In this document: piece by piece, positions 1 to 64,000 of the stretch
Layout of the letters: the number at the start of each line of letters is the position of its first letter
How positions within the stretch are numbered: position 1 is the first letter of the stretch
NCBI GenBank assembly: GCA_038040385.1
Contig: JBBPII010000005.1
Span: 288,858-352,857, forward strand
Origin: Candidatus Gilichinskyi gelida
Lineage (GTDB): Bacteria; Acidobacteriota; Thermoanaerobaculia; Gp7-AA8
Length of the DNA: 64,000 nucleotides
Reading direction: 5' to 3'
The notes under the pieces: model-generated
What the model was told of the DNA's origin: nothing
What the model saw: the letters and a program-made list of their open reading frames with translations, nothing else
Databases searched by the model: none
Program-made: the position numbers and the translations under genes

Positions 1-161
1 TCGTATTCGAGTGCCAACTCAATCCTCGTAGGGCCAGGCGGTGCTTTCGCTGCCTCACTCCGCTACTTCTGGTCAGCACGTTCGAAGCTCTTCCCCACAC
101 CGCCTCCCCCCGCCTCCCCCAAACACCTTTCGCTCGCAGAACTCGATTCCTTCACACCCTC

Positions 162-1139
162 TCAGGATGACGCGGAGCCCCGGTAGATCTCGCGCACCCA
201 GGCCGCGTCGGACTCGCTCAACGCCTCTCCGCACGACGCCGCGGCGTCCACCTGCCGGCGGTTGCGCTGCCCGAGGAGCACACACGCCGTGGGGTTGCCG
301 GCGAGGAGCGCGCCGGTGAGCGCGCAGATCACCGGCTCGGGCGTTCCGGCGAAGCGCTTCGTCACCGCCTCGCGCGCGCGCTGCATCCGGGCGATGACCT
401 CGGCATCGTCGAACCCGGCGACGCCGCTGCGGAAGTCGCCCTCGGGAAATGTCTGCGGCGCGTCGTACTTGCCGAGCAGCAAGCCATGTTTGAGCGGTGA
501 GAAGAAGGCGACGCCGAGGTCGTGGTCGTCGACGGTTTTCTTCAGACCGCTGGCCTCGTAGTCGTCGTCGATCACGTTGCGATAGGGCTGCACGACATCG
601 GGATCGACGCGCTCGATGAACTTCATGATCTTGCGCGCGTTCCAGTCGGAGAGGCCGACGAAGCGTACCTTCCCCTCCTCGCGCAGCTTCCGCATCGTGG
701 CCAGCGCGTCGTCGAAATAGACGTCGTTCGGGCCGAAGTCGCAGTGATGGAAGTAGTAGAGATCGATGACGTCGGTGCGCAGGTTGCGCAGCGACTGCTC
801 GCATTGCGCGCGCATGAATCCCGCGTCGTAGACGTGATCGTGCGGGCCTTTGACCCAGCCGAACTTCGTGGCCAGGAAGATGTCCTCGCGCGGCAAACCC
901 TCGGCGAACACCTCGCCGATGAGCGTCTCGGCGTGGCCGGCGCCGTAGGCGTCTGCCGTGTCCCAATGGCGGATGCCGGCGCGATGCGCTTCGACCAGCG
1001 CCTCTTTCGCCTGCCGGTCGTCGTGGCCGCTCCAGCCGACGGAGACGCCGTTGTTGACGTTCGGCCCGCCGTGGCCCCAAGTGCCGAGACTGATGGCGGA
1101 GACGTCGACGTTGGTGCGTCCGAAGCGGACCATGCGCAT
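162..1139 (-). CDS. aldo/keto reductase family oxidoreductase
   Basis: 325-aa ORF with AKR hallmarks (DTADAYG, IGEVF, FLATKFG, LYYFHHCD motifs); TIM-barrel reductase family. Confidence 0.85.
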   Translation of the reverse strand: MRMVRFGRTNVDVSAISLGTWGHGGPNVNNGVSVGWSGHDDRQAKEALVEAHRAGIRHWDTADAYGAGHAETLIGEVFAEGLPREDIFLATKFGWVKGPHDHVYDAGFMRAQCEQSLRNLRTDVIDLYYFHHCDFGPNDVYFDDALATMRKLREEGKVRFVGLSDWNARKIMKFIERVDPDVVQPYRNVIDDDYEASGLKKTVDDHDLGVAFFSPLKHGLLLGKYDAPQTFPEGDFRSGVAGFDDAEVIARMQRAREAVTKRFAGTPEPVICALTGALLAGNPTACVLLGQRNRRQVDAAASCGEALSESDAAWVREIYRGSASS

Positions 1140-1171
1140 GGCGGGCGGATGCTACACTGCCCGACCGTCCG

Positions 1172-2923
1172 ATGCGCGTCCTCCTGGCTCACTTGAAGCC
1201 TTACAAAGTGGCGGTCGCGGTGACGCTGCTCCTGGCGACCGTCAATCAGATCCTGCTGCTGATCGAGCCGCAGATCCTCCGCGTGATGGTCGACCGATAC
1301 GTCATGCGCGCCGCGTCATTGACGCCGCAGCAGTTCTTCCGGGGCGTGGCCGGACTGGTCCTCGCCGCGGTGATCATCGCGCTCGTGGCGCGCGTGGTGC
1401 GCAGCTTCCAGGAGTTCTCGATTCAGGCGGTGGCCCATCGGGTCGGCGCGGCCCTCTACTCCGACGTCCTGGCGCACGCCCTCCTCCTGCCGTATCGCGT
1501 GCTGGAAGACCAGCGCTCGGGCGAACTGCTGGAGCGGATGGAGCGCGCGCGCGCCGATTCACGCGGGGCGGTAGTGCAAATCGTCCAGATCTATCTCGCC
1601 GCGCTGGCGTTGGTCGCGGTCACGCTGTACGCGTTCCACGTCCACTGGGGGCTCGGGACGCTGTTCCTGATCATCGTTCCGCTTCTGGGGGTGATCACTC
1701 TGGGCATCACCGCGCCGATCAAGCGCCAACAGCGCATTCTCGCCGCGGAGGAGTCGTCGCTGGCCGGCGCGGCGACCGAGACGATGCGCAACATCGAGCT
1801 GGTCAAGAGCCTCGGCCTCGAGCGGCAGGAGATCGCGCGCTTGCGCGAGGTGAACGACCGGATCATCGGCCTGGAAAAGCGCAAGTTGAAACTCGTTCGG
1901 CTGTTCACGTTCGGCGAGGGAACGGCGATCAACGTCGCGCGCGCCGCGCTCCTGCTGACGATGCTTTGGCTCGTCTACCAGCGGGCCATCACCACCGGCG
2001 AGTTTCTGACGCTGTTCCTCTACTCGCAGAGCGTCTTCAACCCGCTCGCCGACCTCGGCCTCATCGTGGCGCGGCAGCAGGAGGTGCGGGCCACGATGGA
2101 GACGGTCGGGGAGATGCTCGACCTGCCGGCGGAGGCGCGGGCGGCGGCGACGGAGCGCGTCGCGCCGCTGTCGGAGATCACGTTCGAGAACGTCACGCTG
2201 CGCCACGGCGAGCGCATCACGGCGCTCGACGGAATCGATCTGCAACTGCGCAGCGGCGAGACGGTGGGGTTCGTCGGACCGTCGGGCGCCGGGAAATCGT
2301 CGATCGTCAAGTTACTGGTAGGACTGTACTTGCCGACGGACGGACGGCTGCGCTGGAACGGCGTCGACATGCGCCAGCTCGACCTCGCCGACCTGCGCCA
2401 GCGCGTCGGCGTCGTCACCCACGACACCTACCTCTTCGCCGGAACCGTGCGCGACAACCTCCGCTTCGTCAGCCCCTCCGCCACCGACGAGGAATGCCTC
2501 GAGGCGCTCGCCTGCGCCGCGGCGCTGCCGATCATCGAGGCGGGCGGCGGCGGCCTCGACACGCGCATCGGCGAAGGGGGGATGAAGCTCTCCGGCGGCG
2601 AGCGGCAGCGCATCGCCATCGCCCGCGCGCTGCTGCGCAAGCCGGAGCTGATCGTCTTCGACGAGGCCACGAGCAATCTCGACTCGACCACCGAGCGCGC
2701 CATCACCTCGACCATGCGCGACGTCGGGAGGACTGCGCGGATGACCATCATCGTCGCGCACCGGCTGTCGACGGTCGTGCACGCCGACCGCATCGTGGTC
2801 CTCGAGCGCGGCCGCATCATCGAGTCGGGCTCGCACGACTCTCTCATCGCTTCGGGCGGCCTTTACGCGGCGATGTGGCGGGAGCAGAGCGAACGCCCAG
2901 CACACGCCATGCAGGGCGTTTGA
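1172..2923 (+). CDS. ABC transporter, fused permease/ATP-binding subunit (MsbA-like exporter)
   Basis: 583 aa; N-terminal 6-TM exporter domain; Walker A GPSGAGKSS, ABC signature LSGGERQR, Walker B LIVFDEAT, H-loop. Confidence 0.85.
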   Translation: MRVLLAHLKPYKVAVAVTLLLATVNQILLLIEPQILRVMVDRYVMRAASLTPQQFFRGVAGLVLAAVIIALVARVVRSFQEFSIQAVAHRVGAALYSDVLAHALLLPYRVLEDQRSGELLERMERARADSRGAVVQIVQIYLAALALVAVTLYAFHVHWGLGTLFLIIVPLLGVITLGITAPIKRQQRILAAEESSLAGAATETMRNIELVKSLGLERQEIARLREVNDRIIGLEKRKLKLVRLFTFGEGTAINVARAALLLTMLWLVYQRAITTGEFLTLFLYSQSVFNPLADLGLIVARQQEVRATMETVGEMLDLPAEARAAATERVAPLSEITFENVTLRHGERITALDGIDLQLRSGETVGFVGPSGAGKSSIVKLLVGLYLPTDGRLRWNGVDMRQLDLADLRQRVGVVTHDTYLFAGTVRDNLRFVSPSATDEECLEALACAAALPIIEAGGGGLDTRIGEGGMKLSGGERQRIAIARALLRKPELIVFDEATSNLDSTTERAITSTMRDVGRTARMTIIVAHRLSTVVHADRIVVLERGRIIESGSHDSLIASGGLYAAMWREQSERPAHAMQGV

Positions 2924-2930
2924 GCGCGTC

Positions 2931-3463
2931 TCAGCGGAATATCACCCATCCGTCGGCAGTCACGCGCCAGCCGAGCCGCGCCTGATGCGGCTCCAGTCTC
3001 TGCATCACCCGGACTGTGAAGCCGTTCCGGCCGGTTCCCACTCGGGCCCTGTCGATGCCTGGAAGGGCGGAAGCATAGGCGACGAAATCCATAATCATGA
3101 TCGGTGAGTAGCCGTGACCACCGGCCCACTCGGCGACCGCCGTCGAGAAGGCGTGCAACGCGGTTCCGCGACGCTGAAAAAAAGATGGCCCATCACCGTT
3201 CCTTCGGTGACGTAGAGAAGGCCGTCATATCCGAGCGTCAGCAGAAGATGAAAGAGCAGCGGAGGAGGGAGTTTCCGTAGCCATCGCGTCTTCGCCGCAA
3301 AGGTGCCCGCGGGATCGGGGTTGCGGATCCACCACGTGACGTACTCTCGAACGGCCGCCGGCCGATGCGCACGCAGAAGCACGGGCGCCGGCACGCTCGC
3401 CGTCAAAGCGCCTTCGGGCAGCACCTCGGTCGCGAGCCATCGCAGGCCGCTCAGGTCGTTCAT
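2931..3463 (-). pseudogene. GNAT family N-acetyltransferase, frameshifted at an A7/T7 homopolymer
   Basis: ORFs 3095..3463(-) and 2931..3158(-) are two frames of one gene. Adding one T in the T7 run (plus-strand A-run 3177..3183) gives ...GHLFFQRRGTALHAFSTAVAEWAGGHGYS..., a canonical GNAT motif A (Q/R-x-x-G-x-G/A). The ATG overlaps the upstream PIG-L stop as ATGA. Confidence 0.55.
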
Positions 3464-4236
3464 TGCCCGGGACGCGCCACGGCCTCGAGCGCAGAGAGAA
3501 CCGGCAGGACGTGCTGCCGGTAGCGAATGACCTCGCGATAACGCCCCTCGCCGACACGCATCTCGCCGTACTCCTCGTACCGCGGCGGGGTGACGGCGAA
3601 TTCGCTCATCTTCTTTTGCAGGGAACTAGGACGCAGATGCTCCGAGGCAAACGCGGCGGCGCCGGCGCGAGCCAGCGCCGCCTCGACCTCGTCGCGCATT
3701 TCCGGATACTCCCGTGCCGCGGCGATCTTCCGTTCGAGAGCCGGCGGGTCGAGATCGACCACCAACGCGCCGTCTCCCGAATCCTCCCCGGTGACTCCGT
3801 CGTGAAGAGAGAACTCATAGTTGCGCAAGACTCGGCCCCGGCGCGTCGCGATCAGCCCGACCGCCGCGTCGATCAATGCACGGCAGACGTCGTGAACGGG
3901 ATTGAAGCCTTCCATCGCGTCTCCTGCCACGCAGGTGACATCGGCGCCGGCCAGGTGTTCCGCCAGCTCGTGCAGCAGCGCGAGGAACACGTCCGCACGC
4001 CCGTCGAGGAGAAGCCGGTAGGCCTCCTTGTCGGAGAAGCGGCCATGAATCCGGCCGGGTGCCGCGCCGACCCGCTGAAGGAGGCGGTCGGTCGACTCGA
4101 TGCGTGCGCTTCCCGCGCCGCCCGATCCCTCGGTCAGACAGAAATAAAGGGGGCGATGAAGCTCCATCCAACGGTGAACCACGAGCTCATGCCCGGGATG
4201 GGCAACGACCAACGCCATCTTTTCGCCATCGGCCAT
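3460..4236 (-). CDS. PIG-L/LmbE family N-acetylglucosaminyl deacetylase
   Basis: 258 aa; N-terminal LVVAHPGHELV matches the PIG-L/LmbE AHPDDE motif region; has the zinc-ligand His/Asp pattern. Confidence 0.6.
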   Translation of the reverse strand: MADGEKMALVVAHPGHELVVHRWMELHRPLYFCLTEGSGGAGSARIESTDRLLQRVGAAPGRIHGRFSDKEAYRLLLDGRADVFLALLHELAEHLAGADVTCVAGDAMEGFNPVHDVCRALIDAAVGLIATRRGRVLRNYEFSLHDGVTGEDSGDGALVVDLDPPALERKIAAAREYPEMRDEVEAALARAGAAAFASEHLRPSSLQKKMSEFAVTPPRYEEYGEMRVGEGRYREVIRYRQHVLPVLSALEAVARPGQ

Positions 4237-4265
4237 GTGCGGGAGCGGATGTTACGCTACCGGCG

Positions 4266-5393
4266 ATGATCGCTCCTCCCGAAGCGCGGCGCGTGCTGAT
4301 CGCCACCATCGGTCTGATGGGCCGCGGCGGCACCGACGTCTACACGCGCGACCTGGCGCTCGCGCTCCTGCGCCGCGGATGGCTTCCGATCATCTATACG
4401 ACCATCGCCGGCCCGTTCGCGGAGGAGCTTCGCGCGGCGACTGTGCCGATCGTCAACAGTATCGACGCGGTCGGCGCGCCGCCGGATGTCATTCACGGCC
4501 ACCACCACGTCGAGACGCTGGTGGCGATGGCACGTTTTCCCGGCGTGCCGGCGCTCTTCGTGAGCCACGACGCGATCACCTGGCACTCCGTTCCGCCCCG
4601 GTCGCCGCGGATCGGCGCGTACGTGGCGGTGGACCGCAACTGCCGCGATCGAATGATCTTCGAGCATGGGATCGCCGAGCAGCGAATCCGAGTGATGGGC
4701 AACGCCGTTGACTTGCGGCGATTCACGCCGAGGCCGCCGCTGCCGACCCGGCCGGCGCGTGCCCTGGCGTTCAGCAACGCTGTCACTGCGAACAACTGGG
4801 GAGCGACCCTGCGCTCGGCGTGCCGGCAGCGCGGCATCACCCTCGATCTGGCCGGCTCCGCCGCGGATTCCTTCGTCGATCGCCCGGAGGAGCTCCTTCC
4901 GCGGTACGACCTCGTCTTCGGCAAGGCGCGCTGCGCGCTGGAAGCGATGGCCTCCGGCGCCGCGGTCATCGTCTGCGACGAGCGCGGCCTGTCGGGGATG
5001 GTGACCAGCGGCGACTTGCCGGCCGCACGGCAGCTCAATTTCGGCGCGCGCACGCTGCAGCGGCCCATCACCGTTGAAAACATCCTGCGCGAAATCGATC
5101 GCTATGATCCCGCCGACGCCGCGCGCGTTTCCGCTCACATTCGGGCCTCCGCGGACGTCGATCTCCTCGCCGGCGAGTTCATCGAGTTGTACGAGGAGCT
5201 GATCGCCGCCAAGCTCTCCCTGCCGCCGGAGGACGAGTTGCGCGCCATGGCCGCCTCGCTCGAGCGTCTTCTACCGCTGCTTCATGGACGCCCCACTCCG
5301 CCCGGACGCCTACGGTGGCGTCTCGCCAATTCCAGGATGCTCGCCTACCCCGCGAGGCTTCTGCATCAACTGAAGCGCCGGCTCGGAGTCTGA
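4266..5393 (+). CDS. glycosyltransferase family 4 (GT-B, retaining)
   Basis: Start taken as ATG at 4266 (MIAPPEARRVLIATIGLMGRGGTDVYTRDLALAL...); C-terminal ...FGKARCALEAMASGAAVIVCDERG... is the GT4 E-x7-E region. Confidence 0.7.
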   Translation: MIAPPEARRVLIATIGLMGRGGTDVYTRDLALALLRRGWLPIIYTTIAGPFAEELRAATVPIVNSIDAVGAPPDVIHGHHHVETLVAMARFPGVPALFVSHDAITWHSVPPRSPRIGAYVAVDRNCRDRMIFEHGIAEQRIRVMGNAVDLRRFTPRPPLPTRPARALAFSNAVTANNWGATLRSACRQRGITLDLAGSAADSFVDRPEELLPRYDLVFGKARCALEAMASGAAVIVCDERGLSGMVTSGDLPAARQLNFGARTLQRPITVENILREIDRYDPADAARVSAHIRASADVDLLAGEFIELYEELIAAKLSLPPEDELRAMAASLERLLPLLHGRPTPPGRLRWRLANSRMLAYPARLLHQLKRRLGV

Positions 5394-5791
5394 TGACCTG
5401 CGTCTTCTGCACCGACGTCCGCAACGCCGGCGAGGTCGTCGCCGAAGACGACAAGCTGTGGATCGTGCTGCACCATGACTGGGCCGTGCGCGGGCACGCC
5501 ATGGTGGTGTGGAAGAAGCACGTGGAGAACGTTGCCGACCTGACCCTCGACGAATACGTGCACTTCGCCGCCGCCCATCACCGCGCCGAGCGCGCGCTGC
5601 TGGCGGCGACCGGCGCGGAGCGGGCAATCATCATCAAGCTGGGCATCGCCACGCCGCACCTGCACATCCACATCTATCCCGTTGCGGCGGCGCTCGACCG
5701 CGCGGCGGTGATGGAGATCATCGAGGCGCGTGTGCGCCAGCCGGTCGACGAGACCTTCATCGCGGAGCTGCGGGAGCGGCTCGCCCCTTGA
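5394..5791 (+). CDS. HIT family hydrolase
   Basis: Histidine-triad motif HLHIHIYP; ATG at 5394 follows the GT4 stop directly (TGATG), so the two are likely co-transcribed. Confidence 0.75.
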
Positions 5792-5823
5792 CATCGCGGC
5801 TAGACTGAATGAGCATTCATTCA
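5788..5823 (+). promoter_or_regulatory. putative tetR promoter/operator: -35 TTGACA (5788..5793) and perfect 7-bp inverted repeat TGAATGA-gcat-TCATTCA (5806..5823)
   Basis: The palindrome sits immediately upstream of, or overlapping, the TetR start codons (ATG 5809 or 5827). TetR regulators typically bind such operators in their own promoter. Confidence 0.4.
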
Positions 5824-6435
5824 CCCATGGCCAAGCAGTCCGTCGCTCCTCCCGAAATCGCCCGTGGCACCACGAAACGCGAGCGCATCCTCCGCGCCGC
5901 GATCGACGTCTTCGCCCAGAACGGCTACTTCAACGCCAAGGTCTCCGATGTCGCCAAGGCCGCCGGCGTCGCCGACGGCACGATCTACCTGTACTTCGAC
6001 GGCAAGGAAGACCTGCTCGTCAACATCTTCCGCGACCACGCGCGCAACTATCTGCAGTCGCTGGAGCGCGAGCTGGCGCACGTCCGCCACGCCGAGGACC
6101 GCATCCGCATCGCCATCCGGCACCATCTGGAGACCCTGGGCCGCGACCGCGCGCTGGCCATCGTCGCCCAGGTGGAGCTGCGGCACAGCCTGAAGTTCAT
6201 GAGCCTCCTCTCGCAGCAGGAAGTGGCCGACTACCTGAACATGCTGCGCAAGATCGTCGAGCATGGGCAGTCCGATGGGAGCTTCCGCCGCAACCTCCAC
6301 CCCCAGCTCGTGGCCAAGGCCATCTTCGGCGTGCTCGATGAGATGGTGACGTCGTGGATGCTCTCGGAGAAGGACTACAACCTCGGCGACAGCTCGGAGC
6401 AGGTGTCGGAGCTGCTGTTGACAGGGCTGCTGTAG
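5809..6435 (+). CDS. TetR/AcrR family transcriptional regulator
   Basis: N-terminal HTH RERILRAAIDVFAQNGYFNAKVSDVAKAAGVADGTIYLYF. The alternative start ATG 5827 (MAKQSV...) would leave the palindrome fully upstream. Confidence 0.85.
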   Translation: MSIHSPMAKQSVAPPEIARGTTKRERILRAAIDVFAQNGYFNAKVSDVAKAAGVADGTIYLYFDGKEDLLVNIFRDHARNYLQSLERELAHVRHAEDRIRIAIRHHLETLGRDRALAIVAQVELRHSLKFMSLLSQQEVADYLNMLRKIVEHGQSDGSFRRNLHPQLVAKAIFGVLDEMVTSWMLSEKDYNLGDSSEQVSELLLTGLL

Positions 6436-6504
6436 CTAGCCACGAGGGCGATTCGACAATAGATTGTTCACGTGCACAGCCAGTTGAATCCAAACGGCGG
6501 AGGG

Positions 6505-6915
6505 ATGATGCGACAAAAACGAGCCATCGTGCTGTTGGCGCTAGCGTTAGCTTCCTGCACGTCCGCGCAGGACATGATGGACGCAGCGCGAGCGGCTAAC
6601 CGATCAAAGCTCATTCAACTTCAGCCAGGAATGGACCGCGAAACCGTCCTGCGAACGATGGGAACCACTCCGATGAAGATACGTGACCTCGGCTCTGTCG
6701 TGGCCACGATCAACAATCCGTTCCGGACGGAAATGTATCAGGCAAACGGGCACCGGTTCGAAATCCTGTACTACTACACGGACCTGAAAAGCGGCGATGG
6801 CGGAATCACAGATGACGAACTCACCCCGCTCCTCATCAAAGACGGCGTTCTCGATGGATGGGGATGGTCATACCTCAAAGACGTCAGCGCGAAGTATGAG
6901 ATTCGGATTCGATGA
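6505..6915 (+). CDS. lipoprotein, DUF3192-like
   Basis: Signal peptide plus lipobox (LALASC); C-terminal ...ILYYYTDLKSGDGGITDDELTPLLIKDGVLDGWGW...; SD GGAGGG upstream; lies in a lower-GC segment. Confidence 0.5.
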   Translation: MMRQKRAIVLLALALASCTSAQDMMDAARAANRSKLIQLQPGMDRETVLRTMGTTPMKIRDLGSVVATINNPFRTEMYQANGHRFEILYYYTDLKSGDGGITDDELTPLLIKDGVLDGWGWSYLKDVSAKYEIRIR

Positions 6916-6994
6916 CCGATGAGTCGATGACAACCGCCTCCCACCTGTTACAGCTTCACAATCCGAACTAGGGGAGACATATACTTGACTCATC

Positions 6995-7939
6995 GTGCGG
7001 GAGGCGCTCAGCACGAGCGGGGATTTCTACCACAACTTCTTGCGGATTCTTCATCCGAATACCGACGTGCCGGGGGTAAAGCCTGTGGCTTTTTTGGAGC
7101 TGTACTTCGATGAAAGCGGCCATTCCGCCGATAAGGCATACATTGTCATGGCCGGATACATTGCACCGGCAGAGCGATGGTTGGGTTTCGCGGATGAATG
7201 GAATGCTGCCCTTGTGGTGGCTGGCGTTTGCCGCACGGATGGAACCGCTGGCGAATTTCACATGACCGACTTCGAGGCCAAACGCGGGGCGTTTAGCGGA
7301 TGGACGGAAGAGCCGCGTAGGTCTCTTTTGGGCAACCTTATGGGCATTATTGATAACCATCAGCTGCACGCAACTGGATTCGTCGTTTCAACCGCATGGT
7401 GGAAAACGATTAGCTGGAAGGACGAGCATCCCAATCACAAACCCCTAGAAGATCCCTATCACCACGTGATGCAAAACGCCATTGCTACCGCCTTGACTAT
7501 GACGAATCATCAGGACGTGGCGCCTGACTTGTTTTCACCGGATGGTGTGGCGTGCGTGTTCGCACCGCAAGAAGAATTCGAGCCTAAGGCTGCTCAATAT
7601 ATGGCGGCCATGGCCCACTTCCTCACCGTGTTAGCCGCGCCCACCGTCACGAGTATTACATTTGCCTTGACGAACATGCCGCAACTGCAAGCTGCCGATA
7701 TCGTGGCATTCGAGCTACGCTGGCGACTTACCTGCCCGAATATTGACAGGTGGCCAATGCGTCAGATTCTCAAAAGTGGGCGTGGCAAGTTTGCTGGACT
7801 GCCGACCGGCATTCTTGCGAATGCGAACCTCGGGAGGGTAGAGCCAATCGAATTCCCAACTCAGGTGCTACAGGCTAGCGATTCGTTGGCGAAGAAATTG
7901 ATTCCGAAGCGCCAACGGAAGCGAAAGCAAGGAATCTAA
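6995..7939 (+). CDS. DUF3800-like protein (conserved N-terminal F-D-E-S-G motif)
   Basis: ...LELYFDESGHSADKAYIVMAGYIA... matches the DUF3800 N-terminal DE motif. The true start may be GTG near 7084 (VAFLELYFDESG); lower-GC region; no other recognisable domain. Confidence 0.45.
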   Translation: MREALSTSGDFYHNFLRILHPNTDVPGVKPVAFLELYFDESGHSADKAYIVMAGYIAPAERWLGFADEWNAALVVAGVCRTDGTAGEFHMTDFEAKRGAFSGWTEEPRRSLLGNLMGIIDNHQLHATGFVVSTAWWKTISWKDEHPNHKPLEDPYHHVMQNAIATALTMTNHQDVAPDLFSPDGVACVFAPQEEFEPKAAQYMAAMAHFLTVLAAPTVTSITFALTNMPQLQAADIVAFELRWRLTCPNIDRWPMRQILKSGRGKFAGLPTGILANANLGRVEPIEFPTQVLQASDSLAKKLIPKRQRKRKQGI

Positions 7940-8085
7940 GCAGTTCGTCCCATCAACCGGGCCCGTTGGAGTTCTTGACGTGCGGCGTTCCGAGCCTTCG
8001 TGCGATTGATTCGCCACCAGGTTTCCCCCCGTCGAATGTGCTGCGCCGCGAGATCGCTGATTTCGATCGGAAGCCCATCGGTCAT
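7936..8085 (-). CDS. small ORF, possibly a truncated toxin-like gene
   Basis: 49 aa, MTDGLPIEISDLAAQHIRRGETWW...; 4-bp overlap with the upstream small gene; too short for a full RelE/ParE toxin. Confidence 0.2.
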   Translation of the reverse strand: MTDGLPIEISDLAAQHIRRGETWWRINRTKARNAARQELQRARLMGRTA

Positions 8086-8303
8086 TCGCGGCTTTGCATC
8101 TCTCGGATGAGGTCCTCGGCAGAAATGGTCTCGCCGCGCTCGCACTGAGCGATCGACTGAAGGAGAACTCTCTTCAGCTCATCGGTGACCTCGAACGTCT
8201 CCTCGTGATCCTCCGCGAGCAGCGTAACCTCAGCGCCCTCAGGAAGTTCGCCTTCGTAGACAATCTGGCCGTGAACGACTTTCCCCGACGCGATTCGCAT
8301 TTC
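8082..8303 (-). CDS. small antitoxin-like protein (swapped-hairpin/DUF104-like N-terminus)
   Basis: 73 aa, MRIASGKVVHGQIVYEGELPEGAEVTLLAEDHEE...; its stop overlaps the downstream ORF start by ATGA. Confidence 0.3.
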   Translation of the reverse strand, partial: EMRIASGKVVHGQIVYEGELPEGAEVTLLAEDHEETFEVTDELKRVLLQSIAQCERGETISAEDLIREMQSRE

Positions 8304-8340
8304 CGTTGATTCTAGCCTGAATCGGCCACATCGCTGTCCA

Positions 8341-8402
8341 GGACCGCCGCCCCTCAACGCAGGCGGGACGCCTGCGGGCCAGCCGGCGAGGACGCCGGCG
8401 TT
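8341..8402. repeat. repeat family B (GC-rich palindromic element), short copy B1
   Basis: ...GCAGGCGGGACGCCTGCGGGCCAGCCGGCGAGGACGCCGGCGTTCC... matches the right half of the family B consensus; lies 3' of the desaturase gene. Confidence 0.55.
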
Positions 8403-8405
8403 CCC

Positions 8406-9389
8406 CTACTCCGCTGCGAGCTGCGAGCCGCGCGCGGCGAGCTCCTCCCACTTCGTGTGCGGCTTGCGGTTCAGCACGACGTACTGCCAGACCAGTTCGC
8501 CGTAGCCGTGCGCGGCGATGCCGCGCTTTTCGTAGAAGGGCATCAGCAGCTTCTGCAGGCGCGGGAGGTTGTAGAACGGCACGCCGGGGAAGTAGTGGTG
8601 CTCGAGGTGGTAATTCGAGAAGAGGTAGGCGGCGTCCCAGAACCAGGAGCCCTTCATCAGCGTCGACCAGTTCGCGGGATCGGCGGGGTCGATGTCGTAG
8701 TGCTGCCCGATACGGTTGACGGCGAAGGCGACCGGGAAGATGAAGAAGACCGGGACGATGTAGAGCTTCCAGGCCAGGAACCAGCCGCCGGCGTACGCGA
8801 TGGCGGCCAGGATGACGAGCTGGATGACGATGGTCGCCCAGCGCTCGAACGCGATGCGGCGCTGCAGCTCCGGCTCGTACGTCGACGTCTCCCGTTTCGC
8901 CGCGCGGAAGTAGATGGGGAACAGCGCGGGCGTGAAATAGAGCGCCTTGAACCAGCGTGCGTTGCGCTTGGGGGAGAGGTGGTGGCGCTTCGGATCGTCT
9001 TCGTACGATCCGAGATTGGCGTGATGGTCGAGGTGCCAGCGGGTGAACTGCGACGCCGCCATCCCGCTCGGCGTGGCGTAGAGCAGTCCGAGGATGCGGT
9101 AGGCGCGCTCGCTGGACTGCGTCAGCACCGCGCGGTGCACGACTTCGTGCAGCAGCACGCTGAAGTTGAATACCGCAAACCCCGCGACGACCGCGAACGG
9201 CAGCCAGAGGTACCAGTGGTCGAAGTGCGCGATGGCGACGCCCGACAGCACCAACGCCGCGACGTTCGCAAACGCCACCAGCGCATGCAGCAGCGGCCGC
9301 TTCTCGTGCAGACGGCGCAGCTCATCTGTTGGGATCTCGGCGGCAAGATCCCGCTTGAGCTGGCGTGCGTGGTCGTCGTAAAAAGCCAT
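8406..9389 (-). CDS. membrane fatty acid desaturase
   Basis: Three His boxes (HEVVHR, HLDHH, HLEHH) and multiple TM segments. Confidence 0.85.
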   Translation of the reverse strand: MAFYDDHARQLKRDLAAEIPTDELRRLHEKRPLLHALVAFANVAALVLSGVAIAHFDHWYLWLPFAVVAGFAVFNFSVLLHEVVHRAVLTQSSERAYRILGLLYATPSGMAASQFTRWHLDHHANLGSYEDDPKRHHLSPKRNARWFKALYFTPALFPIYFRAAKRETSTYEPELQRRIAFERWATIVIQLVILAAIAYAGGWFLAWKLYIVPVFFIFPVAFAVNRIGQHYDIDPADPANWSTLMKGSWFWDAAYLFSNYHLEHHYFPGVPFYNLPRLQKLLMPFYEKRGIAAHGYGELVWQYVVLNRKPHTKWEELAARGSQLAAE

Positions 9390-9426
9390 CGGTCAACTTT
9401 CAACGGCCAACGGCGAACGATTATTC

Positions 9427-9954
9427 ATGCGCATCTACACTATCGGCCACTCCACCCGCCCTCTCGAAGAACTGATCGCCCTCCTCCGCGAGCACGGCAT
9501 CGCGCGGCTCGCGGACATCCGCCGCTATCCCGGCTCGCGCCGCTATCCGCACTTCTCGCGCGACGCGCTGGTGGTCTCGCTGCCAGAGCACAGCATCGAA
9601 TACGTCCATGTGCCTGAGCTCGGCGGGCGCCGCAAGCCGGCGGACCACTCGCCGAACACCGCCTTGCGCAACGAGCAGTTCCGCGCGTACGCCGACCACA
9701 TGGCCACCGATGAGTTCCGCGCCGCCGTCGACGCCCTGCTGGCCTTCGACGGTCGCGCCGCCGTCATGTGCGCCGAGGCCGTACCGTGGCGCTGTCACCG
9801 CAACCTCTTGTCGGATGAGCTCTTGCGACGCGGCGTGGACGTTCTGCACATCATCGGACGCGGCGAGGCAAAGCATCACGAGATGAGCCCGCTGGCGCGC
9901 GTCGAGGGCGATCACCTCGTCTACCCGGCCGGGCAGTCGGCGCTGCCGCTATAA
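9427..9954 (+). CDS. DUF488 domain protein
   Basis: MRIYTIGHSTRPLEELIALLREHGIARLADIRRYPGSRRYPHF... is the typical DUF488 N-terminus. Confidence 0.7.
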   Translation: MRIYTIGHSTRPLEELIALLREHGIARLADIRRYPGSRRYPHFSRDALVVSLPEHSIEYVHVPELGGRRKPADHSPNTALRNEQFRAYADHMATDEFRAAVDALLAFDGRAAVMCAEAVPWRCHRNLLSDELLRRGVDVLHIIGRGEAKHHEMSPLARVEGDHLVYPAGQSALPL

Positions 9955-9973
9955 TTATTTCTTCAGCCATCAA

Positions 9974-11956
9974 ATGACCGACCGAGACCTCGTCCTCGCC
10001 GTCGACGACAACGAGCACAACCTTCAACTCCTCGAGGAATACCTCGGCACATGGGGCTACGACGTCGTCTTCGCCCGCGACGGCGCCGAGGCGCTGCAGC
10101 TCTATCCGCGCGTGAACCCGTCGATCATCGTCCTCGACGTGATGATGCCGGTGATGGACGGCTACGACGCCTGCGCCCGCATCAAGGAGCAGCCGGGCGG
10201 GCGGGCCATCCCCATCCTCATGCTGACGGCGCTCACGGACGCGGAGGACAAGATCCGGGCGCTGGAGTGCGGCGCCGACGACTTCCTCAACAAGCCGATC
10301 AACAAAGATGAGCTGCGGACGCGCATCCGCTCGCTGATCAAGATCCGCAACCTGCGCAAGCAGCTCGACTCCAGCGAGAACATCATCCTCACCCTCAACT
10401 TTGCGCTGGAGAACAAGGACCCGCGGAGCGGCGGGCATGTGCAGCGCGTGGCGGCGTATGCGGCGCGGCTGTGCGACAAGCTCGGCATGACCGCCTCGGA
10501 AAAAGAGATCGTGGTCAAAGGGGCGCTGCTGCACGACGTCGGCATGATCGGCGTCCCCGATCACCTCCTCGGCAAACTGGGCCTGACGGACGACGAGCGC
10601 GCCCGCATGGCCGACCACGCGCGGATGGGCGCGTCGATCCTCGAGCCGATGAAGACCTTCCGACGCTTCGTGCCGATCGTCCGCTGGCACCACGAGCGGT
10701 ACGATGGGCGCGGTTTCCCCGACGGCCTGCGCGGCGACGCCATCCCGCTCGAAGCGCAGGTGGTGGCGCTCGCCAATCGCTTCGACGAGATCCGCCACGA
10801 CGAGAACCTTCTCGAGCAGGACGCCGTCGCCCGGTTGACCGAAGAGGCGAACGGCGGCGCATTCGACCGCGAGCTGCTCGAGCTGTTCGTCTCCTCGCTC
10901 GACGAGAACGCGCCCGCGGCGGTGACCGTCCGCCACATCGGGATCAAGGAGTCGCCAGCACCGAGCGTGCTCTGCGTCGACGACGTCGACCGCAATCGCG
11001 AGCTGATCGCTTCCATCCTGGCCATGGAAGGGTTCCACGTCACGCATGCCGCCAACGGCCGCGAGGCGATGGACGTCATCGGCCGCGACGGCATCGACAT
11101 CGTGCTGCTCGATCTGATGATGCCGGTGCAGAACGGCACGGAGACGTTGCGGCTCCTGCGCGGCGACCGGCGCTACGAGTTCCTGCCGGTGATCGTGCTG
11201 ACCTCCGAGCGCGGCGGCGCGCTGCGGCAGGAGGCGATCGTGGCCGGTGCGGACGACTTCATCGGCTATCCGGTGCACCGCGTCGAGCTGATCGCGCGCA
11301 TTCGCTCGCTGTTGCGCATCAAGGACTATCACGCCGATCTGGAACAGGAGCAGAACGTCATCTGCGCACTGGCATTGGCCCTCGAGGCGAAGGACCGCTA
11401 CACGCGCGGGCACTCGCAGCGCGTCGGCGATCTCGCGCGCACCTTCGCCCTTCACCTCGGATGCGACGCCGCGGCCGCCGACCGGATGCGCACCGCCGGC
11501 CTGCTGCACGACATCGGCAAGATCGCCGTGCCCGAGGCGTTGCTCAACAAACATGGACCGCTGACCAAGCAGGAGTTCCTGCGGGTGATCGATCATCCCG
11601 TGGTGGGCGAAGAGATGGTGCGCCCGCTGATGACGCTCGGCGGCGTGCTGGGCATGATCCGCCACCATCACGAGCGCTACGACGGCCGCGGCTACCCCGA
11701 CGGCCTGCGCGGCGACGCCATCCCGTTCGAAGTCCGCCTGCTGTCGATCGTCGACGCCTACGACGCCCTCACCTCCCACCGCGCCTACCGCCCCTCCCCC
11801 CTCACGCACACCGCCGCACTACAGACGCTCCGCCGCGAAGCCGCCGGCGGCAAGTGGGATCCGAACCTGGTCGAGCGATTCACGGCAATGCTCGGCGCGC
11901 ACGAGCCGGATTGGCGGGCGATCACCGTCCCCGTTCCGACGCTGTTCAGTGCGTAG
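9974..11956 (+). CDS. response regulator with two tandem REC/HD-GYP units (c-di-GMP phosphodiesterase class)
   Basis: REC1 (LAVDDNEHN...VLDVMMPVMDGY) then HD-GYP1 (HDVGMIGV...HHERYDGRGFPDGL); REC2 (VLCVDDVDRN...LLDLMMPVQNG) then HD-GYP2 (HDIGKIAV...HHERYDGRGYPDGL). Confidence 0.85.
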   Translation: MTDRDLVLAVDDNEHNLQLLEEYLGTWGYDVVFARDGAEALQLYPRVNPSIIVLDVMMPVMDGYDACARIKEQPGGRAIPILMLTALTDAEDKIRALECGADDFLNKPINKDELRTRIRSLIKIRNLRKQLDSSENIILTLNFALENKDPRSGGHVQRVAAYAARLCDKLGMTASEKEIVVKGALLHDVGMIGVPDHLLGKLGLTDDERARMADHARMGASILEPMKTFRRFVPIVRWHHERYDGRGFPDGLRGDAIPLEAQVVALANRFDEIRHDENLLEQDAVARLTEEANGGAFDRELLELFVSSLDENAPAAVTVRHIGIKESPAPSVLCVDDVDRNRELIASILAMEGFHVTHAANGREAMDVIGRDGIDIVLLDLMMPVQNGTETLRLLRGDRRYEFLPVIVLTSERGGALRQEAIVAGADDFIGYPVHRVELIARIRSLLRIKDYHADLEQEQNVICALALALEAKDRYTRGHSQRVGDLARTFALHLGCDAAAADRMRTAGLLHDIGKIAVPEALLNKHGPLTKQEFLRVIDHPVVGEEMVRPLMTLGGVLGMIRHHHERYDGRGYPDGLRGDAIPFEVRLLSIVDAYDALTSHRAYRPSPLTHTAALQTLRREAAGGKWDPNLVERFTAMLGAHEPDWRAITVPVPTLFSA

Positions 11957-11963
11957 GGGCGCC

Positions 11964-12069
11964 GTGTCATCCTGAGCCGGCGCAGCGCGGCGAAGGATCT
12001 CCCGCCTACGGAGCGATCCCCGCCCAGTTGCGGGGGATCCTTCGCCGTCTTCGCGGCTCAGGATGACAC
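11964..12069. repeat. repeat family A palindromic element (REP-like), copy A1
   Basis: GTGTCATCCTGAGCC...CGAAGGATC // GATCCTTCGCC...GGCTCAGGATGACAC, a long inverted repeat between the HD-GYP regulator and ribF. Confidence 0.7.
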
Positions 12070-12088
12070 AGGTTATATTCGCCCGCCG

Positions 12089-13042
12089 ATGCTGGTCCTG
12101 CACGATCCCCTGCGCCAGACCGACCTCCCGCGCGGCTGCGTGGCCACCATCGGCAACTTCGACGGCATGCACATCGGCCATCAGGCCATCGTGCGCGGCA
12201 TCGTCGAGCGTGCGCGCGAGCTGGGGCGGCCTTCGGCGGTGATTACCTTCGATCCGCACCCGCTGTCGGTCGTCGCGCCCGACCGCATCCCCAAACAGAT
12301 CCTCACCCTTTCCCAGAAAGAGGAGCTGCTGCGGGAGATGGCAGTCGACGCCTTGCTGGTCGTCCCCTTCACCCCCGAGTTCTCGCGATGGACGGCCGAT
12401 CGCTTCATCGACGAGTTCCTGGTCGGCGCGCTGCGGGTGGCGGAGGTGCGCATCGGCCGCGACTTCTGCTTCGGCGCCGGACGCGAAGGCAACCTCGCGC
12501 GCCTGGAGGCCGCAGGAAAGCGTTGCGGCTTCGAGGTCCGCGGCATCGACGACGTGCGTATCCGCGGCATCCGGGTCTCCAGCTCCATCGTCCGCGACGC
12601 CATCACCAAGGGCGCCATCCGCGCCGCGAACCTCGCGCTGGGGCGCACCTACTTCATCGACGGCCGCGTGGCCACCGGCCGCCGGCTCGGTCGGAAGATC
12701 GGCTTTCCCACCGTGAACGTCGATCCGTCGAACGAGCTCTTCCCCGGCGGCGGGGTCTACATCACCACCTCCCGCTTCGAGAGTTTCGAACGGTCGTTCG
12801 AGAGCGTGACCAACATCGGCGTTCGTCCCACGCTGTACGAGAACTACGCGACCACCATCGAGAGCCACATCCTCGACTTCGACTCGAACGTCTACGAGGA
12901 GACCGTGCGCGTCTATTTTCACGAGCTGTTGCGGCGCGAGCAGCAATTCCGGTCGGCGCTGGAGCTGACCAATCAGATCCGCACTGACATCGAGACGGCG
13001 CGAAAGTTCTTTCTGCGGAATCCAATCCGGTCGTCATCCTGA
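12089..13042 (+). CDS. ribF: bifunctional riboflavin kinase / FMN adenylyltransferase
   Basis: IGNFDGMHIGHQ nucleotidyltransferase motif plus a C-terminal riboflavin kinase domain; 317 aa. Confidence 0.9.
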   Translation: MLVLHDPLRQTDLPRGCVATIGNFDGMHIGHQAIVRGIVERARELGRPSAVITFDPHPLSVVAPDRIPKQILTLSQKEELLREMAVDALLVVPFTPEFSRWTADRFIDEFLVGALRVAEVRIGRDFCFGAGREGNLARLEAAGKRCGFEVRGIDDVRIRGIRVSSSIVRDAITKGAIRAANLALGRTYFIDGRVATGRRLGRKIGFPTVNVDPSNELFPGGGVYITTSRFESFERSFESVTNIGVRPTLYENYATTIESHILDFDSNVYEETVRVYFHELLRREQQFRSALELTNQIRTDIETARKFFLRNPIRSSS

Positions 13043-13130
13043 GCCGCGCAGACGGCGAAGGATCTCAGCGTGCGCGAGACGCGGCATTCTGAGATCCTTC
13101 CCCTTCGCTTCGCTCAGGGTCAGGATGACG
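13031..13130. repeat. repeat family A palindromic element, copy A2
   Basis: GTCGTCATCCTGAGCC...GAAGGATC // GATCCTTCCCCTTCGCTTCGCTCAGGGTCAGGATGAC. The ribF stop TGA lies in the left arm (TCATCCTGA). The ATG of the downstream gene (13125) lies in the right arm (CAGGATGAC). Confidence 0.7.
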
Positions 13131-13961
13131 GACATTCTCTACACACCGACCACCCTCCTCGCCTTCCTCGCCGTCCTGGCACTGGTCCACTTCTTCAAGA
13201 CCCTCGATGCCGACCTGTGGCACGCCTGGCGGAATCCCTTCGCCGCGGGCCTGGTGATCGGCATCGCCCTGCGGCTGCTGCACCTGCCGCATCCGATCGC
13301 CTTCGGCCTGCTGCTGACGTTCGCGGCGGTGTACGCGCGGCACACCGGCCGCGAAAGCGAGGCCATCGACGGGATGCTGATCGGCGCGGCGATGGGTGCC
13401 GCGGCGGCGCTGCCGTTCGCCGAGCCCCACATCGCCGCGATGGCCATCCTGGCGGGAGCGGTGGCGGGGTACGGCATCACCTTCGCCGCGTTCCACGTCG
13501 CAGAACGGCGGCGGCAGCTCGTGATCGACGCCGTCACCGCGATCGCCGCCGTCGGCGTCGCCTATTTGCCGCCGCTCGTGGGCGGGCGCCACCGCGTCGT
13601 GCTCATCGTCGTGGCCGCCGCCGTGCCGCTGTTCATCGTGGCCGCCGTCTTCAGCCAGTGGCCCGACGTGCGCGCCGAGCTGCGCCACGAGGCGTCGCTG
13701 GGCTTCATGACCGACGCCGACGTCCGCCCCACCGCCCACCCCCTTCTCCGCCTGGGCGGCGGCGGGTGGGCCGACAAGCGCGCCCACCGCGAATTCGTCC
13801 GCCTGGCGAACAAGATCGCCCTGCGCAAGCGCCAGCAGCGCGACCGCACCGACGAAATGGCGCGCCTCTACCAGCTCGAGATCATCAAACTGCGCATGCA
13901 GATCCAGGAGATGAGCAAGATCGACCGCGACGTGTCAGATACAATGACCGGCAAGACATGA
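13125..13961 (+). CDS. polytopic membrane protein, unknown function
   Basis: 278 aa, about 6 TM helices plus a charged C-terminal tail; its stop overlaps the lptD start (ATGA). Confidence 0.45.
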   Translation: MTDILYTPTTLLAFLAVLALVHFFKTLDADLWHAWRNPFAAGLVIGIALRLLHLPHPIAFGLLLTFAAVYARHTGRESEAIDGMLIGAAMGAAAALPFAEPHIAAMAILAGAVAGYGITFAAFHVAERRRQLVIDAVTAIAAVGVAYLPPLVGGRHRVVLIVVAAAVPLFIVAAVFSQWPDVRAELRHEASLGFMTDADVRPTAHPLLRLGGGGWADKRAHREFVRLANKIALRKRQQRDRTDEMARLYQLEIIKLRMQIQEMSKIDRDVSDTMTGKT

Positions 13962-16249
13962 CGAGGCCTCTTCTCGCCGGGTTTCTCCTCTCCCTCATCT
14001 CCACCACACTCTTTGCCCAAGGGAAGGACATGGGTCCGGCGGGGCAGTACTACGGCCAGCCGAAGAAGCTCGGCGCGAAGTTCCAATTCGCTCCCGGACC
14101 GAAAGAGGGCGGCTGCAAGGAAGTCGAATGGGGGACGGACCCGGCCGGCCGCACGGAATTCGTCCGCGACGAGTACGTAATCCTCGAGCGCGCCGTCTAC
14201 CTCAAGTGCCAGGACATCAAGCTCACCGCGGACAAGGCGACGTACAACTTCAAGACCCACGACGCCGTGGCCGAGGGGCACGTGGTGATCGATCAGGGAC
14301 CGGTGCGGCTCACCGGCGACCGCGCCGTCTTCAACCTCGACTCCAAGACCGGCACGCTCTTCAACGCCACCGGCGCCATGGCGCCGGACATGTACTTCAC
14401 CGGCGAGAAGATCGAGAAGACCGGCGACCAGAGCTACCGGCTGGTCAACGGAATCATGACCTCCTGCGACATCGACCGCCCGTCGTGGTCGTTCCACCTG
14501 GCCAGCGCCGACATCACCCTCGACGACTACGCGCACATGCGCGGCGTCAGCTTCCGCGCCCACGACATCCCGCTGCTCTACACCCCGCGGCTGGTGTGGC
14601 CGACCAAGCGCGACCGCTCGCGCGGCTTCCTGCTGCCACGCATCAACTTCAGCGACACCTTCGGCACCCGTCTGGAGACCGCCTACTTCATGCCATTCGG
14701 CGACTCAGTCGATGCCACCGCGTCCCTCGACTTGAGCGAGAAGAGCTATAACGGCGGCGGCGTCAACGTCCGTTACCGCCCGTCGGAGAACGTCACGCAG
14801 GGCGATTTCGACGCCTACACGGTCCACGACGTCGAAGCGGACGCGCAGCAGTGGAAGTACTCCTACCGCCACGCGCAGGACAACCTTCCGGGCGGCTTCC
14901 GCGCCGTCGTCGACATCGAAGACTTCTCCAACCTCGACTTCTTCCGCCGCTTCTCCCGCGACGCGCGCCTGCACACCCTGTCGCAGATCTACTCCTCGGC
15001 GTACTTGACCAAGAACCAGCCGACGTACTCGCTGAACATCCTCGCCGACCGCCGCGACATCGTCAGCTTCGCCTCCATCGATCCGAAGGAGCCGCCCGAC
15101 CGGCAGCGCTTCGAGCAGTTCCCGTCGCTGCAGTTCCGCACCTACCCGAACCGCATCGCCAACACTCCGCTCTACTTCTCGCTGGAGTCGTCGGCGTCGC
15201 ATCTGCGCACCAGCGGCCTGATCACCGGCCCCGAGGCGAATTACTACCGCGCCGACATCTTCCCCACCCTGTCGCTGCAGTTGCGCACGCCGTCGTGGCT
15301 GTCGATCCGGCCGCAGATCTCCGCCCGTCAGACGTACTACTCCGCGAGCCTCGACGAGGCCTCGGCGAACAACCCGTTCGGCTCGAACCTCGTCGCCGTC
15401 GACGAGGCGGTGCGCCGCTTCTACGCCCAGGGGCAGGTGGAAGTGGTCGGCCCGTCGTTCTCCAAGATCTTCAACCGCGCCGTGGGCGGCTTCGCCCGCT
15501 TCAAGCACGTGATCGAGCCGCGGGTCCGCTACCTCTACACCACCGAGGTCAACGATCAGAACCGCATCATCCGCTTCGACACCGTGGACACGCCGTTCCT
15601 GCCGATCGTCCGGCACTCGGTGGAGTACTCGCTGACGCAGCGCCTGATCGGCCGCGAGCAGGGGCCGAACGCCTCCGCGCGTGAGGTGCTCTCGTTCTCC
15701 GTCCGCCAGTCGGTGGCCCTCGGCAACGAATTCACCAACGCCACCGGCGGCAATCTGCCGGGCACCGTTCCGCCGGGGCAGGAGAACAAGTTCACGCCGC
15801 TGACGGCCAGCCTGCACGCCAACCCATACCAGTCGATCACCTTCGACGCCAGCGCGACGTACGGCAACGTGTCGCATCAGTTCGATCAAACCAGCATCTC
15901 CGCCAACCTCCTCGGCACCGGCAAGCGCGCCGACAAGTACCTCTCCTTCACCTACTTCGCGTCGTACAAGCAGCCCGGTCAGACCTTCGACGGCAGCTCC
16001 AGCCAGATCCGCCTCAACACCGGCTCGTCGCTGCTGCGCGACCGCATCCGCGCCGACGTGCAGCTCAACTACGACGCGAAGAAAGGGAAGTTCCTCGAGC
16101 AGCGCTACCTCGTCGGCGGCACCGCGTCGTGCTATGGCATCGCGTTCGAGTTCCGCCGCTACCTCGTCTTCATCCCCCAAGAGGATGTGGAAAACAGCTT
16201 CGGGATCTCGGTCTCGTTGAAGAACGTCGGCACCTTCGGCACGAACTGA
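13958..16249 (+). CDS. lptD: LPS-assembly protein LptD (OstA family)
   Basis: Signal peptide, then an OstA/LptA-like N-terminal domain (LTADKATYNFKTHDAVAEGHVVIDQGPVRLTGDRAVFNLDSKTG), then a long beta-barrel region that is aromatic-rich at its C-terminus. Confidence 0.7.
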   Translation: MTRPLLAGFLLSLISTTLFAQGKDMGPAGQYYGQPKKLGAKFQFAPGPKEGGCKEVEWGTDPAGRTEFVRDEYVILERAVYLKCQDIKLTADKATYNFKTHDAVAEGHVVIDQGPVRLTGDRAVFNLDSKTGTLFNATGAMAPDMYFTGEKIEKTGDQSYRLVNGIMTSCDIDRPSWSFHLASADITLDDYAHMRGVSFRAHDIPLLYTPRLVWPTKRDRSRGFLLPRINFSDTFGTRLETAYFMPFGDSVDATASLDLSEKSYNGGGVNVRYRPSENVTQGDFDAYTVHDVEADAQQWKYSYRHAQDNLPGGFRAVVDIEDFSNLDFFRRFSRDARLHTLSQIYSSAYLTKNQPTYSLNILADRRDIVSFASIDPKEPPDRQRFEQFPSLQFRTYPNRIANTPLYFSLESSASHLRTSGLITGPEANYYRADIFPTLSLQLRTPSWLSIRPQISARQTYYSASLDEASANNPFGSNLVAVDEAVRRFYAQGQVEVVGPSFSKIFNRAVGGFARFKHVIEPRVRYLYTTEVNDQNRIIRFDTVDTPFLPIVRHSVEYSLTQRLIGREQGPNASAREVLSFSVRQSVALGNEFTNATGGNLPGTVPPGQENKFTPLTASLHANPYQSITFDASATYGNVSHQFDQTSISANLLGTGKRADKYLSFTYFASYKQPGQTFDGSSSQIRLNTGSSLLRDRIRADVQLNYDAKKGKFLEQRYLVGGTASCYGIAFEFRRYLVFIPQEDVENSFGISVSLKNVGTFGTN

Positions 16250-16620
16250 TGCGACGTGCCGCGGCGCTCGCTCTCCTCCTCGTCCTCGCCTGCCGCGGCG
16301 AACACCACGATCATCGCAAGGCGCGCGAGGCGGCGCTGGCGCACAACCTCTTCGAAATGCGCAAGGCCATCGCCGATTTCCGCGCTGACAAGGGCCGCGG
16401 CCCGCACTCGCTCAGCGAATTGAAGACCGCCCACTACCTGCGCGACATCCCGGCAGACTCCATCACCGGCTCGCGCATCTGGCGCGTGACCACCGAGGAG
16501 GCGGTGCGCAACGACGACTTCGTCAGCGGCGCCGCGCCGAAGCCGGACCCGGAAGTGGTCGACGTTCACAGCCGGGCGGTGGGGAGGGATTCGGCGGGGA
16601 AGCTGTACGCTGACTATTGA
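16249..16620 (+). CDS. secreted/lipoprotein with a GspG-like pseudopilin C-terminal fold but no prepilin leader
   Basis: MRRAAALALLLVLAC... then ...AHNLFEMRKAIADFRADKGRGPHSLSEL...YLRDIPADSITG, which resembles the T2SS GspG / type IV pilin globular domain; start overlaps the lptD stop (TGATG). Confidence 0.35.
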   Translation: MRRAAALALLLVLACRGEHHDHRKAREAALAHNLFEMRKAIADFRADKGRGPHSLSELKTAHYLRDIPADSITGSRIWRVTTEEAVRNDDFVSGAAPKPDPEVVDVHSRAVGRDSAGKLYADY

Positions 16621-16624
16621 CCCC

Positions 16625-17314
16625 ATGTCGAACGTCTATACCTTCAAAGACTTCGAGGGCAGTTCCCATCGGATTCTGATCGATCTGATCGGCCGCTATT
16701 CGTCGCGCGGCGGAACGCTACTCGACCTCGGTGCGGCCGGTGGCGAGCTCGGGGAGGCCGTTCGCGGGCAGTTCGACCGCACCATCGGTTTCGAGTTCGA
16801 CGCCGAGCGCATCGGCGACCTGTACGGGAGGTTTGACAGCGTGGTCATCGCCGACCTGGAGACGGTGAAGACGCTGCCGTCGAACGTGCGCGCCGTCGTC
16901 CTCGCCGACATCGTCGAGCACCTGCGCGACTCGACCGGGCTGCTCCGCTGCGTGCACGACGTCCTCGCGGCAGATGGGAAGCTCTTCATCTCCGTACCGA
17001 ACATCGCCAACATCACCGTGCGCCTCGGCCTGCTGTTCGGCATCTTCGAGTACCGCGACCGCGGCATCCTCGACTACACGCACCTCCGCTTCTTCACCAT
17101 GCGCACCATCCGGCGGGAGATCGAGAACGCCGGTTTCCGTATCGTCGCCGTCCGCGGATCGTCGGTCCCCATCCGGCTGATCATCGGGCGCTGGATGCCC
17201 GGTCCGCTGCTCCGCCTCGGCGAGCGGATGCTGACCTGGATCACGCGCGTCTGGCGGTCGCTGTTCGCCTACCAGATCATCATCGTCGCTTCGCCTCGAG
17301 AATCGACGCGATGA
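16625..17314 (+). CDS. class I SAM-dependent methyltransferase
   Basis: Motif I LLDLGAAGGELGEAV; Rossmann-fold methyltransferase layout. Confidence 0.7.
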   Translation: MSNVYTFKDFEGSSHRILIDLIGRYSSRGGTLLDLGAAGGELGEAVRGQFDRTIGFEFDAERIGDLYGRFDSVVIADLETVKTLPSNVRAVVLADIVEHLRDSTGLLRCVHDVLAADGKLFISVPNIANITVRLGLLFGIFEYRDRGILDYTHLRFFTMRTIRREIENAGFRIVAVRGSSVPIRLIIGRWMPGPLLRLGERMLTWITRVWRSLFAYQIIIVASPRESTR

Positions 17315-19886
17315 TGAACACACTCAGCGCGAGTGCGGACCATATCCAAAGACCGCGACCGATGCGCCGAGAAAACACCACGCGATGATTCCCCGCCGGC
17401 ACCGCGACGCCGGCGAAGAGCGCGTTGATCTCCACCGGAGCGACCTCGCGGCCGTCGATGGTGACGCGCAGCTCGGGCGTGAGCTTCTCGGATGACGCGA
17501 GGAAGGCGTTGCCGGCGGCGCTGACGTCGATGACCTGCTCGTCCTCGGCGTAGCTGCGCAGCACGACGGTGGCGGGATGGAGCGCCGGCGTCCCCGCCGG
17601 CTGGCCTGGCGGCGTCCCGCCGCCAGCAGGCGAGACGCCTGCGGGCCAGCCGCCGGGACGGCGGCGCTCCGTCAAGACCGCCTCGGTCGCGAAATCGACG
17701 TTCTCCAGCCCGCCCGCGCGCAGCCGCGTCACCGCATGGAAGCGCGGGAGCTCGGCGAGATTGCGGAACAGCCGTCCGTCGGGCAGCTCACGCTCGAAGA
17801 TCACCGGCGTCATCACCCGCCCGTAGAAGATCGGCGCATCGCCGGCGACGTCGGTGGCACCGGTCAGCAGGCGCACCCGAAGGCCGGCCGCCTGCACGCG
17901 CAGGATGACCGACTCGCCGAGCCGCGCGTACGGCCGCAGCGGCACGTATATCCTCCCCATCACCTCGGTCTCCGCCGGCGTGAAGGCACGCGCATACACC
18001 ACGCGCGAGTCCCTGATGATGGAGACGATGACCTTCGCGCCGCTGCCGGCCACGCGGTCCACGCCGACCCCCAGCTCGATGGCGTAGAACGGCTCGGCGT
18101 CGACGCGCACGTGGCGCTGCGCCACCCCGCCCGGCGGCACGTACATCGCGGCGATCTCCTTCACCGCCGGCACCGTGGCCTTCAACGTCGTCCACTTGAT
18201 GATGTCGATGCCGCGATGCTCGATGTAGTAGCGGACGCCGAGCATGCCCACCAGCGGATCGTCGAAGTTGAACCGCAAGCTGTTGAGCAGCAACACGGTC
18301 GACTTCGTTTCCGTCGACGTCGGATCGATCCGCTGTAGTAATGAACGGTATAGTGCCTCGGACGAGAAATGGCTGCGGATGTCCTCCACCCGCGCGTACT
18401 CCGCGGTGTTCGGCCAGAGGTAGTCGAAGAACGGCGCAACGCGGAACGGCTTGGGCTGCGCTTGGAGGAATGAGACCATCGGCGTCGGCGGCGGCACCGC
18501 CACGCCCGGCTCGAGGAATGGGTAGAAGCGGCCGGCGAAGACGGCGAGATCTGCCGCCGCGAGGATGGCGAGCGTGATCGCGATGAAGTGCCGCCGTGCA
18601 ACGAAGGCCGCGCCCGCCGCGGCGAGGTACGCGACCGCGACCGGCAGCAAGAGCTGCAGGCGCGTCAGCGCCGAGTACTTGAAGCCCGGAAGCGCGGCGA
18701 CGACGCGCGCGACCGGCGTGAAGCCGAACATGCACGCCAGCATCAACGCCAGCGCCGCGAGCCAGAACCAACGCGCGCGCGCGCGGCGATTGGCGATGGC
18801 CATGAGCACCAGCGGGATCGCCAGCAGGCCGGCGTACACCGTCGCCTCGACGTAGTTGTTGAGGATCCCGAGGGCCCGGTCGCCGATCCAGTTGACGCGG
18901 TAGCCGTTGTTGCCGAGGCGGTCGGCTTTCATGAACAGCAGGAAGTGCCGCAGCGGGAAAAAGTGCTCCATCGCCGCCGCGGTGCGCGTGCCAAGGTAGC
19001 CGGTGCTGCGGACGAGGCGAACGAAGGGGACCAGGGAGGGGAGCGCCATGATCAAGGCGAGTGCGACTCCGGTTGCGGCCGTCGCGACGGCCCTCATCCG
19101 CCGCTTCGCGGCACCTTCTCCCGCACGCGGGAGAAGGACAACCTGGCCCCTCTCCCGCTTGCGGGAGAGGGTGGCCCGAAGGGCCGGGTGAGGGACCACG
19201 CGGAACAGAAAATACGCCGCCGCGAGGTACGCGCCGTACGCCATCGTCGCCGGGAATCCGGCGAGCGCGTACGCCAGCGCGATCAGGCCGATGGCCCAGA
19301 GCGGCGTCCGTTTCCCGCGCGCGGTGCGCAGGGCGATCCACAGCAGCGCCGGATAGAGCGTCGTCGCGTTCGTCGCCTGCCAGAACCACCGCACGGCGAG
19401 CGCCCCCGAGGCGGCGAAGAGGATCGCGCCGATCGCCGCGCCGCGCTTGCCGAGGCGCTCCTCGCGAAGCCAGAGGTAGGCGAAGAAGAACGCCGCGTTG
19501 AGCTTCAGGAAGATGATGCCGGTCCACACCCACGCCAGCGGAAGGGCCAGCGTCGGAAGGAGGATGAACGGCGACAGGATGGCGGCCGCGGACGACCCGA
19601 AGCCGGGGATGCCGGAGGCGACGTACGGATTCCAGTGGAACGCGCGCCAGTCGTTCTTGGCCAGCGACATCAGCGTGAAGTACGCCGTCGGCGGGTCGTT
19701 CAGCAGCGAGTTCTGCACCTCGGCCGGCCGCGCGCTGGCCCACGGCTCGAAGTTGGAGAAGACGTCGTTCGGCGACGGCACCCGGTGCATGAACAGCGTC
19801 GGGAAGAAGAAGACGAAGTGATAAACGGCCAGCGCGATCAGCGCGGTGCGGTGTTTGCGGATCCGACGACGCAAGGCGGATGACAC
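17280..19886 (-). CDS. large polytopic membrane protein, YfhO-like
   Basis: 868 aa; more than 10 TM helices N-terminally; large C-terminal extracytoplasmic domain; carries in-frame copies of repeat families B and C. Confidence 0.5.
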   Translation of the reverse strand: MSSALRRRIRKHRTALIALAVYHFVFFFPTLFMHRVPSPNDVFSNFEPWASARPAEVQNSLLNDPPTAYFTLMSLAKNDWRAFHWNPYVASGIPGFGSSAAAILSPFILLPTLALPLAWVWTGIIFLKLNAAFFFAYLWLREERLGKRGAAIGAILFAASGALAVRWFWQATNATTLYPALLWIALRTARGKRTPLWAIGLIALAYALAGFPATMAYGAYLAAAYFLFRVVPHPALRATLSRKRERGQVVLLPRAGEGAAKRRMRAVATAATGVALALIMALPSLVPFVRLVRSTGYLGTRTAAAMEHFFPLRHFLLFMKADRLGNNGYRVNWIGDRALGILNNYVEATVYAGLLAIPLVLMAIANRRARARWFWLAALALMLACMFGFTPVARVVAALPGFKYSALTRLQLLLPVAVAYLAAAGAAFVARRHFIAITLAILAAADLAVFAGRFYPFLEPGVAVPPPTPMVSFLQAQPKPFRVAPFFDYLWPNTAEYARVEDIRSHFSSEALYRSLLQRIDPTSTETKSTVLLLNSLRFNFDDPLVGMLGVRYYIEHRGIDIIKWTTLKATVPAVKEIAAMYVPPGGVAQRHVRVDAEPFYAIELGVGVDRVAGSGAKVIVSIIRDSRVVYARAFTPAETEVMGRIYVPLRPYARLGESVILRVQAAGLRVRLLTGATDVAGDAPIFYGRVMTPVIFERELPDGRLFRNLAELPRFHAVTRLRAGGLENVDFATEAVLTERRRPGGWPAGVSPAGGGTPPGQPAGTPALHPATVVLRSYAEDEQVIDVSAAGNAFLASSEKLTPELRVTIDGREVAPVEINALFAGVAVPAGNHRVVFSRRIGRGLWIWSALALSVFIIASILEAKRR
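17581..17675. repeat. repeat family B, copy B2 (inside a CDS)
   Basis: GGAGCGCCGGCGTCCCCGCCGGCTGG...GCCAGCCGCCGGGACGGCGGCGCTCC; translated in frame as ...GGWPAGVSPAGGGTPPGQPAGTP... Confidence 0.6.
19091..19195. repeat. repeat family C, copy C1 (inside a CDS)
   Basis: CCCTCATCCGCCGCTTCGCGGCACCTTCTCCCGCACGCGGGAGAAGG...CCCTCTCCCGCTTGCGGGAGAGGGTGGCCCGAAGGGCCGGGTGAGGG; encodes ...SRKRERGQVVLLPRAGEGAAKRR... in a loop. Confidence 0.65.
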
Positions 19887-20821
19887 AATACCGCATGCCC
19901 AAACGCCTCCTGATCGCGGCCGACGTCGATCGCGCGCTGGTCGCCCGCGCCGCCGCCGACGAGCGCTTCGAGATCGTCGATCACCCGGTGCGCACCGAGG
20001 AGGAGTTGGCGGCGATCGTCGGCGACTGCCAGGTCCTGGTCACCCGCTCGTACAACCGCGTGACCCGGCGCGTCATCGACGCCGCCCCGCGGCTGCAGCT
20101 GATCGCGCAGGGCACCAGCGGCACCGACAACATCGATGCGGACGCCGCCGCGGCGCGCGGCATCGCCGTCCTCAACCTCCCCGGCGCGAACGCGAACGCC
20201 GTCGCCGAGATGGTGATCGGTCACATCATCGCCCTCACCCGCACCGTGCCGGCGTACACCGCGGAGATGCGGCGCGGCGTCTGGAAGCGCGACGACTCCG
20301 CCACGCGCCACGAGCTGCGCCACTACCGCCTCGGCATCGTCGGGCTAGGCGAAGTCGGCCGCCGCGTGGCGCGCCTCGCCGCCGCGTTCGGGATGCACGT
20401 CGCCGCGTTCGACCCATATATCGGCGAGGCCGACTTCGACGAGCGCGGCGCGGTGCGCATCCGCCTCCTCGACGAGCTCCTCCGCGCCAGCGACGTCGTC
20501 ACCCTGCACGTCCCGCTCAGCGGCGAGACGCGCGGCATGATCGCCGCGGTGGAGATCGCCGTGATGCCGCGCGGCGCGATCCTCATCAACGCCGCGCGCG
20601 GCGAAGTCCTCGACACCGACGCCGCCCTCGGCGCGCTGGCGGGCAATCAGCTTGGCGGCCTGGCGCTCGACGTCTTCGATCCCGAGCCGCCGCAGCGCGC
20701 GTGGCCGGTCGACCCCCGCCTCATCCTCACCCCGCATGTCGCCGGCGGCACGCACGAGGCGCGGGCGAGCATCGGGGAGATGCTGTGGGAAAAGATCGTG
20801 GCCCACGTGTCATCGGGATGA
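19880..20821 (+). CDS. D-isomer-specific 2-hydroxyacid dehydrogenase
   Basis: NAD-binding GLGEVGRRVARLAAAFGMHV and the catalytic R/E/H arrangement. Confidence 0.85.
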   Translation: MTQYRMPKRLLIAADVDRALVARAAADERFEIVDHPVRTEEELAAIVGDCQVLVTRSYNRVTRRVIDAAPRLQLIAQGTSGTDNIDADAAAARGIAVLNLPGANANAVAEMVIGHIIALTRTVPAYTAEMRRGVWKRDDSATRHELRHYRLGIVGLGEVGRRVARLAAAFGMHVAAFDPYIGEADFDERGAVRIRLLDELLRASDVVTLHVPLSGETRGMIAAVEIAVMPRGAILINAARGEVLDTDAALGALAGNQLGGLALDVFDPEPPQRAWPVDPRLILTPHVAGGTHEARASIGEMLWEKIVAHVSSG

Positions 20822-22042
20822 CACCAGGCAGCCGTCGCGAAAAACCTCCCGCACCAGATTCACCCCAAAGTGATACACGAGGTGCAGGTAATTCGGCGCG
20901 TCGAGCAGCACCAGATCGGCGCGCTTGCCCACTTCGATCGAGCCGATCTCCTGGGCCAGCCGAACAGAAAAAGCGCCGTTGAGGGTGGCGGCGGTGAGTG
21001 ACTCCTCGACGGTCATCTTCATCTGCAGCGTGGCGAGCTGGATGGCCATCGGCATCGACTCCGTCATCGACGACCCGGGGTTGCAATCGGTCGATAGCGA
21101 GACGATCGCGCCGGCGTCGATCAGCTTGCGCGCGGGGGCGTAGCGGTCGGACATCAGGAAGAAGCTCGTTCCCGGCAGGAGATTGGCGACCGTGTCCGAG
21201 GCGGCGAGGGCCGCGATGCCGCGGTCGGAGATGTACATCAGATGATCGGCGGACGCGGCGCCCAGCGACGCGGCGAGTGCGGCGCCGTCGGTGTCGGAGA
21301 ACTCGTCGGCGTGGAGGCGCGGCACGAGGCCGAGCGCGGCGCCGGCGCGGAGGACACGCTCCCCCTGCTCGCGCGTGAGGGCGCCCCGCTCCACGAAGGC
21401 GTCGCAGAACACCGCCAGCTTCGCCTCGGCGACGGCGGGGAGGATGCGCTCGATGATCTCCTCGACGTACGTCGCATCGCCGCGCCGCTCCGGCGGGAAG
21501 TCGTGCGCGGCGAGGCATGTCGGAACAAGACGCACCGGCGAATCAGCGGAGCGAATCGCGCGGAGCTGCTTCAACTCGTCGTCGAGATTGAGGCCGTAGC
21601 CGCTCTTCGCCTCCGCGGTGGTCGTGCCATAGCCCGCCATCGTGCGCGCGCGCGCCTCCACGTTCGCCGTCAGCTCCGCCTCGCTCGCTCGCCGGGTGGC
21701 GTGGACGGTGGATGCGATGCCGCCGCCCGACGCGGCGACCTGCTCGTACGACTCGCCGCGCAGGCGGCGGTTGAACTCCGACTCGCGGAAGCCGGCGAAG
21801 GGGAGGTGCGTGTGCGTGTCGACAAAGCCGGGGATGGCCGTCGCGCCGCGGGCGTCGAAGTCGTCGTCGATGAGGATCTCCGCCGGCTTGTCACGCTCGG
21901 GGCCGACGTAGACGAACCGCCCGCCGTCGACGACGATCACCGCGTCGTGATGCACGCTCAGCTCGCGCATGGCCGCCCCACGCACCGGACCGCGGCCGCT
22001 TGGCGTCGCGATCTGGGAGAGATTGCGGATGAGGAGAGGCAC
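20810..22042 (-). CDS. hutI: imidazolonepropionase-like amidohydrolase
   Basis: 410 aa metal-dependent amidohydrolase with HutI-like motifs (DTHTH, HADE); no other hut genes are adjacent. Confidence 0.7.
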   Translation of the reverse strand: MPLLIRNLSQIATPSGRGPVRGAAMRELSVHHDAVIVVDGGRFVYVGPERDKPAEILIDDDFDARGATAIPGFVDTHTHLPFAGFRESEFNRRLRGESYEQVAASGGGIASTVHATRRASEAELTANVEARARTMAGYGTTTAEAKSGYGLNLDDELKQLRAIRSADSPVRLVPTCLAAHDFPPERRGDATYVEEIIERILPAVAEAKLAVFCDAFVERGALTREQGERVLRAGAALGLVPRLHADEFSDTDGAALAASLGAASADHLMYISDRGIAALAASDTVANLLPGTSFFLMSDRYAPARKLIDAGAIVSLSTDCNPGSSMTESMPMAIQLATLQMKMTVEESLTAATLNGAFSVRLAQEIGSIEVGKRADLVLLDAPNYLHLVYHFGVNLVREVFRDGCLVSSR

Positions 22043-22542
22043 TACTCGTTGCGCGCCCGGAACATCGACGTGATCGGCATCTCGTTGGCCTCCTGCTCGA
22101 CGTCGAGCATGAGGAGTTGCTGGATGGTGTCGATGGTGGTCTGCAGCTTGTTGCGCGCCATCTTCCGCTCCATCTTCAGGTCCTGGATGGTGCGCTCCAG
22201 GTCCGCCAGGCGCGACATGGCCTGCGCGGTGAGGCGCTCGGAGAGAAGCTCGGCGTCCTTGACGATCAGTTCCCCTTCCTTCTGCGCGTTGGCCTTCACG
22301 TCCTCGGAGACCTTCTGCGCGGAGAGCAGCGTGTCCTTCAGGATCCGCTCCCGCGCGTTGTGCTCCTGGAGCTCGTCGCGCAGCATGGCGTTCTCGCGCG
22401 AGGCGCGATCGAGGTCCCTGACCAGGCGCTCGATCTCCTCGGCCATGAGCTGCAGGTAGGCGCGGACTTCCTCGGTGTTGTATCCCTTGAGCGCCCGCGA
22501 AAAGGACTGCTTCTGAATGTCGAGTGGGGTGAGGTTGTGCAT
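22042..22542 (-). CDS. divIVA: DivIVA domain cell-division protein
   Basis: N-terminal LTPLDIQKQSFSRALKGYNTEEVRAYL and coiled-coil. Confidence 0.8.
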   Translation of the reverse strand: MHNLTPLDIQKQSFSRALKGYNTEEVRAYLQLMAEEIERLVRDLDRASRENAMLRDELQEHNARERILKDTLLSAQKVSEDVKANAQKEGELIVKDAELLSERLTAQAMSRLADLERTIQDLKMERKMARNKLQTTIDTIQQLLMLDVEQEANEMPITSMFRARNE

Positions 22543-22569
22543 CGGTTCCCTCCCGTCACGCCTCCGTAA

Positions 22570-22905
22570 CTACATGAGTATACGGGCGAACAGGACGCCG
22601 AGCATTTGCCGCACGAAGAAGATGATCACCAGCAGGACCAGCGGCGACCAGTCGATGCCCGCCGTGTTGAAGCGCCGCAGCAAGCGCCGGATCGGCCGGA
22701 GGAACGGCAGCGCCATGCGCCCGAAGATGTCGTTGAGCGTCTCCAGGAAGCGGTAGCCGCCGGGATGGCGCCGGCGGAACGAGGTGTGCGACGCGGCGAA
22801 GAGGATCCAGGAGAGCACCACCCAGACGATCACCGTCCACTCGATGATGGTGAGGATGAGCATGATGACGCTGAAGAACGGCGCGAGAAAGGATGCGTTC
22901 CCCAT
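22570..22905 (-). CDS. YggT family membrane protein
   Basis: 111-aa 2-TM protein in the conserved position between yggS and divIVA. Confidence 0.7.
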   Translation of the reverse strand: MGNASFLAPFFSVIMLILTIIEWTVIVWVVLSWILFAASHTSFRRRHPGGYRFLETLNDIFGRMALPFLRPIRRLLRRFNTAGIDWSPLVLLVIIFFVRQMLGVLFARILM

Positions 22906-22908
22906 GCG

Positions 22909-23568
22909 TCAGCCTCGCTCCCCGAAGATGGCGCGGCCGACGCGGACGATCGTCGCCCCCTCCTCGATCGCCACCTCGAAATCGTCGGTCATGCCCATGG
23001 ACAGCTCCGCGAGCCCCAGCGTATCGCGCATCGCGCGCAGCTCGCGAAACCATCGGCGCGTCTCCTCGGGCTGGCCGGCGGGCGGGATGGCCATCAGACC
23101 GCGGAGGCGCAGCGCGTCGAGCGCGGCCACGCCTTTCGCCAGGGCGGCGACGTCCGCGGGGATCGCGCCGCTCTTCTGCGGCTCGTTGCCGATGTTCACC
23201 TCGAGCAGGACGTCCTGCACCTTTCCGGCCGAGGAGGCAGCGCGGGCGATTTTGTCGGCGAGCGAGACGCTGTCGACGGTCTGGATCACGTCGAAGAGCC
23301 GCACTGCGTCCTTCGCCTTGTTTGTTTGGAGATGTCCGATGAGGTGCCACCGCGCGCTCCCGCCTATCAGCGGCTGCTTGTCGCGCGCTTCTTGCACCCG
23401 GTTCTCGCCTACGTCGGTCACGCCGGCGGCAACGGCTTCGCCGATCATCTCCGCCGGCTTTGTCTTCGACACGGCGACGAGCGTAACTTCTTCCCGCTTC
23501 CGGCCGGCGCGAACACAGGCGCCGATGATGCGCCGCTCAACGGCGACGAGGTTGTCACGAATCGACAC
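22909..23568 (-). CDS. yggS: YggS family PLP homeostasis protein
   Basis: Alanine-racemase N-terminal-fold PLP-binding protein (AVSKTKP lysine motif). Confidence 0.85.
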   Translation of the reverse strand: MSIRDNLVAVERRIIGACVRAGRKREEVTLVAVSKTKPAEMIGEAVAAGVTDVGENRVQEARDKQPLIGGSARWHLIGHLQTNKAKDAVRLFDVIQTVDSVSLADKIARAASSAGKVQDVLLEVNIGNEPQKSGAIPADVAALAKGVAALDALRLRGLMAIPPAGQPEETRRWFRELRAMRDTLGLAELSMGMTDDFEVAIEEGATIVRVGRAIFGERG

Positions 23569-23986
23569 GGCGTCTCTCGACCAGCCGGCCGTCCGCGCGA
23601 TCGACCGCGAGGTTCGCCAGACGGTCGGCCTCCTTGTTCCCCGCGCGAAGCGTATGGCGGATCGAGAAGCGGCGGAATTTGCGCGCCATCTGCACCGCCC
23701 TGGTGTGCAGAGGGAGAAGGTTCGGATGCTTGACGCGGTACTTGCCGAGCATCTGCTGGACCAGAAGAAGCGAGTCGGATATCACTTCCAGCTCCGTCGC
23801 TCCCTCGGTGGCCGCCACCGCGAGGGCCTCGAGGAGACCGGCGTACTCGGCGACGTTGTTGGTGGTCGTGCCGAGGTAACCGCAGATCTCGATGATCTCG
23901 CCGTCGTCTCGTGTCATGAAGACGCCGAAGCCGGCGGGGCCTGGGTTGCCGCGGGAAGCGCCGTCGACGAAGGCGGTGATTTTCAT
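23555..23986 (-). CDS. rnhA: ribonuclease HI
   Basis: MKITAFVDGASRGNPGPAGFGV..., canonical RNase H DEDD residues. Confidence 0.85.
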   Translation of the reverse strand: MKITAFVDGASRGNPGPAGFGVFMTRDDGEIIEICGYLGTTTNNVAEYAGLLEALAVAATEGATELEVISDSLLLVQQMLGKYRVKHPNLLPLHTRAVQMARKFRRFSIRHTLRAGNKEADRLANLAVDRADGRLVERRRVDS

Positions 23987-23990
23987 GACT

Positions 23991-24060
23991 CTGGAGCGCC
24001 GGCGTCCTCGCCTGCGGCGGCGGGACGCCGCCGAGCCAGCCGCCGGGACGGCGGCGTTCC
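23991..24060. repeat. repeat family B, copy B3
   Basis: GGAGCGCCGGCGTCCTCGCCTGCGGCGGCGGGACGCCGCCGAGCCAGCCGCCGGGACGGCGGCGTTCC between two minus-strand genes. Confidence 0.6.
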
Positions 24061-24062
24061 GG

Positions 24063-24770
24063 TCACTGCGTGGGCTCCAGGTAGAGAATCCGCCCGCATC
24101 CCTCGCAGAACACGAGATCGCCGCGCTTGAGTTGCTGGTAGAGCGCGGGACGGATTCGCGACCGGCACGCGCTGCACGTATCGTTGGTCACCTTCGCCAC
24201 CGCCAGCCCCTGGCGCTGCTTGAAGATGCGCTGGAACTCCCGCCGCAGCCGCTCGGGCAGCGCCGCCTCGATCTTCTTCGCGCGCGTGCCGAGCGTCGCC
24301 ACCTCGGCGCGAAGGTCGCCGAGCGAGTGCTGCCACGTGGCGTGCTCGCTGTCCCACCGCTCCTTGACCGAGGTGGAGCCGGCGCCGCGATCGTCGAGGT
24401 CCTTCTGCAGCGTCTCGATGTCGGTCATCAGCTTCAGCTCGGAGTCTTCCAGCTCCTTGACGTGCTTTCGCGCAGCGTCGATCTCTTTCCACGCGGCGGC
24501 GTACTGCTGCTGGTTCTTCACCTGCATCAGCTGTCCCTGATACTTCTTGAGCAGCTCCTGCTGATCGGTCAGCTCACCGTCGACGCGGCGGCGTTCCTTC
24601 CCCAGCACCTCGATCTGCTGCCGGAGCTTCTCCATCTCCGAGTTGGCGCCCTCCCACTCGCGGTCGACCGCGGCGAAGGACTCCGGCTTGCTGTTCAGTT
24701 GTTTCTCGCGCTCGGCCAGCGCGGACAGGACGCTTTGCAGTTCCCACAGTTTCTCAACGTCCTGATTCAA
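24063..24770 (-). CDS. zinc-ribbon plus coiled-coil protein (COG1579-like)
   Basis: Long coiled-coil with C-terminal CSACRSR...CEGCGRILY zinc ribbon. Confidence 0.7.
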   Translation of the reverse strand: MNQDVEKLWELQSVLSALAEREKQLNSKPESFAAVDREWEGANSEMEKLRQQIEVLGKERRRVDGELTDQQELLKKYQGQLMQVKNQQQYAAAWKEIDAARKHVKELEDSELKLMTDIETLQKDLDDRGAGSTSVKERWDSEHATWQHSLGDLRAEVATLGTRAKKIEAALPERLRREFQRIFKQRQGLAVAKVTNDTCSACRSRIRPALYQQLKRGDLVFCEGCGRILYLEPTQ

Positions 24771-24873
24771 CCGCGCCCTCCAGAGACGGAAAAGGCGTTC
24801 CTGTCGCGGAACGCCTGTGCTGAGCCGGTTTGGGTTTGGTTGGGATCGTGAATCATCTCGCGCATCGCACCTC

Positions 24874-24949
24874 TGGTGGGTCCACCAGGATTCGAACCTG
24901 GGACCTGCCGGTTATGAGCCGGTAGCTCTAACCGCTGAGCTATGGACCC
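24874..24949 (-). tRNA. tRNA-Met (anticodon CAT), elongator type, CCA encoded
   Basis: Minus-strand cloverleaf GGGTCCA-TA-GCTC-AGCGGTTA-GAGC-T-ACCGG-CTCATAA-CCGGC-AGGTC-CCAGG-TTCGAAT-CCTGG-TGGACCC-A-CCA. G1:C72 is paired, so it is not an initiator; tRNA-Ile(lysidine) cannot be excluded. Confidence 0.85.
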
Positions 24950-24964
24950 TGCCGGCGCGCGATT

Positions 24965-26188
24965 CTAGCGTATTTCGACGCGGTCGCCGACGCGCATCGA
25001 ATAGCGCATGGCGACGATCTTCCCCGTGGCCGTCTTCGCCTCGGTGGTCAGGATGCCGATCTCGCCCAGAACCTGACGGTCTTCTCCCGGTTGCGGATTG
25101 TCGCGGTAGACGGTGAGGAAGTCGCCCGGCTGGATGGCGTCCTCGCGCCCGAGGTTGACCTGCACCAGGATTCCCTCGCCGAGCGCGAGCTCCCATCCGC
25201 CCTGCGCGTGCACGATCGTCCCGGCCCGCTTGCCGCTCGACGGATCGCAGAACGCCGGGATGTTGGGGATCTTGGCCAGCGGGATGGGAATCTGCGGAAG
25301 CGGCTTCAGGCGGGCGCCGACTAGGATGTCCATGCACGACTGCGTGACGATTCCGCGTGAGCGGCGCTCGTCGGCACAGAGAATGCGGATCTGGCCGCGG
25401 AACTCGTACGCGCGGCCCACGATTGTCTTATCGGTCGGGTTTCGGACCAGCTCATTCGCCTGAATGACCAGATAGGTCTCGCCGGCGTTAAGACCGGTAG
25501 CCGTGCCGCCGTCGATGAATACCAGATTGCCGGTCGCGCCCCCGAGGTCCTGCATCTGCGCGCCGAATTGGTGGAAGGACTCGTAGTCTTCGTAGGCCAT
25601 GAGGCGGTTCGGCATCGGCTCGTTCGGATCGCCGATGTAGCCATAGCAGTAGATGTCGTTCTCCGTGGCCAGGGCCACCGGCGACGCCGTGCCGCCGAGC
25701 GGATCAGCAGCGTTGGTCATCTCCGTCGCGCCCGTTGCGCCGAGGGTCTCGAAGCCGGTGCGTTCCGATGAAGTGCTTGTGTCGGCAGAGGCAGCGCGCG
25801 ACGCCGTCGTTCCGCCGCTCACCGCCGTCTCGGTTCCGGTTCCCGTCGTCGCCTCGGCCTGCCGCGCCGCCTCGCCCTCGATGAGGAGGACGTCGCCGGG
25901 ATAGATCCAGTGGGCGTCGGTGATCCAGGTGTTCGACTCCCACAACTGCGGCCAGAGGTACGCGTTGCCGAGCTGCTGCTGCGCCAGCGCCCAGAGCGTG
26001 TCGCCGCGTTTGATGGTGTAGGTCTTGGCGCCCGGAGGATAGGACGCCGAGTCGGGGGAGTTGTAGGCCGTCCAGTGATCGCCGACCTGATGGAGATCGC
26101 GCGGCGGACGCGAGGCCTTCTCGGCGCCGACCAGCGGCAGCGCGAGCACTAGCAGGAGAATGGGAGCCACCCTACGCACACTGACCAT
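24965..26188 (-). CDS. LysM domain-containing secreted protein
   Basis: Signal peptide; LysM YTIKRGDTLWALAQQQLGNAYLWPQLWESN; long C-terminal domain of unknown function. Confidence 0.65.
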   Translation of the reverse strand: MVSVRRVAPILLLVLALPLVGAEKASRPPRDLHQVGDHWTAYNSPDSASYPPGAKTYTIKRGDTLWALAQQQLGNAYLWPQLWESNTWITDAHWIYPGDVLLIEGEAARQAEATTGTGTETAVSGGTTASRAASADTSTSSERTGFETLGATGATEMTNAADPLGGTASPVALATENDIYCYGYIGDPNEPMPNRLMAYEDYESFHQFGAQMQDLGGATGNLVFIDGGTATGLNAGETYLVIQANELVRNPTDKTIVGRAYEFRGQIRILCADERRSRGIVTQSCMDILVGARLKPLPQIPIPLAKIPNIPAFCDPSSGKRAGTIVHAQGGWELALGEGILVQVNLGREDAIQPGDFLTVYRDNPQPGEDRQVLGEIGILTTEAKTATGKIVAMRYSMRVGDRVEIR

Positions 26189-26291
26189 CTGTCCCCTCCC
26201 AAGGTTGTCGACAGTTGGCGGAAAGGTTATCGCGAGGGGGGTGTTGGGGTCAAGTTGATGGTGGGCCGGGCTTTAGCCCGGCGGCGTACCA

Positions 26292-27152
26292 TCACCGCAG
26301 CGTGACCTCTTCGCCAGCCGCGCCGGCGTGCTCGTCCTTGTAGTTCTTGAGCTCCTTCTTTCGCTGCTCGTAGCGGCTCATCACCTTCTTCACGTACGAG
26401 CGCGTCTCGCGAAACGGCGGGACGCCCTTGTAGCGGCGGACGTTACCCTCACCGGCGTTGTAGGCGGCCAGGGTCTGCTTCAGGTTGCCGTCGAAGCGCT
26501 GGTTGAGGTAGCTGAGGTATTTCGTTCCCGCCTCGACGTTCTGCTCCGGGTCGTACAGGTTGTCCGCCCCCATCCAGCGGCCGGTGCGCGGCATGAGCTG
26601 CATCAGCCCCTTCGCCCCCACCTGCGACCGCGCGCGGCTCTTGAACCGCGACTCGGTCTCCATCACCGCCGCGACCAGCGCGGGGTCGACGTCGTACTTC
26701 TGCGCCTTCTCGTGAATGAGGTCGCCGAATGGGATGGCGTTGGCGAAGAAGTCGCGGCGGATCGCGCTGTTGATCCGCGACATCTCGTCATGAAACAGGT
26801 TGTGCGTCGTCTGCGGCGCCTCGGGCGACAAGTCGTCGATCGCCGCCGGAAGCCAGGCGCTGTCGAACAGCGCGAGTTTGTGCGAGACGAGTTTGTCGGG
26901 GAGGACTCGCGAGAGCTTGAAGAACGAGTCGGCGGCGAAGCCGTCCTGCATCTTTGCCACGGTCCTGGTTCCCGCGCCGTTCTGCTTGACCACGCGGACG
27001 GCGTCGAGGTCCTTGAGAACCACGAAATGGACGTCCTGCAGCGCGTCGGAGAGACCGCCGATGGAGAGGGTGGCGCCGAGGGCCAGGGTGGCGATGCCAC
27101 GAGGGCCGATCCAGCGGAGTGCGCGGCGGGTCAAGGTGTTCTTCGTTCTCAT
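26292..27152 (-). CDS. lytic transglycosylase (SLT domain)
   Basis: ES...GAKGLMQLMP...AYNAG SLT catalytic motifs; signal peptide. Confidence 0.8.
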   Translation of the reverse strand: MRTKNTLTRRALRWIGPRGIATLALGATLSIGGLSDALQDVHFVVLKDLDAVRVVKQNGAGTRTVAKMQDGFAADSFFKLSRVLPDKLVSHKLALFDSAWLPAAIDDLSPEAPQTTHNLFHDEMSRINSAIRRDFFANAIPFGDLIHEKAQKYDVDPALVAAVMETESRFKSRARSQVGAKGLMQLMPRTGRWMGADNLYDPEQNVEAGTKYLSYLNQRFDGNLKQTLAAYNAGEGNVRRYKGVPPFRETRSYVKKVMSRYEQRKKELKNYKDEHAGAAGEEVTLR

Positions 27153-27290
27153 GATCCTCCGAGTTATTACGCTGAAAATAAAACTACGTGCTTGGACGCG
27201 GGAGGGTAAACGCCCCCCCTCCGGACCTTATGCCGCGGTGGGTATTCCATTGCTGGGGGTATTGCTACTAAGTTCTGGTAGTGGAGGCTG

Positions 27291-27836
27291 TTACTCGCCG
27301 AAAACTTCCGCAGAAAACTTCTCGATCACCGTGGCGGGGTCGCGCCAGAGGCCCGGTCTGAGGCCTGCTTTGACGCAGGTCTGATCGAGGAAGGTTTGGC
27401 AGTCCCAGCCGTACTCGGTCGCCACCTGGGGAAGGAGCAGGCCGGCGGAGCGTCCGCGACTGACGATCAGGCCATCGCGGCCGATCACGACGTCGTCGGC
27501 GCGAGTCACGCGCTCGATGGGACCCATCACCGAGATCTCGATGTGCAGGTGGCTGAGCTCCTCGCGCTCCACGGGAGGAAAGCGGGGATCGCGAAACGCC
27601 GCGCTGAGGGCTCCGGAGACGACGGCGCGGTACAACGCCTCGCGCGGATGGATGGAGCCGATGCAGCCACGGAGGTCGCCGTCGCGGGTGCGAAGGGTGA
27701 CGAACGCGCCGGCCGGACGGTCGAGGGCCTCGTCGACCTGAGCTGGCTCGGGAACGTCGAAGCAGCCGTCGAAGGCGGATTCGATGGTGGTACGGGCCAG
27801 GCTGAGGAGCTGCCTACGGTGACCGTCGTTGAGCAT
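27291..27836 (-). CDS. AMMECR1 domain protein
   Basis: RGCIGS motif typical of AMMECR1. Confidence 0.8.
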   Translation of the reverse strand: MLNDGHRRQLLSLARTTIESAFDGCFDVPEPAQVDEALDRPAGAFVTLRTRDGDLRGCIGSIHPREALYRAVVSGALSAAFRDPRFPPVEREELSHLHIEISVMGPIERVTRADDVVIGRDGLIVSRGRSAGLLLPQVATEYGWDCQTFLDQTCVKAGLRPGLWRDPATVIEKFSAEVFGE

Positions 27837-28095
27837 GGATGAGCATGAGGTTGCGGATGTAGACGATGAGGCCCGACATCTGGCCGACGACGAACACTGG
27901 GTCGCGGCGGTGAATCGCGTACGCGGCCATGATCGCGCCGCCGAAGAGCGACAGATACCAGAACTGAATCGGGATGTGGCTCTCGCGCTTCCGCTCGGAG
28001 GAGATCCACTGCACGATGAATCGCGCGGCGAAGAGGAACTGGCCGAGGAAGCCGATCAGAACCCAGAGGTCCCAGTGGCGCGGGTCGAGGCTCAT
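27814..28095 (-). CDS. lipid-A-disaccharide synthase N-terminal domain-like small membrane protein
   Basis: 93 aa, LIGFLGQFLFAARFIVQWISSER motif; typically partnered with GtrA/ArnC-type GT2 genes, and one is adjacent here. Confidence 0.6.
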   Translation of the reverse strand: MSLDPRHWDLWVLIGFLGQFLFAARFIVQWISSERKRESHIPIQFWYLSLFGGAIMAAYAIHRRDPVFVVGQMSGLIVYIRNLMLIHAQRRSP

Positions 28096-28112
28096 GGTGT
28101 TTCTTTTTTAGT

Positions 28113-28916
28113 TTATCCCGCTGCGCCAGCAGCGGGATCATCGGAACCACCGCGCGATCGTTCCGCTGATCCCGCTGCTGGCGCAGCGGGATAAACTTCA
28201 GAAACTGAAACTTCAGAAGCCGTGTACTTCAACATCCTGCTCCCCATCCACCGCACCGCCAGGCAGTCGGCCAGTCCGCGGAAGGCGCGGTTCATCGCCC
28301 CGTACTTCGACACGCCGAACCGGCGGGGGCGGTGGTTGACGGGCATCTCCGCGACTTTGTAGCCCTGCATCCGGACCAGGGTCGGGAGGAAGCGGTGCAT
28401 CCCGGTGTAGAGGCGGACGCCTTCCACCGCCTCGCGGCGCACGAGCTTGAGCGAGCAGCCGGTGTCGGTGATCCGGTCGCGGGTGATCCAGTTGCGGACG
28501 CTGTTGCCGATCTTCGACTGCATCCTGCGCGACCAGGTGTCGTGGCGGTTCACGCGTACGCCGATGACCATGTCGACGCCGAGCTCCTCGAGCCTGCGCA
28601 TCATCTTTGGGATGTCGGCCGGATCGTTCTGCAGATCGGCGTCGAGGGAGACGACGAACTTGCCGCGCGCCGCCCGCCACCCCGCGTCGAGCGCCGCGGT
28701 CTGTCCGCTGTTCTTCTCCAGGGAGATGATCCGCAGATTGGGATGCCTGGCGCGCGCGGCGCGAAGTGCATCGAGGCTGCGGTCGCGCGAGCCGTCATCG
28801 ACGGCGATGATCTCGTACGACCACGGCTGCCCGTGGAGCGCCTTGGCGATCTCGTCGAGCAGGATGGGGACGTTCTCCTCCTCGTTGAAGACGGGAAAGA
28901 CCACCGACAGGTCCAC
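28113..28916 (-). CDS. glycosyltransferase family 2 (polyprenyl-phosphate glycosyltransferase, ArnC/DPM1-like)
   Basis: VVFPVFNEEENV...IIAVDDGSRDRS...DADLQNDP GT-A motifs; GTG start. Confidence 0.85.
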   Translation of the reverse strand: MDLSVVFPVFNEEENVPILLDEIAKALHGQPWSYEIIAVDDGSRDRSLDALRAARARHPNLRIISLEKNSGQTAALDAGWRAARGKFVVSLDADLQNDPADIPKMMRRLEELGVDMVIGVRVNRHDTWSRRMQSKIGNSVRNWITRDRITDTGCSLKLVRREAVEGVRLYTGMHRFLPTLVRMQGYKVAEMPVNHRPRRFGVSKYGAMNRAFRGLADCLAVRWMGSRMLKYTASEVSVSEVYPAAPAAGSAERSRGGSDDPAAGAAG

Positions 28917-28920
28917 TCTT

Positions 28921-29010
28921 GAAGTCTATCCTGAGCGAAGCGAAGGATCTTCGGCTCGATCAGCGCCGCCCGAGCCGAAGATCCTTCGCTTCGCTCAGGA
29001 TTGAATCTTC
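28921..29010. repeat. repeat family A, copy A3
   Basis: TATCCTGAGCGAAGCGAAGGATCTTCGGCTCGA...TCGAGCCGAAGATCCTTCGCTTCGCTCAGGATTGA; the right arm contains the tatD stop codon. Confidence 0.7.
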
Positions 29011-29750
29011 ACCCGAAACAACGCCTCGAAATTTGCGGTGGTCCGCGCGGCGATGTCATCGAGCGTCATCCCCCACAACGACGCGAGCATCTCCGCGATC
29101 TTCACCACGTATGCCGGCTCGTTGTCGCGTCCGCGGAAGGGCACCGGCGCAAGGTACGGCGTGTCGGTCTCGATCAGCACGCGGTCGTGCGGCAGGTTCT
29201 TCGCGCAGGCGCGCAGCGCGTCGGCGCTGCGAAAAGTGAGGATGCCCGACAACGAGATGTAGAAACCGCGATCGATGAGCCGCTTCGCCACCTCTTCGCC
29301 TTCGGTGAACGAGTGCAGCACGCCGCGCGCGCCGCTCCGCTCGAGGATGTCCACCATGTCCTCGGTCGACTCGCGGTTGTGGATGATGATCGGCTTCCCG
29401 ATGCGCTTCGCCAGATCGATGTGGCGCTCCAGCACGGCGATCTGCGTCTCGCGCGGCGAGTGCATGTAGTGGTAGTCGAGCCCGCACTCGCCGATGGCCA
29501 CCACCCGCTCCTCCTCCGCCGCCCGCTCCACCGCGGCGAACGCCGCGTCATCGCAGTCCTTCGCTTCGTGCGGATGAAAGCCCACCGCCGCCCAGACATC
29601 GTCGTGCTGCTGGGCCAGCGCCACCGCGTCGGCGATGTCGTCGCCCTTCGTGGCCGGAACGACGAAGCCCCGCACACCCTGCTCGCGCGCGCGGGTCAAC
29701 GCCGCGTCGGCGTCGGCCATGGTGAGGTGGCAATGCGAGTCGGTCAGCAA
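28995..29750 (-). CDS. tatD: TatD family metal-dependent hydrolase
   Basis: MLTDSHCHL... and conserved His/Glu/Asp metal ligands. Confidence 0.85.
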   Translation of the reverse strand: MLTDSHCHLTMADADAALTRAREQGVRGFVVPATKGDDIADAVALAQQHDDVWAAVGFHPHEAKDCDDAAFAAVERAAEEERVVAIGECGLDYHYMHSPRETQIAVLERHIDLAKRIGKPIIIHNRESTEDMVDILERSGARGVLHSFTEGEEVAKRLIDRGFYISLSGILTFRSADALRACAKNLPHDRVLIETDTPYLAPVPFRGRDNEPAYVVKIAEMLASLWGMTLDDIAARTTANFEALFRVKIQS

Positions 29751-30741
29751 CCCAGCAACCCAGCAACCACCTTCGTATACGTTCCCACCGCCTCAACCAG
29801 CTCCCTCTTCGAAATCCTCTCCCCCGGCCCGTGCGCGTCGAGGATCGACCCCGGTCCGAAGAGCAGCGGCTTGCCGAGCGCGCCGAGGTGCGGGATGTCG
29901 CTGTTGAAGGCGACCACGGCGGACGGCGCGCCCTCCGGCACCACCATGAACTGCGGCGCGTTGCCGCGCGCGAGGGTGATGCGGCCGCCGTGCTCGGCCA
30001 GCATGAGGGCGAGGCGCTCGCGCACTTGCTCGATGCCGGTGACGGTGCGGAAGATCATCTCGCACTCCGCCGACGCGGGGATGACGTTGGGCTTCTCGCC
30101 GCCGCGCACCACGCCGACGTTCACCGTCGCCTTGCCGAGCACCTCGTGCGAGCCCCACTCGGTGATGTTGATCTCGGCGATGGCCGCCACCATCTTGTTG
30201 ATCGCCGACTCGCCGCGCTCGGGATACGCCGAGTGCCCGGCGATGCCTTCGAAGCGGACGAAGCAGGTCAGCGCCCCCTTCGATGCTCGCGCGAATTTCG
30301 ATTCCGTCGGCTCGCCGACCAGCACGTACTCCGATCCGAGGTCGCGGAACGCGGCGTTCGCGCTCTTCGCGCCGATGGAGTCGGTCTCCTCGCCGACCAC
30401 GAAGAGGTAGGCAAAGTCGCGCACGCCGTCCGCGCGCAAGCGCTCGCCCGCCGCGAGCATCGCGGCGATCACCCCCTTCGTGTCGCACGCGCCGCGGCCG
30501 TAGACGTACTCCTCATCCTCCGACGACTCGAACCATGGCGGCACGGTGTCGATGTGCGAGTTGAGCACCACCCGCGCCCGCCCCCCCGCCCCGGCGAAGA
30601 CGTTGAAGCGCGAGCCGGTGACGGGCTGCATCTGGCAGTCGTACCCGAGCCGCGTCAGCTCGTCGAAGAGAAACGAGGCGGCGGTGTACTCGTGCTCCGT
30701 CGGCGAGGGGATGTCGATGAGGCGCCGGGCGAAGGCGATGG
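29744..30741 (-). CDS. M20 family metallopeptidase (ArgE/DapE-like deacylase)
   Basis: HIDTVP, GACDTKG, GEETDS and the dimerisation-domain pattern. Start chosen at 30741 (MFAPIAF...) so it does not collide with the divergent VWA gene. Confidence 0.7.
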
Positions 30742-30793
30742 GGGCGAACATGCGGCGCGGATTGTATTGCGTAGCGATCCGGTTCCAATTTTC

Positions 30794-31792
30794 GTGCATT
30801 CGACCCTCCTCGCCGCCGCCATCACCTTCCTCGCGCCGCAGAGCGGCGGGCAGGCGATCGGCCCGCAGGCGATCGAGATCACCACCACGATCGCCGCGGT
30901 CGACCGCGTCGAGTTCTCCGTCGACGGCGTGCTGGCCGGCGTCGCGCGCAAGCCGCCGTACCGCATCGCCCACGACTTCGGGACCTCGCTCGCCGCGCAC
31001 GAGATCGAGGCGAAGGTCTACTCGAACGGCTACCGCACCACGGCCTCGGCGAAGGTGGTGACGGCCGCGCTGACCGCGAGCGACACGATGAACGTCGACC
31101 TGGTCGAGGTGCCGATGCGCGTCCGCGCGTCGCGTAGGGTCACGCCGGCCGACCTGCGCGTGACGGAGAACAAGGTGGAACAGACCATCCGCGAAATCCG
31201 CGCCGATCGCGGCGCGGCGCGGTTCGTCTTCGTCGTCGACCGCTCGCTCTCCATGGGCGACGGGAAGCTCGACGCGGCGCTGCGGGCCATCGATGCGGAA
31301 TCGAAACTGCTTCGTCCCGACGACCGGAAGGAGATCGTGCTTTTCAACCACAGCGTGACGAAGGGGCCGATCGTCGGCACCGTCACTCCGTCCGGCGGCA
31401 CGTCATTGCGCGACGCAGTCAGCTCGATCGCCAGCCGCGAACGGACCTACGCGATCGTGATCACCGACGGCGGCGACCGCAACAGCATGACGTCGGAGGA
31501 TGTCGCGCTGAAGCGGATCAGCAACACCAAGACGATCGTCGACGTCATCGTCCTCGGCGACGGCAGCCGCTTCCTCGACAAGGCCGCGCGCAACACCGGC
31601 GGGACGGTGGTCGAGGCGAGCGCGTCGACGCTGCAGCGCGAGCTGCATCGGATGCTCGTCGACATCAACAGCCGCTACACGCTCGTCTATCAGAGCCACG
31701 GGAACGCCGGCGGATGGCGGACGATCACGATCGATCCGCGGAAGCGAGGCGTGGAGGTGGTGAACGCCAGGAAGGGGTACTGGGCCGAATGA
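30794..31792 (+). CDS. secreted von Willebrand factor A domain protein
   Basis: GTG start; signal peptide; VWA region FVFVVDRSLSMGDGKLDAALRAIDAE... including a MIDAS D-x-S-x-S motif. Confidence 0.6.
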   Translation: MHSTLLAAAITFLAPQSGGQAIGPQAIEITTTIAAVDRVEFSVDGVLAGVARKPPYRIAHDFGTSLAAHEIEAKVYSNGYRTTASAKVVTAALTASDTMNVDLVEVPMRVRASRRVTPADLRVTENKVEQTIREIRADRGAARFVFVVDRSLSMGDGKLDAALRAIDAESKLLRPDDRKEIVLFNHSVTKGPIVGTVTPSGGTSLRDAVSSIASRERTYAIVITDGGDRNSMTSEDVALKRISNTKTIVDVIVLGDGSRFLDKAARNTGGTVVEASASTLQRELHRMLVDINSRYTLVYQSHGNAGGWRTITIDPRKRGVEVVNARKGYWAE

Positions 31793-33207
31793 GTAGGCAG
31801 CTTGCAGCTCGCAGCTTGCAGCTCGCGGCGGCTCTCCTGCTAGCTGCTAGCTGTCCGCTGCTCGCCCAACAACGCATCGCCTCCGACTTCGAGCTGCAAC
31901 AGATGCAGCGCCAGGTGGAGCGCTCGAGGGACTTCCTCTCACAGGTTTCCGGCCGTCTGAATCTCGGCGACGTGCGGATGGCGCGCAACGAGACATCGCT
32001 GGCGCGCGCGGAGTACCGGAAGGCGCTCGACGCGACGGCGAAGGAGCGCCTCGAGGCGCGAACGGCGTCGAGCCTGACGCGCTACGCGACGGCGACGTCG
32101 TACGCCGCGCTGGCGGCGGCGAAGCTCGGCGACGACGCGCGCGCGTTCGAGCTCTCGGAGGAGGCGCTGCGCTACGACAGCGGCTCGGCCAAGACCTGGA
32201 ACCTCTACGCCAGCGCCATGTCGCTGGTCGGCAAACCGGCGAAGGCGGCGAGTGCGGCGCGCAATGCCGTGGCGCTGGAAACCGACCGTTTGGACCTGGC
32301 GATTTATCGCTACGCGCTGGCATCGTCTCTGATCGAACTGAAGCAGAACGCGGAAGCGGAGCGCTTGCTCGCCGGCGTGGTCGGCACGCTCCGCTCCAGC
32401 GAGTTCGCGTCGCTACGGAGCGGCGTCGCGCGGCGGGAGGCGTTCGAGATCTACTCCACCGCGCGCGGCGACGAATCCGCCTACATCTCGCTGCTCAACC
32501 GGTCGCAGCTCCGTCTCGGCGCGCTGTACGAAGCGCGCGGCGAGGCCGAGGCTGCGAGGCAGCAATACGAGCATGTGCTCGAGGCGCGGAGCGACGACCC
32601 GACCGCGCTCGCCGCCCTGGCGCGGCTGGCGCGGTCGGGTGAGGAGCGGGAGCGCTATTACGCCGAGGCCTTCGACGCCAATCCGTTCTCGCTCGCCCTC
32701 ATTCGCGAATATCGCTCCTCGGCTCTCCCGGAAGGCACATCCACCGGCGCGCAGATGCGCCGCCTCCTCGCCGCCATGAATCGCGGCGAATTGCAGTCCG
32801 CGCGGACACAGCTCGACGCGCTGACAAAGCAGTTCCCCGACAACGACACGCTGCGCGAGCTGCGCCGCGACATCGACAAGCGCGCCAGCGGCGGCATCGA
32901 CTTTCTGCGCACAAAAACCTCGCCGACTGCGTCGGAGCTGCGGTCGCTCATCGCCCGATTCAACGACGACCGCCTGACGGCCGAGGAGCGCGCCGCGCTC
33001 GACGCGCTGACGCTGACCAGCGTCGCCACGTTCGACGCCGCGATGCCCTTCGAGACCGGCGTGATCGACGGCGTGCGGTTCAAATTCAGCGAGCCGATGA
33101 TCTTCAACGGCACGTTCGCAGCCCACACGCCGCTGCGCCTGACGTATCGAATCCTCGGCGCCAGCGGCGACGCGCTGCTGTTGGAGCCTGTGAGGCTGGA
33201 GCCATGA
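31789..33207 (+). CDS. secreted TPR-repeat protein
   Basis: Signal peptide and multiple TPR-like helical repeats; start overlaps the VWA stop (ATGA). Confidence 0.55.
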   Translation: MSRQLAARSLQLAAALLLAASCPLLAQQRIASDFELQQMQRQVERSRDFLSQVSGRLNLGDVRMARNETSLARAEYRKALDATAKERLEARTASSLTRYATATSYAALAAAKLGDDARAFELSEEALRYDSGSAKTWNLYASAMSLVGKPAKAASAARNAVALETDRLDLAIYRYALASSLIELKQNAEAERLLAGVVGTLRSSEFASLRSGVARREAFEIYSTARGDESAYISLLNRSQLRLGALYEARGEAEAARQQYEHVLEARSDDPTALAALARLARSGEERERYYAEAFDANPFSLALIREYRSSALPEGTSTGAQMRRLLAAMNRGELQSARTQLDALTKQFPDNDTLRELRRDIDKRASGGIDFLRTKTSPTASELRSLIARFNDDRLTAEERAALDALTLTSVATFDAAMPFETGVIDGVRFKFSEPMIFNGTFAAHTPLRLTYRILGASGDALLLEPVRLEP

Positions 33208-34325
33208 GCCCTCATCCGCCGCTTCGCGGCACCTTCTCCCGCAAGCGGGAGAAGGACGACTTAGCCCCTCTCCCGCGTGCGGGAGAGGGTGGCGCGAAGC
33301 GCCGGGTGAGGGCCGCCGCCGTCGCGCTGCTCTTCCTGGCGTCCGCGGCGAGCGCCCAAGTCGTGGCATCCACGCCAAAAGGCATCGTCGTCGCCCACCA
33401 CCGCGTCGTCGAACTGTACGACGGCGTCAATCGCATCTGGTCCGCGCCCGGCCTGCAAACGCCGGAGGTGGTCGTGTCGTCAAAGGACCAGATCGCGGTT
33501 CTCGACCCTTTGAACAACGAAGCGCGCATCGTCGAGCTGGCGACCGGTCGCGGCAGAACGGTGCAAACGGGAGAGACGCCAATCGCCGGCGTCTTCATCG
33601 GAAGCGCGCTTTATCTCCTCGAGCGAGACGCTCGAGCTCTCGAACGGATCGGCGCGGACGGCACGAGAGCGTCCATCTCCACCCTCGCCGATCCGGCATT
33701 TCTTCGCGAGCGCAACGGCGTGCTTTACGTCTACTCCCGCGCCGAGGGGATCGTGCAGGAGATCGCGACGTCACCGTTCGCCGCGCGACGGAGCGCGAAG
33801 ACGGCGGCCTTCGGCTCCGACTTCGAAGTCGACGGCCGCAACGCGTACGTCGTGCAGCCGCGCGCGGGGAAGATCGCCGTGGTGTCGCTGGCGACGATGA
33901 AGGCGACGGGAACGATCGACGCCGGCGCGGTGCCGGTCGACCTCGAGCTCACCTCCGGCGGCACGGCACTCACCGCCCGCACGCTGGCCATCGCCGACCC
34001 GTCGGCGAAGAAAGTGTGGCTGCTGGAAGGCGCGCAGTCGACCAGCCAGGCCTTCCTCCGCGGCTTCTTCCGCGGCCTCCTCGGCCTCGGCCTGTTTGGT
34101 GGCCGCGCCTCGCAGTTTCCCACCGGCGTCGACCGCGTCGTGGCGCGCGGCGGGCGGTGGTACGCGTACGACTCGAGCAGCGGCACGCTCTACCGTTTCA
34201 CCAAGCGGGCGAGCGCGACCGTGGCAAAAAATGTTGCTCCCCAACGGTTTGCGATTACGGCAGCCGGCGTTTTCGTCTGGAACGACGCGGTACGCCGGTT
34301 GCAGAAACTGGACAGCAATGGCTAA
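33204..34325 (+). CDS. secreted beta-propeller-like (YVTN-type repeat) protein
   Basis: Signal peptide AAAVALLFLASAASA; repeated ...YVV..RAGKIAVVSLATMKATGTIDAGAVPVDLEL... units. Confidence 0.4.
   Translation: MSPHPPLRGTFSRKREKDDLAPLPRAGEGGAKRRVRAAAVALLFLASAASAQVVASTPKGIVVAHHRVVELYDGVNRIWSAPGLQTPEVVVSSKDQIAVLDPLNNEARIVELATGRGRTVQTGETPIAGVFIGSALYLLERDARALERIGADGTRASISTLADPAFLRERNGVLYVYSRAEGIVQEIATSPFAARRSAKTAAFGSDFEVDGRNAYVVQPRAGKIAVVSLATMKATGTIDAGAVPVDLELTSGGTALTARTLAIADPSAKKVWLLEGAQSTSQAFLRGFFRGLLGLGLFGGRASQFPTGVDRVVARGGRWYAYDSSSGTLYRFTKRASATVAKNVAPQRFAITAAGVFVWNDAVRRLQKLDSNG
33208..33312. repeat. repeat family C, copy C2
   Basis: CCCTCATCCGCCGCTTCGCGGCACCTTCTCCCGCAAGCGGGAGAAGG...CCCTCTCCCGCGTGCGGGAGAGGGTGGCGCGAAGCGCCGGGTGAGGG at the 5' end of the 33204 ORF. 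It is in frame if ATG 33204 is used; alternatively it lies upstream of a GTG start near 33305. Confidence 0.65.
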
Positions 34326-35133
34326 TCGAACGACGTGCATCAATTGTGGGCGCAACATCGACGAGTTCGCCCGGGCGTGTCCTTACTGCAGTTGGTGGCA
34401 GTCCGAGCCGGTCCCGGCACAGGCGCAAGCGGGGCCCGCGGTCGACTACACCCCGCCGCCCGACAACCGGGCGCGGAACAAAGTCCTCGGCATCCTGACG
34501 TTCGGCTTTCTGATGATGGTGGCGTTCATCGTCGGCGCGTTCTTCCATGGCTCGGATGAGGCGAGCGCGGCGCAGCCGAAGGAGGTCCCGACCGCCGCAG
34601 CGCAGCCCTCGCCGCGCGCGACGGTGACGCTGGTCCCGATGACGGACGGCGCGCCGCCGCCGGTCATCGAGTCGCCGATCACCAGCGTCACGCCGAACGG
34701 CGCGACGACCACCGGTGGACCGAGCGACGCCACCGCGCTGCCGTCCGATCAGTACACCGCCGCCGCGGCGCGCATGCGTGCGGCGCAACAGCAGGCGACG
34801 GGAAGCGTCGTCGATCCGCGCAGCATCACCGGCAGCCCGTACGCACTTCCGCCGCCCCGCCCCGCGCGTCCCCGGCAGATGGCGGTGCAGACGCAGCCGG
34901 TGCCGGTGTTCCAGCCGGTGCCGCACGTGCGGATCGACCGGGAGCAGACCGCGCAGCTCTATCTCACCGTCGGGACCGACGGACGGGTGCACGACATCGA
35001 CGTCCAGCGCGCCGCTCCCAACGTCATGGGGCCGCTGGTGAGCGCGGTGCAGCAATGGCGCTTCCGCCCGGCGACGCAAAACGGTGAGCCGGTTTCCTCG
35101 CGCTTCTCGGTCGCGGTAACCTTCAAGCCGTGA
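34318..35133 (+). CDS. zinc-ribbon / TM / TonB C-terminal domain protein
   Basis: N-terminal CINCGRNIDEFARACPYCSW zinc ribbon; one TM; Pro/Ala-rich linker; TonB_C-like end (...LYLTVGTDGRVHDIDVQRAAPNVMGPLVSAVQQWRFRPATQNGEPV...). Confidence 0.5.
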   Translation: MANRTTCINCGRNIDEFARACPYCSWWQSEPVPAQAQAGPAVDYTPPPDNRARNKVLGILTFGFLMMVAFIVGAFFHGSDEASAAQPKEVPTAAAQPSPRATVTLVPMTDGAPPPVIESPITSVTPNGATTTGGPSDATALPSDQYTAAAARMRAAQQQATGSVVDPRSITGSPYALPPPRPARPRQMAVQTQPVPVFQPVPHVRIDREQTAQLYLTVGTDGRVHDIDVQRAAPNVMGPLVSAVQQWRFRPATQNGEPVSSRFSVAVTFKP

Positions 35134-35603
35134 GCGTGACCTGCGTTTCCTGCCACCACGACATCGACGACGCTGCGAAGCTTTGTCCGTACTGCGGCGC
35201 CGATCCGCGCAGCGGCGAGAAGATCGACACGCAGGCCATCCTGCAGGAAGTCTTCAAGCCGAAGAACACCAGCCGCTCGGCCTCGGTGATCGATTTCGCG
35301 CGGCAGCGGCAGGGCGCCGTGGTCGCCATTGCGGTGGTAGTCGGATTCCTCATCCTCGCGGGCCTCTATCAGTACGCCGTGCACCGCAACGACACCGCGG
35401 CGCTGGCCGGCAACGGCGTGCCGATCACCGAGGTCACCGACATCAGCGATCGCGGCGAGGAAACCAAGCCGCTGCCGATGCCGCCGCTGCAGTTCGCGTA
35501 CGACGGCCGTCCGCAGACGATGCGGACGTACATCGTCGAGCCGGGCGCGGCGCCGGCGCCGGCGGCGTCAACCGCCCCACCCGCTCCGCCCACCGCGCGC
35601 TAG
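35130..35603 (+). CDS. zinc-ribbon membrane protein (paralogous N-terminus to the upstream gene)
   Basis: CVSCHHDIDDAAKLCPYCGA zinc ribbon plus one TM; GTG start overlapping the upstream stop. Confidence 0.45.
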   Translation: MSVTCVSCHHDIDDAAKLCPYCGADPRSGEKIDTQAILQEVFKPKNTSRSASVIDFARQRQGAVVAIAVVVGFLILAGLYQYAVHRNDTAALAGNGVPITEVTDISDRGEETKPLPMPPLQFAYDGRPQTMRTYIVEPGAAPAPAASTAPPAPPTAR

Positions 35604-35695
35604 GAACGCCGCCGTCTCGGCGGCTGGCGCGGCGGCGTCCCGCCGCCGCAGGCGAGGCGCCTGCGGTCCAGCCGGCGAGACGCCGGCGCTCCGGT
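35604..35695. repeat. repeat family B, copy B4
   Basis: GGAACGCCGCCGTCTCGGCGGCTGGCGCGGCGGCGTCCCGCCGCCGCAGGCGAGGCGCCTGCGGTCCAGCCGGCGAGACGCCGGCGCTCC. Confidence 0.6.
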
Positions 35696-35706
35696 AGACT
35701 CTCCTC

Positions 35707-36294
35707 GTGTGGGAGCTCGCAGCGGTCGTCGTCTTCGTCACGCTCGTCGCGTGGCTGGTCGGCTACATGGTGTCGCAGAAGCCGGCGACGTCGGCGCAGC
35801 AACTGATCCATCAGCATCGCTACGCGGAGGCCGTCGCCGCCGCCGGCGCCGACGCGCTCCATCGCGCCGAGGCGCTCAAGCTGCTCGGCCGCTTCGACGA
35901 GGCCATCGCGTCGTACCAGCGCTCGGACGATCCCGCCGCGCGCGAGGGCATCGCCCTCTCGCTCGCGCATCTCGGAACGGATCTCGATCGCGCGAAGCAA
36001 TTGATGGAGGAGACCATCGCCCTCCATCCGCAGATCCAGGAGTTCCAGGCGCTGGCGCTCGCGTACATCCTCCTCCGCCGCGGCGAGCGCGACGCCGCGC
36101 TGCGCATCTACGCCGACAATCTCGAGCTGCTGGAGACCCGCTTCCACGACGACTACACCGACCCCGACCCGCTGCTGGCCGAGACGCTCTGGATGTTCGC
36201 CGCGCTGGCGGAAGCGTCCGGCGACCCCGCGCGCGCCGCGGTCCTGCGCGGGCGGGCGGCGGGGTGGGCGCCGGGCAGCGTGTGGGCGCGCTAA
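35707..36294 (+). CDS. membrane-anchored TPR-like protein
   Basis: N-terminal TM plus helical-repeat region; GTG start. Confidence 0.4.
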   Translation: MWELAAVVVFVTLVAWLVGYMVSQKPATSAQQLIHQHRYAEAVAAAGADALHRAEALKLLGRFDEAIASYQRSDDPAAREGIALSLAHLGTDLDRAKQLMEETIALHPQIQEFQALALAYILLRRGERDAALRIYADNLELLETRFHDDYTDPDPLLAETLWMFAALAEASGDPARAAVLRGRAAGWAPGSVWAR

Positions 36295-36302
36295 AGGCGT
36301 CG

Positions 36303-36385
36303 TCCCGAGCGTAGCGAGGGACCTGGGGGACGGGTGGCGCGCCGCACACCGCCCAGGTTCCTCGCTACGCTCGGAATGACGGTGG
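36303..36385. terminator. bidirectional terminator-like long inverted repeat between convergent genes
   Basis: GTCCCGAGCGTAGCGAGGGACCTGGG ... CCCAGGTTCCTCGCTACGCTCGGAATGAC, arms of about 25 bp. Confidence 0.45.
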
Positions 36386-37387
36386 GAGTGCCAGCCGGTG
36401 GAACTCGCCCCGGATCTGCTGGATGGGCACCGGCGCGGCGCAAGGATGCACGCGGTTCGTCAGCAGGACCATGATGCGGTCGCGGTCGATCCATAGCGAT
36501 GTACCGGTGAAGCCGGTGTGGCCGAACGCGCGTGGGGAGAGCATCGACGTCGCCGCGCTGCCGGTCGGAAGCTGCCAACCGAAGCCGCGGGCGTCGTCGA
36601 GGCCCTCGGTATGGTTGCGCGTCGCCTCCGCGACTACGTCGGGCGGCAGCAGCTCGCCGTTCACCCAGGCCTGCGCGAGGCGGAACACCGCGCGCGCGGT
36701 GGCGAACAGGCCCGCGTTTCCCGCCGTGCCGCCGGCGTGAAAGGAGTTGCCGTCATGCGTCTCGCCCCAGATCAAGCCTTCGCGGGGCGGGAGGTCGGTG
36801 CGGTTCGCCAGCTTGGCCTCGAAGCGCTGCCCCCACTCCGTGGCCGCGATGCGCGGCCGCAGCGCCGGCGGGGGGTTGAACATCGCATCGCCGAGGCCGA
36901 GCGGCTCGAAGATCCGCTCGCGGGCTTTGGATACGTAGTCTTTGACCGCCGTCCAGAGAAGGATGAAGTTCAGATCGGAGTAGACCACGCGGGTGCCGCG
37001 CTCGTACTCTGGACCGTGCGCCAGCAGCGCCGCGATCGGATCGTCGTACGCGTAGAGCGGCATCCAGGCGCGCAGGCCGCTGGTGTGCGTCAGAAGCTCG
37101 CGAACGGTGTAGCCGTGAACCCGCTGATCGAGCTCGAGCTCCTGCAGCACCAACGCCGTGGTGATCAGCGGCTTGGTCAGCGACGCGCAGTCGTAGATGG
37201 TGTCGACCGCGGCCGGAATCCGCAGCGGCACCGCGACGGCGTGGCCGAGGACGCCTTCCTGCTCGATGCCGGAGAACGAGCCGATGGCGTAGCTGGCGCT
37301 GGGGAAGCTGCCGACGTCGATTTCGCGGCGCAGGAAGTCATCGATCACGTCAACTGCACTAGAACGATTGCGCCGCGGTCCTGTCAA
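36365..37387 (-). CDS. serine hydrolase (beta-lactamase / PBP4-like family)
   Basis: S-x-x-K active-site motif in ...DCASLTKPLITT...; class C beta-lactamase-fold esterase. Confidence 0.8.
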   Translation of the reverse strand: MTGPRRNRSSAVDVIDDFLRREIDVGSFPSASYAIGSFSGIEQEGVLGHAVAVPLRIPAAVDTIYDCASLTKPLITTALVLQELELDQRVHGYTVRELLTHTSGLRAWMPLYAYDDPIAALLAHGPEYERGTRVVYSDLNFILLWTAVKDYVSKARERIFEPLGLGDAMFNPPPALRPRIAATEWGQRFEAKLANRTDLPPREGLIWGETHDGNSFHAGGTAGNAGLFATARAVFRLAQAWVNGELLPPDVVAEATRNHTEGLDDARGFGWQLPTGSAATSMLSPRAFGHTGFTGTSLWIDRDRIMVLLTNRVHPCAAPVPIQQIRGEFHRLALPPSFRA

Positions 37388-37433
37388 CCCATTGCAGCAT
37401 CCGCAAATGACCCCTATGATCGATTTCGCCTAA

Positions 37434-40400
37434 ATGCTTCGAATCGAAAAGCTGGAAATCAACGGCTTCAAATCGTTCTACGATCCCGCACAACTCACCT
37501 TCCCCGCGGCCCTGACCGCTGTCGTCGGCCCCAACGGCTGCGGGAAGTCGAACATCTGCGACGCGCTGATCTGGGTTCTGGGAGAGAACCGCGCCTCGCA
37601 CATCCGCGGCGAGACGATGGACGACGTCATCTTCCAGGGCTCGGCACGCCGCCGCGCGCTGTCGATGGGCGAAGTCACCCTCACCCTCGCCGCCACGAAC
37701 GGGGACAGCAACAACCCCGCCGCCGACGACGGCCGCATCACCATCAACCGCCGCGTCTTCCGCACCGGCGAGTCGGAGTTCCGCCTCAATGGGAAGCGCG
37801 TCCGCCTCAAGGACATCTCCGACATCCTGATGGACACCGGCCTCGGTATCCGCAACTACTCGGTGATGGAGCAGGGGAAGATCGATCTGATCCTCTCCAA
37901 CAAGCCGCAGGACCGCCGAAAGCTGATCGAGGAAGCGGCCGGCATCACGAAGTACAAGACCAAGCGGCGGGGCGCGGAGCTGAAGCTCGAGGAGACGCAG
38001 CAGAATCTGCTGCGCATCGACGACACCCTCGGCGAAGTGACGCGCAACCTCAACTCGCTGAAGCGGCAGGCCGGCAAGGCGCGCCGCCACAAGGAACTGA
38101 TCGAGGAGCTGTCGACGGCGAAGCGCGCGCTGTACAAAGGGCGCATCGTCGCCGCCGAGGCGGAGCAGAGCGCGGCTGACGAAGGCGTCGCCGCGGCGCA
38201 CGGCGGCGAGAGCGAGCTGGCCGCGCAACTGGCGAACGACGAAGCGGGCCTCGCGGAGAACCGCACCGCGCTGGCCGGCGCTGCGTCGCGCGCATCGCAC
38301 GTGCGAGAGCAGATGGCGTCGCTCACCGGAGAGGTCGAGCGGCTCCGCTCGTTTCTGCAACAGTCGGAGCTCAACCTCGGCGATCTGACGCAGCGCATCG
38401 CCGTCGGCCGGTCGCAGGTCGGGTCGCTGGAAGCGGAAGCGACGGAACAACAGACGCTGCTCGAAGAAAAAACGCGCTCCCTCGACGCCGCGCGCGCCGA
38501 GCGCAATCGCCTCCGCGAGATCGCCGAGCAGCTCGAGCACGACCGGCAGGAGCGATCGGACAAAGTGCGGACGCACGAGAAGTCGCTCGCCGACGCGCGC
38601 GAGTCGCTGATGCGCACCATTGCCAGGATCTCCGAGGCGCGCAATCAGGTGCATCAGATCGAAGTCGCCGTGGAGAAGTGCGAGTTCTACCTCGGCAAGT
38701 TGAGCGAACAGGCGCGCAAGGCCTCGGAGAATCGCGACGACGCGCAGGCCACGGTGGTCGATTGGGACCAGCGCGTGCGCGACGCCGAAGAGTTCCTGGC
38801 CCACGCGCAGCGCACCGCGCGCGAGGCCATCGCGCACCGCGACGACCTCACCGCCCGACGTGACGGTCTGCGCGAGACGCTGGCCGGCGCACGAGACCGG
38901 GTGTCGCAGACGACGTACAAGATCGACTCGCTGCGCACGCTGCTGACGTCGCTCGAGTCGCAGGACGAGGATGTCCGCCGCGCCACGCTGGAGCTGATCC
39001 CCAACGCCACGCCGGCGGCCGAATCGGTGCGCGCCACCGAGGGCTTCGAGGCAGCGCTCGACACGCTGCTGCGCGACGTGTCGAAGGCCATCGTGGTCGA
39101 CGACGCGCAAACCGCGGCGACCGCCATCGCGCGGCTGCGCGAGCGCGGCGCGGGTCGCGGGGCGTTCCTCGCGCTCGACTACGAACCAGCCCCTCACCCC
39201 CAGCCCCTCTCCCCGCGCGGCGGGGAGAGGGTGGCCGAAGGCCGGGTGAGGGGCTCCCGTCGCGGCAACGCCGCGTTTGCCGTCGCCGGCGACGGCGACG
39301 TCGCGGACGCCGTTCGCGCGGCCATGCCCGAGGCCTACATTGTCGGTACCCTCGGCGAGGCGATCGACCGGGCCAAGGAACGCCCGCACGCCACGTTCGT
39401 CACCCTCGACGGCGACATCGTCCGCGGTCCGCTGCTCATCGGCGGCAAGACCGAAGGCGCCACGCCGGGCGTCTTCTCCCTCAAGCGCCAGCTCACCGAT
39501 CTCGAGTCGCTTCACGGATTCGAGGAGACGCGCGCCGGCGGCATCGCGGTCGATTTGAACGCCCTCGAAGAGGAGCTGCGCGTCGCCGACGACGACCGCA
39601 TGCTGGCCGACGAGCGCGCGCGCTCCGCGGAGCAGGAGCTTCGCGAGCGGCGCAGCCAGCGCGAGCGCGCCGCGGTGGAGCTCGACCGCTTCCAGCGCGA
39701 CCTCGCCGTCGCCTCCGAGGAGCAGACGCTGTACGCCGAGGAAAAGGATCAGCTCCTGGCGCGCAAGCACGCGGCGATCGAAGAGTTGCGGCGCCTCGAG
39801 GAATCGGAGCGCAAATGCCAGGAGGAGATCCGCGCGAACGAGGAGCAGCTCGCCGCGCTGCGCGCCACGTTCGAAGAGGTGACGGAGATCGCGTCGAAGT
39901 CGCGCGTCGACGTCGAGACCGCCGCCGGCAACGTCAACGCCATCCAGCGGGAGCAGGAGAACGTCTCGCGCGTGGTCGTCTCGCTCGCGACGCGCGTGAC
40001 GCAACTGCAGCACGAGATCGATTCACTTCTCCACAAACAACACGAGACCGAGAGCGCCGTGGAGAACGCGCGCGGCGGACTCGATCGGTCGCTCCGCAAC
40101 CTGCACGAGCTGAGCGAGGTTCGCATAGCCGCCGAGGCCGAAGCGGCGGATCTCGAGACCCGCGTGCAGGAGATGGAAACCCGCGCGGTAACCTCGCGCG
40201 AGATCTGGAACACCGCGAAGGACGCGTTGTTCGAGGCCGAGCGGCGGCGCGATCGCGCGCGCGCGGCCTTCGAGCTGCTGCGCGAACAGATCTCGATGGA
40301 CTTGCACGCCGGTATCGACGCGCTCGCGGAGATCGAGCCCCCCTCGGACCAGGAAGCGCGCACCTCGCTGGAGGCGGAGGTCGCCCGGCTCACCGACCAC

Positions 40401-41015
40401 ATCGAGAAGATTGGGCCGGTGAACGTGCTGGCCATCGAAGAGCATCAGGAGCTCGAGCAGCGCGAGTCGTTCCTCCGCACGCAGCGCGACGATCTGGTGC
40501 AGGCCATCGAGTCGCTGCGCGGCACGATCCGCAAGATCAACCTCACCTCGCGCGAGCTGTTCCGCGAGGCGTTCAACGCCGTCAACATCTACTTCGGCGA
40601 GATCTTCACCTCGCTGTTCGGCGGCGGCACGGCGAAGATGCAACTGCTCGACGAAGAGGACGTGCTCGAGAGCGGCATCGAGCTGGCGGCGCAGCCGCCG
40701 GGGAAGAGGAATCAGTCCATCGCGCTGCTCTCGGGCGGCGAGCGCGCCCTCACCGCGCTGGCGCTGCTCTTCGCTATTTTCCGCTACAAACCGTCGCCGT
40801 TCTGCATCCTCGACGAGGTCGACGCGCCGCTCGACGAAGTGAACAACGAGCGCTTCGTCCGCCTGGTGCGCGACATGTCGCGCGACACGCAGTTCATCGT
40901 GATCACGCACTCCCGCCGCACCATGGAAGCGGCGGACATTCTCTACGGCGTGACGATGGAAGAGGCGGGATGTTCGCGGTTGGTGTCGGTCAACTTCGCG
41001 GAAGTGGAGGGGTAG
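37434..41015 (+). CDS. smc: chromosome segregation protein SMC
   Basis: 1193 aa; Walker A GPNGCGKSN; long coiled-coils; hinge; signature LSGGERALTALALLFAI; Walker B FCILDEVDAPLD. Confidence 0.92.
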   Translation: MLRIEKLEINGFKSFYDPAQLTFPAALTAVVGPNGCGKSNICDALIWVLGENRASHIRGETMDDVIFQGSARRRALSMGEVTLTLAATNGDSNNPAADDGRITINRRVFRTGESEFRLNGKRVRLKDISDILMDTGLGIRNYSVMEQGKIDLILSNKPQDRRKLIEEAAGITKYKTKRRGAELKLEETQQNLLRIDDTLGEVTRNLNSLKRQAGKARRHKELIEELSTAKRALYKGRIVAAEAEQSAADEGVAAAHGGESELAAQLANDEAGLAENRTALAGAASRASHVREQMASLTGEVERLRSFLQQSELNLGDLTQRIAVGRSQVGSLEAEATEQQTLLEEKTRSLDAARAERNRLREIAEQLEHDRQERSDKVRTHEKSLADARESLMRTIARISEARNQVHQIEVAVEKCEFYLGKLSEQARKASENRDDAQATVVDWDQRVRDAEEFLAHAQRTAREAIAHRDDLTARRDGLRETLAGARDRVSQTTYKIDSLRTLLTSLESQDEDVRRATLELIPNATPAAESVRATEGFEAALDTLLRDVSKAIVVDDAQTAATAIARLRERGAGRGAFLALDYEPAPHPQPLSPRGGERVAEGRVRGSRRGNAAFAVAGDGDVADAVRAAMPEAYIVGTLGEAIDRAKERPHATFVTLDGDIVRGPLLIGGKTEGATPGVFSLKRQLTDLESLHGFEETRAGGIAVDLNALEEELRVADDDRMLADERARSAEQELRERRSQRERAAVELDRFQRDLAVASEEQTLYAEEKDQLLARKHAAIEELRRLEESERKCQEEIRANEEQLAALRATFEEVTEIASKSRVDVETAAGNVNAIQREQENVSRVVVSLATRVTQLQHEIDSLLHKQHETESAVENARGGLDRSLRNLHELSEVRIAAEAEAADLETRVQEMETRAVTSREIWNTAKDALFEAERRRDRARAAFELLREQISMDLHAGIDALAEIEPPSDQEARTSLEAEVARLTDHIEKIGPVNVLAIEEHQELEQRESFLRTQRDDLVQAIESLRGTIRKINLTSRELFREAFNAVNIYFGEIFTSLFGGGTAKMQLLDEEDVLESGIELAAQPPGKRNQSIALLSGGERALTALALLFAIFRYKPSPFCILDEVDAPLDEVNNERFVRLVRDMSRDTQFIVITHSRRTMEAADILYGVTMEEAGCSRLVSVNFAEVEG
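39190..39254. repeat. repeat family C, short copy C3, in frame inside the smc hinge region
   Basis: CCCCTCACCCCCAGCCCCTCTCCCCGCGCGGCGGGGAGAGGGTGGCCGAAGGCCGGGTGAGGGG, encoding ...PAPHPQPLSPRGGERVAEGRVRG... Confidence 0.6.
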
Positions 41016-41110
41016 GGGGCGCGCAGCAGCGCGCCCGGCTTTGCCGGAGTACCGGGCGCACTGCTGTGCGCCCCTACCGAATCACGGGCACCACCAGCAT
41101 CTCCCCGTCC
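40867..41110. repeat. direct repeat copy 1 (smc 3' end plus downstream), about 85% identical to 43387..43620
   Basis: The 141-nt smc 3' end coding [46 protein letters not shown] recurs at 43390..43539 with 8 differences, all synonymous. The downstream CCCCTACCGAATCA... also recurs. Confidence 0.8.
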
Positions 41111-41117
41111 GGCCGCG

Positions 41118-42443
41118 TTACCAGTCGCTCCCCTTCACGGCTCGTGGCGGTGAAATCAATCGGGAGAGCGAGGTGACAACGGGCTGGGTGCCCACTTCGC
41201 CGCTCGCGTTGACACCCGTCGACAGAAAAACGTCATAGATCTTGGCATTGTGATACTTGCCTTTGCGATCGCGCACCATGGCCTTGGCGCGGAACCGGAA
41301 CGTGTTGCCGTTCTCGTCGGTGTAGTTCAAGCGGACGTAGTGGAAATCGATCGACCTGACACCGGCCACCGACAGAGCGATCAACTCGCTCGGCTGTGAA
41401 ATGCCGTCGTGATCCGAGTCGAGCCAAAGAAGCAGCGTTCCCCAAAGCCGGTCGCGATCATCCAACTGCCCGTCGCCATTGCCGCCCAGCGCCGCGGTGT
41501 CGAATTCTCCAAGGGCGACGAAGCCATTCGGAGCCTTGTGCCCATTCGCGAGCGGTGTCGCATTGCCAAACAGCTCGCGGCCGTCGCCGATACGCCCGTC
41601 GCCATTGCGATCGCGGCAGAGGAAGGCATCGCCGCCGGCTGCGCTGGTCCAGCCGATACGCTCCGCCCGACGATCGGCGTTCAGATCGAACGAGACACCA
41701 TTCTCCGCATTCGTCAGAGTGAAGCCATCGTCGTCCAGATCGATGATGATCGGCGATTCACCAGGCGGGCAGTAATAGCTGTTCCCCGTGTACTCGCATT
41801 GCCTGAGGCACGACGAGTTGCACGTCTGGAGGTCGGCCTGCTGCTGATCGACCTGTTCCTCGATAGGCGTATACCACTGCTCGTCTATATGGTTGCAGTC
41901 CTCGATGTCGAGCCCGCTATAGCCTGTGGCATAGGCATGATTCCCCATCACATGGCCAAAACACGCACCGCCGACTTCTCCGTTGGATGGATGGCCGAGG
42001 CCGAGAACGTGACCGAACTCGTGCTCCAGTGAATTCACCCACTCTTGCGAGCATGCACGGCCAAGAATATCGCTCTCGTAAACGGTGATCGTGCCGCCGG
42101 TGGTCTGTCCCGATTGATTATCCTGGTAAGCCGCGCAGCCGCCGGTCAGCGTCTGCGATACACCGCTCACGTAATTGACGGTGACCTGGAGGCATCCAGA
42201 GCCGGAACACGTTCCGGAGCCGATGGAGGGATAGTCATAGCTGCTGCCGCCGCCGCAGCCCGAATTCCAATAGCCGGCGGCGGCGGAGATGGCGGTGTCG
42301 TCAGGAAAGTTGGACGTCGTTACCCTGACTTGCGTGATGTAAAACGTAGTATCGCGGTAGCCGAGCAGCGTCGAGCATGCGGACGCCGGCACCGCCGCGA
42401 GCAGAAGGAGAGAGCCGAGGACGAGAAGATAAGGCGTTCTCAT
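41118..42443 (-). CDS. secreted zinc metalloprotease (metzincin HExxHxxGxxH) with C-terminal Ca-binding EF-hand/dockerin-like repeats
   Basis: Signal peptide; HEFGHVLGLGH; three D-x-[DN]-G-D-G-x-[IL] style loops (DRNGDGRIGDGRE, GGNGDGQLDDRD, DSDHDGISQPSE). Confidence 0.65.
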   Translation of the reverse strand: MRTPYLLVLGSLLLLAAVPASACSTLLGYRDTTFYITQVRVTTSNFPDDTAISAAAGYWNSGCGGGSSYDYPSIGSGTCSGSGCLQVTVNYVSGVSQTLTGGCAAYQDNQSGQTTGGTITVYESDILGRACSQEWVNSLEHEFGHVLGLGHPSNGEVGGACFGHVMGNHAYATGYSGLDIEDCNHIDEQWYTPIEEQVDQQQADLQTCNSSCLRQCEYTGNSYYCPPGESPIIIDLDDDGFTLTNAENGVSFDLNADRRAERIGWTSAAGGDAFLCRDRNGDGRIGDGRELFGNATPLANGHKAPNGFVALGEFDTAALGGNGDGQLDDRDRLWGTLLLWLDSDHDGISQPSELIALSVAGVRSIDFHYVRLNYTDENGNTFRFRAKAMVRDRKGKYHNAKIYDVFLSTGVNASGEVGTQPVVTSLSRLISPPRAVKGSDW

Positions 42444-42456
42444 GGTTGGCCACCCG

Positions 42457-43389
42457 TCACCGTGTCACGCGATCGGGCCGAGCGAGCATCTCGCGTACCT
42501 GTGGCAAGCTGGCGCCCTGCATTCCCCACGCGCGCAGACGAGGAACGACGACGAGGGCACCGCCATGCCAGACGAAGAGGTGCTCGGCAGGAAGGCGGAA
42601 GAGCGTTCCGTCAGGATTCGCAGGCAACCCGGCGACGAAGAGAACCGTATCGCCATTCGCCGGCACCTCGCTGTAACGAGGATCCGAGGTGCAGAGCGCG
42701 ACTCCCTCCACCGTCAGAGTCCCCTTGGGAATGAGGAGATAAGCGGTATCGCCACCGCGTGATTTGCTCGTACGCGTGACGCGTATCTGTACGACCGTGA
42801 ATGGCGTCCCGGCATAAAGTCCGACGTCGGAACCGACCACCGTGCCCTCCACGAGCGGCTGTGTGGACGCGTAGCGGCGCACATCGTCCAGGGTCGCGGC
42901 GGATGGCATCGGCGCGTCGTCCAAAAGCGCGCCAAAGGTGACATCGCATTTGCCGCTCGAGACCGTGGCACCGGCCGCCGAGCTTCGGCGCCCCTCCATT
43001 TGACGGAGATGATTTCGCAGCTGCGCAGCCTCGTGCTCCGCGAGCGCGCCCGAACGAAGAGTCTCGTGGTCGAGCGCCGCGCGTGCCGAAATCCACAATG
43101 GAGCGGTGCGGTAGGGGTTCGTGCTCCAGAACTTGTCGGGAATCTCTGCGCCACCTTGTGCGGCGGTCGTGGTCAACATCAGTGCGAGCGCGGTAAGGAT
43201 TATGTGGGTCACTCGAAACCTCCTGCAGTTTGGGTAGTCATTCCGTTTCTCCGCAATAACACGGAGCGGGGATTCTTGCTTCCGCGCGCGAATGGTGTCA
43301 AACGCGACAGCGCGGAGCGTCTCACCGGCAGGCGAGCATGAGCAGCGATCGGGTTGGGGCCGCGGGTAGTCCCCCCTTGGCACTGGCAA
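42457..43389 (-). CDS. hypothetical secreted protein
   Basis: Probable GTG start at 43212 giving signal peptide [20 protein letters not shown]; no recognisable domain. Confidence 0.35.
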
Positions 43390-43539
43390 CTACCGAACAT
43401 GTCGCGCGACACGCAGTTCATCGTCATCACCCACTCCCGCCGCACGATGGAGGCGGCGGACATCCTCTACGGCGTGACGATGGAAGAGGCGGGGTGTTCG
43501 CGGCTGGTGTCGGTGAACTTCGCGGAAGTGGAGGGGTAG
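43390..43539 (+). pseudogene. displaced duplicate of the smc 3' end (last 46 codons)
   Basis: Has no upstream smc context (preceded by ...GGCAACTACCGAAC); same frame and stop as the smc end; synonymous-only divergence. Confidence 0.7.
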
Positions 43540-43551
43540 GGCGCGCAGCCC

Positions 43552-43782
43552 CTACCGAATCATCGGCACGATCACCATCTCGCCATCCGCGTTCGTCACC
43601 AGCCGCATGATCGACGTATCGCTGGTGTCGGTCAGCTTGCCGTCGCCGCCGCAGTGGCGGCATTGGCCGGTGGCGGGGGCGGCGGCGCCGATGGGGACGA
43701 AGTGGAAGCGCTCGTTGCGGCAGCGCTCGCAAAGCTCGCGCACCACGTCGTAATGAAATAACGAAAGACGGCTGTGGCTCAT
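43552..43782 (-). CDS. small zinc-ribbon protein
   Basis: 76 aa, CERCRNER...CRHCGGDG. Its C-terminal coding sequence (LVTNADGEMVIVPMIR*) lies in repeat copy 2. A decayed out-of-frame copy (LVTRPDGEMLVVPVIR*) is in repeat copy 1. Confidence 0.4.
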   Translation of the reverse strand: MSHSRLSLFHYDVVRELCERCRNERFHFVPIGAAAPATGQCRHCGGDGKLTDTSDTSIMRLVTNADGEMVIVPMIR

Positions 43783-43794
43783 GGCGCGCGGATT

Positions 43795-44670
43795 CTAGGC
43801 GGCGGGCGGGGCGTCGCTTGTGAGCTGGCTCACGCCGCGGGTCACGATCCAGGCAACGAGCAGTCCTGCGGCAGCGGACGCCAGGACGTCGGACGGCCAG
43901 TGCCGGAAGGCGAGGATGCGCGAGAGGCCGACGACGGCGGCGAGCAGGAAGGCGATGGCGCGCATCGCGCGCGACGGCGACGCGAACATCAGCACGCCGG
44001 CCAGCGCGAACGCGCCGACGGTGTGCCCGCTGGGGAACGAGCTCGCTGCTGCACGTGCGTGGTGAAACGGCCCGAGCCACAGCTCGGGACGGCTGCGGCC
44101 GACGATCAGCTTCACGAGCTGGCCGAGGAGACCCGCCGCCAGGCCGGCGACGGTCATCGCCACGGCGTACCCGATCCAACGGCGATGGCGGAACGCCACG
44201 CCGGCGAGAACGAAGAAGCCCACCACCATCGCCGGGTTCATCCCGCCGCCGAAGCGGTTGGCGATGCGGATGAAGTCTTCGACGGCGTCGGACTGCACGC
44301 GCTCGGCCCAGGCGATCACCGGCCCATCGGCGAAGAGCCAGACCAGCGCCACGGCGACGGCCGCGGCGCCGAGCGCGATCGCGTCGGCCGCGCGCAGGCG
44401 TATGCGCAGCGCGCGCAGGACGCGCCATGGCTCGCGGTAGTCGGCCGAGAGATCGATCAGCGACAGTGCGAACAAGCCGGCGATGAACCAGAAGGCGACG
44501 TCCCACGCCGCCGCCTCGCGGCCGAGGAACGAGAGCTCGTCGACGCCGATGGCCGCGTTGCAGCAGAGGCGGTTGACGGAGACGAACGGCGACGGCCAGA
44601 ACACCGACAGCGCCAGCAGGGCGATGAATCCCGCGGCGGCCAGCCGGCGCTTAGCGTCGATAGACATCAA
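43795..44670 (-). CDS. PAP2 family phosphatase
   Basis: KLIVGRSRPE, PSGHT, SRILAFRHWPSDV (PAP2 motifs 1-3); 6 TM. Confidence 0.8.
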   Translation of the reverse strand: MMSIDAKRRLAAAGFIALLALSVFWPSPFVSVNRLCCNAAIGVDELSFLGREAAAWDVAFWFIAGLFALSLIDLSADYREPWRVLRALRIRLRAADAIALGAAAVAVALVWLFADGPVIAWAERVQSDAVEDFIRIANRFGGGMNPAMVVGFFVLAGVAFRHRRWIGYAVAMTVAGLAAGLLGQLVKLIVGRSRPELWLGPFHHARAAASSFPSGHTVGAFALAGVLMFASPSRAMRAIAFLLAAVVGLSRILAFRHWPSDVLASAAAGLLVAWIVTRGVSQLTSDAPPAA

Positions 44671-46216
44671 ACCATTTTCCGATCATCCGCACCTCGTCGA
44701 CCTTGCGGTAGCCGGTCAGCGCCGGCGCGATCTCCTTCGCGTGGCGGCGACTGGTCACGATCAGGTTGGGCTTCCTCCGCAGCAGCGTCTCGGGATCGGC
44801 GTAGACCACGCGCTCCAGCGAGCGCGGGAGATCGCGCGTCCAGAGGTACGGCGTGGAGTAAAGCGCGATCTCCTCCGGCGGAACGCGCTGCCGCTCGAGG
44901 ACCGTGACCAGCGCCTGCGTGGAGCCGAACCCGTTCACGAACGGCAGCAGATACGCCGCCACGAATACCAGGACCGCGACCGTCACCGCGCCGGCGGCGA
45001 TGGTCGACGTCTCCAGCGACGCGCGCGCGGCGATGACGAAGGCGACGACCGACACCACTAGCGTGAAGGCGATCAGTCCGTTCACGCCCGCCACCGAATC
45101 GAATTCGCGCGGCATCTTGACGCCGCCCACGATCGCGCCGATGAAGACGATGGCGATGGCGATCAGGTTCGCCGCCCTCGCCCACCGCACGCCCGCCCGC
45201 ACCCCCTCGGCGACCAGCAGCGCCACCGCGGGGATCATGGCCATCATGTAGACGTCGAGTTTGCTGCTCATGAGCGAGTACGGCAGCAGAACGGCGATGA
45301 TCCAGTTGATGAGAAAGCGGTGCGTGCGCCACAGCGCGATGGCCGAGGCGAGCGCGAGGAAGAACCAGGGAAAGAGCGACAGCGGCAGGCGCTCGAGGTA
45401 ATACCACGGCGGCGCCTTGTGCACCCACGAGGCAATCGCCCGGCCAACCGTCTGCTTGACCATCACGTCACGCGCGTAGTCGCCGCCGCCCACCAGCACG
45501 GCGGGCACGAACCAGAGCAGCGGGATGACGATCATGACCAGAAGAGCGAGCCCCTCATCCGCCCTTCGGGCACCTTCTCCCCGCACGCGGGGAGAAGGAG
45601 GCTGTGGGCCCTCTCCCGCCCGCGGGAGAGGGTGGCGCGAAGCGCCGGGTGAGGGTCGGCGGCGCAGCGACTCCAGAAGGAAGAGGACGAGACCGATCAC
45701 GATGGCCATCGGCCCTTTGACCAGCGTGGCCACGCCGAGCGCGACGCCGCACCACAGCAGCGCGCGGCGGTCGTCGCGCTCGAAGAACGTCTCCATCTGG
45801 AGCAGGCCGAGGGCGATGAGCGCGGTGAAGGCGACGTCCATCCGCGCCGTCTGCGCCGAGCCCCAGATCAAGAGCGAGGTCCCGCAGACATACGCCGCCA
45901 GCGGCCCGCCGCGCCGCCACATCAGCCACAGCAGAAAAGCGAACGCGGCGATGGATGGCAGCACGAACGCCCAGGTCGAGTAGATGCCGAGGGGAAACGT
46001 CAGCAGATCGATGGCCCAGAAGTGCAGCGGCGGCTTGTGCGTGAACGGCGCGCCGTTGAGCGTGGGGAGAAAAAATGCGCCGGTGGTGCGCATCTCGCGG
46101 ACCACCTGCCCGTACTTCGTCTCGTCGCCGACGAAGAGGTCGCGGTTCGCGGGCGAGATCAGGACGGAAAAAAACAGGAGGAAGACGGCGACGGGCAGAA
46201 GGCGCTGGCGAGGCAT
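44651..46216 (-). CDS. GT39/GT83-type (ArnT/PMT-like) membrane glycosyltransferase
   Basis: N-terminal FVGDETKYGQVVREM (the DE motif of the ArnT/PMT family); more than 10 TM helices; has an in-frame family C repeat in a loop. Confidence 0.65.
   Translation of the reverse strand: MPRQRLLPVAVFLLFFSVLISPANRDLFVGDETKYGQVVREMRTTGAFFLPTLNGAPFTHKPPLHFWAIDLLTFPLGIYSTWAFVLPSIAAFAFLLWLMWRRGGPLAAYVCGTSLLIWGSAQTARMDVAFTALIALGLLQMETFFERDDRRALLWCGVALGVATLVKGPMAIVIGLVLFLLESLRRRPSPGASRHPLPRAGEGPQPPSPRVRGEGARRADEGLALLVMIVIPLLWFVPAVLVGGGDYARDVMVKQTVGRAIASWVHKAPPWYYLERLPLSLFPWFFLALASAIALWRTHRFLINWIIAVLLPYSLMSSKLDVYMMAMIPAVALLVAEGVRAGVRWARAANLIAIAIVFIGAIVGGVKMPREFDSVAGVNGLIAFTLVVSVVAFVIAARASLETSTIAAGAVTVAVLVFVAAYLLPFVNGFGSTQALVTVLERQRVPPEEIALYSTPYLWTRDLPRSLERVVYADPETLLRRKPNLIVTSRRHAKEIAPALTGYRKVDEVRMIGKWFDVYRR
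45551..45655. repeat. repeat family C, copy C4 (inside a CDS)
   Basis: CCCTCATCCGCCCTTCGGGCACCTTCTCCCCGCACGCGGGGAGAAGG...CCCTCTCCCGCCCGCGGGAGAGGGTGGCGCGAAGCGCCGGGTGAGGG; encodes ...RRPSPGASRHPLPRAGEGPQPPSPRVRGEG... Confidence 0.65.
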
Positions 46217-46338
46217 GCGCCGCCGATTCTATAAGCGGCCTCAACCCTTTGCAATTCAGTAACTTAGCGGGGCGTTTTCGCCGCTGCGCGGAATGCTACA
46301 ATCGGCGCTGACGCGGTACTTCGAAGGAGGACGAGAGG

Positions 46339-46578
46339 ATGTCGAATCGCTTCGCTGACATTCAACGGATTCTCAGCACCGAAGATGATCAGTTCCGCAC
46401 CTGGCTCGAAGAGCATCACGAGTGCGAGTCGAGACTCGGCGAGCTCGCCGGCAAGAGCCAGGTGACAACCGACGAAGAGATCGAAGAGAAGACGTTGAAG
46501 AAGCGCAAACTCCATTTGAAGGACCAGATGGCCGCCAGGATCCGCACCTACGAAGCCACGCACGCCATGGCATCGTAA
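46339..46578 (+). CDS. DUF465 (YdcH-like) small protein
   Basis: 79 aa, ...LKKRKLHLKDQMA...; strong [10 protein letters not shown] 7 bp upstream of the ATG. Confidence 0.65.
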   Translation: MSNRFADIQRILSTEDDQFRTWLEEHHECESRLGELAGKSQVTTDEEIEEKTLKKRKLHLKDQMAARIRTYEATHAMAS

Positions 46579-46606
46579 CGGGACACCGACGACGAACTGA
46601 TCGGAA

Positions 46607-46630
46607 GGGCCTCGGCGACGAGGCCCTTTT
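46607..46630 (+). terminator. rho-independent terminator
   Basis: GGGCCTCG-gcga-CGAGGCCC followed by TTTT, 30 bp after the DUF465 stop. Confidence 0.7.
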
Positions 46631-46732
46631 CGTTGACCACCGATCGCCCTCCGCGTCTCCGCGTGAACCGTTTCTCACGCGGAGGCGCGGAGAAGGATGC
46701 CTCGACCCATTCTTTGCATTAGCATGCCCCCG

Positions 46733-47377
46733 ATGCGCCGCCTGCCATTCGCCCCCGAGGGTTGGCTCTTCCTGATCCCGGCGATCATCCTCTTCGCCGC
46801 GGCGCTGCTCATCCAGTGGACCGTCGCGGCAATCGTCTTCGGGCTGCTCGCACTCTTTCTCATCAACTTCTTCCGCGATCCGCAGCGCGTGGGCTCCGGA
46901 CACCACGTCGACGTCCTCTCCCCCGCCGACGGCACCGTCGTGCAGGTCAAGGACATTCCGGACGGCGAGGTGTGGCCCGGGCTGACCAGGCAGATGAGTA
47001 TCTTCATGTCGGTGTTCGACGTGCACGTGAACCGCGCGCCGATCAGCGGCCGCATCGTCCACTACCGCTACAACGCCGGGAAACGGCTCGCCGCGTTCGC
47101 GGAGAAGTCGTCCGTCGAGAACGAGCAAAACCTCATCGTCATCGAGGACAGCCGCGGCGCGAAGCTGGCCCTCAAGCAGATCGCGGGCCTCCTGGCGCGA
47201 CGCATCGTCTTCGACAAGAAGGAAGGCGACGACGTGGTGCGCGGCGAGCGGATCGGCATGATCAAGTTCGGCTCGCGGGTGGACATGTTCCTGCCGCCCG
47301 GCGCGTCGATCAAGGTCGCCATGCGCGAGAAAGTGAAAGTCGCTTTGACCGTCGTCGCGGAGCTGGGAGCGAAGTGA
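46733..47377 (+). CDS. psd: phosphatidylserine decarboxylase proenzyme (short form)
   Basis: ...FMSVFDVHVNRAPISGRIV... and the GSRVD self-cleavage region (G-S motif); alternative start 46697. Confidence 0.8.
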   Translation: MRRLPFAPEGWLFLIPAIILFAAALLIQWTVAAIVFGLLALFLINFFRDPQRVGSGHHVDVLSPADGTVVQVKDIPDGEVWPGLTRQMSIFMSVFDVHVNRAPISGRIVHYRYNAGKRLAAFAEKSSVENEQNLIVIEDSRGAKLALKQIAGLLARRIVFDKKEGDDVVRGERIGMIKFGSRVDMFLPPGASIKVAMREKVKVALTVVAELGAK

Positions 47378-48186
47378 TGCGCCGCCCCGACATGCGCAAG
47401 AACGTTCGCCGCGGCGTGTACATCGTCCCCACCCTGTTCACCGTCTTCAACCTCTTCTTCGGCTTCCGCTCCATCGTCAACAGCACGCGCGGGATCTCCG
47501 CCATCGCCGACCACCGCCCCGATCTCGCGGTGCAGTTCTTCGAGGTGGCTTGCCTCTCGCTGTTGATCGCCGCCATCTTCGACACCTTCGACGGCCTGGT
47601 GGCCCGCGCTCTCGGCGCCACGAGCGAGTTCGGCAAGGAGTACGACTCGCTCGCCGACGTGGTCACGTTCGGCTGCGCTCCGGCCGTCCTGGTCTACGCC
47701 TGGGGCCTGCACGTCCTCGGCAACCTCGGCGGCGGCATCGCCTTCGTCTTCCTGGTGGCCGGATCGCTTCGTCTGGCGCGCTTCAACGTGATGACCGGGA
47801 AAACCGACTACCGCTACTTCGTCGGCCTGCCGATTCCCGCGGGCGCGCTGACGATGGCGGCGATCATCTTCTACGCGCCGGCGCCGGTGACCGACAAGCG
47901 CTTCGCCCTCGTGATGCTGGTGGTCACCGCGGCGGTGGCGTTCGCTATGGTCTCGCCGATCCGCTACCGCAGCCAGAAGGGACTCAACCTAAACAAAGAG
48001 CGCTCTCTGATGTACTTCGTGGCCCTGGCGGTGATTCTGGGCATCTTCGTCTACTGGCCGCGGGAGTTTCTGTTCGGCGGCGCGATCGCGTATCTCTCCT
48101 CCGGCCCGCTGATGCGGCTCTGGTCCATCGCCTTCCCGTCGCGCAAGCCGCCCGAGGACGCACCGCAAGCGGTGGAAGCGCATTGA
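47377..48186 (+). CDS. pssA: CDP-diacylglycerol--serine O-phosphatidyltransferase (CDP-alcohol phosphatidyltransferase family)
   Basis: DTFDGLVAR...G...D..AD motif; start overlaps the psd stop (TGATG). Confidence 0.85.
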   Translation: MRRPDMRKNVRRGVYIVPTLFTVFNLFFGFRSIVNSTRGISAIADHRPDLAVQFFEVACLSLLIAAIFDTFDGLVARALGATSEFGKEYDSLADVVTFGCAPAVLVYAWGLHVLGNLGGGIAFVFLVAGSLRLARFNVMTGKTDYRYFVGLPIPAGALTMAAIIFYAPAPVTDKRFALVMLVVTAAVAFAMVSPIRYRSQKGLNLNKERSLMYFVALAVILGIFVYWPREFLFGGAIAYLSSGPLMRLWSIAFPSRKPPEDAPQAVEAH

Positions 48187-49211
48187 AACACGCGAACGGC
48201 CATTGGCTGGGCATCGTCAATCCGCTGACGCTGGTCGGCAATGAGGTCAAGAGCATCCTGCGCGAGCGCTCCTTTCCCGCCGAGCGCGTGGTGCTGCTCG
48301 ACTCCACCGGCGCCGCCGCCGGCGCGCTGACGGAGATCGGCGACGAGCCGGCCGTGGTCACCGCCGTCTCCGACGATGAGCTGGAGGATCTCGACCTCGT
48401 CTTCTTCTGCGGTCCGGCGGAGAAGAATCGCGAGTGGCTGAATCGCGCGGACGACGACGCGTTCTACGCCGTCGATCTGTCGCAGCCGTCGACGGTGGAG
48501 GAGGGGAAGCTCGCCGTAGCCGGGGTGAACCTCGACGAGATGAGCGAAAACGATCGCGTGCTGATCTCGCCGCATCCGGTGGCCATCCCCCTCGCGCTGG
48601 TGCTGCATCAGATCGAGCAAGCCGGCTGGGTGGAGATCTGCACCGCCACCGTGGTGCAGCCGGCGTCGGAGTTCGAGCAGGCCGGCATCGAGGAGCTGGC
48701 GCAGCAGACCCTCGGCGTGCTGAATATCCAGGGCGTGCCGAAGGACGTCTTCCACCGCCAGCTCGCGTTCAACCTCTACCCCGCGGCCGAGCACAATGAG
48801 GACTACATCGTAGGGCAGGTCCGCGCGCTGACCGACCCGCGGACGCAGATCGCGCTGCTGGTCACGCAGGGGACGATCTTCCACAGCCACACCTTCTCGC
48901 TGTTCCTGAAGAGCGAGGGCGAGGTGGACGTGGAGGCCATCAAGAGCGCGTTGCGCGCGAACGCCGCCATCGCCGTCGCCGAGCCGGACGAGCAGCTCGG
49001 CACCATCGACGCGGCCGGCCGCGATCAGGTCCTGATCGCCGAAAGTGCGGCCCGATCCATCGATCCGCGGCGGATTCTGGGTCTGGGCGGTCTGCGACAA
49101 TCTGCGCCGCAGCTCCGCGCTCAATGCGGTGCTGGTGGCGGAGAAGGTTCTGGTTGGGATGGCGGTCAATTAATCCTGAGCGAAGCGAAGGATCTTCGGC
49201 TCGATCGGTAG
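48183..49211 (+). CDS. aspartate-semialdehyde dehydrogenase-like protein (atypical)
   Basis: Asd/ArgC-like layout with Cys in ...VEICTATVVQPASEF...; N-terminal GIVNPLTLVGNEV replaces GxxGxxG; probable TTG start overlapping the pssA stop; the C-terminus runs into repeat A4. Confidence 0.5.
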   Translation: MKHANGHWLGIVNPLTLVGNEVKSILRERSFPAERVVLLDSTGAAAGALTEIGDEPAVVTAVSDDELEDLDLVFFCGPAEKNREWLNRADDDAFYAVDLSQPSTVEEGKLAVAGVNLDEMSENDRVLISPHPVAIPLALVLHQIEQAGWVEICTATVVQPASEFEQAGIEELAQQTLGVLNIQGVPKDVFHRQLAFNLYPAAEHNEDYIVGQVRALTDPRTQIALLVTQGTIFHSHTFSLFLKSEGEVDVEAIKSALRANAAIAVAEPDEQLGTIDAAGRDQVLIAESAARSIDPRRILGLGGLRQSAPQLRAQCGAGGGEGSGWDGGQLILSEAKDLRLDR

Positions 49212-49270
49212 CGCCTGTGGTCTTGTGCGCTGCTGGTCGAGCCGAAGATCCTTCGCTTCGCTCAGGATAG
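49168..49270. repeat. repeat family A, copy A4
   Basis: TAATCCTGAGCGAAGCGAAGGATCTTCGGCTCGATCGG...CGAGCCGAAGATCCTTCGCTTCGCTCAGGATAGAC. Confidence 0.7.
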
Positions 49271-49280
49271 ACTTCAGCCC

Positions 49281-49757
49281 ATGCAGGACTACTACGAACC
49301 GAAAGTCGGCGATATGGCGGGCGACTTCAAGCTGCCGTCGACGCGCGGGAAGGACATCACCCTCAAAGAGCACCGCGGCAAGGACGTCATCCTCTACTTC
49401 TACCCGAAGGACGACACGCCGGGTTGCACGGCCGAGGCGTGCTCGTTCCGCGATCACGAAAGCGATCTCTCCAAGGCGCACGCTGTTGTCCTCGGCGTGT
49501 CGACCGACTCCATCGAGAGCCACGAGAAGTTCCGCGACAAGTACAAGATCAACTTTCCGCTCCTCTCCGACCAGACCGCCGACGTGGCGAAGATGTTCGG
49601 CGTCTGGAAGGAGAAGAACATGTACGGGAAGCGGTATTGGGGCGTGGCGCGCACGACGTTCTGGATCGGCCCCGACGGGCGGGTCAAAAAGATCTGGAAG
49701 AAGGTCGATACGGCGAAGCACGCCGAGGAAGTGCTCGCGGCGATGCAGGAGAAGTAA
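49281..49757 (+). CDS. bcp: thioredoxin-dependent peroxiredoxin Bcp
   Basis: PKDDTPGCTAEACSFRD peroxidatic Cys motif. Confidence 0.9.
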   Translation: MQDYYEPKVGDMAGDFKLPSTRGKDITLKEHRGKDVILYFYPKDDTPGCTAEACSFRDHESDLSKAHAVVLGVSTDSIESHEKFRDKYKINFPLLSDQTADVAKMFGVWKEKNMYGKRYWGVARTTFWIGPDGRVKKIWKKVDTAKHAEEVLAAMQEK

Positions 49758-49758
49758 A

Positions 49759-49860
49759 GGAGCGCCGGCGTCCTCGCCGGCTGGCTCGCAGGCGTCCCGC
49801 CTGCGCCCCGTACGGCGGCGGGACGCCGCCGGGCCAGCCGCCGGGACGGCGGCGTTCCGT
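49759..49860. repeat. repeat family B, copy B5
   Basis: GGAGCGCCGGCGTCCTCGCCGGCTGGCTCGCAGGCGTCCCGCCTGCG...GCGGGACGCCGCCGGGCCAGCCGCCGGGACGGCGGCGTTCC between convergent genes. Confidence 0.65.
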
Positions 49861-49911
49861 CAGAAGCCGATCAGATCGAGAGCGGATAGAGGGCGATCGC
49901 GGCGCGCCGCA

Positions 49912-51072
49912 TCAGGCCCGGACGGCGCGAAATTCGCGGATCCGCCGGCACGCCTCTTCCAGCGCGTCGAAGTCTTTCGCGTAGCAGAAGCGCAGCATTC
50001 GCTTCCCCACCTCCGACTCGAAGAACGCCGTGCCCGGCACCGAGGCCACCCGCGCCTGCTCGAGCAGCGCCTGCGCCGCCTCGGCGGAGTCGCGGAACTC
50101 GTCGGGGATCTCCGCCAGCATGTAGTACGCACCTTGCGGCACCGACGGACGGAAGCCGGCGTCGGTGAGCGCGGCGGCCAGCACGTCGCGTTTCTTCTGA
50201 TAGTCGGCGGCGAGATTGCGGTAGTAGTCGTCGCCGACCTCCAGCGCGCGGGCGATGCCCCACTGCAGCGGCGTCGGCGCGCAGATGGAGAAGAGATCGT
50301 TCATCAACCCGATCGGCCCCGCCACCCGAGCGTCCGCGACGACATAGCCGACGCGCCAGCCGGTGATGGAAAACGTCTTGGAGAAGCCGCTGATGGTGAT
50401 GGTGATGTCGCGGCACGACGGCAGCGAGGCGATCGAGACGTGCTTGCGGCCGTCGCAGACGATGTACTCGTAGATCTCGTCGGTGATGACCCAGACGCCG
50501 TGCTCGCGGCAGAGCGCGCCGATGCGTTCCAGCTCTTCGCGGGTGAACATCTTGCCGGACGGATTGGACGGCGTGCAGACGACGATGGCCTTCGTTTTCG
50601 GCGTGAAGGCGGCGCGCAAGGCGTCCCAGTCGATGGTCCAGTCGGGCGCCAGCAGCGGCACGAACCTCGTCTTGAATCCGAGGACGTTGAGGGTGTTGAG
50701 GTGATAGCCGTAGTAGGGCTCGAAGAGGATCACTTCGTCGCCGGCATTGAGCGTGGCCATCGCCGCGGCGGCGAATCCGCCGCTGGAGCCGACGGTGACC
50801 ACCACTTCCTTCGCCGGATCGCACTCGACGCCGTTGTAGCGCGCCATCTTGCGGGCGATCCGCTCGCGCAGCAGGTCGATGCCTTCGAATTTCGAGTAGG
50901 TGGCCTTGCAGGAGCGGATGGCCTCGATCGCGCCGTCGACCAGCTCGGGGATGGTCGGAAGGTCGCAGATGCCCTGGCCGAGGTTGATGCCGCCAACGCG
51001 CTCGCACTCGCGCGACATGCGGCGGATGTCCGACTGTACCAGCCCGCGCAGACGATCGCTGATCTGAGTCAT
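49912..51072 (-). CDS. PLP-dependent aminotransferase (class I, aspartate/aromatic aminotransferase-like)
   Basis: SGFSKTFSITGWRVGY (PLP Lys) and fold-type I motifs. Confidence 0.85.
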   Translation of the reverse strand: MTQISDRLRGLVQSDIRRMSRECERVGGINLGQGICDLPTIPELVDGAIEAIRSCKATYSKFEGIDLLRERIARKMARYNGVECDPAKEVVVTVGSSGGFAAAAMATLNAGDEVILFEPYYGYHLNTLNVLGFKTRFVPLLAPDWTIDWDALRAAFTPKTKAIVVCTPSNPSGKMFTREELERIGALCREHGVWVITDEIYEYIVCDGRKHVSIASLPSCRDITITISGFSKTFSITGWRVGYVVADARVAGPIGLMNDLFSICAPTPLQWGIARALEVGDDYYRNLAADYQKKRDVLAAALTDAGFRPSVPQGAYYMLAEIPDEFRDSAEAAQALLEQARVASVPGTAFFESEVGKRMLRFCYAKDFDALEEACRRIREFRAVRA

Positions 51073-51128
51073 TGCGGAAGTTTACATTGCGGCTCCGGTG
51101 ATGGTGTGCTTAGATCCGCCCGGTCCAA

Positions 51129-54038
51129 ATGCCCTCCCGCACCTCGATTGCTATTTTCATCGCGCTCGCCTTAGGCGCGCTCCCCGCCTTCGCGCAGACG
51201 TTCGTCTTCCACCTGCGCGGCGACCAGGAAGTCCCCCCGGTGCCGAGCGTCGCCACCGGCGGCTGCATGATGGAGCTCAATCAGCCGATGGCGCAGACGA
51301 CCATCACCTGCGTTCACAACGTGGTCGGCGCGACGGTCATGCACATCCACCGCGGCGCGCCCGGCGTCAACGGCCCCATCGTCTTCGACCTCGGCGATCC
51401 CGCCAGCCCGGTCACCGCGACCTGGATCGGGATGACGCCTGCCGACATCGCCGACATGCTGGCCGGCAACTTCTACATCAACATCCACACGGCCGGCCGG
51501 CCGGCCGGCGAGATCCGCGGTCAAATTCTGACGCGCACCGTCGACCTGGTGGCCTTCACCGCGAACGGCGCGCAGGTGGTGCCGCCGAACGCGTCGGCGG
51601 CCACGGCGAACTGCACCGCGGACCTCGACAACCCCGCCACCTCGCTCGCGGTGAACTGCACGCACAATTTCGCCTCGCCGCAGAGCGCGCACATTCACGA
51701 GGCGCCCGCCGGCCAGAACGGGCCGATCGTTTTCACCTTCGCCAGCCCGAATTCGCCGCTGTCGGCGAACGTGCCGACGACGCCGCAGCTCGTCGCCGAC
51801 TTCGCCGCCACCTTCCTCTATCTCGACATCCACGGCGCCGGCGGCACCGAGGCGATACCGGCGGATGAGATCCGCGGCCAGATCGGAACGCCGCCCGCAC
51901 CGCCGAGCACCGGAACGATCGAGATCGTCAAGACGACGCAGCCGGCCGGCGGCACCGGTTTCACCTTTACGGACAATGTTCCCGGCTCGCCGGGAACCTT
52001 CGCGCTCAACGACGGCCAGACGCGCACGTTTTCCGCGGTTCCCGCCGGCACGTACACCGTCAGCGAGAACGACCCGACCGTGACGCCCGGCGGCTACACG
52101 CTCGGCGACCTCTCGTGCACCGACGCCGACAGCACCGGCGACACGGCCGCCCGCACGGCGACGGTCCGCCTCGCCGCGGGCGAGACGGTGCGCTGCACGT
52201 TCCGAAACCTGCGCACCGCGGCCACCGACACGCTGTTCGTCTTTCATCTGTCCGGCGACCAGGAGGCGCCGCCGGTCTCCACCACGGAGCGCGGCGGCTG
52301 CATGGGCCGCTTCAACAGCGGCGCCAGCGAGCTCACGCTCATCTGTACTCATGATGTTGCGTCGCCGACGGTCATGCACATCCATCGCGGCGCTCCCGGA
52401 GTCAACGGCCCGATCGTCTTCGACCTCGGCAGTCCCGTCAGCCCGGTGACCGCCACCTGGAGCGGGATGACGCCGGCGGACGTGGCCGATCTCCTCGCCG
52501 GCAACCTGTACATCAACATCCACACCGCGGGCCGGCCGGCGGGAGCGATTCGCGGCCAGATCCTGCCGCGGACCGTCGACGTCGTAAACTTCACGCTCGA
52601 CAGCAGCCAGGTGGTGCCGCCGGGAACCAGCACCGCAACCGGAAACTGCACCGCCGACCTCGACAACCCCGCGACGGCGCTCGCCGTCCAGTGCACGCAC
52701 AACCTGCCGTCGCCCAACCAGGCGCACGTCCACCAGGCGCCCTTCGGCGCGAATGGGCCGATCGTCTTCACCTTCCCCACGCCCGCCAGCCCGTTCTCGG
52801 CGAACGTGCCGATGACGCCGCGGCTGGTCGCCGATTTCGCCGCGTACTTCCTCTACGTCGACGTCCACGGCGTCGCCGGCTCGGAGAGCACGCCCGCTGA
52901 CGAGATCCGCGGCCAGATCGGCGCGCAGGCAGCCCCACCGGCCACCGGCACGATCCGCATCGTCAAATCGACGGCGCCCGCGGGCGGCAGCGGCTTCGGC
53001 TTCACCGACAACGTTCCCGGCTCGAGCGGCAGCTTCACTCTCAGCGACGGCGGCGTGCGGACCTTCACCAGCGTCGCCGCCGGCACGTACACGATTACGG
53101 AGAACAATCCGGCCGCAAGCGGCTACTCGCCGACGGACGTCAACTGCGACGACGCGGACAGCGCCGGCGACCCGTTCGCGCGTACGGCGTCCGTTCATCT
53201 GCAGGCCGGCGAAACGGTCACCTGCACGTTCCACAATCTGCAGTCGCAGGCCGCATCGTCGCTGTTCGTCTTCCACCTCTCCGGCGACCAGGAAGTGCCG
53301 CCGGTGGCCACGGCGGCGACCGGCGGTTGCTTCATGCAATTCACCGCCACGTTGAGCCAGCTCTCCATGGTGTGCACGCACAACGTCGGCAGCCCGGTGC
53401 AGATGCACATCCACCGCGGCGCCCCCGGCGTCAACGGCCCGATCCTCTTCGACCTCGGCAACCCGAGCAGCCCCGTGGAGGCCGTTTGGACCGGCATGAC
53501 GCCCTCCGACGTCGCCGATCTCATGGCGGGAAACCTGTACATAAACATCCACGCCAGCGGCCGGCCGGCGGGGGAAATCCGAGGACAGATCCTTCCGCGG
53601 ACCATCGACCACTTCAGCTTCGTCCTGACCGGCAGCCAGATGGTGCCGCCGACCGATTCGACGGCCACCGGCAATTGCGCGGCGGACCTGTCGGACGATG
53701 CCGGGTCGCTGTCCATCCAGTGCCGCCTCAGCATCGCGAACCCGACCGCGATCCATCTGCACGACGGACCTCCAGGGGTGAACGGGCCGGTGGTCTTCGA
53801 CTTCCCCCCCAGCAGTTCGTTCGCGGGCGCCGCGCCGCTGACGCCGCGGCTGGTGGCGGATTTCGCCGCCGGCTTCCTCTACCTGGACATTCATTCGGCG
53901 AACGATCCCGACGGCGAGATCCGCGGACAGCTCACCGCTTCGTCGGCGTCCGCGGCGGCCATCCCGATGTTCGACGGATGGATGATGATGCTGCTCGCCG
54001 CGGCGCTGGTAAGTCTCGCGGTGTGGCGGATGCGTTAG
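51129..54038 (+). CDS. secreted 6x CHRD-domain repeat protein with C-terminal TM anchor
   Basis: Signal peptide. Six CHRD-like units (e.g. TFVFHLRGDQEVPPV...MHIHRGAPGVNGPIVFDLG; ...AHIHEAPAGQNGPIVFTF) interleaved with Ig-like GTIEIVKTTQPAGGTGFTFTDN... modules. C-terminal ...IPMFDGWMMMLLAAALVSLAVWRMR. Confidence 0.7.
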   Translation: MPSRTSIAIFIALALGALPAFAQTFVFHLRGDQEVPPVPSVATGGCMMELNQPMAQTTITCVHNVVGATVMHIHRGAPGVNGPIVFDLGDPASPVTATWIGMTPADIADMLAGNFYINIHTAGRPAGEIRGQILTRTVDLVAFTANGAQVVPPNASAATANCTADLDNPATSLAVNCTHNFASPQSAHIHEAPAGQNGPIVFTFASPNSPLSANVPTTPQLVADFAATFLYLDIHGAGGTEAIPADEIRGQIGTPPAPPSTGTIEIVKTTQPAGGTGFTFTDNVPGSPGTFALNDGQTRTFSAVPAGTYTVSENDPTVTPGGYTLGDLSCTDADSTGDTAARTATVRLAAGETVRCTFRNLRTAATDTLFVFHLSGDQEAPPVSTTERGGCMGRFNSGASELTLICTHDVASPTVMHIHRGAPGVNGPIVFDLGSPVSPVTATWSGMTPADVADLLAGNLYINIHTAGRPAGAIRGQILPRTVDVVNFTLDSSQVVPPGTSTATGNCTADLDNPATALAVQCTHNLPSPNQAHVHQAPFGANGPIVFTFPTPASPFSANVPMTPRLVADFAAYFLYVDVHGVAGSESTPADEIRGQIGAQAAPPATGTIRIVKSTAPAGGSGFGFTDNVPGSSGSFTLSDGGVRTFTSVAAGTYTITENNPAASGYSPTDVNCDDADSAGDPFARTASVHLQAGETVTCTFHNLQSQAASSLFVFHLSGDQEVPPVATAATGGCFMQFTATLSQLSMVCTHNVGSPVQMHIHRGAPGVNGPILFDLGNPSSPVEAVWTGMTPSDVADLMAGNLYINIHASGRPAGEIRGQILPRTIDHFSFVLTGSQMVPPTDSTATGNCAADLSDDAGSLSIQCRLSIANPTAIHLHDGPPGVNGPVVFDFPPSSSFAGAAPLTPRLVADFAAGFLYLDIHSANDPDGEIRGQLTASSASAAAIPMFDGWMMMLLAAALVSLAVWRMR
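51195..53990 (+). repeat. three tandem ~1.03-kb coding repeats (units start near 51195, 52230, 53260; the third lacks the Ig-like module)
   Basis: Protein-level super-repeats (2 CHRD + 1 Ig-like) with recognisable DNA-level similarity. Confidence 0.65.
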
Positions 54039-54844
54039 CGCCTGAACGCCCCCGCCCACCACTCCCCCTTCTCGCGCTCCGCCACCATCGGCAACGGACA
54101 GGCCGCGACGACCTCGGCGCGCTTGTCGAGAAGGATTCCGCTCAAGATCAACGTCCCGCCGACGTGCCTCACAACCTCATCGAGCAGCGGGAGGATGACC
54201 TCGGGAATGATGTTCATGGTCACCACGTCGAAGCGTCCGCCGCGCAGCGCTTCGACGCCGCCGATGAACAGCGGCATGCGCGACGGCTCGACGCCGTTGC
54301 GCGCGCGGTTGTCGCGCAGCGCGCCGTAGGCGTCGGTGTCGTTGTCGAAGGCGATGGCCTTCGCCGCGCCGAGGCGGAGCATGGCCAGGGCCAGGATGCC
54401 GCTGCCGGAGCCGACGTCGAGGCCGCGGCCCAGCGCGAGGTCGAGCGTCTCCAGCAACTCGATGCAGAGCGAGGTCGTCTCGTGCGAGCCGGTGCCGAAG
54501 GCCTGCTCCTGCGGGATCACCAGGGCGTGGCGGCGCGTGTCGGGCGGAATGAGCTTGGCGTCGGGAGCGACGACGAACGATTCGCCGATGACGATCGGCT
54601 GTAGTAACTGTTGATATAGCTGAAGCCAGTCCACCGGCGCGCGCTCGGAGGCGCGGATCTCGACGTCGGCGAAGAACGCCGCCGCTTCGTCGCGGTCCTC
54701 CGCCGACTCGAAGTAGGCGGTGATGAGCGTCGCGGCGTCGACGTCATCGGAGGTGCTGCCGGTGGAGCGGGTGAGGAAAAGGCGGGCGATCATCTCCTCT
54801 TCGCGCTTCGGATCGCAGGAGATCTCGAGGAGGAAGTCGTTCAT
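54035..54844 (-). CDS. prmA: ribosomal protein L11 methyltransferase
   Basis: LDVGSGSGILALAML SAM motif and PrmA layout. Confidence 0.8.
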   Translation of the reverse strand: MNDFLLEISCDPKREEEMIARLFLTRSTGSTSDDVDAATLITAYFESAEDRDEAAAFFADVEIRASERAPVDWLQLYQQLLQPIVIGESFVVAPDAKLIPPDTRRHALVIPQEQAFGTGSHETTSLCIELLETLDLALGRGLDVGSGSGILALAMLRLGAAKAIAFDNDTDAYGALRDNRARNGVEPSRMPLFIGGVEALRGGRFDVVTMNIIPEVILPLLDEVVRHVGGTLILSGILLDKRAEVVAACPLPMVAEREKGEWWAGAFRR

Positions 54845-54895
54845 GCGCCGGCGATCGTAGCAGCCGGCGCATGAACAGCTCGGGCGTCAGCGGGG

Positions 54896-55996
54896 TTATT
54901 TCGCTCCCTCGTTGCCGCTCTTTTCCTTTGGTTTGACCGTGGAGCGGACGACGATGATCTTGTTGAGAATGTCGAACCAGAACGGCGCTCCGAGCGTCAC
55001 GGCCGCGGCGGTGATGAGGATGCCGAGAATCTTGGAGAGCCAGTCCAAGCCGGTTGCGGGTCGGCTATGGTTCTTCCACCCGATCGGGAGGCCGAAAGAC
55101 TCCATCTTGTCCAAGCTCCCGGTCAATCGTTTGAGGGTCGCATCGATCGCCTCGTGATCCGCCTTTGTCTTCGCTTCCCCCTTCGCCTCCACCTGCCCCT
55201 TCGCCTCCACCTGCCCCTTCGCCTCCACCTGCCCCTTCGCCTCCGCCGCCTTCGCCTCTGCTGCCGCCTTCGCCTTCGCCTCCGCCGCCGCCTCCTCACG
55301 CAGCTTCTGGGTCACCTCGGTCGTCGCCGCGTTTACGACCGCCGCGCGCAGCGCCTTGTCGGTCGCCAGTTTCTTGGCCACCGCGATACTGTCGACGTTC
55401 AGCGCGCCTGCGGCCGCTAGTCCAACCAAGGCGAGAATCCAGTGCGTCCGCCGCTTGTACCAACCGGAGACGCGGTCCATGCTGGAGTTGAACCACTCCT
55501 CAACGTTCTCCCGCGCCTTCGCGGCATTGTTCGCGGCGGCGGTGATCAGCCGCCCAACCGCCTGATCCACGCCGCCGATGGCGCCCGCGAGCGGGTTAGC
55601 GATCGGCGCGACGGCCGCGGGCGCCGGATCAACCGTGCCCGCAGCCGGTGGCGCGGCCGCGGTGGCACCGGCGAGCGGCACGTTCAGTACGTCCATGAGG
55701 GCCAATGCAAAGTTGCGGGCGGGGATGTAGGACGGCAGCTTGCGCTTGGCCCACATGCCCGCTGTGGTGACGTTCGGAAAGTTGCCGCGGTAAAGGCTGG
55801 CGATGAGTGGGTGGTCATAGACCTGCGCGACGATCGCCGGGTTGTTTATCAGCTCGCCGATTCCCTCCAGCAGATCGCGCCCGCGGTATTGCAACAGCGT
55901 CTCGATGATCTCGATCACCGCCGAGGCGATGAGACTCATCATCAGGTACAAGAAAACCACGCCGATGGCCACGTCGAGCATTTCGAGACCGAACAT
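54896..55996 (-). CDS. uncharacterised membrane protein, paralog A (family with 59525..60535)
   Basis: N-terminal TM MFGLEMLDVAIGVVFLYLMMSLIASAVIE; conserved ...PSYIPARNFALALMD..., ...AKARENVEEWFNSSMDRVSGWYKRR... and C-terminal TM ...LGAPFWFDILNKIIVVRSTVKPKEKSG; contains a GQVEAK tandem repeat. Confidence 0.5.
   Translation of the reverse strand: MFGLEMLDVAIGVVFLYLMMSLIASAVIEIIETLLQYRGRDLLEGIGELINNPAIVAQVYDHPLIASLYRGNFPNVTTAGMWAKRKLPSYIPARNFALALMDVLNVPLAGATAAAPPAAGTVDPAPAAVAPIANPLAGAIGGVDQAVGRLITAAANNAAKARENVEEWFNSSMDRVSGWYKRRTHWILALVGLAAAGALNVDSIAVAKKLATDKALRAAVVNAATTEVTQKLREEAAAEAKAKAAAEAKAAEAKGQVEAKGQVEAKGQVEAKGEAKTKADHEAIDATLKRLTGSLDKMESFGLPIGWKNHSRPATGLDWLSKILGILITAAAVTLGAPFWFDILNKIIVVRSTVKPKEKSGNEGAK
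55175..55290. repeat. 18-bp tandem coding repeat (GQVEAK)x3 within an Ala/Lys-rich low-complexity tract
   Basis: CCCCTTCGCCTCCACCTG repeated on the plus strand (coding on minus). Confidence 0.6.
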
Positions 55997-56027
55997 TCCG
56001 TCCTCCCTCGTCGGGGATTGACGGACA

Positions 56028-56633
56028 TCAGCCGGGATTTCCGCCGAACGCGTCGCGATAGTCCGCCATCGCCGCCTCGATCACCGCGGCCGCGTGCGCG
56101 TAACCGTAGGTCCGCGCGATGCGGACGCGCGGCGGCTCGCCGGGAACGAGCTTGTAGGTGGTGAAGTAGTGCTGGAGGCGCTCGATGAGCACGGCGGGGA
56201 TGTCGTCGATCTCGCCGGCCTCCCCCCACACGTAGTCTCCCTGCAGGACGGCGATGATCTTGTCGTCGGCCTCATCGCGATCGATCATCTGCAGGCCGCC
56301 GACGACCCGGGCGGGGATGACGATCTCCGACTTGGTGATCGGCCGCTCGCTGAGGACGCAGATGTCGAGCGGATCGCCGTCGCCGCGCGGCGCCGACGCC
56401 AACTCCGCCACCTTCGCCGCGCAGTAGGTCTGCGGGATGAAGCCGTACAGCGCCGGCGGCTGCGACGACGTCCGCTGCGGCCGGTCGACCCGCAAGTAGC
56501 CGCTGGCCTTGTCCACCTCGTACTTCACCAAATCGAACGGCGTGATCTCGATGTACGCATTGACCACGCGCGGTGCGTCCGCGCCGGGCTCGAGACCGTG
56601 CCAAGGGTGGGGGCGGAAGCGCGAAAAGGCCAC
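56028..56633 (-). CDS. ppa: inorganic pyrophosphatase (family I)
   Basis: ...[10 protein letters not shown]... and the conserved Asp cluster; 201 aa. Confidence 0.9.
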
Positions 56634-56642
56634 GCGCGGAGT

Positions 56643-56924
56643 CTATCCCGCGCTCCGTACCGGGACGCGCACGCCAGCAGCAGGGACACCCCGAAGGATG
56701 CCTTGGACAGACAGGTCTTCGTCAATTTCCGGCCAATGAATGCCAAAGCCAGCGCCTGCTATCTGCCACTCGTTACGCTGGGTCGCCGTTGCGTGTAGCA
56801 AGCGTGGATACCAGACGAGTGGCACGCTGACCGTGCGGCCGTCTGCGAGGTCGACCACGAGCGTGTCCTCGGTGACGTGAACGCCTACGATGCGCTCGCC
56901 GGGTTTAGGTTCCGAAGTATTCAT
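56643..56924 (-). CDS. DUF2442 domain protein
   Basis: ...[50 protein letters not shown]... Confidence 0.7.
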
Positions 56925-57180
56925 TCCAAGCCTGCATCAGCTTCAGCTGGTTCTCACTGATCATCGTTTCGATCGTGCGCAACTCACGTGCCGGAAAGCC
57001 AAAGTTGACCACGAGAGCCACGGGTTGGAGCCAGAACTTGGCCGACGACTCGTCTCGATCTACGTGCACATGGGGCGGCTCGCCTGGCTCGTGGCTGTAA
57101 AAGTACACCCGGTAGGGACCGTTGCGCAAAACCGTTGGCACGCGCCGAAAGTGTAGCGCGGCAGGCCGGGAGCGATGCAC
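56905..57180 (-). CDS. DUF4160 domain protein
   Basis: ...YRVYFYSHEPGEPPHVHVDRDESSAKFWLQP...FGFPARELRTIETMISENQ...; likely GTG start near 57138; overlaps DUF2442 by 20 bp. Confidence 0.7.
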   Translation of the reverse strand: MHRSRPAALHFRRVPTVLRNGPYRVYFYSHEPGEPPHVHVDRDESSAKFWLQPVALVVNFGFPARELRTIETMISENQLKLMQAWNEYFGT

Positions 57181-57344
57181 GGCGTGAGAGAGTTCACTGT
57201 TTCCCGAGGCGCGACAGCAAGCGACCGTCCACTCCGGGTAGAACCGATCCAGCGTGCAAACCCACCCCGTCGGAAGGCCTCCATCACGTGCGGATGCGGC
57301 CGACCCGGGAGCAACTCCGTTGTCAGGATTATTGCGAGTGCCTT

Positions 57345-57854
57345 CTAAGGTGATACCAATTCCAAAGCCACATCTCTGAAAAGTTCAATGTAGGCCTCGA
57401 AGAGATCGTTGGCGGATCGAGGCTTCACGCCTGAAGGCGCAACGTTCTCGAGCAGCAGATCACCAACCGAGTAACCCTGCCTAAGTTTACGCCTCCGCAG
57501 CCTTCGTGCGACCTCGGTGAATGCTGTTCGCGATTTTCTCGAGGTGTGCGCGACGCGGTTTCGGATGACCGCCGCGTCGTCTAAAGCAGTCTTGACTGGT
57601 CCGAGCTGTTTGGCATACGGATTTGCCTTTGTGAAGAATAGTTCAGCTCGACGCAAGGTATCTTCCACGGTCCAGTTTAGGTAGTGTTTCTCGGGGTCGA
57701 AACCGGGTTTCCCGGCGATAACCGCGTAGGCATCTTTGATTGAGGTTGCAGGGCCGAACCTCAACTTCGGAACTTCGGCGTACTGTGATTTCGCCCCCGC
57801 TAGATATCGCACAAACGAGTGTTCGAGAAATTGCTCGAAAGCACTTAGGCGGTG
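57345..57854 (-). pseudogene. C-terminal fragment of an IS-interrupted gene (possible HEPN-like, R-x4-H motif)
   Basis: The ORF is open from the IS boundary (HRLSAFEQFLEHSFVRYLAGAKSQ...) and contains ...AAVIRNRVAHTSRKS...; the N-terminal fragment lies at 59140..59496. Confidence 0.35.
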
Positions 57855-59139
57855 TCAAACATTAACATTTACAGATCGGCGCGTGGCCGAATGATGTAGT
57901 TCCATTCACCGTGAAACGAATCAGGGGCGAGGTTGACTGTGGCGATCTCTTTGTCACTCACCTTGCGGCCAACAGGGTACCGACGTCTGTCCAATCGGCA
58001 CGTTACCTTCAGCCCCTTGGCAGTGGTTGTCTTGGCGATTAGACGCACGATGGTTTCGTAGTCGCGCAGGGGCTCGCCACGCCAGTTCGACGAGATGAAT
58101 GAGAACAAGCGATGCTCGACCTTGTTCCATTTGCTTGTTCCTGGAGGGAAGTGGCACACCACGATGGAGAGGCCAGCCCAGTCCGCTAGTCCCTGCAGCC
58201 CGATCTTCCATTGCCGAAGGCGGTAGCCATTGCTGCCGCCGGCGTCCGCGGTAATCAGGAGAGTGTTGGCTTTCGGATAAAGGCGCCGTCCTTCAGCGCG
58301 CCACACCCTCGAATGGATGCTACCGCAAACGCACCGGTGTCATGATCGGTCCCCACGTTCACGAACCCGGTATTGCGACCCAAGTCGTAGATGCCGTATG
58401 GGTACGCTCGCGGCACCGATGGATCGGGGAAGTCGTGAACGTTCACTCTCTGAGGAGTTTTCGTCTTCAGCCATTGCCGACCCTCGTTCTGGTAATTGCC
58501 AAGGATCTCTTTCTTCTTCGTATCGACAGAGATGACTGGTCGCTTCCGAGCGAGGGCCTCGCGGACTTTTTCATTAATGTATTGAAACTGCGCGTCGCGG
58601 TCCGGGTGATCGCTGCCCTCGTCGGTCTTGCGGTTCCCCTGTAGGCTGTAGTCCATCTGTCGCAGCAACTGTGCGACCTTCTCGTGGCTCACCGAGTGGT
58701 CCTGGGCGGCCAGTTCAGCCGAGAGAGCGCGCGTACTCTTGCTTGTCCATCTCAGCGGCGAGTCCGGGTCCCCACGCGTGAGCGGTTCGACCAGCGCTCC
58801 AGTTTGCTCGGTAGGTCGGGATCGAGCGCGACCAGGGACGGCCGTCCCCCACCCCAGCGCCGAACGCGTCCCGGCGGCAGCGGCGGATCTTCCAATTCTT
58901 GCAATCCCTTCGTGATCGTGACTCGAGACAATCCGCAGGCCTTGCTGACGGTCGTCACGCCTCCGTGGCCGAGTTCACGAGCCTCGCTCGCGGCAAACAA
59001 CCGCCGCGCCCGCTCGTCCAGATGAGGCCAAAGGAGAGCCACCTTCTGCTGAAGCGCACGCACGGTCGTCATGCTCAAGGAGCTTAACCTGAAGGTCTCT
59101 GAATGTAAACGTTATTACTTGACGACGCCTTACCGCAGC
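57855..59139 (-). mobile_element. IS630-family insertion sequence with fragmented transposase
   Basis: Imperfect terminal inverted repeats GTCAAACATTAACATTTACAG (57855..) and CTGAATGTAAACGTTATTACTTGAC (..59139). Transposase in 3 frames: HTH part 58752..59078, middle 58255..58692, DDE part 57869..58306. Confidence 0.65.
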
Positions 59140-59496
59140 AAGAAAGGAGAGCGAGATGACTTTTCTTGCTTGCGCTGGATGCAAGGCGTTGATGTTAACT
59201 GCATCATAAGTCCACTCGCAAAACGGGCGAACTGCCGCGTAAAGGTTGCTTGCCGAGTCGAGCGCTCGATCAAGCTCCCAGACGGTGGACGTCAGCGCCA
59301 TTGGCTTTGGCATCGCAAAATCGGAGCGCCATGATATCTCCGTCGCGCAGTGGTGTGCTTGGCGATAGAGACCCTTGCGAAGGCCTAACTTTGTAGTAGT
59401 GCAGGATATCCAGCGCCGCTTTGCGGCGTAGCACGTTGCGTTGACGGTATTTTCGCGCAACTCACTGATATTGCTCGCGTGTGCTGCAAACGACAT
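59140..59496 (-). pseudogene. N-terminal fragment of the IS-interrupted gene
   Basis: MSFAAHASNISELRENTVNATCYAAKRRW...LSFLAAVRR ends exactly at the IS right inverted repeat. Confidence 0.35.
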
Positions 59497-59524
59497 CGCG
59501 TTTATGCAGCGGTATATGCGCTGC

Positions 59525-60535
59525 TCACTGGCTGGGCGGCGGCGCCTGCGGCTCTTTCGGCCCCTCCGTCCCGCTCTTCTCCCGCGGCTTCACTGTCGAG
59601 CGGACCACCATGAACTTGTTCAGGAGGTCGAACCAGAACGGCGCGCCGAGGCAGACGGCGAAGGCGGTGAGCAGCCAGCCGACCAGGGTCAGGCCGCCTG
59701 CGGCGCTGAGGTTTTGCTTCCAGCAGCTCTGCCAGCAGGGATCAAGGATCTTCACCGTTTGCCGGTCGCATTTCCGGCACGACGGCCAGCCGAGCGGGAG
59801 TCCCAGCCGCCCGAGCTCTGTACTGACCGAGTCGAACTCCTTCGTGATGTCGCCGGCGGGCTGCTTGGCGTAATTCGTGGCGATGGCCACGATGGCCTCG
59901 CGCTTCGCCTTGTTGGTCATCAGCTCGCGGAGGATGCGCACGGTGTCGATGTTCAGCCCGACGGCGACGATCAATCCGATGACGAACAGCGCGCGCTGCG
60001 CGCGCCGCTTGTACCCGCCGGAGACCCTGTCCATCGCCGTGTCGAACCAGAACTCGATGTTCTCGCGCGCCTTCTGTGCATCGCCGGCGGCGGCGTTGAC
60101 CAGCGTGAGCACCGCGTGGCGCGCCTGATCGGCGAGCGGATCGCCGGTCATCCCGCCCACCAGCGCCGCGGTGCTGACGCCCGCCCCCGTCCCCGGTCCC
60201 GCCGCACCCGCCACGCCCTTGTGCTGCGAGGGGTCGGGGCTGATCAGCAGATCCATGATGGCCAGCGCGAAGCTGCGCGACGGGATGTACGACGGCAGGT
60301 CGCGCATGCCCGGCTTGTAAGTGCCCTTGAACAGACCGTTGATCAGCGGATGGTTGTAAAACCGGGCCACCAGGTTCGGGTCGCGGAGCAGCTCGCCGAT
60401 GCCGCGCTCCAGGTCCGACGATCGCCGCTTGAGCACCGCCTCGGCGCTTTCGACGATCGCCGAGCAGAGGAGGCTGACCAGGAGATAGACGAATGCGATT
60501 CCGATCGCCACGTCGAGCATATCCAGTCCGAACAT
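59525..60535 (-). CDS. uncharacterised membrane protein, paralog B
   Basis: Collinear with paralog A (MFGLDMLDVAIGIAFVYLLVSLLCSAIVE..., ...PSYIPSRSFALAIMD..., ...QKARENIEFWFDTAMDRVSGGYKRR..., ...LGAPFWFDLLNKFMVVRSTVKPREKSG...); has 4 extra Cys (CRKCD...CWQSCW). Confidence 0.5.
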   Translation of the reverse strand: MFGLDMLDVAIGIAFVYLLVSLLCSAIVESAEAVLKRRSSDLERGIGELLRDPNLVARFYNHPLINGLFKGTYKPGMRDLPSYIPSRSFALAIMDLLISPDPSQHKGVAGAAGPGTGAGVSTAALVGGMTGDPLADQARHAVLTLVNAAAGDAQKARENIEFWFDTAMDRVSGGYKRRAQRALFVIGLIVAVGLNIDTVRILRELMTNKAKREAIVAIATNYAKQPAGDITKEFDSVSTELGRLGLPLGWPSCRKCDRQTVKILDPCWQSCWKQNLSAAGGLTLVGWLLTAFAVCLGAPFWFDLLNKFMVVRSTVKPREKSGTEGPKEPQAPPPSQ

Positions 60536-60544
60536 GGGAAGCCC

Positions 60545-60922
60545 TCAGTCCGCGGAGTCGTCTTCGAGCATCGCCCGCCGCGACGCGAAGTAGAGGGTGA
60601 AGGGAACGAGTCCGAATCCCACCGCCCACCACGCCACGCCGAACGCGGCGAAGCGCTCGCTGGCGGTAGTGTTCACCAGGACGGCGATGGAGAAGCAGAT
60701 CAGTCCCGCGGTGCGGAAGCGCGCCACGTTCTCATTGAGCGCCGCCCACTCCTCCAGCCGCGGCGGGCGGTTCGAGGCCAACAGCGGCAGGCACAGCAGC
60801 GCGGCGGGGGCGAAGAGCACCGCGGCGATCGGCCGCTGCGCGCGGACGAGGACGTAACAGGCGGCCGCGAAAATCGCGATCGCGGCGACGGCGGCCGCAA
60901 GGCGAAGGCGAAAACTGATCAT
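60545..60922 (-). CDS. small polytopic membrane protein
   Basis: 125 aa, 3-4 TM; ends 10 bp upstream of paralog B, so the two are likely co-transcribed. Confidence 0.4.
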   Translation of the reverse strand: MISFRLRLAAAVAAIAIFAAACYVLVRAQRPIAAVLFAPAALLCLPLLASNRPPRLEEWAALNENVARFRTAGLICFSIAVLVNTTASERFAAFGVAWWAVGFGLVPFTLYFASRRAMLEDDSAD

Positions 60923-60950
60923 CGGACCGGGCGAAATAGTAGCAGAAGGG

Positions 60951-61052
60951 CGGAGCGCCGGCGTCCCGCCGGCTGGACGGGCGCCGTCCCGGCGCCCCGA
61001 TGCACGCGGCGGCGAGACGCCGCCGGGCCAGCCGCCGAGGACGGCGGCGCTC
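60951..61052. repeat. repeat family B, copy B6
   Basis: GGAGCGCCGGCGTCCCGCCGGCTGGACGGGCGCCGTCCCGGCGCC...GGCGAGACGCCGCCGGGCCAGCCGCCGAGGACGGCGGCGCTCC, 3' of dnaJ. Confidence 0.65.
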
Positions 61053-61055
61053 CGG

Positions 61056-62180
61056 TCAGCCGGTGAAGAGGTTCTTCACCTTGTCGACGAAGCCGCGCGG
61101 CTCGGGCGGGGTCTCCCCCTCGCTCTCCGCGTAGCGCTCCAGCAGCTCGCGCTGCGCGTCGTCGAGCGCGGTGGGGATGGTCACGCCGACGTGCACGTAG
61201 TGGTCGCCGCGCCCCGCGCCCTGCAGGAACTGCACGCCTTTTCCGCGCAGGCGGAAGATCTGGCTCGGCTGCGTGCCGGGGGGGATGCGCAGCGACTCGG
61301 TGCCGTCGATGGTCTCGGTCTCCACCTCGGCGCCGAGCGCCGCCTGCGTGAACGAGATGTTCTGCTCCGAATGGATGTCGTATTCGCGCCGCGTGAACCG
61401 CGGATGTTCCTGGACGCTGATGAAGACATAGAGATCGCCGGCCGGGCCGCCGTTGAATCCGCCCTCCCCTTCGCCCTGCACGCGGAGGCGCGAGCCGTCG
61501 TCGACGCCCGCGGGAACCTTGACCGAGATCGTCTTCGACTCCCGCACCCGCCCCGCGCCGTTGCAGTCCTGGCAGGGATCCTTGATGACCTTCCCAGCGC
61601 CGCCGCATTGCGGGCAGGTGCGCTGCACGGTGAGGAAGCCGCCCTGCGTGAAGCGGATCTGCCCCTTCCCGCCGCACCCGCTGCAGGTGACCGGCTGCGT
61701 GCCCGGCTTGGCGCCGTTGCCGTGGCAGGTGGCGCAGGTGGCGATGCGGGGCACGTCGATGGAGACGTCCTTGCCGAACACCGCCTCCTCGAACTCGAGC
61801 ATGAGGTCGTAGCGGACGTCGTTGCCGCGGGCGGGGCGGGTGGCGCGGCGGCGGCCGGTGCCGAAGAAGTCGCCGAAGCCGAAGAGATCGCCGAGGATGT
61901 CGGTGAAGTCGGAGAAGTGGCTGGGATCGAAGCCGCCGCCCATCCCGCTGGTCGCGGCGTGGCCGTAGCGATCGTAGCGCGCGCGCTTCTCCTGGTCGGC
62001 GAGCACCTCGTACGCCTCGGCCGCCTCCTTGAATCTCTCCTCGGCCGTGGAATCGTCCGGGTTCTTGTCAGGGTGGTACTTCACCGCCAGGCGGCGAAAG
62101 GCCTTCTTGATGTCGTCGACGCTCGCCTCGCGGACGACGCCGAGCACTTCGTAGTAATCGCGTTTTTCAGTGGTGGCCAT
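61056..62180 (-). CDS. dnaJ: molecular chaperone DnaJ
   Basis: J-domain HPD ([17 protein letters not shown]); four CxxCxGxG zinc-finger repeats; C-terminal domains. Confidence 0.92.
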
Positions 62181-62185
62181 AGGAG

Positions 62186-64000
62186 CTAAGTCGAACTATC
62201 GGGCGCTCCCATCTTCATCGGGTTGTAGAGCATGACGCTGGTGAGGATGCGCGATGCTCCCTGCAGCTCGAAGATGGCGTCGGCCAGCCGCTGTTTCTCT
62301 TCGGCTGCGATGGCCTCCTTCGCGCGGCTGATGATGGCCTGCACTTTGTCGCGGTCGTCGTCGTTGAGCAGCTTTCCGAACTCCCTGAAGACCTTCTCGT
62401 TGGTGTAAATCATTCCCTCGAGCTTGTTTTGCAGCATGCGGATCTCGCGGCGCTGGGCGTCGGCGCGGGAGTGCTCGGCCGCTTCGTTGACCAGGCGCTC
62501 AATCTCGTCCTTCGACAGCCCGCCGGCGGGATTGATCTGCACGCCGGTGGACTGGCCGGTGGCCTGGTCGCGGGCGGTGACGTTGACGATGCCGTTGGAG
62601 TCGATGGCGAAGATGACCTCGATCTGCGGCACGCCGCGCGGCGCGGGAGGGATGCCGACCAGGTCGAATTTGCCGAGCGATTTGTTTTCGCGGGCGAACT
62701 CGCGCTCGCCCTGCAGAACGTGCACCTGCACCTTGCTCTGGTTGTCGGCCACAGTGGTGAAGATCAACGAGTTCTTGGTGGGGATTGTGGAGTTTCGCTC
62801 GATGAGCTTGGTGAACAGGCCGCCGTGGGTCTCGATGCCGAGCGACAGCGGCGTGACGTCGAGCAGCACCATGTCCTTGATGTCGCCGCGCAGGATGCCG
62901 CCCTGAACGGCCGCGCCGACGGCGACCACTTCGTCCGGATTGATGTTGCGGTTCGCCGACTTACCGAAGACCTTTTCCACCGCCTCGATGACTTTCGGCA
63001 TGCGCGTCTGGCCGCCGACCAGCACCACTTCGTCGATCTGCCGGTTGACCACGTTCGCCTGCCGCATGGCGTCGTTGACCGGATCGATGGTCCGCTGGAT
63101 GAGGTCCTCGACCATCCGCTCGAACTCGTGGCGCGCCAGGACGCTGTTCAAATGTTTGGGACCGGAGGCGTCGGCGGAGATGAACGGCAGGGTGATGCGC
63201 GTCTCCGGATTGACCGAGAGCTCGTGCTTGGCCCGCTCCGCGGCTTCCTTCAGCCGCTGGAGGGCCATGCGGTCCTGGCGGAGATCGATGCCGCTGTCAC
63301 GGTGGAAGCCCTCGATCAGCCAGTCCATGATCCGCTTGTCGAAGTCCTCGCCGCCGAGGTAGGTGTCGCCGGAGGTGGAGAGCACTTCGAAGAGGCCGTC
63401 CTCGAGCTTGAGGATGGAGATGTCGAACGTCCCGCCGCCGAGGTCGTAGACGGCGATGATCTGGTTTTCCTTGTTGTCGAGGCCGTATGCCAGCGCCGCG
63501 GCGGTCGGCTCGTTGATGATGCGGAGGACGTCGAGGCCGGCGATCTTGCCCGCGTCGCGCGTCGCCTGGCGCTGCGAGTCGTTGAAATACGCCGGGACGG
63601 TGATGATCGCCTCGGAGACGCTCTCGCCGAGGAACTCCTCGGCGAAGGCCTTGATCTCCATCAGCACGAATGCGGAGATCTCCTCGGGTGAGTACTCGCG
63701 GTCGCGGATCTTGACCTTGATGTCGCCATTGGAGGCGGAGACGATCTGATACGGCAGCACCTGTTTGGCGCGGCCTACTTCGTCCGACTCGTACTTGCGG
63801 CCGATCAGCCGCTTGATGGCGAAGACGGTGTTGAACGGATTGGTGATGGCCTGCCGCTTGGCGATCTGCCCCACCAGCCGCTCGCTGTCCTCGGTGAATC
63901 CCACTACCGAGGGGGTGGTGCGGCTCCCCTCCCGATTGGGAATCACCTGCGGCGTCGTGACATCCACGACCGCGACGCAGGAATTGGTCGTCCCGAGGTC
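62186..64000 (-). CDS. dnaK: molecular chaperone DnaK (Hsp70), 5' end truncated by the window edge
   Basis: Hsp70 signatures ([19 protein letters not shown]...); the reading frame continues to position 64000 (...[12 protein letters not shown] would lie beyond). Confidence 0.95.

Follow-up and report, generated by a model that had tools for sequence, protein, structure and literature searches.

The last codons of smc occur twice in a 64,000-nucleotide stretch of the Candidatus Gilichinskyi gelida genome (hereafter the window), once at the end of the gene and once on the far side of a two-gene insert. This raises the question of how a chromosomal gene came to have two ends, and which of them arrived from elsewhere. 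We propose that the insert was acquired horizontally by recombination with DNA of a related Thermoanaerobaculia lineage, through homologous exchange combined with a non-homologous join and with no need for a dedicated mobile element, and give this reading a probability of roughly 0.5. The locus would then bear a clear, if unremarkable, trace of horizontal gene transfer, with a related soil bacterium as the donor.

The smc gene (37434–41015, forward strand, from the ORF list) is intact and encodes 1193 amino acids, with 63–98% identity to the SMC proteins of Thermoanaerobaculia MAGs and metagenome contigs. The last 46 codons of the gene fall within the first of two direct repeats, which repeat search and alignment place at 40873–41128 (copy 1, 256 nt) and 43397–43606 (copy 2, 210 nt), 2524 nt apart from start to start. 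The first-pass annotation had put the starts at 40870 and 43390 and the length at ~230 bp, figures that the alignment corrects. The repeated content is the last 46 smc codons, an inter-gene hairpin and 59 nt of the 3′ end of a Zn-ribbon gene. The window is matched at 100% identity by Logan contigs from SRR28961246, -269, -291 and -292, of which one (L057) crosses both repeats, from PAP2 to smc. Because the same structure is present in four independent read sets, with one contig spanning it, the repeat–insert–repeat arrangement is real and not an assembly artefact. From one relative to another (about 136 in all), the DNA that follows smc is hypervariable. The comparison with related genomes that the first-pass annotation proposed turned up the empty junction in two close relatives, L067 and L066: there smc is followed by a hairpin and then by the Zn-ribbon gene, with nothing else between, and the two genes are about 70 nt apart. 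Positions 1–771 of L067 align to 40245–41015 of the window and positions 629–2827 to 43397–45541, and L066 aligns alike.

The smc portion of the repeat, part A (40873–41015 against 43397–43539), aligns without gaps, with 135 of 143 positions identical. All eight substitutions are synonymous, at third or first codon positions (codons 9, 11, 16, 18, 22, 32, 36 and 39 of the last 46), and the 46-residue peptide is the same in the first copy, A1, and the second, A2 (dS 0.29, dN 0; Nei–Gojobori). Synonymous-only change in a recurring smc end had already been noticed from the sequence and held on realignment with the dN/dS check; eight random substitutions were all synonymous at a frequency of 2e-5 in 100,000 simulations. 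Part B, comprising 17 codons and the stop of the Zn-ribbon gene (41070–41128 against 43548–43606), likewise aligns without gaps, at 78% identity, with five replacements (RLVTRPDGEMLVVPVIR in copy 1 versus RLVTNADGEMVIVPMIR in copy 2; dS 0.62, dN 0.22). Here the earlier reading was right about replacement changes in copy 1, but not in calling this gene end out of frame, there being no frame shift relative to copy 2. The peptide of the first part B copy, B1, is of the kind found in working orthologues within the same clade: it shares R-P with L066 and VVPVIR* with both L064 and L067, and one of its codons differs by three bases, a change to a state present in another lineage. Judged from these alignments, the copies of A and B are products of divergence under selection acting on working smc and Zn-ribbon genes. 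Because both parts differ as working orthologues do, recombination with related-lineage DNA is favoured.

The same comparison bears on another possibility, in which the smc/Zn-ribbon junction was duplicated in tandem locally, the copies diverged in place and the cassette was inserted between them. One relative, L020, does have a tandem duplication that involves the smc tail, with 674-bp units each combining 82 nt of smc with a Uma2 gene. However, divergence in place predicts mostly replacements and indels in the unused copy, against none in the eight differences of part A (P 2e-5); it also sits poorly with 5.6% divergence in A versus 22% in B, and with a three-base codon change that matches the state of another lineage. 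A chimera assembled from two strains is opposed by four identical independent assemblies and a single contig that spans the structure. We regard this pair of explanations as very improbable, and the first-pass annotation was justified in rejecting a local duplication on the synonymous-only differences, to which the other-lineage state of B1 can now be added.

Between the two stop codons of copy 1 lies a hairpin predicted by folding (41013–41076; 58 nt between the stops, −58.6 kcal/mol, z −6.96) with both stop codons in its stem, which is probably a bidirectional terminator. Its sequence occurs once in the window; copy 2 retains 12 nt, the outer stem, and lacks 46 nt. B1 (41074–41128, reverse strand, in the aligned block 41070–41128) is an orphan orthologue end, with no Zn-ribbon gene upstream of the fragment, and the protease ORF of the insert takes its last three codons and stop from it in a different frame. 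A2 (43397–43539, forward strand, 46 codons plus stop) is the orphan smc tail. It stands next to the intact Zn-ribbon gene (43552–43782, reverse strand, 76 amino acids with CxxC...CxxC, from the ORF list), whose last 17 codons are the second part B copy, B2, and whose orthologues occupy the same place in about 40 relatives. From 43397 onward the window is colinear with L067 through the Zn-ribbon gene and PAP2.

Which copy is foreign can be approached through distances to relatives. The dS of A2 to L064 and L067 is 0.21 and 0.29, like that of the remaining smc (0.23 and 0.27), and that of A1 (40873–41015, forward strand, 46 codons plus stop) is 0.39 and 0.45, about 1.7 times as high, a gap that depends on 3–4 sites. 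A1 has three unique synonymous states; every state of A2 is present in relatives, and A2 shows no decay. A1 is contiguous with B1, and because B1 carries states of another lineage, copy 1 is more likely the imported one. From these patterns A1, now the working end of smc, is probably an imported replacement tail, and A2 probably the displaced native end. The first-pass annotation had taken the second fragment for the foreign copy, and the raised dS of A1, the smc-like dS of A2 and the other-lineage states of B1 reverse that assignment.

Perfect conservation of the A2 peptide despite a dS of 0.29 might instead mean that A2 is a working mini-gene, kept by selection in place for a 46-residue SMC C-terminal peptide that could serve as a ScpA (kleisin) decoy, for instance. 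A2 begins at ATG, and gene callers annotate a 46-aa gene there. Yet neither a Shine–Dalgarno sequence nor a promoter-like site was found upstream of A2, and most such 46-aa database "genes" are contig-edge calls. Orphan tails in relatives do not behave as such a gene either: one of the three differences between the L051 tail copies is a replacement, the L153 and L154 orphans begin past the ATG, and that of L020 is decaying (77% amino acid identity). B1, which is unable to be a gene, diverges in the same orthologue-like way, and we find a mini-gene scarcely credible.

The DNA unique to the insert (41129–43396) is 2268 bp long, with two genes and a 184-nt upstream region. Its GC content is 0.57–0.65 versus 0.66–0.74 in the flanks, and the GC3 of its genes is 0.71–0.73 versus 0.87–0.92 in host genes; by this composition it is foreign. 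The first gene (41118–42443, reverse strand, 441 amino acids) encodes a putative lipoprotein zinc metalloprotease with the motif HEFGHVLGLGH (HExxHxxGxxH; 41991–42023), a weak Peptidase_M43 match, a precomputed match to Pfam PF26745 "SPM", and a putative signal peptide with Cys, read by eye; 310 homologues were retrieved. The second (42457–43212, reverse strand) encodes a secreted protein of 251 amino acids from a GTG start that GGAGG precedes by 7 nt. An NTR/TIMP-like fold in the C-terminal domain makes this protein a possible cognate inhibitor of the protease. Upstream of both, a consensus scan picks out a promoter-like site (TTGACA, 18 nt, AAGAAT; 43272–43301, reverse strand) that scores 10 of 12 consensus matches as a pattern match only. 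The pair recurs elsewhere, beside groESL (L144, L147), after ileS (L146), after dapB (L149) and at further unrelated loci, and its GC3 is below that of neighbouring host genes in L144, L145 and L146, the loci where this was measurable. The first-pass annotation thus described the insert well, as lower in GC, coding for two secreted proteins and retaining no integrase: no integrase or transposase domains were found in it by domain search, and no terminal inverted repeats by repeat search.

That annotation's first reading was nonetheless an attP-like integrative element. Such an element would be small and non-autonomous, of the CIME or satellite type, and moved by a site-specific recombinase that either acted in trans or was later lost, with attB in smc around codons 1146–1153, attP carrying the replacement smc tail, much as e14 and phage 21 do for icd, and the recombinase acting on the sequence around ATGTCGCGCGACACGCAGTTCATC. 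In architecture the locus matches the attP-fragment strategy (PMC7192596) exactly, with the target gene restored, the displaced fragment at the far end and relatives with an empty site. The opening 28 nt of the repeat are identical between the copies, and the two complete inserts, in the window and in L051, are alike in size (2.3 and 2.1 kb).

Orphan smc tails turn up repeatedly in Thermoanaerobaculia, with five loci at the DNA level and eight chimeric ORFs, the latter known as predicted proteins only, and they can be cited on both sides. Four DNA-verified orphans with differing cargo start within 16 nt (window 0, L051 −4, L154 +7, L153 +12; SMC residues 1148, 1146, 1150 and 1152), and 7 of the 13 starts fall within residues 1139–1153. 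Such clustering is closer to what site-directed insertion would give than to random joining, but it could also arise if longer SMC head fragments are selected against and the search was biased against shorter ones. The fifth DNA-level orphan (L020) starts at residue 1168, and the chimeric tails at 1008, 1108, about 1119, about 1120, 1139, about 1140, 1153 and 1161, so that the whole range is 1008–1168, about 160 codons. Three of the tails are fused to a truncated PyrK-like, NspC-like or ProA piece (P0242, P0244 and P0248). Varied starts with fusions to truncated unrelated genes are the pattern given by arbitrary fragment ends, and starts at 1008, 1108, about 1120, 1139, 1161 and 1168 are impossible from one crossover site.

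A recombinase is also absent from both complete elements: no recombinase domains were found in the L051 insert, and a survey of 74 ORFs that follow smc in relatives showed no recurring recombinase family, although single occurrences would escape it. No motif is common to the element ends of the window, L051, L153 and L154; viral contigs gave no match, and matches in phage collections were whole bacterial smc genes. In the portion of the TIGER survey's supplementary data available to us, smc is not among the recurrent targets. Another gene is involved in L144, where the 3′ end of a convergent Calx-beta gene is repeated (361 nt, 86%) on either side of a degenerate second protease/partner module; module and repeats are both missing from the relative L147; by its sequence this is the same architecture as at smc. 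The integrative element lacks its defining parts here; one moved by an integrase acting in trans is less probable than recombination but retains some likelihood. Of the annotation's two readings, homologous recombination as the route of acquisition agrees better with the data.

The cassette could also have been inserted with a target duplication of about 200–250 bp, from a staggered break that was filled in. If homologous recombination with relatives later replaced the alleles of the working smc and Zn-ribbon genes, A2 and B1 would be left as relics of the old ones. One event would then produce orphans on both sides of the insert; A2 does show states present in relatives and no decay, and core genes flanking hotspots may recombine often. 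Three events are required, however (the insertion and two allele replacements), and the duplication would be of unusual length. Relics of a single genome should also agree in affinity, yet B1 is L066-like and A2 L064-like, and L051 and L144 would each need the same chain of events. We consider this sequence of events unlikely.

Returning to recombination with a related lineage, we infer the order of events, the pathway and the donor arrangement as follows. The incoming DNA would have carried, in order, the donor smc end (A1), the terminator hairpin, the 59-nt Zn-ribbon remnant (B1) and the two-gene cassette with its promoter region. On one side it would have exchanged by homology within smc; on the other, it would have joined non-homologously to the recipient smc near codon 1148, 143 nt ahead of the stop. 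The join sits at the centre of a 14-bp palindrome (CGCGACA/TGTCGCG), and the junction has only 2 nt of microhomology (AC). The outcome would be an intact smc with an imported, protein-identical tail, and the recipient's last 46 codons left as an untranslated orphan beside the intact Zn-ribbon gene. The route would be homology-facilitated illegitimate recombination (HFIR), although single-crossover (Campbell-type) insertion of a circularised fragment would give an equal product. No locus with smc, hairpin, Zn-ribbon remnant and protease in this order was found among 136 loci, and no recombination breakpoint is visible in smc upstream of 40873.

Several known systems resemble this locus. Cis-mobilisable elements (CIMEs), as in Streptococcus thermophilus, and other integrase-less islands between att sites are, like the window insert, small cargo islands at a conserved gene end, with direct repeats at their edges and no recombination genes. 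CIMEs have att sites in common with an integrase-bearing cognate ICE of their own species; no partner element or fixed att site was found for the window insert. Campbell-type insertion-duplication is a standard genetic tool that gives exactly a repeat, an insert and a repeat, with the homology segment doubled on both sides, but it would need a circle carrying the 210–256 bp smc/Zn-ribbon junction segment, and none was observed. In the insertions of e14 and phage 21 in icd, the insert in the 3′ end of a conserved gene supplies a replacement end with mostly synonymous differences, and the displaced original end is kept as a pseudogene fragment on the far side, as in the icd/icdC pair made by e14 in Escherichia coli (PMC13626634); the "attP fragment strategy" is described as a general scheme (PMC7192596). 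However, e14 is a prophage of 15 kb that encodes its integrase, crosses over at one fixed site and is excised on SOS induction, whereas the window insert is 2.5 kb, has no recombinase and belongs among independent orphan tails that start at many positions. HFIR in natural transformation of Acinetobacter, S. pneumoniae and P. stutzeri is similar in that foreign DNA enters on a homologous anchor and its far end is joined at a microhomology of a few bases; in the laboratory it is RecA-dependent, with joins at 3–10 bp of microhomology (PMC6382021). Those laboratory events usually delete recipient DNA, whereas the window locus, in an uncultured host, keeps an overlapping orphan. Because the join would lie inside the anchor gene itself, smc, the recipient tail would survive as a duplicate.

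Two diverged copies of the smc 3′ end stand in tandem in this uncultured member of the Thermoanaerobaculia (Acidobacteriota), separated by two genes of low GC3. The smc gene itself (37434–41015, + strand) is intact and ends in the same 46 residues that are encoded by an orphan smc tail, A2, at 43397–43539. Between them, on the strand opposite to smc, lie genes for a 441-residue protein, which has an HEFGHVLGLGH zinc motif and a signal peptide resembling that of a lipoprotein (41118–42443), and for a 251-residue secreted protein (42457–43212), named AABO58_10660 and AABO58_10665 at NCBI. An intact 76-residue Zn-ribbon gene follows (43552–43782), and then genes for a PAP2 phosphatase and a PMT_2 glycosyltransferase. 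With a repeat finder and pairwise alignment, the duplicated stretch (210–256 nt) resolves into an smc part of 94% identity (40873–41022 versus 43397–43546) and a Zn-ribbon part of 78% identity (41070–41128 versus 43548–43606). Between these parts copy 1 is longer than copy 2 by 46 nt, which form the inside of a 58-nt hairpin (−58.6 kcal/mol) whose stem holds both stop codons and which reads GGGGGCGCGCAGCAG...CTGCTGTGCGCCCC between smc and the Zn-ribbon remnant; copy 2 retains the outer stem alone.

The uninterrupted form of this locus is preserved in relatives. Among 136 related loci, taken from a scan of species-representative genomes and another of JGI metagenomes, many keep the gene order beta-lactamase-like, smc, Zn-ribbon, PAP2, PMT_2. 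Of the relatives with sufficient sequence, the closest, L067 (PAP2 94% identical in amino acids) and L066, have convergent smc and Zn-ribbon genes with only a hairpin of ~70 nt separating them, and L067 is colinear with 40245–41015 and next with 43397–45541, so ~2.5 kb must have been added in the window’s lineage. The empty smc/Zn-ribbon junction anticipated by the first-pass annotation therefore exists in both. Across the class the region 3′ of smc is hypervariable and holds Uma2 endonuclease genes, lipoproteins, kinases or a hydrogenase operon, depending on the relative. The Uma2-family gene (PF05685, 187–195 aa) is convergent to smc in many relatives, sometimes as two diverged tandem copies of 73–75% DNA identity; examples are L002 (11749–12936), L020 (6450–7711) and, 3′ of smc, L003, L007, L008, L011, L015, L026 and L049.

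Several palindromic sequences accompany the locus. Within the clade one very long perfect stem (−54 to −59 kcal/mol; L067 765–845, L066 535–612, window 41013–41076) takes in the stop codons of both smc and the convergent Zn-ribbon gene; its position is constant, with the window sequence unrelated to that of L066 and L067. We considered whether the copy-1 hairpin is a repeated REP-like element and rejected this, its sequence being unique within the window. A REP-like intergenic palindrome of ~47 nt (CGGCGGCGGGACGCCGCCGGGCCAGCCGCCGGGACGGCGGCGTTCCG) does occur in at least eight copies in the window, among them 49813–49859, 24015–24061, 35603–35648, 61007–61054, 60951–60996, 17593–17671 and 8362–8404, and also in relatives; at the related locus L064 it sits at both ends of the smc/Zn-ribbon gap. 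A GC-rich palindromic repeat of ~105–115 nt is found at 45552–45664, 33209–33321, 19085–19194 and 39197–39256, and lies in frame within two coding sequences, that of the PMT_2 glycosyltransferase (...PSPGASRHPLPRAGEGPQPPSPRVRGEGARRADEG...) and the middle of smc (...PHPQPLSPRGGERVAEGRVRG...). The sole transposase-like trace seen in the window, 14 kb from the insert, is a set of three short adjoining ORFs (57869–59078, − strand) that by eye resemble a broken ISAzo13-type transposase.

The pattern of divergence between the copies indicates where they evolved. Over the 46 smc codons there are eight differences (G/C, G/C, C/G, A/G, T/C, A/G, T/C, C/G), none of which replaces an amino acid (dS 0.29, dN 0); eight substitutions placed at random would leave the peptide unchanged in ~2 of 100,000 cases (P 2e-5). 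In the Zn-ribbon part 13 of 59 bases differ and five replacements, all conservative, result, every state being plausible for a working orthologue: the remnant in copy 1 (B1) has the same R-P codons as L066 and the VVPVIR* ending of L064 and L067. Divergence is thus 5.6% in the smc part and 22% in the adjoining Zn-ribbon part. From the synonymous-only changes, the orthologue-like states and this inequality, it follows that each copy evolved in a different genome; divergence in place of an unused copy would not, judging from the substitutions, give such differences. Realignment and dN/dS therefore bear out the first-pass annotation, which had described the smc part as free of non-synonymous differences, placed the evolution of the copies in separate genomes, and regarded the island as acquired together with a homologous smc end rather than duplicated locally. 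A local tandem duplication, in which the unused copy should have gained replacements and indels at the silent-site rate and neighboring parts should not differ so unequally, is very improbable, and so is an artefact, since contigs from four sequencing runs assembled independently are 100% identical to the window and one of them covers the entire structure. Translation of A2 as a 46-residue mini-gene would be a still more remote explanation for the conserved peptide. A diversity-generating retroelement was rejected: the differences are not restricted to adenines, and no reverse transcriptase domain was found.

The second fragment had initially been taken for the imported one, and the comparison with relatives reverses this assignment. 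A2 lies at a dS of 0.21 and 0.29 from L064 and L067, much as do the 184 upstream smc codons (0.23 and 0.27). The tail in use, A1, lies at 0.39 and 0.45, a difference that rests on 3–4 sites, and has three unique synonymous states. Because A2 matches the upstream gene and A1 is more distant, the working smc probably ends in imported DNA, and A2 would be the displaced native end, as far as a handful of sites can tell. Block-wise identity and GC3 gave no signal of a recombination breakpoint within smc. B1 is clearly foreign to the host genome’s own Zn-ribbon gene.

Orphan smc tails recur in related bacteria. L051 has the same architecture with other cargo, a 2.1-kb insert containing a Peptidase_C39-like gene and one further ORF, between repeats that are 89.6% identical and extend from the same smc start point to just beyond the smc terminator; their coding part is 98% identical and the spacer far more diverged. 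In L153 and L154 orphan tails follow unrelated DNA and start 12 and 7 nt deeper in smc than the window’s, and the starts of these four DNA-verified orphan tails, including the window’s, fall within 16 nt. L020 has a tandem unit consisting of the last 82 nt of smc (from residue 1168) and a Uma2 gene. From 1.8 billion representative proteins, further orphan tails were recovered in close relatives, starting at SMC residues 1008, 1108, ~1119, ~1120, 1139, ~1140, 1153 and 1161. Altogether 13 orphan starts span residues 1008–1168, eight of them at the predicted-protein level only, and the junctions differ between independent events. As read from these sequences, the starts seem to be a spread concentrated at 1139–1153 with no single site. 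The concentration may reflect selection against fragments that keep the Walker B and D-loop motifs; alternatively, it can be explained by the protein query, which penalised shorter fragments.

The foreign segments joined to these tails end at arbitrary places, including within genes: in P0242 (PyrK-like), P0244 (NspC-like) and P0248 (ProA) the tail is fused in frame to a truncated unrelated gene. N-terminal extensions were tested in 11 chimeric ORFs, and ten, these three among them, had no match to out-of-frame smc; the other, P0252, duplicates smc internally. For the eight protein-level orphans, none of the six extensions tested was out-of-frame smc. Database ‘proteins’ consisting of 46 SMC residues appeared to offer an excess of further orphans and were set aside, the two looked up (L151 and L152) being gene calls at contig edges. 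In other lineages, the SMC-derived ORFs P0241, P0252 and P0347 contain their own C-terminal region twice in one frame, P0241 repeating its last ~50 residues beyond a spacer of 30. Such ORFs hint at smc-tail duplication outside Thermoanaerobaculia as well; assembly error is also possible.

The cargo has a history of its own. The protease and partner genes form a conserved pair at unrelated loci elsewhere, including sites adjacent to groESL (L144, L147), after ileS (L146) and after dapB (L149), and their GC3 is below that of flanking host genes in the three cases where it was measurable (L144, L145, L146). The combination of a secreted metalloprotease with a protein of predicted TIMP/NTR-like fold suggests a mobile protease–inhibitor pair. 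We rejected the flanking repeats as a feature of the cassette itself because L147, L149 and L150 carry it without them. On the 1.1-Mb JGI contig L144, a second, degenerate protease/partner module, in which the protease is a pseudogene with HELGHFLGLDD, lies between the copies of a 361-nt direct repeat of 86% identity (9302–9661 and 10897–11257) that consists of the 3′ end of a Calx-beta/CLIPPER gene in convergent orientation; the relative L147 has one module only and no repeat. The repeat–insert–repeat architecture is therefore also present at a gene other than smc.

We consider it about an even bet (probability roughly 0.5) that the structure records recombination with DNA of a related lineage, combining homologous exchange within smc with a nearby non-homologous join. 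This reading is favored by the spread of starts, the fusions to truncated genes, the L144 case and the lack of a recombinase. The route would be homology-facilitated illegitimate recombination, which has been documented in the laboratory (PMC6382021), or an equivalent single crossover of a circularised fragment. Microhomology at the junction amounts to 2 nt (AC) in the window, which is compatible with chance, and to 6 nt (CGCCAG) in L051. The window join bisects a perfect 14-bp palindrome, CGCGACA|TGTCGCG, read from the sequence, which may have promoted breakage. Given the 59-nt Zn-ribbon remnant, the cassette would already have adjoined smc in the donor, standing where most of the Zn-ribbon gene would otherwise be; the arrangement smc, hairpin, Zn-ribbon remnant, cassette was not found among the 136 related loci.

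Site-specific integration by a recombinase that acted in trans or was lost, modelled on e14 in icd (PMC13626634, PMC7192596), is a possible but doubtful alternative. It would account for the four clustered DNA-verified boundaries, for an smc restored by an imported fragment with its displaced end on the far side (43397–43539), and for the uninterrupted site in L067 and L066; other orphans, however, start at 1008, 1108, ~1120, 1139, 1161 and 1168, and Pfam and NCBIfam detected no recombinase domain in the window or L051 cargo. For 74 ORFs 3′ of smc in relatives without conserved synteny, none is among the 25 commonest of 89 Pfam families, a listing in which a lone integrase could escape notice, and no motif or inverted repeat is shared by the insert ends of the window, L051, L153 and L154. 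The initial statement that no integrase remains accordingly holds for both cargo proteins, and the proposal of an integrative element with an attP-like site finds no support in the features that define such elements: no recombinase was detected, and the starts, four of them within 16 nt, range over 1008–1168. A transposon or insertion sequence was rejected, there being no inverted repeat pairing the insert ends, no transposase domain and a duplication of 210–256 nt. Viral contigs gave no match in three scans (SMC tail protein, a degenerate 12-letter pattern and a Firmicutes-type 48-residue fragment). A viral origin was likewise set aside after tblastn against 50,697 phage records, where two of the 13 hits were inspected and appear to be bacterial DNA filed as phage because they carry full-length smc genes.

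We found nothing specific in the literature on smc as a known integration target. It is conceivable, if unlikely, that smc codons ~1139–1153 (...CGCGACATGTCGCGCGACACGCAGTTCATC...) are a preferred entry point for integrase-less two-gene cassettes, each with its own replacement tail. Delivery would then fall to a recombinase, host-encoded or acting in trans and so far unconnected with smc; alternatively, RecA would drive a ‘homology-addressed cassette’ process, with 150–250 bp of smc tail and terminator as the portable address that Thermoanaerobaculia genomes share. If true, this would be a cassette-exchange hotspot operating without an integron integrase. A long target duplication with later allele replacement is an unlikely alternative for the origin of the repeats.

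Recombination with related-lineage DNA does not overturn current ideas, because the mechanisms invoked are already known; the event belongs to a known kind and is well documented here, and the recurrence of orphan smc tails in the lineage is a useful extra. It offers a clean natural case, from an uncultured soil Acidobacteriota, of an essential gene serving as an undamaged landing pad for foreign DNA, with the locus at hand both ‘before’ (the empty junction of the relatives) and ‘after’, and with a protein-identical replacement tail delivered by the incoming DNA. Since orphan smc tails are common in the lineage, they could serve as markers of past gene transfer and of its junctions in metagenomes, including cases in which neither integrase nor transposase survives. 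The mobile protease–inhibitor pair is a candidate worth testing. Elements of the e14/icd type carry a recombinase gene inside, usually near one end, whereas the window and L051 inserts are without one; what the window shares with that type is a target restored by an element-borne fragment, with the displaced piece at the other end.

Follow-up and report, generated by a model that had tools for sequence, protein, structure and literature searches.

REPINs, reportedly described by Bertels and Rainey in 2011, are said to be composed of two inverted REP units with a short spacer between them, to form a hairpin of ~100 nt, and to be mobilised by RAYTs. REPIN-RAYT systems are described in bioRxiv abstracts as vertically inherited and lineage-specific. 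In the survey of 'REP-decorated proteins' by Di Nocera et al. (2013), REPs are short palindromes that often occur as inverted dimers, carry a terminal GTAG or CGTC and are mostly extragenic, with a minority lying wholly within ORFs and encoding 20-30 aa (PMC3733652). These ORF-internal REPs are most numerous in Opitutus terrae and R. conorii, many of them occur in replication or repair genes, and the N-terminal cases are probably extragenic (PMC3733652). The same authors reported TIRYTs, tyrosine transposases that have long terminal inverted repeats on either side; one group of these is specific to Acidobacteria, and some TIRYT terminal repeats share the motif GGGGWSAS (PMC3733652). Rickettsia RPEs, for which Ogata et al. 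(2000, 2002) are cited, are presented as palindromes of ~100-150 nt inserted in frame into unrelated functional genes, where they add loop peptides (PMC10969869, PMC3733652); insert-free orthologues exist, and both coding and non-coding copies are found. MITEs are small, non-coding, repeated elements with terminal inverted repeats, and a 2024 review calls their in-frame fusions 'not unusual'.

The window analysed here, a 64-kb stretch of DNA of ~67% G+C whose closest protein matches point, by their source names, to the Thermoanaerobaculia (phylum Acidobacteriota), harbours a repeat, family C, as three double-hairpin copies of ~104 nt and one single unit of 62 nt. An earlier note on this DNA had listed four such copies, and all four are present and mutually homologous on alignment. 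With their cores delimited from CCCTCA to TGAGGG, the copies and the genes around them are as follows:

17280-19886, minus strand: gene for an 868-aa membrane protein (YfhO-like), host of the 19091-19194 doublet
19091-19194 (104 nt): family C doublet within the YfhO-like gene, residues ~231-266
31714-33207, plus strand: TPR-repeat gene, upstream of the 33209 copy, which its stop TGA (33205-33207) adjoins
33204-34325, plus strand: ORF for a secreted-looking protein, with a signal-peptide-like MRAAAVALLFLASAASA from GTG 33306
33209-33312 (104 nt): family C doublet, located after the TPR stop codon and before GTG 33306, where the next gene probably starts
37434-41015, plus strand: smc, 1193 aa, host of the 39191-39252 single unit
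39191-39252 (62 nt): family C single unit, made up of the outer stem, one large hairpin and the small GAA hairpin; read on the plus strand as SMC residues ~586-607, in the hinge domain
44651-46216, minus strand: gene for a GT39 (PMT_2) ArnT-like glycosyltransferase, 521 aa, host of the 45552-45655 doublet
45552-45655 (104 nt): family C doublet, corresponding on the minus strand to residues ~188-222 of the GT39/ArnT-like protein
45552-45560: terminal repeat CCCTCATCC of this doublet
45561-45571: its small hairpin GCCCTTCGGGC
45573-45598: its hairpin 1
45599-45608: its spacer
45609-45632: its hairpin 2
45634-45646: its second small hairpin, GGCGCGAAGCGCC
45647-45655: its terminal GGGTGAGGG

The hairpin motifs that the copies had been said to share are real, as each has 5-10 matches in the window and none in 100 dinucleotide-preserving shuffles, and the arm pattern GGGAGARGGTGSC(N)CGAAG(N)GSCGGRTGAGGG occurs as seven arms (three doublets and one singlet) versus zero expected. 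An nhmmer profile built from 320 units revealed no additional family C copy in the window. Folded as single-stranded DNA, the copies reach -30 to -53 kcal/mol with z-scores of -5.1 to -11. Copies 19091 and 33208 are 91% identical, spacer included, and the doublet therefore appears to have been copied as a whole. A second repeat family is represented at 17600-17674, as an in-frame copy inside the YfhO-like gene.

The basic family C unit spans ~45-60 nt and has three parts: CCCTCAYCC and GGRTGAGGG form its outer stem, CCYTCTCCC-loop-GGGAGARGG is its large hairpin, and GSC(N)-CGAAG-(N)GSC its small one. In the 104-nt form, two units stand in inverted orientation with a spacer of 10-13 nt between them, and each doublet contains one 'A-type' unit (GGGAGAAGG...GGATGAGGG) and one 'G-type' unit (GGGAGAGGG...GGGTGAGGG). 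Analysis of 335 arms revealed complementarity in the small hairpin at the S positions in 334 of 335 and at the N positions in 200 of 200, the Y-R pair of the large hairpin is complementary in 297 of 301, and 332 of the 335 arms have either A at both R positions or G at both. The termini read (R)C-CCCTCAYCC ... GGRTGAGGG-G(Y); terminal inverted repeats (CCCTCAYCC/GGRTGAGGG) are present, and neither a GTAG nor a CGTC tetranucleotide is found there. As a short, imperfect palindrome with many copies that are mainly extragenic and occur in inverted pairs, family C has the characters of a REP, and it resembles the REPs of Di Nocera et al. in its short palindromes, inverted dimers and mostly extragenic location but differs from them in its ends. 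It likewise lacks the CGTC tag reported for RPEs (PMC3733652) and, set against their published description, has no sequence relationship to them. Going by its text, the survey of Di Nocera et al. has a coverage that includes neither Thermoanaerobaculia nor the family C unit (PMC3733652), and the open full-text literature, searched as text with figures outside its scope, contained no description of the unit, the sequence strings returned being chance primer matches. Rfam yielded no match at the gathering threshold for the window and none at E<=1 for six unit-bearing loci, so identity with a known RNA motif or ribozyme was rejected. A hammerhead-like reading of the GAUGAG beside the GAA hairpin was also rejected, as the order of the elements is wrong and no Rfam family matches.

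Three of the copies are, as had been claimed, internal to long ORFs, and the sequence to either side of them is conserved. In ~100 ArnT-like orthologues the KGPM-KQTV segment is 64 aa long, and the window protein is longer by a net 27 aa (+81 nt). A 96%-identical ArnT-like protein (P0001) is insert-free and carries the ancestral RRRRRPRGRDALP, and comparison of the DNA with the sister contig L001 revealed that the element replaces 24 nt. Most SMC relatives are 1175 aa long with a 56-aa segment at the insert position, whereas the window SMC has a net gain of 18 aa (PHPQPLSPRGGERVAEGRVR) in the hinge loop, equivalent to +54 nt versus the 91%-identical contig L123, with ~6-10 nt replaced by the insert. 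The 868-aa YfhO-like protein has no Pfam match itself, and its homologues match YfhO PF09586, PF24677 or DUF6541. Its loop is most commonly 45 aa long (39 of 80 sequences), which we took as the baseline; the closest relatives (P0121, P0122 and P0124) carry one unit only and a loop of 51 aa, versus the doublet and 71 aa in the window. Relative to the 96%-identical contig L122, the YfhO-like gene of the window has gained a clean 60-nt block, consisting of an inverted unit and the spacer, between identical flanks; the half of the doublet by 19091 is the older unit, and the half by 19194 together with the spacer is the block that is absent from L122. A tree calculated with the loop excluded placed the single unit as ancestral in this clade and the doublet as derived, and family C has entered the YfhO-like loop at least three times.

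These comparisons bear on the possibility that the segments are ancestral low-complexity linkers and not insertions, as might be suspected from Pro/Arg/Gly-rich peptides in loops, where native linkers often have such a composition. However, most orthologues lack the segments, including alleles that are 93-96% identical, and the nucleotide palindrome recurs at unrelated, mostly extragenic sites in many phyla. Insert-free alleles are the usual state for the ArnT-like protein (64 aa) and SMC (56 aa), and for the YfhO-like protein the 45-aa loop is the commonest and a sister carries a single unit. As the orthologue alignments contain insert-free or shorter alleles, the linker reading is refuted, and we give it next to no credence. 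The earlier note had named universal presence of the segments among orthologues, or copies without similarity on alignment, as grounds for abandoning its proposal of RPE-like, translatable palindromes tolerated in coding loops; orthologues do not universally hold the segments, the copies align, and the inserts stand out as discrete blocks in DNA alignments to sister contigs. The observation is thus confirmed, and its interpretation is supported as essentially right.

All three intragenic copies occupy loops. The smc insert falls within the Pfam SMC_hinge match (527-644), and the window hinge aligns to the solved hinge structures 5H69 and 1GXL across the insert region, which varies in length among SMCs; a distant homologue, P0351, likewise carries family C in its SMC loop. 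In the ArnT-like protein the insert lies between predicted helices 170-186 and 213-265. An AlphaFold2 model of this protein, of moderate quality (mean pLDDT 70.6), predicts coil for residues 187-212, with a mean pLDDT of 55-60 over 191-220, between confident helices, and values below 50 at residues 192-195 and 209-212. The ancestral loops of both membrane proteins (ArnT-like and YfhO-like) are short, arginine-rich and flanked by hydrophobic helices, and on account of the arginines both are probably cytoplasmic by the positive-inside rule. In relatives, the ArnT-like loop holds peptides of GTAG-type REPs (GRASxRPDxLKPVLH) and of other families, the SMC hinge loop holds at least 10 different inserts and, in contig L002, an additional perfect palindrome, and the YfhO-like loop holds the VIPSxARDL...PRYARDD and GSRVSGVGSRR...PTPDSRLP families, with about half of 80 YfhO-like orthologues carrying some loop insert. 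Since other palindromic families occupy the same three loops in relatives, these loops are permissive hot spots.

The net length changes are all multiples of three (+81 nt in the ArnT-like gene, +54 nt in smc and +60 nt in the YfhO-like gene), and the element can be read without a stop in four of its six frames. In every 104-nt copy, reading in the phase CC CTC A.. runs into the TGA of GGRTGAGGG, and the other two phases are open on both strands. The YfhO-like gene, ORF 33204 and smc use the phase C CCT CAY (PHP...), and the ArnT-like gene uses the phase CCC TCA (PSP...). The earlier note, which quoted the inserted peptides correctly, had called the frame consistent; frame usage is restricted to two phases, as the TGA within GGGTGAGGG closes the remaining one, but it is not uniform. 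Peptides from the open frames contain 17% R, 16% P, 14% G, 10% A and 8% S, and the predicted peptides that span the insert junctions in the host proteins include ...ESLRRRPSPGASR..., ...DYEPAPHPQPLSPR... and ...FRVVPHPALR.... Judging from the intact frames, the inserts would be translated as disordered loop extensions and, most simply, read through.

Such peptides might instead be selected protein modules, for example flexible basic linkers that alter the SMC hinge or the membrane loops. The ArnT insert arms are nearly identical between the window and contig L002 despite a 20-30% difference in their flanks, inserts persist in several lineages, and the same loops have been colonised repeatedly, all of which could be expected of such modules. 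Nevertheless, conservation tracks the nucleotide palindrome and not the peptide, the use of two frames yields different peptides, unrelated families place unrelated peptides in the same loops, close relatives manage without the insert, and the ArnT-like model has coil of low confidence at the insert, which together make selection for the peptide improbable. We think it just as hard to sustain that the intragenic hairpins are retained for an action at the nucleic-acid level, such as pausing of ribosomes or polymerases between transmembrane helices, mRNA stability or protein binding. The stability of the structures as DNA and the strong covariation of the stems would suit such a role, and action as RNA or DNA elements has been suggested for REPs elsewhere (PMC3733652); against it, no Rfam family matches, presence of the insert is patchy among near-identical genes, and no functional link connects the three host genes.

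The remaining copy, 33209-33312, starts one base past the TGA of the TPR gene and is also in frame with ATG 33204, which overlaps the TPR stop. It lies at the extreme 5' end of its ORF, and homologues start ~33-43 residues further in. As the homologues of the ORF 33204 product (320-350 aa) align from query residue ~33-43, the true start of the gene is probably GTG 33306, inside the terminal GGGTGAGGG, and the copy most likely sits in a 5' leader or between genes. The sequence before insertion was probably ...CCATGAG^GGCCGCC... (ATG AGG GCC, MRA), with an ATGA stop/start overlap. Because the insert keeps the old ATG in frame, a 34-residue leader starting there is also possible. Two elements of the pattern of Di Nocera et al. 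thus recur here, with smc as the DNA-metabolism gene and copy 33209 as the N-terminal, probably extragenic case.

Beyond this genome, the arm pattern was found in at least 118 stretches of one-genome-per-species contigs. Hosts among the matches listed include Bradyrhizobium, Rhizobium, Mesorhizobium, Devosia, Xanthomonas, Lysobacter, Pseudoxanthomonas, Pseudomonas and Geobacter/Geomonas, as well as Planctomycetota, Verrucomicrobiota (including Akkermansia), Binatia, Thermodesulfobacteriota, a Moraniibacteriota MAG and Acidobacteriota. Exact arms of 30-32 nt are shared by at least four phyla, namely Pseudomonadota, Acidobacteriota, Planctomycetota and Verrucomicrobiota, such that arms from Bradyrhizobium and Xanthomonas are identical to those from the other three. 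Large plasmids of Azospirillum, Xanthomonas sacchari and rhizobia also carry the unit, which there hardly ever overlaps an annotated CDS; from the phage collection it is essentially absent, with one partial match only and no sign of a phage vehicle.

A scan of metagenomes for doublets revealed at least 120 loci. When intragenic location was called from a spanning ORF together with a GC3 criterion, 4 of 91 testable doublets among the metagenome matches listed were intragenic, one in an ORF of nearly 3,000 aa with a flank resembling an NRPS adenylation motif and three in the host ORFs L153, L167 and L215. Among the genome matches listed, 3 of 115 units were intragenic. Approximately 95-97% of the sampled copies among the matches listed are therefore extragenic, in samples that are not taxon-matched to the window lineage. 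Relative to such samples, not taxon-matched as they are, family C is a typical extragenic palindrome, and the three intragenic copies out of four in the window are unusual. The earlier note's picture of an element that colonises coding loops accordingly holds in the window; elsewhere, where ~95-97% of sampled copies are extragenic, family C is not a coding-loop specialist. In this respect it differs from RPEs, which are reportedly confined to Rickettsia and nearly half intragenic, whereas family C extends over many phyla with ~3-5% of sampled copies intragenic. It differs equally from REPIN-RAYT systems, which are lineage-specific according to the abstracts cited above, whereas the family C unit is near-identical across phyla; this near-identity and the covariation of the stems are a poor fit to lineage-specific, vertically inherited REPIN-RAYT pairs. 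A tentative proposal, which we consider rather unlikely, is that the unit is a structure-constrained element shared across phyla, beyond a lineage-specific selfish repeat, and that in Thermoanaerobaculia family C and several other palindromic families have repeatedly colonised the same loops, with exchange of alleles by recombination. The identical arms, the covariation of all three stems and the strict linkage that defines the A-type and G-type variants are the pattern behind it.

The explanation that we consider probable is that family C belongs to the non-autonomous, hairpin-forming repeats known as REPs or REPINs, that its intragenic copies lie in permissive loops and are read through, and that it would be mobilised in trans or by template switching and spread by recombination. 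Three copies have landed inside genes of this putative Thermoanaerobaculia genome and survived, two in loops between hydrophobic helices of membrane proteins and the third in the variable loop of the SMC hinge. The net changes in multiples of three, the open frames and the permissive loops are observed, and together they may have decided survival. New copies would be made without target-site duplication, either through a HUH tyrosine transposase of the RAYT or TIRYT type that acts in trans on the hairpin in single-stranded DNA, or by hairpin-promoted template switching or gene conversion from another copy. Insert-bearing alleles of the loops may then move between related lineages through short patches of homologous recombination.

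In a target-site duplication test on 106 doublets, flanking direct repeats of 3-5 nt were not above the best of 500 shuffles. Repeats of 2 nt were marginally above (26 observed versus a shuffle maximum of 25), likely from palindromic GC, and the flanks extend the palindrome by 1-2 nt (R C before the core and G Y after it) instead of forming a target-site duplication. Like MITEs, family C is small, non-coding and repeated, has terminal inverted repeats and gives occasional in-frame fusions; unlike them, the whole element is palindromic and not its ends alone, and no target-site duplication was detected, which makes a classical MITE of a DDE transposase unlikely. With REPINs it shares the inverted paired units, the presence of singles beside doublets, a doublet apparently copied whole and the lack of a target-site duplication; it differs in that no RAYT was found and in that, in the YfhO-like gene, the doublet is derived from an ancestral single unit. 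All-against-all clustering of 4601 ORFs located <=2.5 kb from copies at ~240 loci returned housekeeping families only and no recurrent transposase, and no parent insertion sequence with matching ends was seen at the sampled loci. RAYTs are usually single-copy, so sampling near ~240 loci could easily miss one. A tblastn search with an approximate E. coli RAYT query gave no match, which is a weak negative. In the hairpin of the smc copy (39190), GGGGAGAG offers a possible lead, at the level of the motif, towards the TIRYT motif GGGGWSAS.

Several observations count against mobilisation of the REP/REPIN type. None of the events is a simple insertion, given the replaced nucleotides in the ArnT-like gene and smc, and recombination or template switching could be responsible; the GTAG head typical of RAYT-mobilised REPs is lacking; and the near-identity of arms across phyla is unexplained by ordinary, vertically inherited REPIN-RAYT systems. 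At the ArnT loop, the window shares its insert junctions exactly with P0006 and P0019, and in a loop-excluded tree each of the three pairs with an insert-free sister. These alleles have the 24-nt replacement and the flanking residues EGLAL in common, and the window DNA, 97-100% identical to L001 beside the loop, diverges strongly in a patch that covers ~35 nt on the left side of the insert and 22 nt on the right. On the basis of these recurring junctions and of the divergent patch, import of an insert-bearing patch by homologous recombination is the preferred account of this loop, and three independent site-specific insertions are ranked below it.

Could homologous recombination, gene conversion or template switching alone, with existing hairpin sequence as an anchor and no transposition, have brought the copies into these loops, whether the source was another allele or a copy elsewhere in the genome? 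The identical ArnT junctions in three non-sister lineages and their locally divergent patch would follow directly, as would the growth of the YfhO-like unit into a doublet by precisely one further unit and a spacer similar to that of copy 33208, the lack of target-site duplications, and the overlap of the target GAGGG or TGAGGG with the element end at the smc and 33208 sites. Recombination alone nevertheless fails to explain how the element first came to occupy unrelated intergenic sites by the hundred across many phyla; the four copies in the window have flanks that are not homologous to one another, and no donor sequence was recovered. We therefore regard it as possible but rather unlikely as the sole process, and retain a REP/REPIN-type repeat, spread in part by recombination, as the favoured explanation.

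In-frame palindromes in coding loops had been called rare outside Rickettsia, which overstates the case, since in-frame intragenic REPs have been catalogued in several species (Di Nocera et al. 2013, PMC3733652). The phenomenon is already documented, in RPEs and by Di Nocera et al. (2013), and family C is another example of it; what goes beyond the earlier note is the recurrence of hot-spot loops with recombinational spread and the covarying unit shared across phyla. Family C extends 'selfish DNA inside protein-coding genes' to a free-living soil class of acidobacteria and to an essential protein of chromosome maintenance, in the hinge of SMC. Particular loops serve as repeated landing pads for unrelated palindromic families and mark experimentally useful permissive sites, and annotators and builders of alignments should be warned that such Pro/Arg/Gly-rich segments are repeat-derived. 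If the unit is indeed a structure-constrained element shared across phyla, a conserved trans-acting partner, or the horizontal spread of one mobilisation system, would be implied, and the loops of this lineage would represent a natural, ongoing system of loop-length evolution in core proteins, including the SMC hinge.

Every family C doublet that we inspected by eye, namely all three of the window plus several from metagenomes, contained one A-type and one G-type unit, the two variants of this palindromic repeat. Across the genome contigs and metagenome loci L004-L243, two purine positions are linked: of 335 family C arms matched by pattern, 332 have either A,A or G,G, although these positions are located in different stems.

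In L002, the contig of a relative that also encodes the ArnT-like homologue P0006, the hinge loop of smc holds a palindrome other than family C, nearly perfect and ~85 nt long (8245-8337 of that contig; GTGGGACGGGTTCTCAACCCGTCC...). This palindrome occupies the same position as family C in smc of the window and results in an SMC of equal length, 1193 aa.

Besides family C, the window contains a second palindromic family (GGCGGGACGCC...GCCAGCCGCCGGGACGGCGGCG), with copies at:

8333-8407
17600-17674, within the YfhO-like gene
23990-24064
35622-35696
49788-49862
61011-61053

The copy at 17600-17674 keeps the frame and adds 21 aa (GGWPAGVSPAGGGTPPGQPAGTPALH) to the YfhO-like protein; among homologues, this insert is complete only in the closest one, P0121, and partial in P0123. 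A third repeat family (ATCCTGAGCGAAGCGAAGGATC...), whose copies are near-perfect palindromes, and two more long palindromes, perfect or near-perfect with zero spacer, were also observed:

12036-12067, third family
13033-13064, third family
28920-29004, third family
49172-49276, third family
28110-28197, long palindrome
36298-36381, long palindrome

A peptide matching the third family, DPELSARGPSPSSRLRMT, is present in the ArnT-like loop of the homologue P0012. The palindrome type found at 36298 resembles the VIPSxARDL...PRYARDD peptides in the YfhO-like loop of the homologues P0127 and P0128. At the gathering threshold, Rfam matched just one feature of the window, a tRNA gene (24877-24949, minus strand).

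The 3' end of smc is duplicated as a direct repeat of 150 nt with 94% identity (40873-41022 and 43397-43546), and between the two copies, within 41027-43397, lie two ORFs:

41118-42443, minus strand, ORF
42457-43389, minus strand, ORF

As the PAP2/ArnT block directly adjoins the smc tail in the relatives L001, L002, and L003, 41027-43397 looks, from sequence comparison, like a 2.4-kb insertion bordered by a duplicated gene end.

Further downstream, an ORF of 969 aa (51129-54038) consists of three tandem units of ~1035 nt that are 74-77% identical, each with internal sub-repeats bearing a GNFYINIHT...GEIRGQ-like motif. The ORF at 54896-55996 (minus strand) has an 18-nt periodic, TCGCCTCCACCTGCCCCT-like repeat at 55147-55298. 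Within this ORF, the segments 54894-55026, 55443-55550, and 55895-55996 share 72-75% identity with 59550-59682, 59997-60104, and 60434-60535, respectively, which suggests that this ORF and the matching segments at 59550-60535 represent a paralogous gene pair.

Follow-up and report, generated by a model that had tools for sequence, protein, structure and literature searches.

The CHRD domains of chordin have been solved as eight-stranded, SOD-like Greek-key barrels (PF07452; PDB 9RD6, 9QVV and 9IGM) that are packed in series in an extracellular protein and bind glycosaminoglycans via a basic patch made up of R193/R239/R530/H566 (PMC13382577). In bacteria, CHRD proteins are known from the exosporium and the spore surface (PMC5335551). 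The stalk domains of the CnaB type are known from Gram-positive surface proteins such as Spy0128, SpaA/SpaD and FbaB CnaB2, and in their isopeptide topology the first strand carries the Lys and the last strand the Asn (PMC4014117). SpaA_4, DUF7601 and SpaA_2 are predicted K/E/N isopeptide families, and disulfides are present in 79% of the isopeptide domains of Acidobacteriota (PMC12617251). Finally, an IPTL-CTERM tail is carried by mela_00855 of Methylomirabilis lanthanidiphila, an S-layer protein localised experimentally (PMC8671808).

The gene described here lies in a 64,000-nucleotide stretch of DNA, which was analysed as a whole and is referred to as the window. According to the list of open reading frames, it starts with ATG and encodes a product of 969 aa. 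As the GC content at the third codon position is 0.90 and at the second 0.55, the plus strand is the coding one and the 963-aa frame running the other way is a shadow ORF. The independent Logan short-read assembly SRR28961269 contains the identical protein between the same flanking genes. These results confirmed that the gene is genuine and that the earlier observation of it was correct. The neighbours in the window are housekeeping genes (PrxQ, aminotransferase, PrmA and pyrophosphatase). No conserved synteny was found, since the neighbours differ at every distant orthologue, and the gene neighbourhood therefore gives no functional clue. The features of the gene are listed in Table 1.

Table 1. 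Positions of the gene and of its features in the window (aa, residues of the product).
Feature	Residues	Window positions	Strand	Evidence
Whole gene, CHRD/CnaB-like/IPTL-type protein	1-969	51129..54038, stop codon included	+	ORF list, GC3, Pfam, second assembly
Predicted Sec-type signal peptide (MPSRTSIAIFIALALGALPAFA, then QTFVF)	1-22	51129..51194	+	Read directly from the sequence
CHRD1 (type A)	23-134	51195..51530	+	Pfam (best stretch 25-133), residue conservation, AF2, Foldseek
CHRD2 (type B)	138-253	51540..51887	+	Pfam, residue conservation
Spacer 1, CnaB-like (SpaA_4/DUF7601)	259-363	51903..52217	+	Pfam, invariant triad, AF2, Foldseek
CHRD3 (type A)	368-479	52230..52565	+	Pfam, residue conservation; 71% identity to CHRD1
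CHRD4 (type B)	483-598	52575..52922	+	Pfam, residue conservation; 71% identity to CHRD2
Spacer 2, CnaB-like (SpaA_4/SpaA_2)	604-705	52938..53243	+	Pfam (SpaA_4 stretch 609-703), invariant triad
CHRD5 (type A)	711-822	53259..53594	+	Pfam, residue conservation
CHRD6 (type B, most diverged)	826-936	53604..53936	+	Pfam, residue conservation
C-terminal sorting-type tail	945-969	53961..54035	+	Sequence, sub-threshold TIGR04174, orthologous tails

The repeat structure was examined by a self-BLAST of the DNA, which paired nucleotides 72-1744 of the gene with 1107-2772 (72.8% identity; offset 1035 nt, equal to 345 aa), as well as nucleotides 2136-2772 with 72-709 (68.7% identity). Thus, three units of ~1035 nt begin at window positions 51200, 52235 and 53264, at most 5 nt away from the starts given in an earlier note on this DNA (near 51195, 52230 and 53260), the third of them having no spacer. 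Both Pfam and the self-BLAST agree with the proposal of that note that the six CHRD domains follow a 2+1 pattern which occurs three times and is short of its spacer at the end. The longest exact repeat within the gene is 20 nt. Tandem Repeats Finder reported no repeat in the gene because its maximum period is 500 nt. The claim that the protein is secreted also stood, as residues 1-22 read as a signal peptide ending in AFA|Q, and the N-termini of the orthologues are likewise hydrophobic and stop just ahead of the conserved QTFVF. The protein is probably exported and located at the cell surface of this soil-type Acidobacteriota bacterium.

The search for homologues yielded 439 proteins. The best 120 of these 439 are 62-87% identical to the protein, 119 of the 120 are 900-1005 aa long, and those with a source name come from Thermoanaerobaculia or Acidobacteria, one being named an IPTL-CTERM protein. 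There are more than 110 full-length orthologues of about 960-985 aa at 64-87% identity, the named ones from Thermoanaerobaculia/Acidobacteriota MAGs, and NCBI already names such proteins "CHRD domain-containing" or "IPTL-CTERM sorting domain-containing". The proteins P0011, P0022 and P0106 from Thermoanaerobaculia MAGs have the same length (~960-985 aa) and the same layout, CCSCCSCC-tail (C, CHRD; S, spacer), at 64-70% identity, and share the invariant Cys, His and Lys/Glu/Asn positions. The gene is thus a member of a large, already annotated family and is not unusual. CHRD itself is uncommon but not rare: its profile matched 15,465 representatives of clusters built at 50% identity, 5,742 of them at E<=1e-10, and many of the proteins have 2-13 CHRD domains in an array together with a sorting tail of a bacterial type. 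The previous statement that the domain is rare in bacteria does not hold against these numbers, nor against the presence of this exact architecture in more than 110 annotated orthologues. In a family so well populated and already annotated in the databases, the 969-aa gene adds little new. It is a clean, highly conserved example, from which three directly testable predictions follow, none of which would overturn current views. The first is that diderm Acidobacteriota would put self-locking isopeptide stalk domains in a surface protein of the exosortase type (IPTL-CTERM). The second concerns the conserved His/Arg site of the bacterial CHRD, where identification of the ligand would give the domain a function. 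The third is that IPTL-type tails would tolerate substantial drift of the motif, as in IPMFDGW.

The two spacers scored above the Pfam cutoffs for SpaA_4 (PF24514; 64.2 bits vs 27.3), DUF7601 (45.2 vs 27) and SpaA_2 (45 vs 25). Spacer 1 contains the triad Lys268/Glu313/Asn360 together with Cys330-Cys356, and spacer 2 contains Lys613/Glu658/Asn703 together with Cys673-Cys699. The triad is invariant in 112 of 112 sequences for spacer 1 and in 111 of 111 for spacer 2; the Cys pair is invariant in 112 sequences. In the AF2 model of spacer 1 (pLDDT 93.8), the Lys sits on the first strand and the Asn on the last. The top Foldseek matches of this model were pilin and adhesin stalk domains of Gram-positive bacteria, many of them with known cross-links, including the Mobiluncus adhesin, Spy0125, Spy0128, GBS52 and FbaB CnaB2. 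Spy0128 was also a marginal match in a profile comparison (E 0.007), where the Glu and Asn of the spacer fell on its VVTE and TFTN motifs. The invariant triad and Cys pair indicate that the spacers are predicted isopeptide-locked stalk domains. Both modules that had previously been called Ig-like are present, but this term is too vague for domains that are of the CnaB type, fall into SpaA_4/DUF7601/SpaA_2 and are predicted to be isopeptide-bonded.

The spacers share the fold, the Lys/Glu/Asn triad, the accompanying disulfide and the spacer role in surface proteins with the Gram-positive CnaB stalk domains. The differences lie in the host, which belongs to the diderm Acidobacteriota, and in the tail, which is of the IPTL type and not LPXTG/sortase; no sortase is encoded within the 64-kb window. 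Gram-positive CnaB proteins have a long homotypic stalk, whereas here only two spacers alternate with CHRD pairs. The bond is predicted from the sequence and model, while cross-links are known in many of the Gram-positive domains. A fibrillar adhesin consists of a repeated stalk, an adhesive domain at its end and an anchor in the surface; of these, the protein has two stalk-type domains and an anchor-type tail, and no recognised adhesive domain was found in its 969 aa.

The extreme C-terminus has a tripartite layout consisting of the motif IPMFDGW (aa 945-951), the TM helix MMMLLAAALVSLAVW (aa 952-966) and the basic cluster RMR (aa 967-969), just as the earlier note had described it. The isolated tail scored 9.1 bits against TIGR04174, below the cutoff of 20.5; PF18203 had no match in it, and the NCBIfam search with the whole protein returned noise only. 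Meanwhile, the tails of the orthologues matched TIGR04174 in 89 of 114 cases (best E 8.8e-10) and PF18203 in 88 of 114 at E<=0.01, and 86 of the 114 matched the "midcut-by-XrtH" model. Their consensus is IPTLxEW, followed by a hydrophobic stretch and WRxR, with the Pro invariant and the Trp and Arg conserved in at least 90%. The protein and its closest relatives P0001, P0002, P0004 and P0007 have a diverged motif (IPMFDGW in P0001, as here, and similar variants in the other three), in contrast to IPTLSEW in the MAG family. As judged by sequence, the tail represents an IPTL-CTERM signal that has diverged; it could instead be a membrane anchor that is not cleaved. Hence, the proposed C-terminal sorting signal was borne out in its type by the orthologues, although the tail of the protein itself fails the curated thresholds. 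The S-layer protein mela_00855 likewise has a signal peptide at its N-terminus, and at its C-terminus a motif, a TM helix and a basic cluster (PMC8671808). Its surface location comes from experiment, whereas that of our protein is read from sequence; in addition, the passenger domains of the two are unrelated, and the motif here has drifted to the sub-threshold IPMFDGW.

Going by the NCBI naming and the name of the NCBIfam model, XrtH would be the cognate exosortase of IPTL-CTERM. A search for a processing enzyme, which had been proposed as a check, turned up no exosortase-like gene across the 64-kb window and ~115 kb of related loci. For this, ten window proteins, selected mostly because TM segments were predicted in them, a single polytopic candidate from a related locus and the ORFs lying between the called genes were examined, and none was exosortase-like. 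The window contains no second IPTL-like tail, and a literature search on XrtH / exosortase H returned nothing relevant.

The six CHRD stretches were matched by PF07452 with an E-value of 6e-140 and 459.6 bits against a gathering threshold of 24.1, in agreement with the CHRD assignment proposed earlier. The signature of the domain (HxH, YxNxH, GEIRGQ) is represented in all six copies by HxH, Y..H and the IRGQ core, residues whose conservation in 783 diverse CHRD domains is 90-100%. The key residues are Cys46-Cys61, His63, His72/His74, His120 and Arg130 in CHRD1, and Cys162-Cys177, His179, His188/His190 and His235 in CHRD2; CHRD6 lacks the CxH histidine. The set of His-x-His and His is 93-100% conserved within the family, and among 783 diverse CHRD domains the His triad is kept in 90% and the Arg in 100%, which argues for a functional site rather than a scaffold. 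The AF2 model of CHRD1 (pLDDT 95.2) has eight strands and one helix, and its best PDB neighbours in Foldseek are Cu,Zn-SODs, matched weakly (E 6.5e-3, TM 0.52-0.63). The modelling supports each CHRD domain being a SOD-like Greek-key barrel with one disulfide, and the conserved His-x-His/His/Arg set on the modelled barrel hints at a place where a metal or a ligand could bind. Each of the six domains is acidic (pI 4.2-5.8, with 1-5 Lys+Arg each), as is the mature protein (pI 4.8). In 44 diverse proteins, the fusion partners of CHRD arrays are all surface, stalk or sorting modules, including T9SS tails, DUF11, SusE and Calx-beta.

We consider it rather probable that the product is a Sec-exported structural or binding protein displayed on the envelope or surface of a Thermoanaerobaculia-like Acidobacteriota bacterium. 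The signal peptide would take it across the inner membrane, and the C-terminal motif, TM helix and Arg tail would retain it in the membrane. By orthology, an exosortase-family enzyme encoded elsewhere in the genome would probably recognise the tail and cleave or transfer it, and this processing would set the protein free at the cell surface or in the matrix. The mature part, as the domain identities and folds support, would form a rod of three CHRD-A/CHRD-B pairs kept apart by the two CnaB-type spacers. These would lock themselves by predicted autocatalytic isopeptide bonds, Lys268-Asn360 (with Glu313) and Lys613-Asn703 (with Glu658), and the bond and the disulfide in each spacer may together give a stalk resistant to proteases and force. 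The six CHRD barrels would be the functional heads carrying the conserved His-x-His/His/Arg set and, as every domain is acidic, would bind a small ligand or a metal ion and not a polyanion.

A possible, though on the whole unlikely, reading takes the CHRD barrels as centres derived from Cu,Zn-SOD, that is, a three-His site for copper or another metal displayed six times at the surface and acting in superoxide/redox defence or metal capture. The neighbours of the CHRD1 model include a SOD1 variant lacking loops IV and VII (TMq 0.58, TMt 0.61), and in the model the His-x-His ends strand 4 (residues 46-53), the His ends strand 7 (93-99) and the Arg starts strand 8 (107-110). Presumably, His46/His48, His120 and Arg143 of SOD1 occupy the same relative positions. 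The best, albeit insignificant, hhalign register pairs His72/His74 with His46/His48; the conservation of the triad and Arg among diverse CHRDs and the acidity of all the domains agree with such a site, and a Cu-type P-type ATPase is encoded immediately upstream of one orthologue. However, this neighbour is a single case amid non-conserved synteny, and a copper-related domain is fused to CHRD in none of the 44 diverse proteins. The Sod_Cu Pfam was not matched even at E<=1. The loops after strands 4 and 7 are 8 and 7 residues long in the model, as compared to the long loops IV/VII of SOD, and are too short for the Zn site and the bridging His. Neither the family nor the diverse CHRD profile gave a significant hhalign alignment to SOD1 (probability only 0.1-1%), so the identity of the CHRD histidines with the Cu ligands of SOD cannot be established from sequence alone. 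A literature search for a link between CHRD and copper returned nothing relevant, and the CHRDs of chordin showed no bound metal (PMC13382577).

CHRD thus shares the Greek-key barrel and strand order with Cu,Zn SOD, including its Cu-only and loop-deleted forms, but not sequence-level membership, the Zn loop, the bridging His or the electrostatic loop; compared with the four His Cu ligands of SOD, at most three His, together with the Arg, would be retained in position in the fold model. It is doubtful, then, that bacterial CHRDs are stripped-down descendants or relatives of Cu,Zn-SOD that keep a three-His and Arg metal site, six of them on a cross-linked stalk. If so, the soil Acidobacteriota surface would carry an extracellular superoxide-/redox-active or metal-capturing array, the domain, an orphan for 20 years, would have its first biochemical function, and chordin, having lost the histidines, would be using the fold merely as a scaffold.

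The protein might instead be a lattice-forming, structural component of the envelope, similar to an S-layer or exosporium, in which the CHRD pairs mediate self-assembly and not ligand binding; this appears rather improbable. The IPTL-CTERM tail of the Methylomirabilis S-layer protein (PMC8671808) fits such a role, as do ExsM and the CHRD protein of B. laterosporus, which are structural parts of spore outer layers (PMC5335551). The isolated position of the gene among housekeeping genes points the same way, and so does its conservation: orthologues average 66-75% identity, depending on the domain, which is unusually even and high for something displayed at the surface. Isopeptide stalk spacers, on the other hand, are typical of monomeric fibrillar adhesins and not of two-dimensional lattices (PMC12617251).

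Among the relatives that can be detected by sequence, chordin alone has a solved structure: the six-domain profile matched its chains 9qvv/9igm/9rd6, with CHRD6 being the stretch that best matched 9qvv/9igm. The two share the domain family, the barrel, the tandem arrangement and the extracellular setting, and a chordin-like binding of sulfated or acidic matrix glycans could be envisaged. We regard it as very unlikely and rejected it on charge, as the site of chordin is basic, whereas no basic patch is present in any of the six acidic domains. Moreover, the alignment and the chordin paper indicate that the bacterial His set, kept here, is largely not conserved in chordin. The intradomain disulfide and the interruption of the CHRDs by CnaB-like spacers also set the present protein apart from chordin.

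Assemblers can in principle collapse kilobase-scale tandem repeats, such repeats can recombine, and there are related clusters of one, two or three units, but it is hardly credible here that the repeat is an artefact of assembly or that the locus is a hypervariable, contingency-type one changing its copy number by recombination, and this reading was rejected: the units are 69-73% identical with no longer exact repeat than the 20 nt given above, the second assembly yields the identical protein, 108 of the best 120 of the 439 homologues are 950-999 aa long, and the domain positions are orthologous across the family in 667 of 669 cases, with no sign of gene conversion. The short exact repeat makes a collapsed or expanded assembly very unlikely and, together with the orthologous positions, shows that the repeat is neither an assembly risk nor the recombination hot spot of varying copy number that had been suspected, which the ~73% identity of the units and the conserved length also contradict. 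The three units stem from a triplication that is ancient and has become fixed; they are not a variable repeat. The copy number varies only between distinct, distantly related protein clusters with the layouts CC-t, CCSCC-t and CCSCCSCC-t.

The ATG-initiated gene at 51129..54038(+) is real and was accurately described in the earlier note, from its 969-aa product to its six CHRD domains. The best-supported reading of the product is a Sec-exported, IPTL-type-sorted surface protein that carries three CHRD pairs on spacers predicted to be isopeptide-locked. The GC content of the third codon positions was 0.90 against 0.55 at the second positions, which marks the + strand as coding and the opposing 963-aa ORF as a shadow ORF. 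The Pfam search assigned six stretches to CHRD (E 6.3e-140, 459.6 bits against a cutoff of 24.1) and two stretches to the prealbumin-like families SpaA_4 (64.2 bits), DUF7601, and SpaA_2. Tandem Repeats Finder is blind to a period of ~1035 nt; the self-BLAST of the gene aligned nt 72-1744 with nt 1107-2772 (72.8% identity, offset of 1035 nt, or 345 aa) and nt 2136-2772 with nt 72-709 (68.7% identity). These offsets place the starts of the repeat units at 51200, 52235, and 53264, within 5 nt of the earlier values, and the third unit lacks a spacer, as had been noticed. The two CHRD subtypes alternate along the protein, with identities of 67-71% (A-A), 51-71% (B-B), and 40-46% (A-B), and the spacers are 65% identical to each other.

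Layout of the 969-aa CHRD protein (amino acid positions)
Feature	Position	Remark
Signal peptide	1-22	MPSRTSIAIFIALALGALPAFA, then QTFVF
CHRD1	23-134	type A
CHRD2	138-253	type B
Spacer 1	259-363	
CHRD3	368-479	type A
CHRD4	483-598	type B
Spacer 2	604-705	
CHRD5	711-822	type A
CHRD6	826-936	type B
Tail, linker		Ala/Ser
Tail, motif	945-951	IPMFDGW
Tail, TM helix	952-966	
Tail, basic end	967-969	RMR

The modules between the CHRD pairs, called Ig-like in the earlier note, are indeed present, but this label has to be refined, as they are predicted to be isopeptide-locked CnaB-type stalk domains. The triad Lys268/Glu313/Asn360 of spacer 1 is invariant in 112 sequences and the triad Lys613/Glu658/Asn703 of spacer 2 in 111; the same holds for the pairs Cys330/Cys356 and Cys673/Cys699, respectively. 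Modelling of spacer 1 with AF2 (pLDDT 93.8) put Lys in the first strand, Glu at the end of a central strand, and Asn in the last strand, which is the CnaB arrangement, where Lys-Asn bonds join the first and last strands and Glu is catalytic (PMC4014117). The best Foldseek match in the PDB was a Mobiluncus adhesin cross-linked by disulfide, isopeptide, and ester bonds (E 1.5e-5, TM 0.72), and the other top matches were Spy0125, Spy0128, GBS52, and FbaB CnaB2. The spacer profile gave a marginal match (E 0.007) to Spy0128, a pilin of S. pyogenes, with Glu and Asn paired with its VVTE and TFTN motifs, while Lys paired with its TVKK strand in a separate, insignificant fragment. We take the Spy0128 residues in these three motifs to be Glu258, Asn303, and Lys179 (Kang et al. 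2007). It should be noted that this feature of the spacers is expected rather than new, since a 2025 survey already includes SpaA_4, DUF7601, SpaA_2, and SdrD_B among the predicted CnaB-like K/E/N isopeptide families; the same survey reports disulfides in 79% of Acidobacteriota isopeptide domains (PMC12617251). Both spacers also have an acidic loop just after the first Cys (52116..52142, aa 330-338, CTDADSTGD; 53145..53171, aa 673-681, CDDADSAGD; family consensus C-D-D-A-D-S-T-G-N/D), which appears to resemble the Ca-binding loops of some CnaB pilin domains, e.g., SpaD D3.

The C-terminal tail was compared with 114 orthologue tails, whose consensus is [IVA]PT[LAV][SG]EW followed by a hydrophobic helix and (W)WR[ML]R. 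TIGR04174 (IPTL_CTERM) matched 89 of them (best 8.8e-10), Pfam PF18203 matched 88, and the NCBIfam model NF033207, 'midcut-by-XrtH protein', matched 86, at positions ~27-61 of its 175. The location of these matches inside the model indicates that this XrtH-associated family carries an IPTL-like signal internally, which would fit exosortase H as the sorting enzyme of this tail class. By NCBI naming, exosortase H is presumably the cognate enzyme of IPTL-CTERM tails. The tail encoded in the window, IPMFDGW...WRMR, retains the invariant Pro along with Trp and Arg, both near-invariant, and scored 9.1 bits with TIGR04174, below the cutoff of 20.5. The motif IPMFDGW is shared by the closest relative, P0001, and similar variants occur in the homologues P0002, P0004, and P0007. 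Judged by orthology, the tail is a diverged IPTL-CTERM signal; under the curated test it falls outside that family. The window and the related loci examined encode no exosortase-like protein and no second IPTL-like tail. An IPTL-CTERM tail is borne by the immunolocalised S-layer protein of Methylomirabilis (PMC8671808).

The protein search yielded 439 homologues; all of the best 120 were 62-87% identical to the query, 119 of these were 900-1005 aa long, and 108 of the 120 listed fell within 950-999 aa. Their source names include 'CHRD domain-containing protein [Thermoanaerobaculia bacterium]' and 'hypothetical protein [Acidobacteria bacterium]', and the homologue P0106 is annotated as 'IPTL-CTERM sorting domain-containing protein'. 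Among the GTDB species genomes scanned, those with orthologues were MAGs of Thermoanaerobaculia and Acidobacteria gp7, so the DNA of the window most likely stems from this lineage. The 969-aa protein is an ordinary member of an existing, already annotated, uncharacterised family. The identical protein was also recovered from an independent Logan assembly, again flanked by the aminotransferase and PrmA genes.

When 669 CHRD domains taken from 112 proteins were aligned, 667 of them had their nearest neighbour from a different protein at the same domain position, and the mean identity was higher between orthologues (66-75%) than between paralogues within a protein (50-66%). The longest exact intragenic repeat is 20 nt. 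From these comparisons, the three-unit repeat appears to be ancient and fixed. The earlier suggestion of a recombination hot spot that varies the copy number is unlikely in view of the steady lengths, the positional orthology, and the short exact repeats. The same orthology and the higher identity of orthologues speak against gene conversion, and assembly collapse is unlikely given the 20-nt limit and the identical protein in the Logan assembly. Over longer evolutionary distances the module was reused, as separate clusters have the architectures CC-tail, CCSCC-tail, and CCSCCSCC-tail (C, CHRD; S, spacer). The separate clusters P0123, P0129, P0219, P0186, and others have CC-tail at 278-678 aa and CCSCC-tail at 633 and 1152 aa. 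The existence of one- and two-unit clusters indicates that the minimal form of the architecture is a CHRD pair with an IPTL tail.

The CHRD profile search found 15,465 cluster representatives at 50% identity among 1.84 billion, 5,742 of them at E<=1e-10, and arrays of 2-13 domains were common among the top matches. The partner domains in 44 diverse CHRD proteins, namely T9SS sorting tails (10), DUF11/CLIPPER (9), SusE, Calx-beta, DUF7507, DUF7619, Ig-like domains, and EF-hands, were all surface, stalk, or sorting modules, and none was catalytic or copper-specific. Bacterial CHRD proteins are known as exosporium or spore-surface components (PMC5335551), and those of Trichodesmium are regulated by Fe/dust (PMC5776111).

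AF2 modelled CHRD1 (pLDDT 95.2) as a barrel of eight strands plus one helix. The best PDB neighbours of this model were Cu,Zn-SODs, among them a SOD1 variant that lacks loops IV and VII, and these matches were weak (E 6.5e-3 and above, TM 0.52-0.63). Cu,Zn-SOD has long loops with the Zn site and the bridging His, whereas the CHRD1 model lacks them. A Cys pair, one per domain, is 99-100% conserved in the family and occurs in only ~10% of CHRD domains generally. Within the family, conservation is 93-100% for His-x-His, the single His of YxN/DxH, and the Arg of GEIRGQ; across 149 diverse clusters with 783 CHRD domains, the His triad was present in 90% of the domains, Arg in 100%, and Tyr in 99%. 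In the model, His-x-His closes strand 4, the single His closes strand 7, and Arg opens strand 8; His46/His48, His120, and Arg143 would be the SOD1 residues in the corresponding places. His72/His74 also fall on His46/His48 in the best hhalign register, with a probability of only 1%. A metal or small-ligand site on the CHRD domain is a reasonable hypothesis rather than a finding; we consider the metal-site reading of the CHRD heads unlikely, and it is the most interesting possibility and directly testable. The only solved relatives detectable by sequence are chordin chains, and in the crystal structure of four chordin CHRDs the domains form SOD-like Greek-key barrels, contain no metal, and bear a basic site for glycosaminoglycans (PMC13382577). 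In contrast, all six domains here are acidic (pI 4.2-5.8; mature protein 4.8), making chordin-like polyanion binding unlikely.

The neighbours of the CHRD gene in the window are housekeeping genes (PrxQ, aminotransferase, PrmA, and pyrophosphatase), more distant orthologues have wholly different neighbours, and the gene is a stand-alone one. Its stop codon overlaps by 4 nt (54035..54038) with that of the convergent prmA-like gene 54035..54844(-); no terminator was found between the two genes, nor a terminator-like site near the CHRD gene end. In the related locus L003, a co-oriented copper-type P-type ATPase gene (YHS, HMBD, and E1-E2_ATPase domains; 7619..9913(+)) lies directly upstream of the orthologue P0116. 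As a single case in otherwise non-conserved synteny, this arrangement has no more than anecdotal weight for the metal hypothesis.

Elsewhere in the window, where GC is 65-70%, two paralogous genes, 54896..55996(-) and 59525..60535(-), encode membrane proteins of 336-366 aa that start with MFGL[ED]MLDVAIG, end with ...VVRSTVKP[KR]EKSG.EG, and have no NCBIfam match; the 54896 copy contains an (EAKGQV)n repeat. Between them, the stretch at 56.6-59.5 kb has a lower GC (~61%) and holds two small overlapping ORFs, 56643..56924 and 56905..57180 (-), and a frame that by eye is transposase-like, split into 57869..58306 and 58255..58692. The stretch resembles an insertion, or what is left of an IS, lying between duplicated genes. 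At ~6000..8000, GC falls to 57% against ~67% elsewhere, and the only ORFs, 6463..6915(+) and 6989..7939(+), have a weak codon-position GC contrast, so this segment may be foreign or non-coding DNA.
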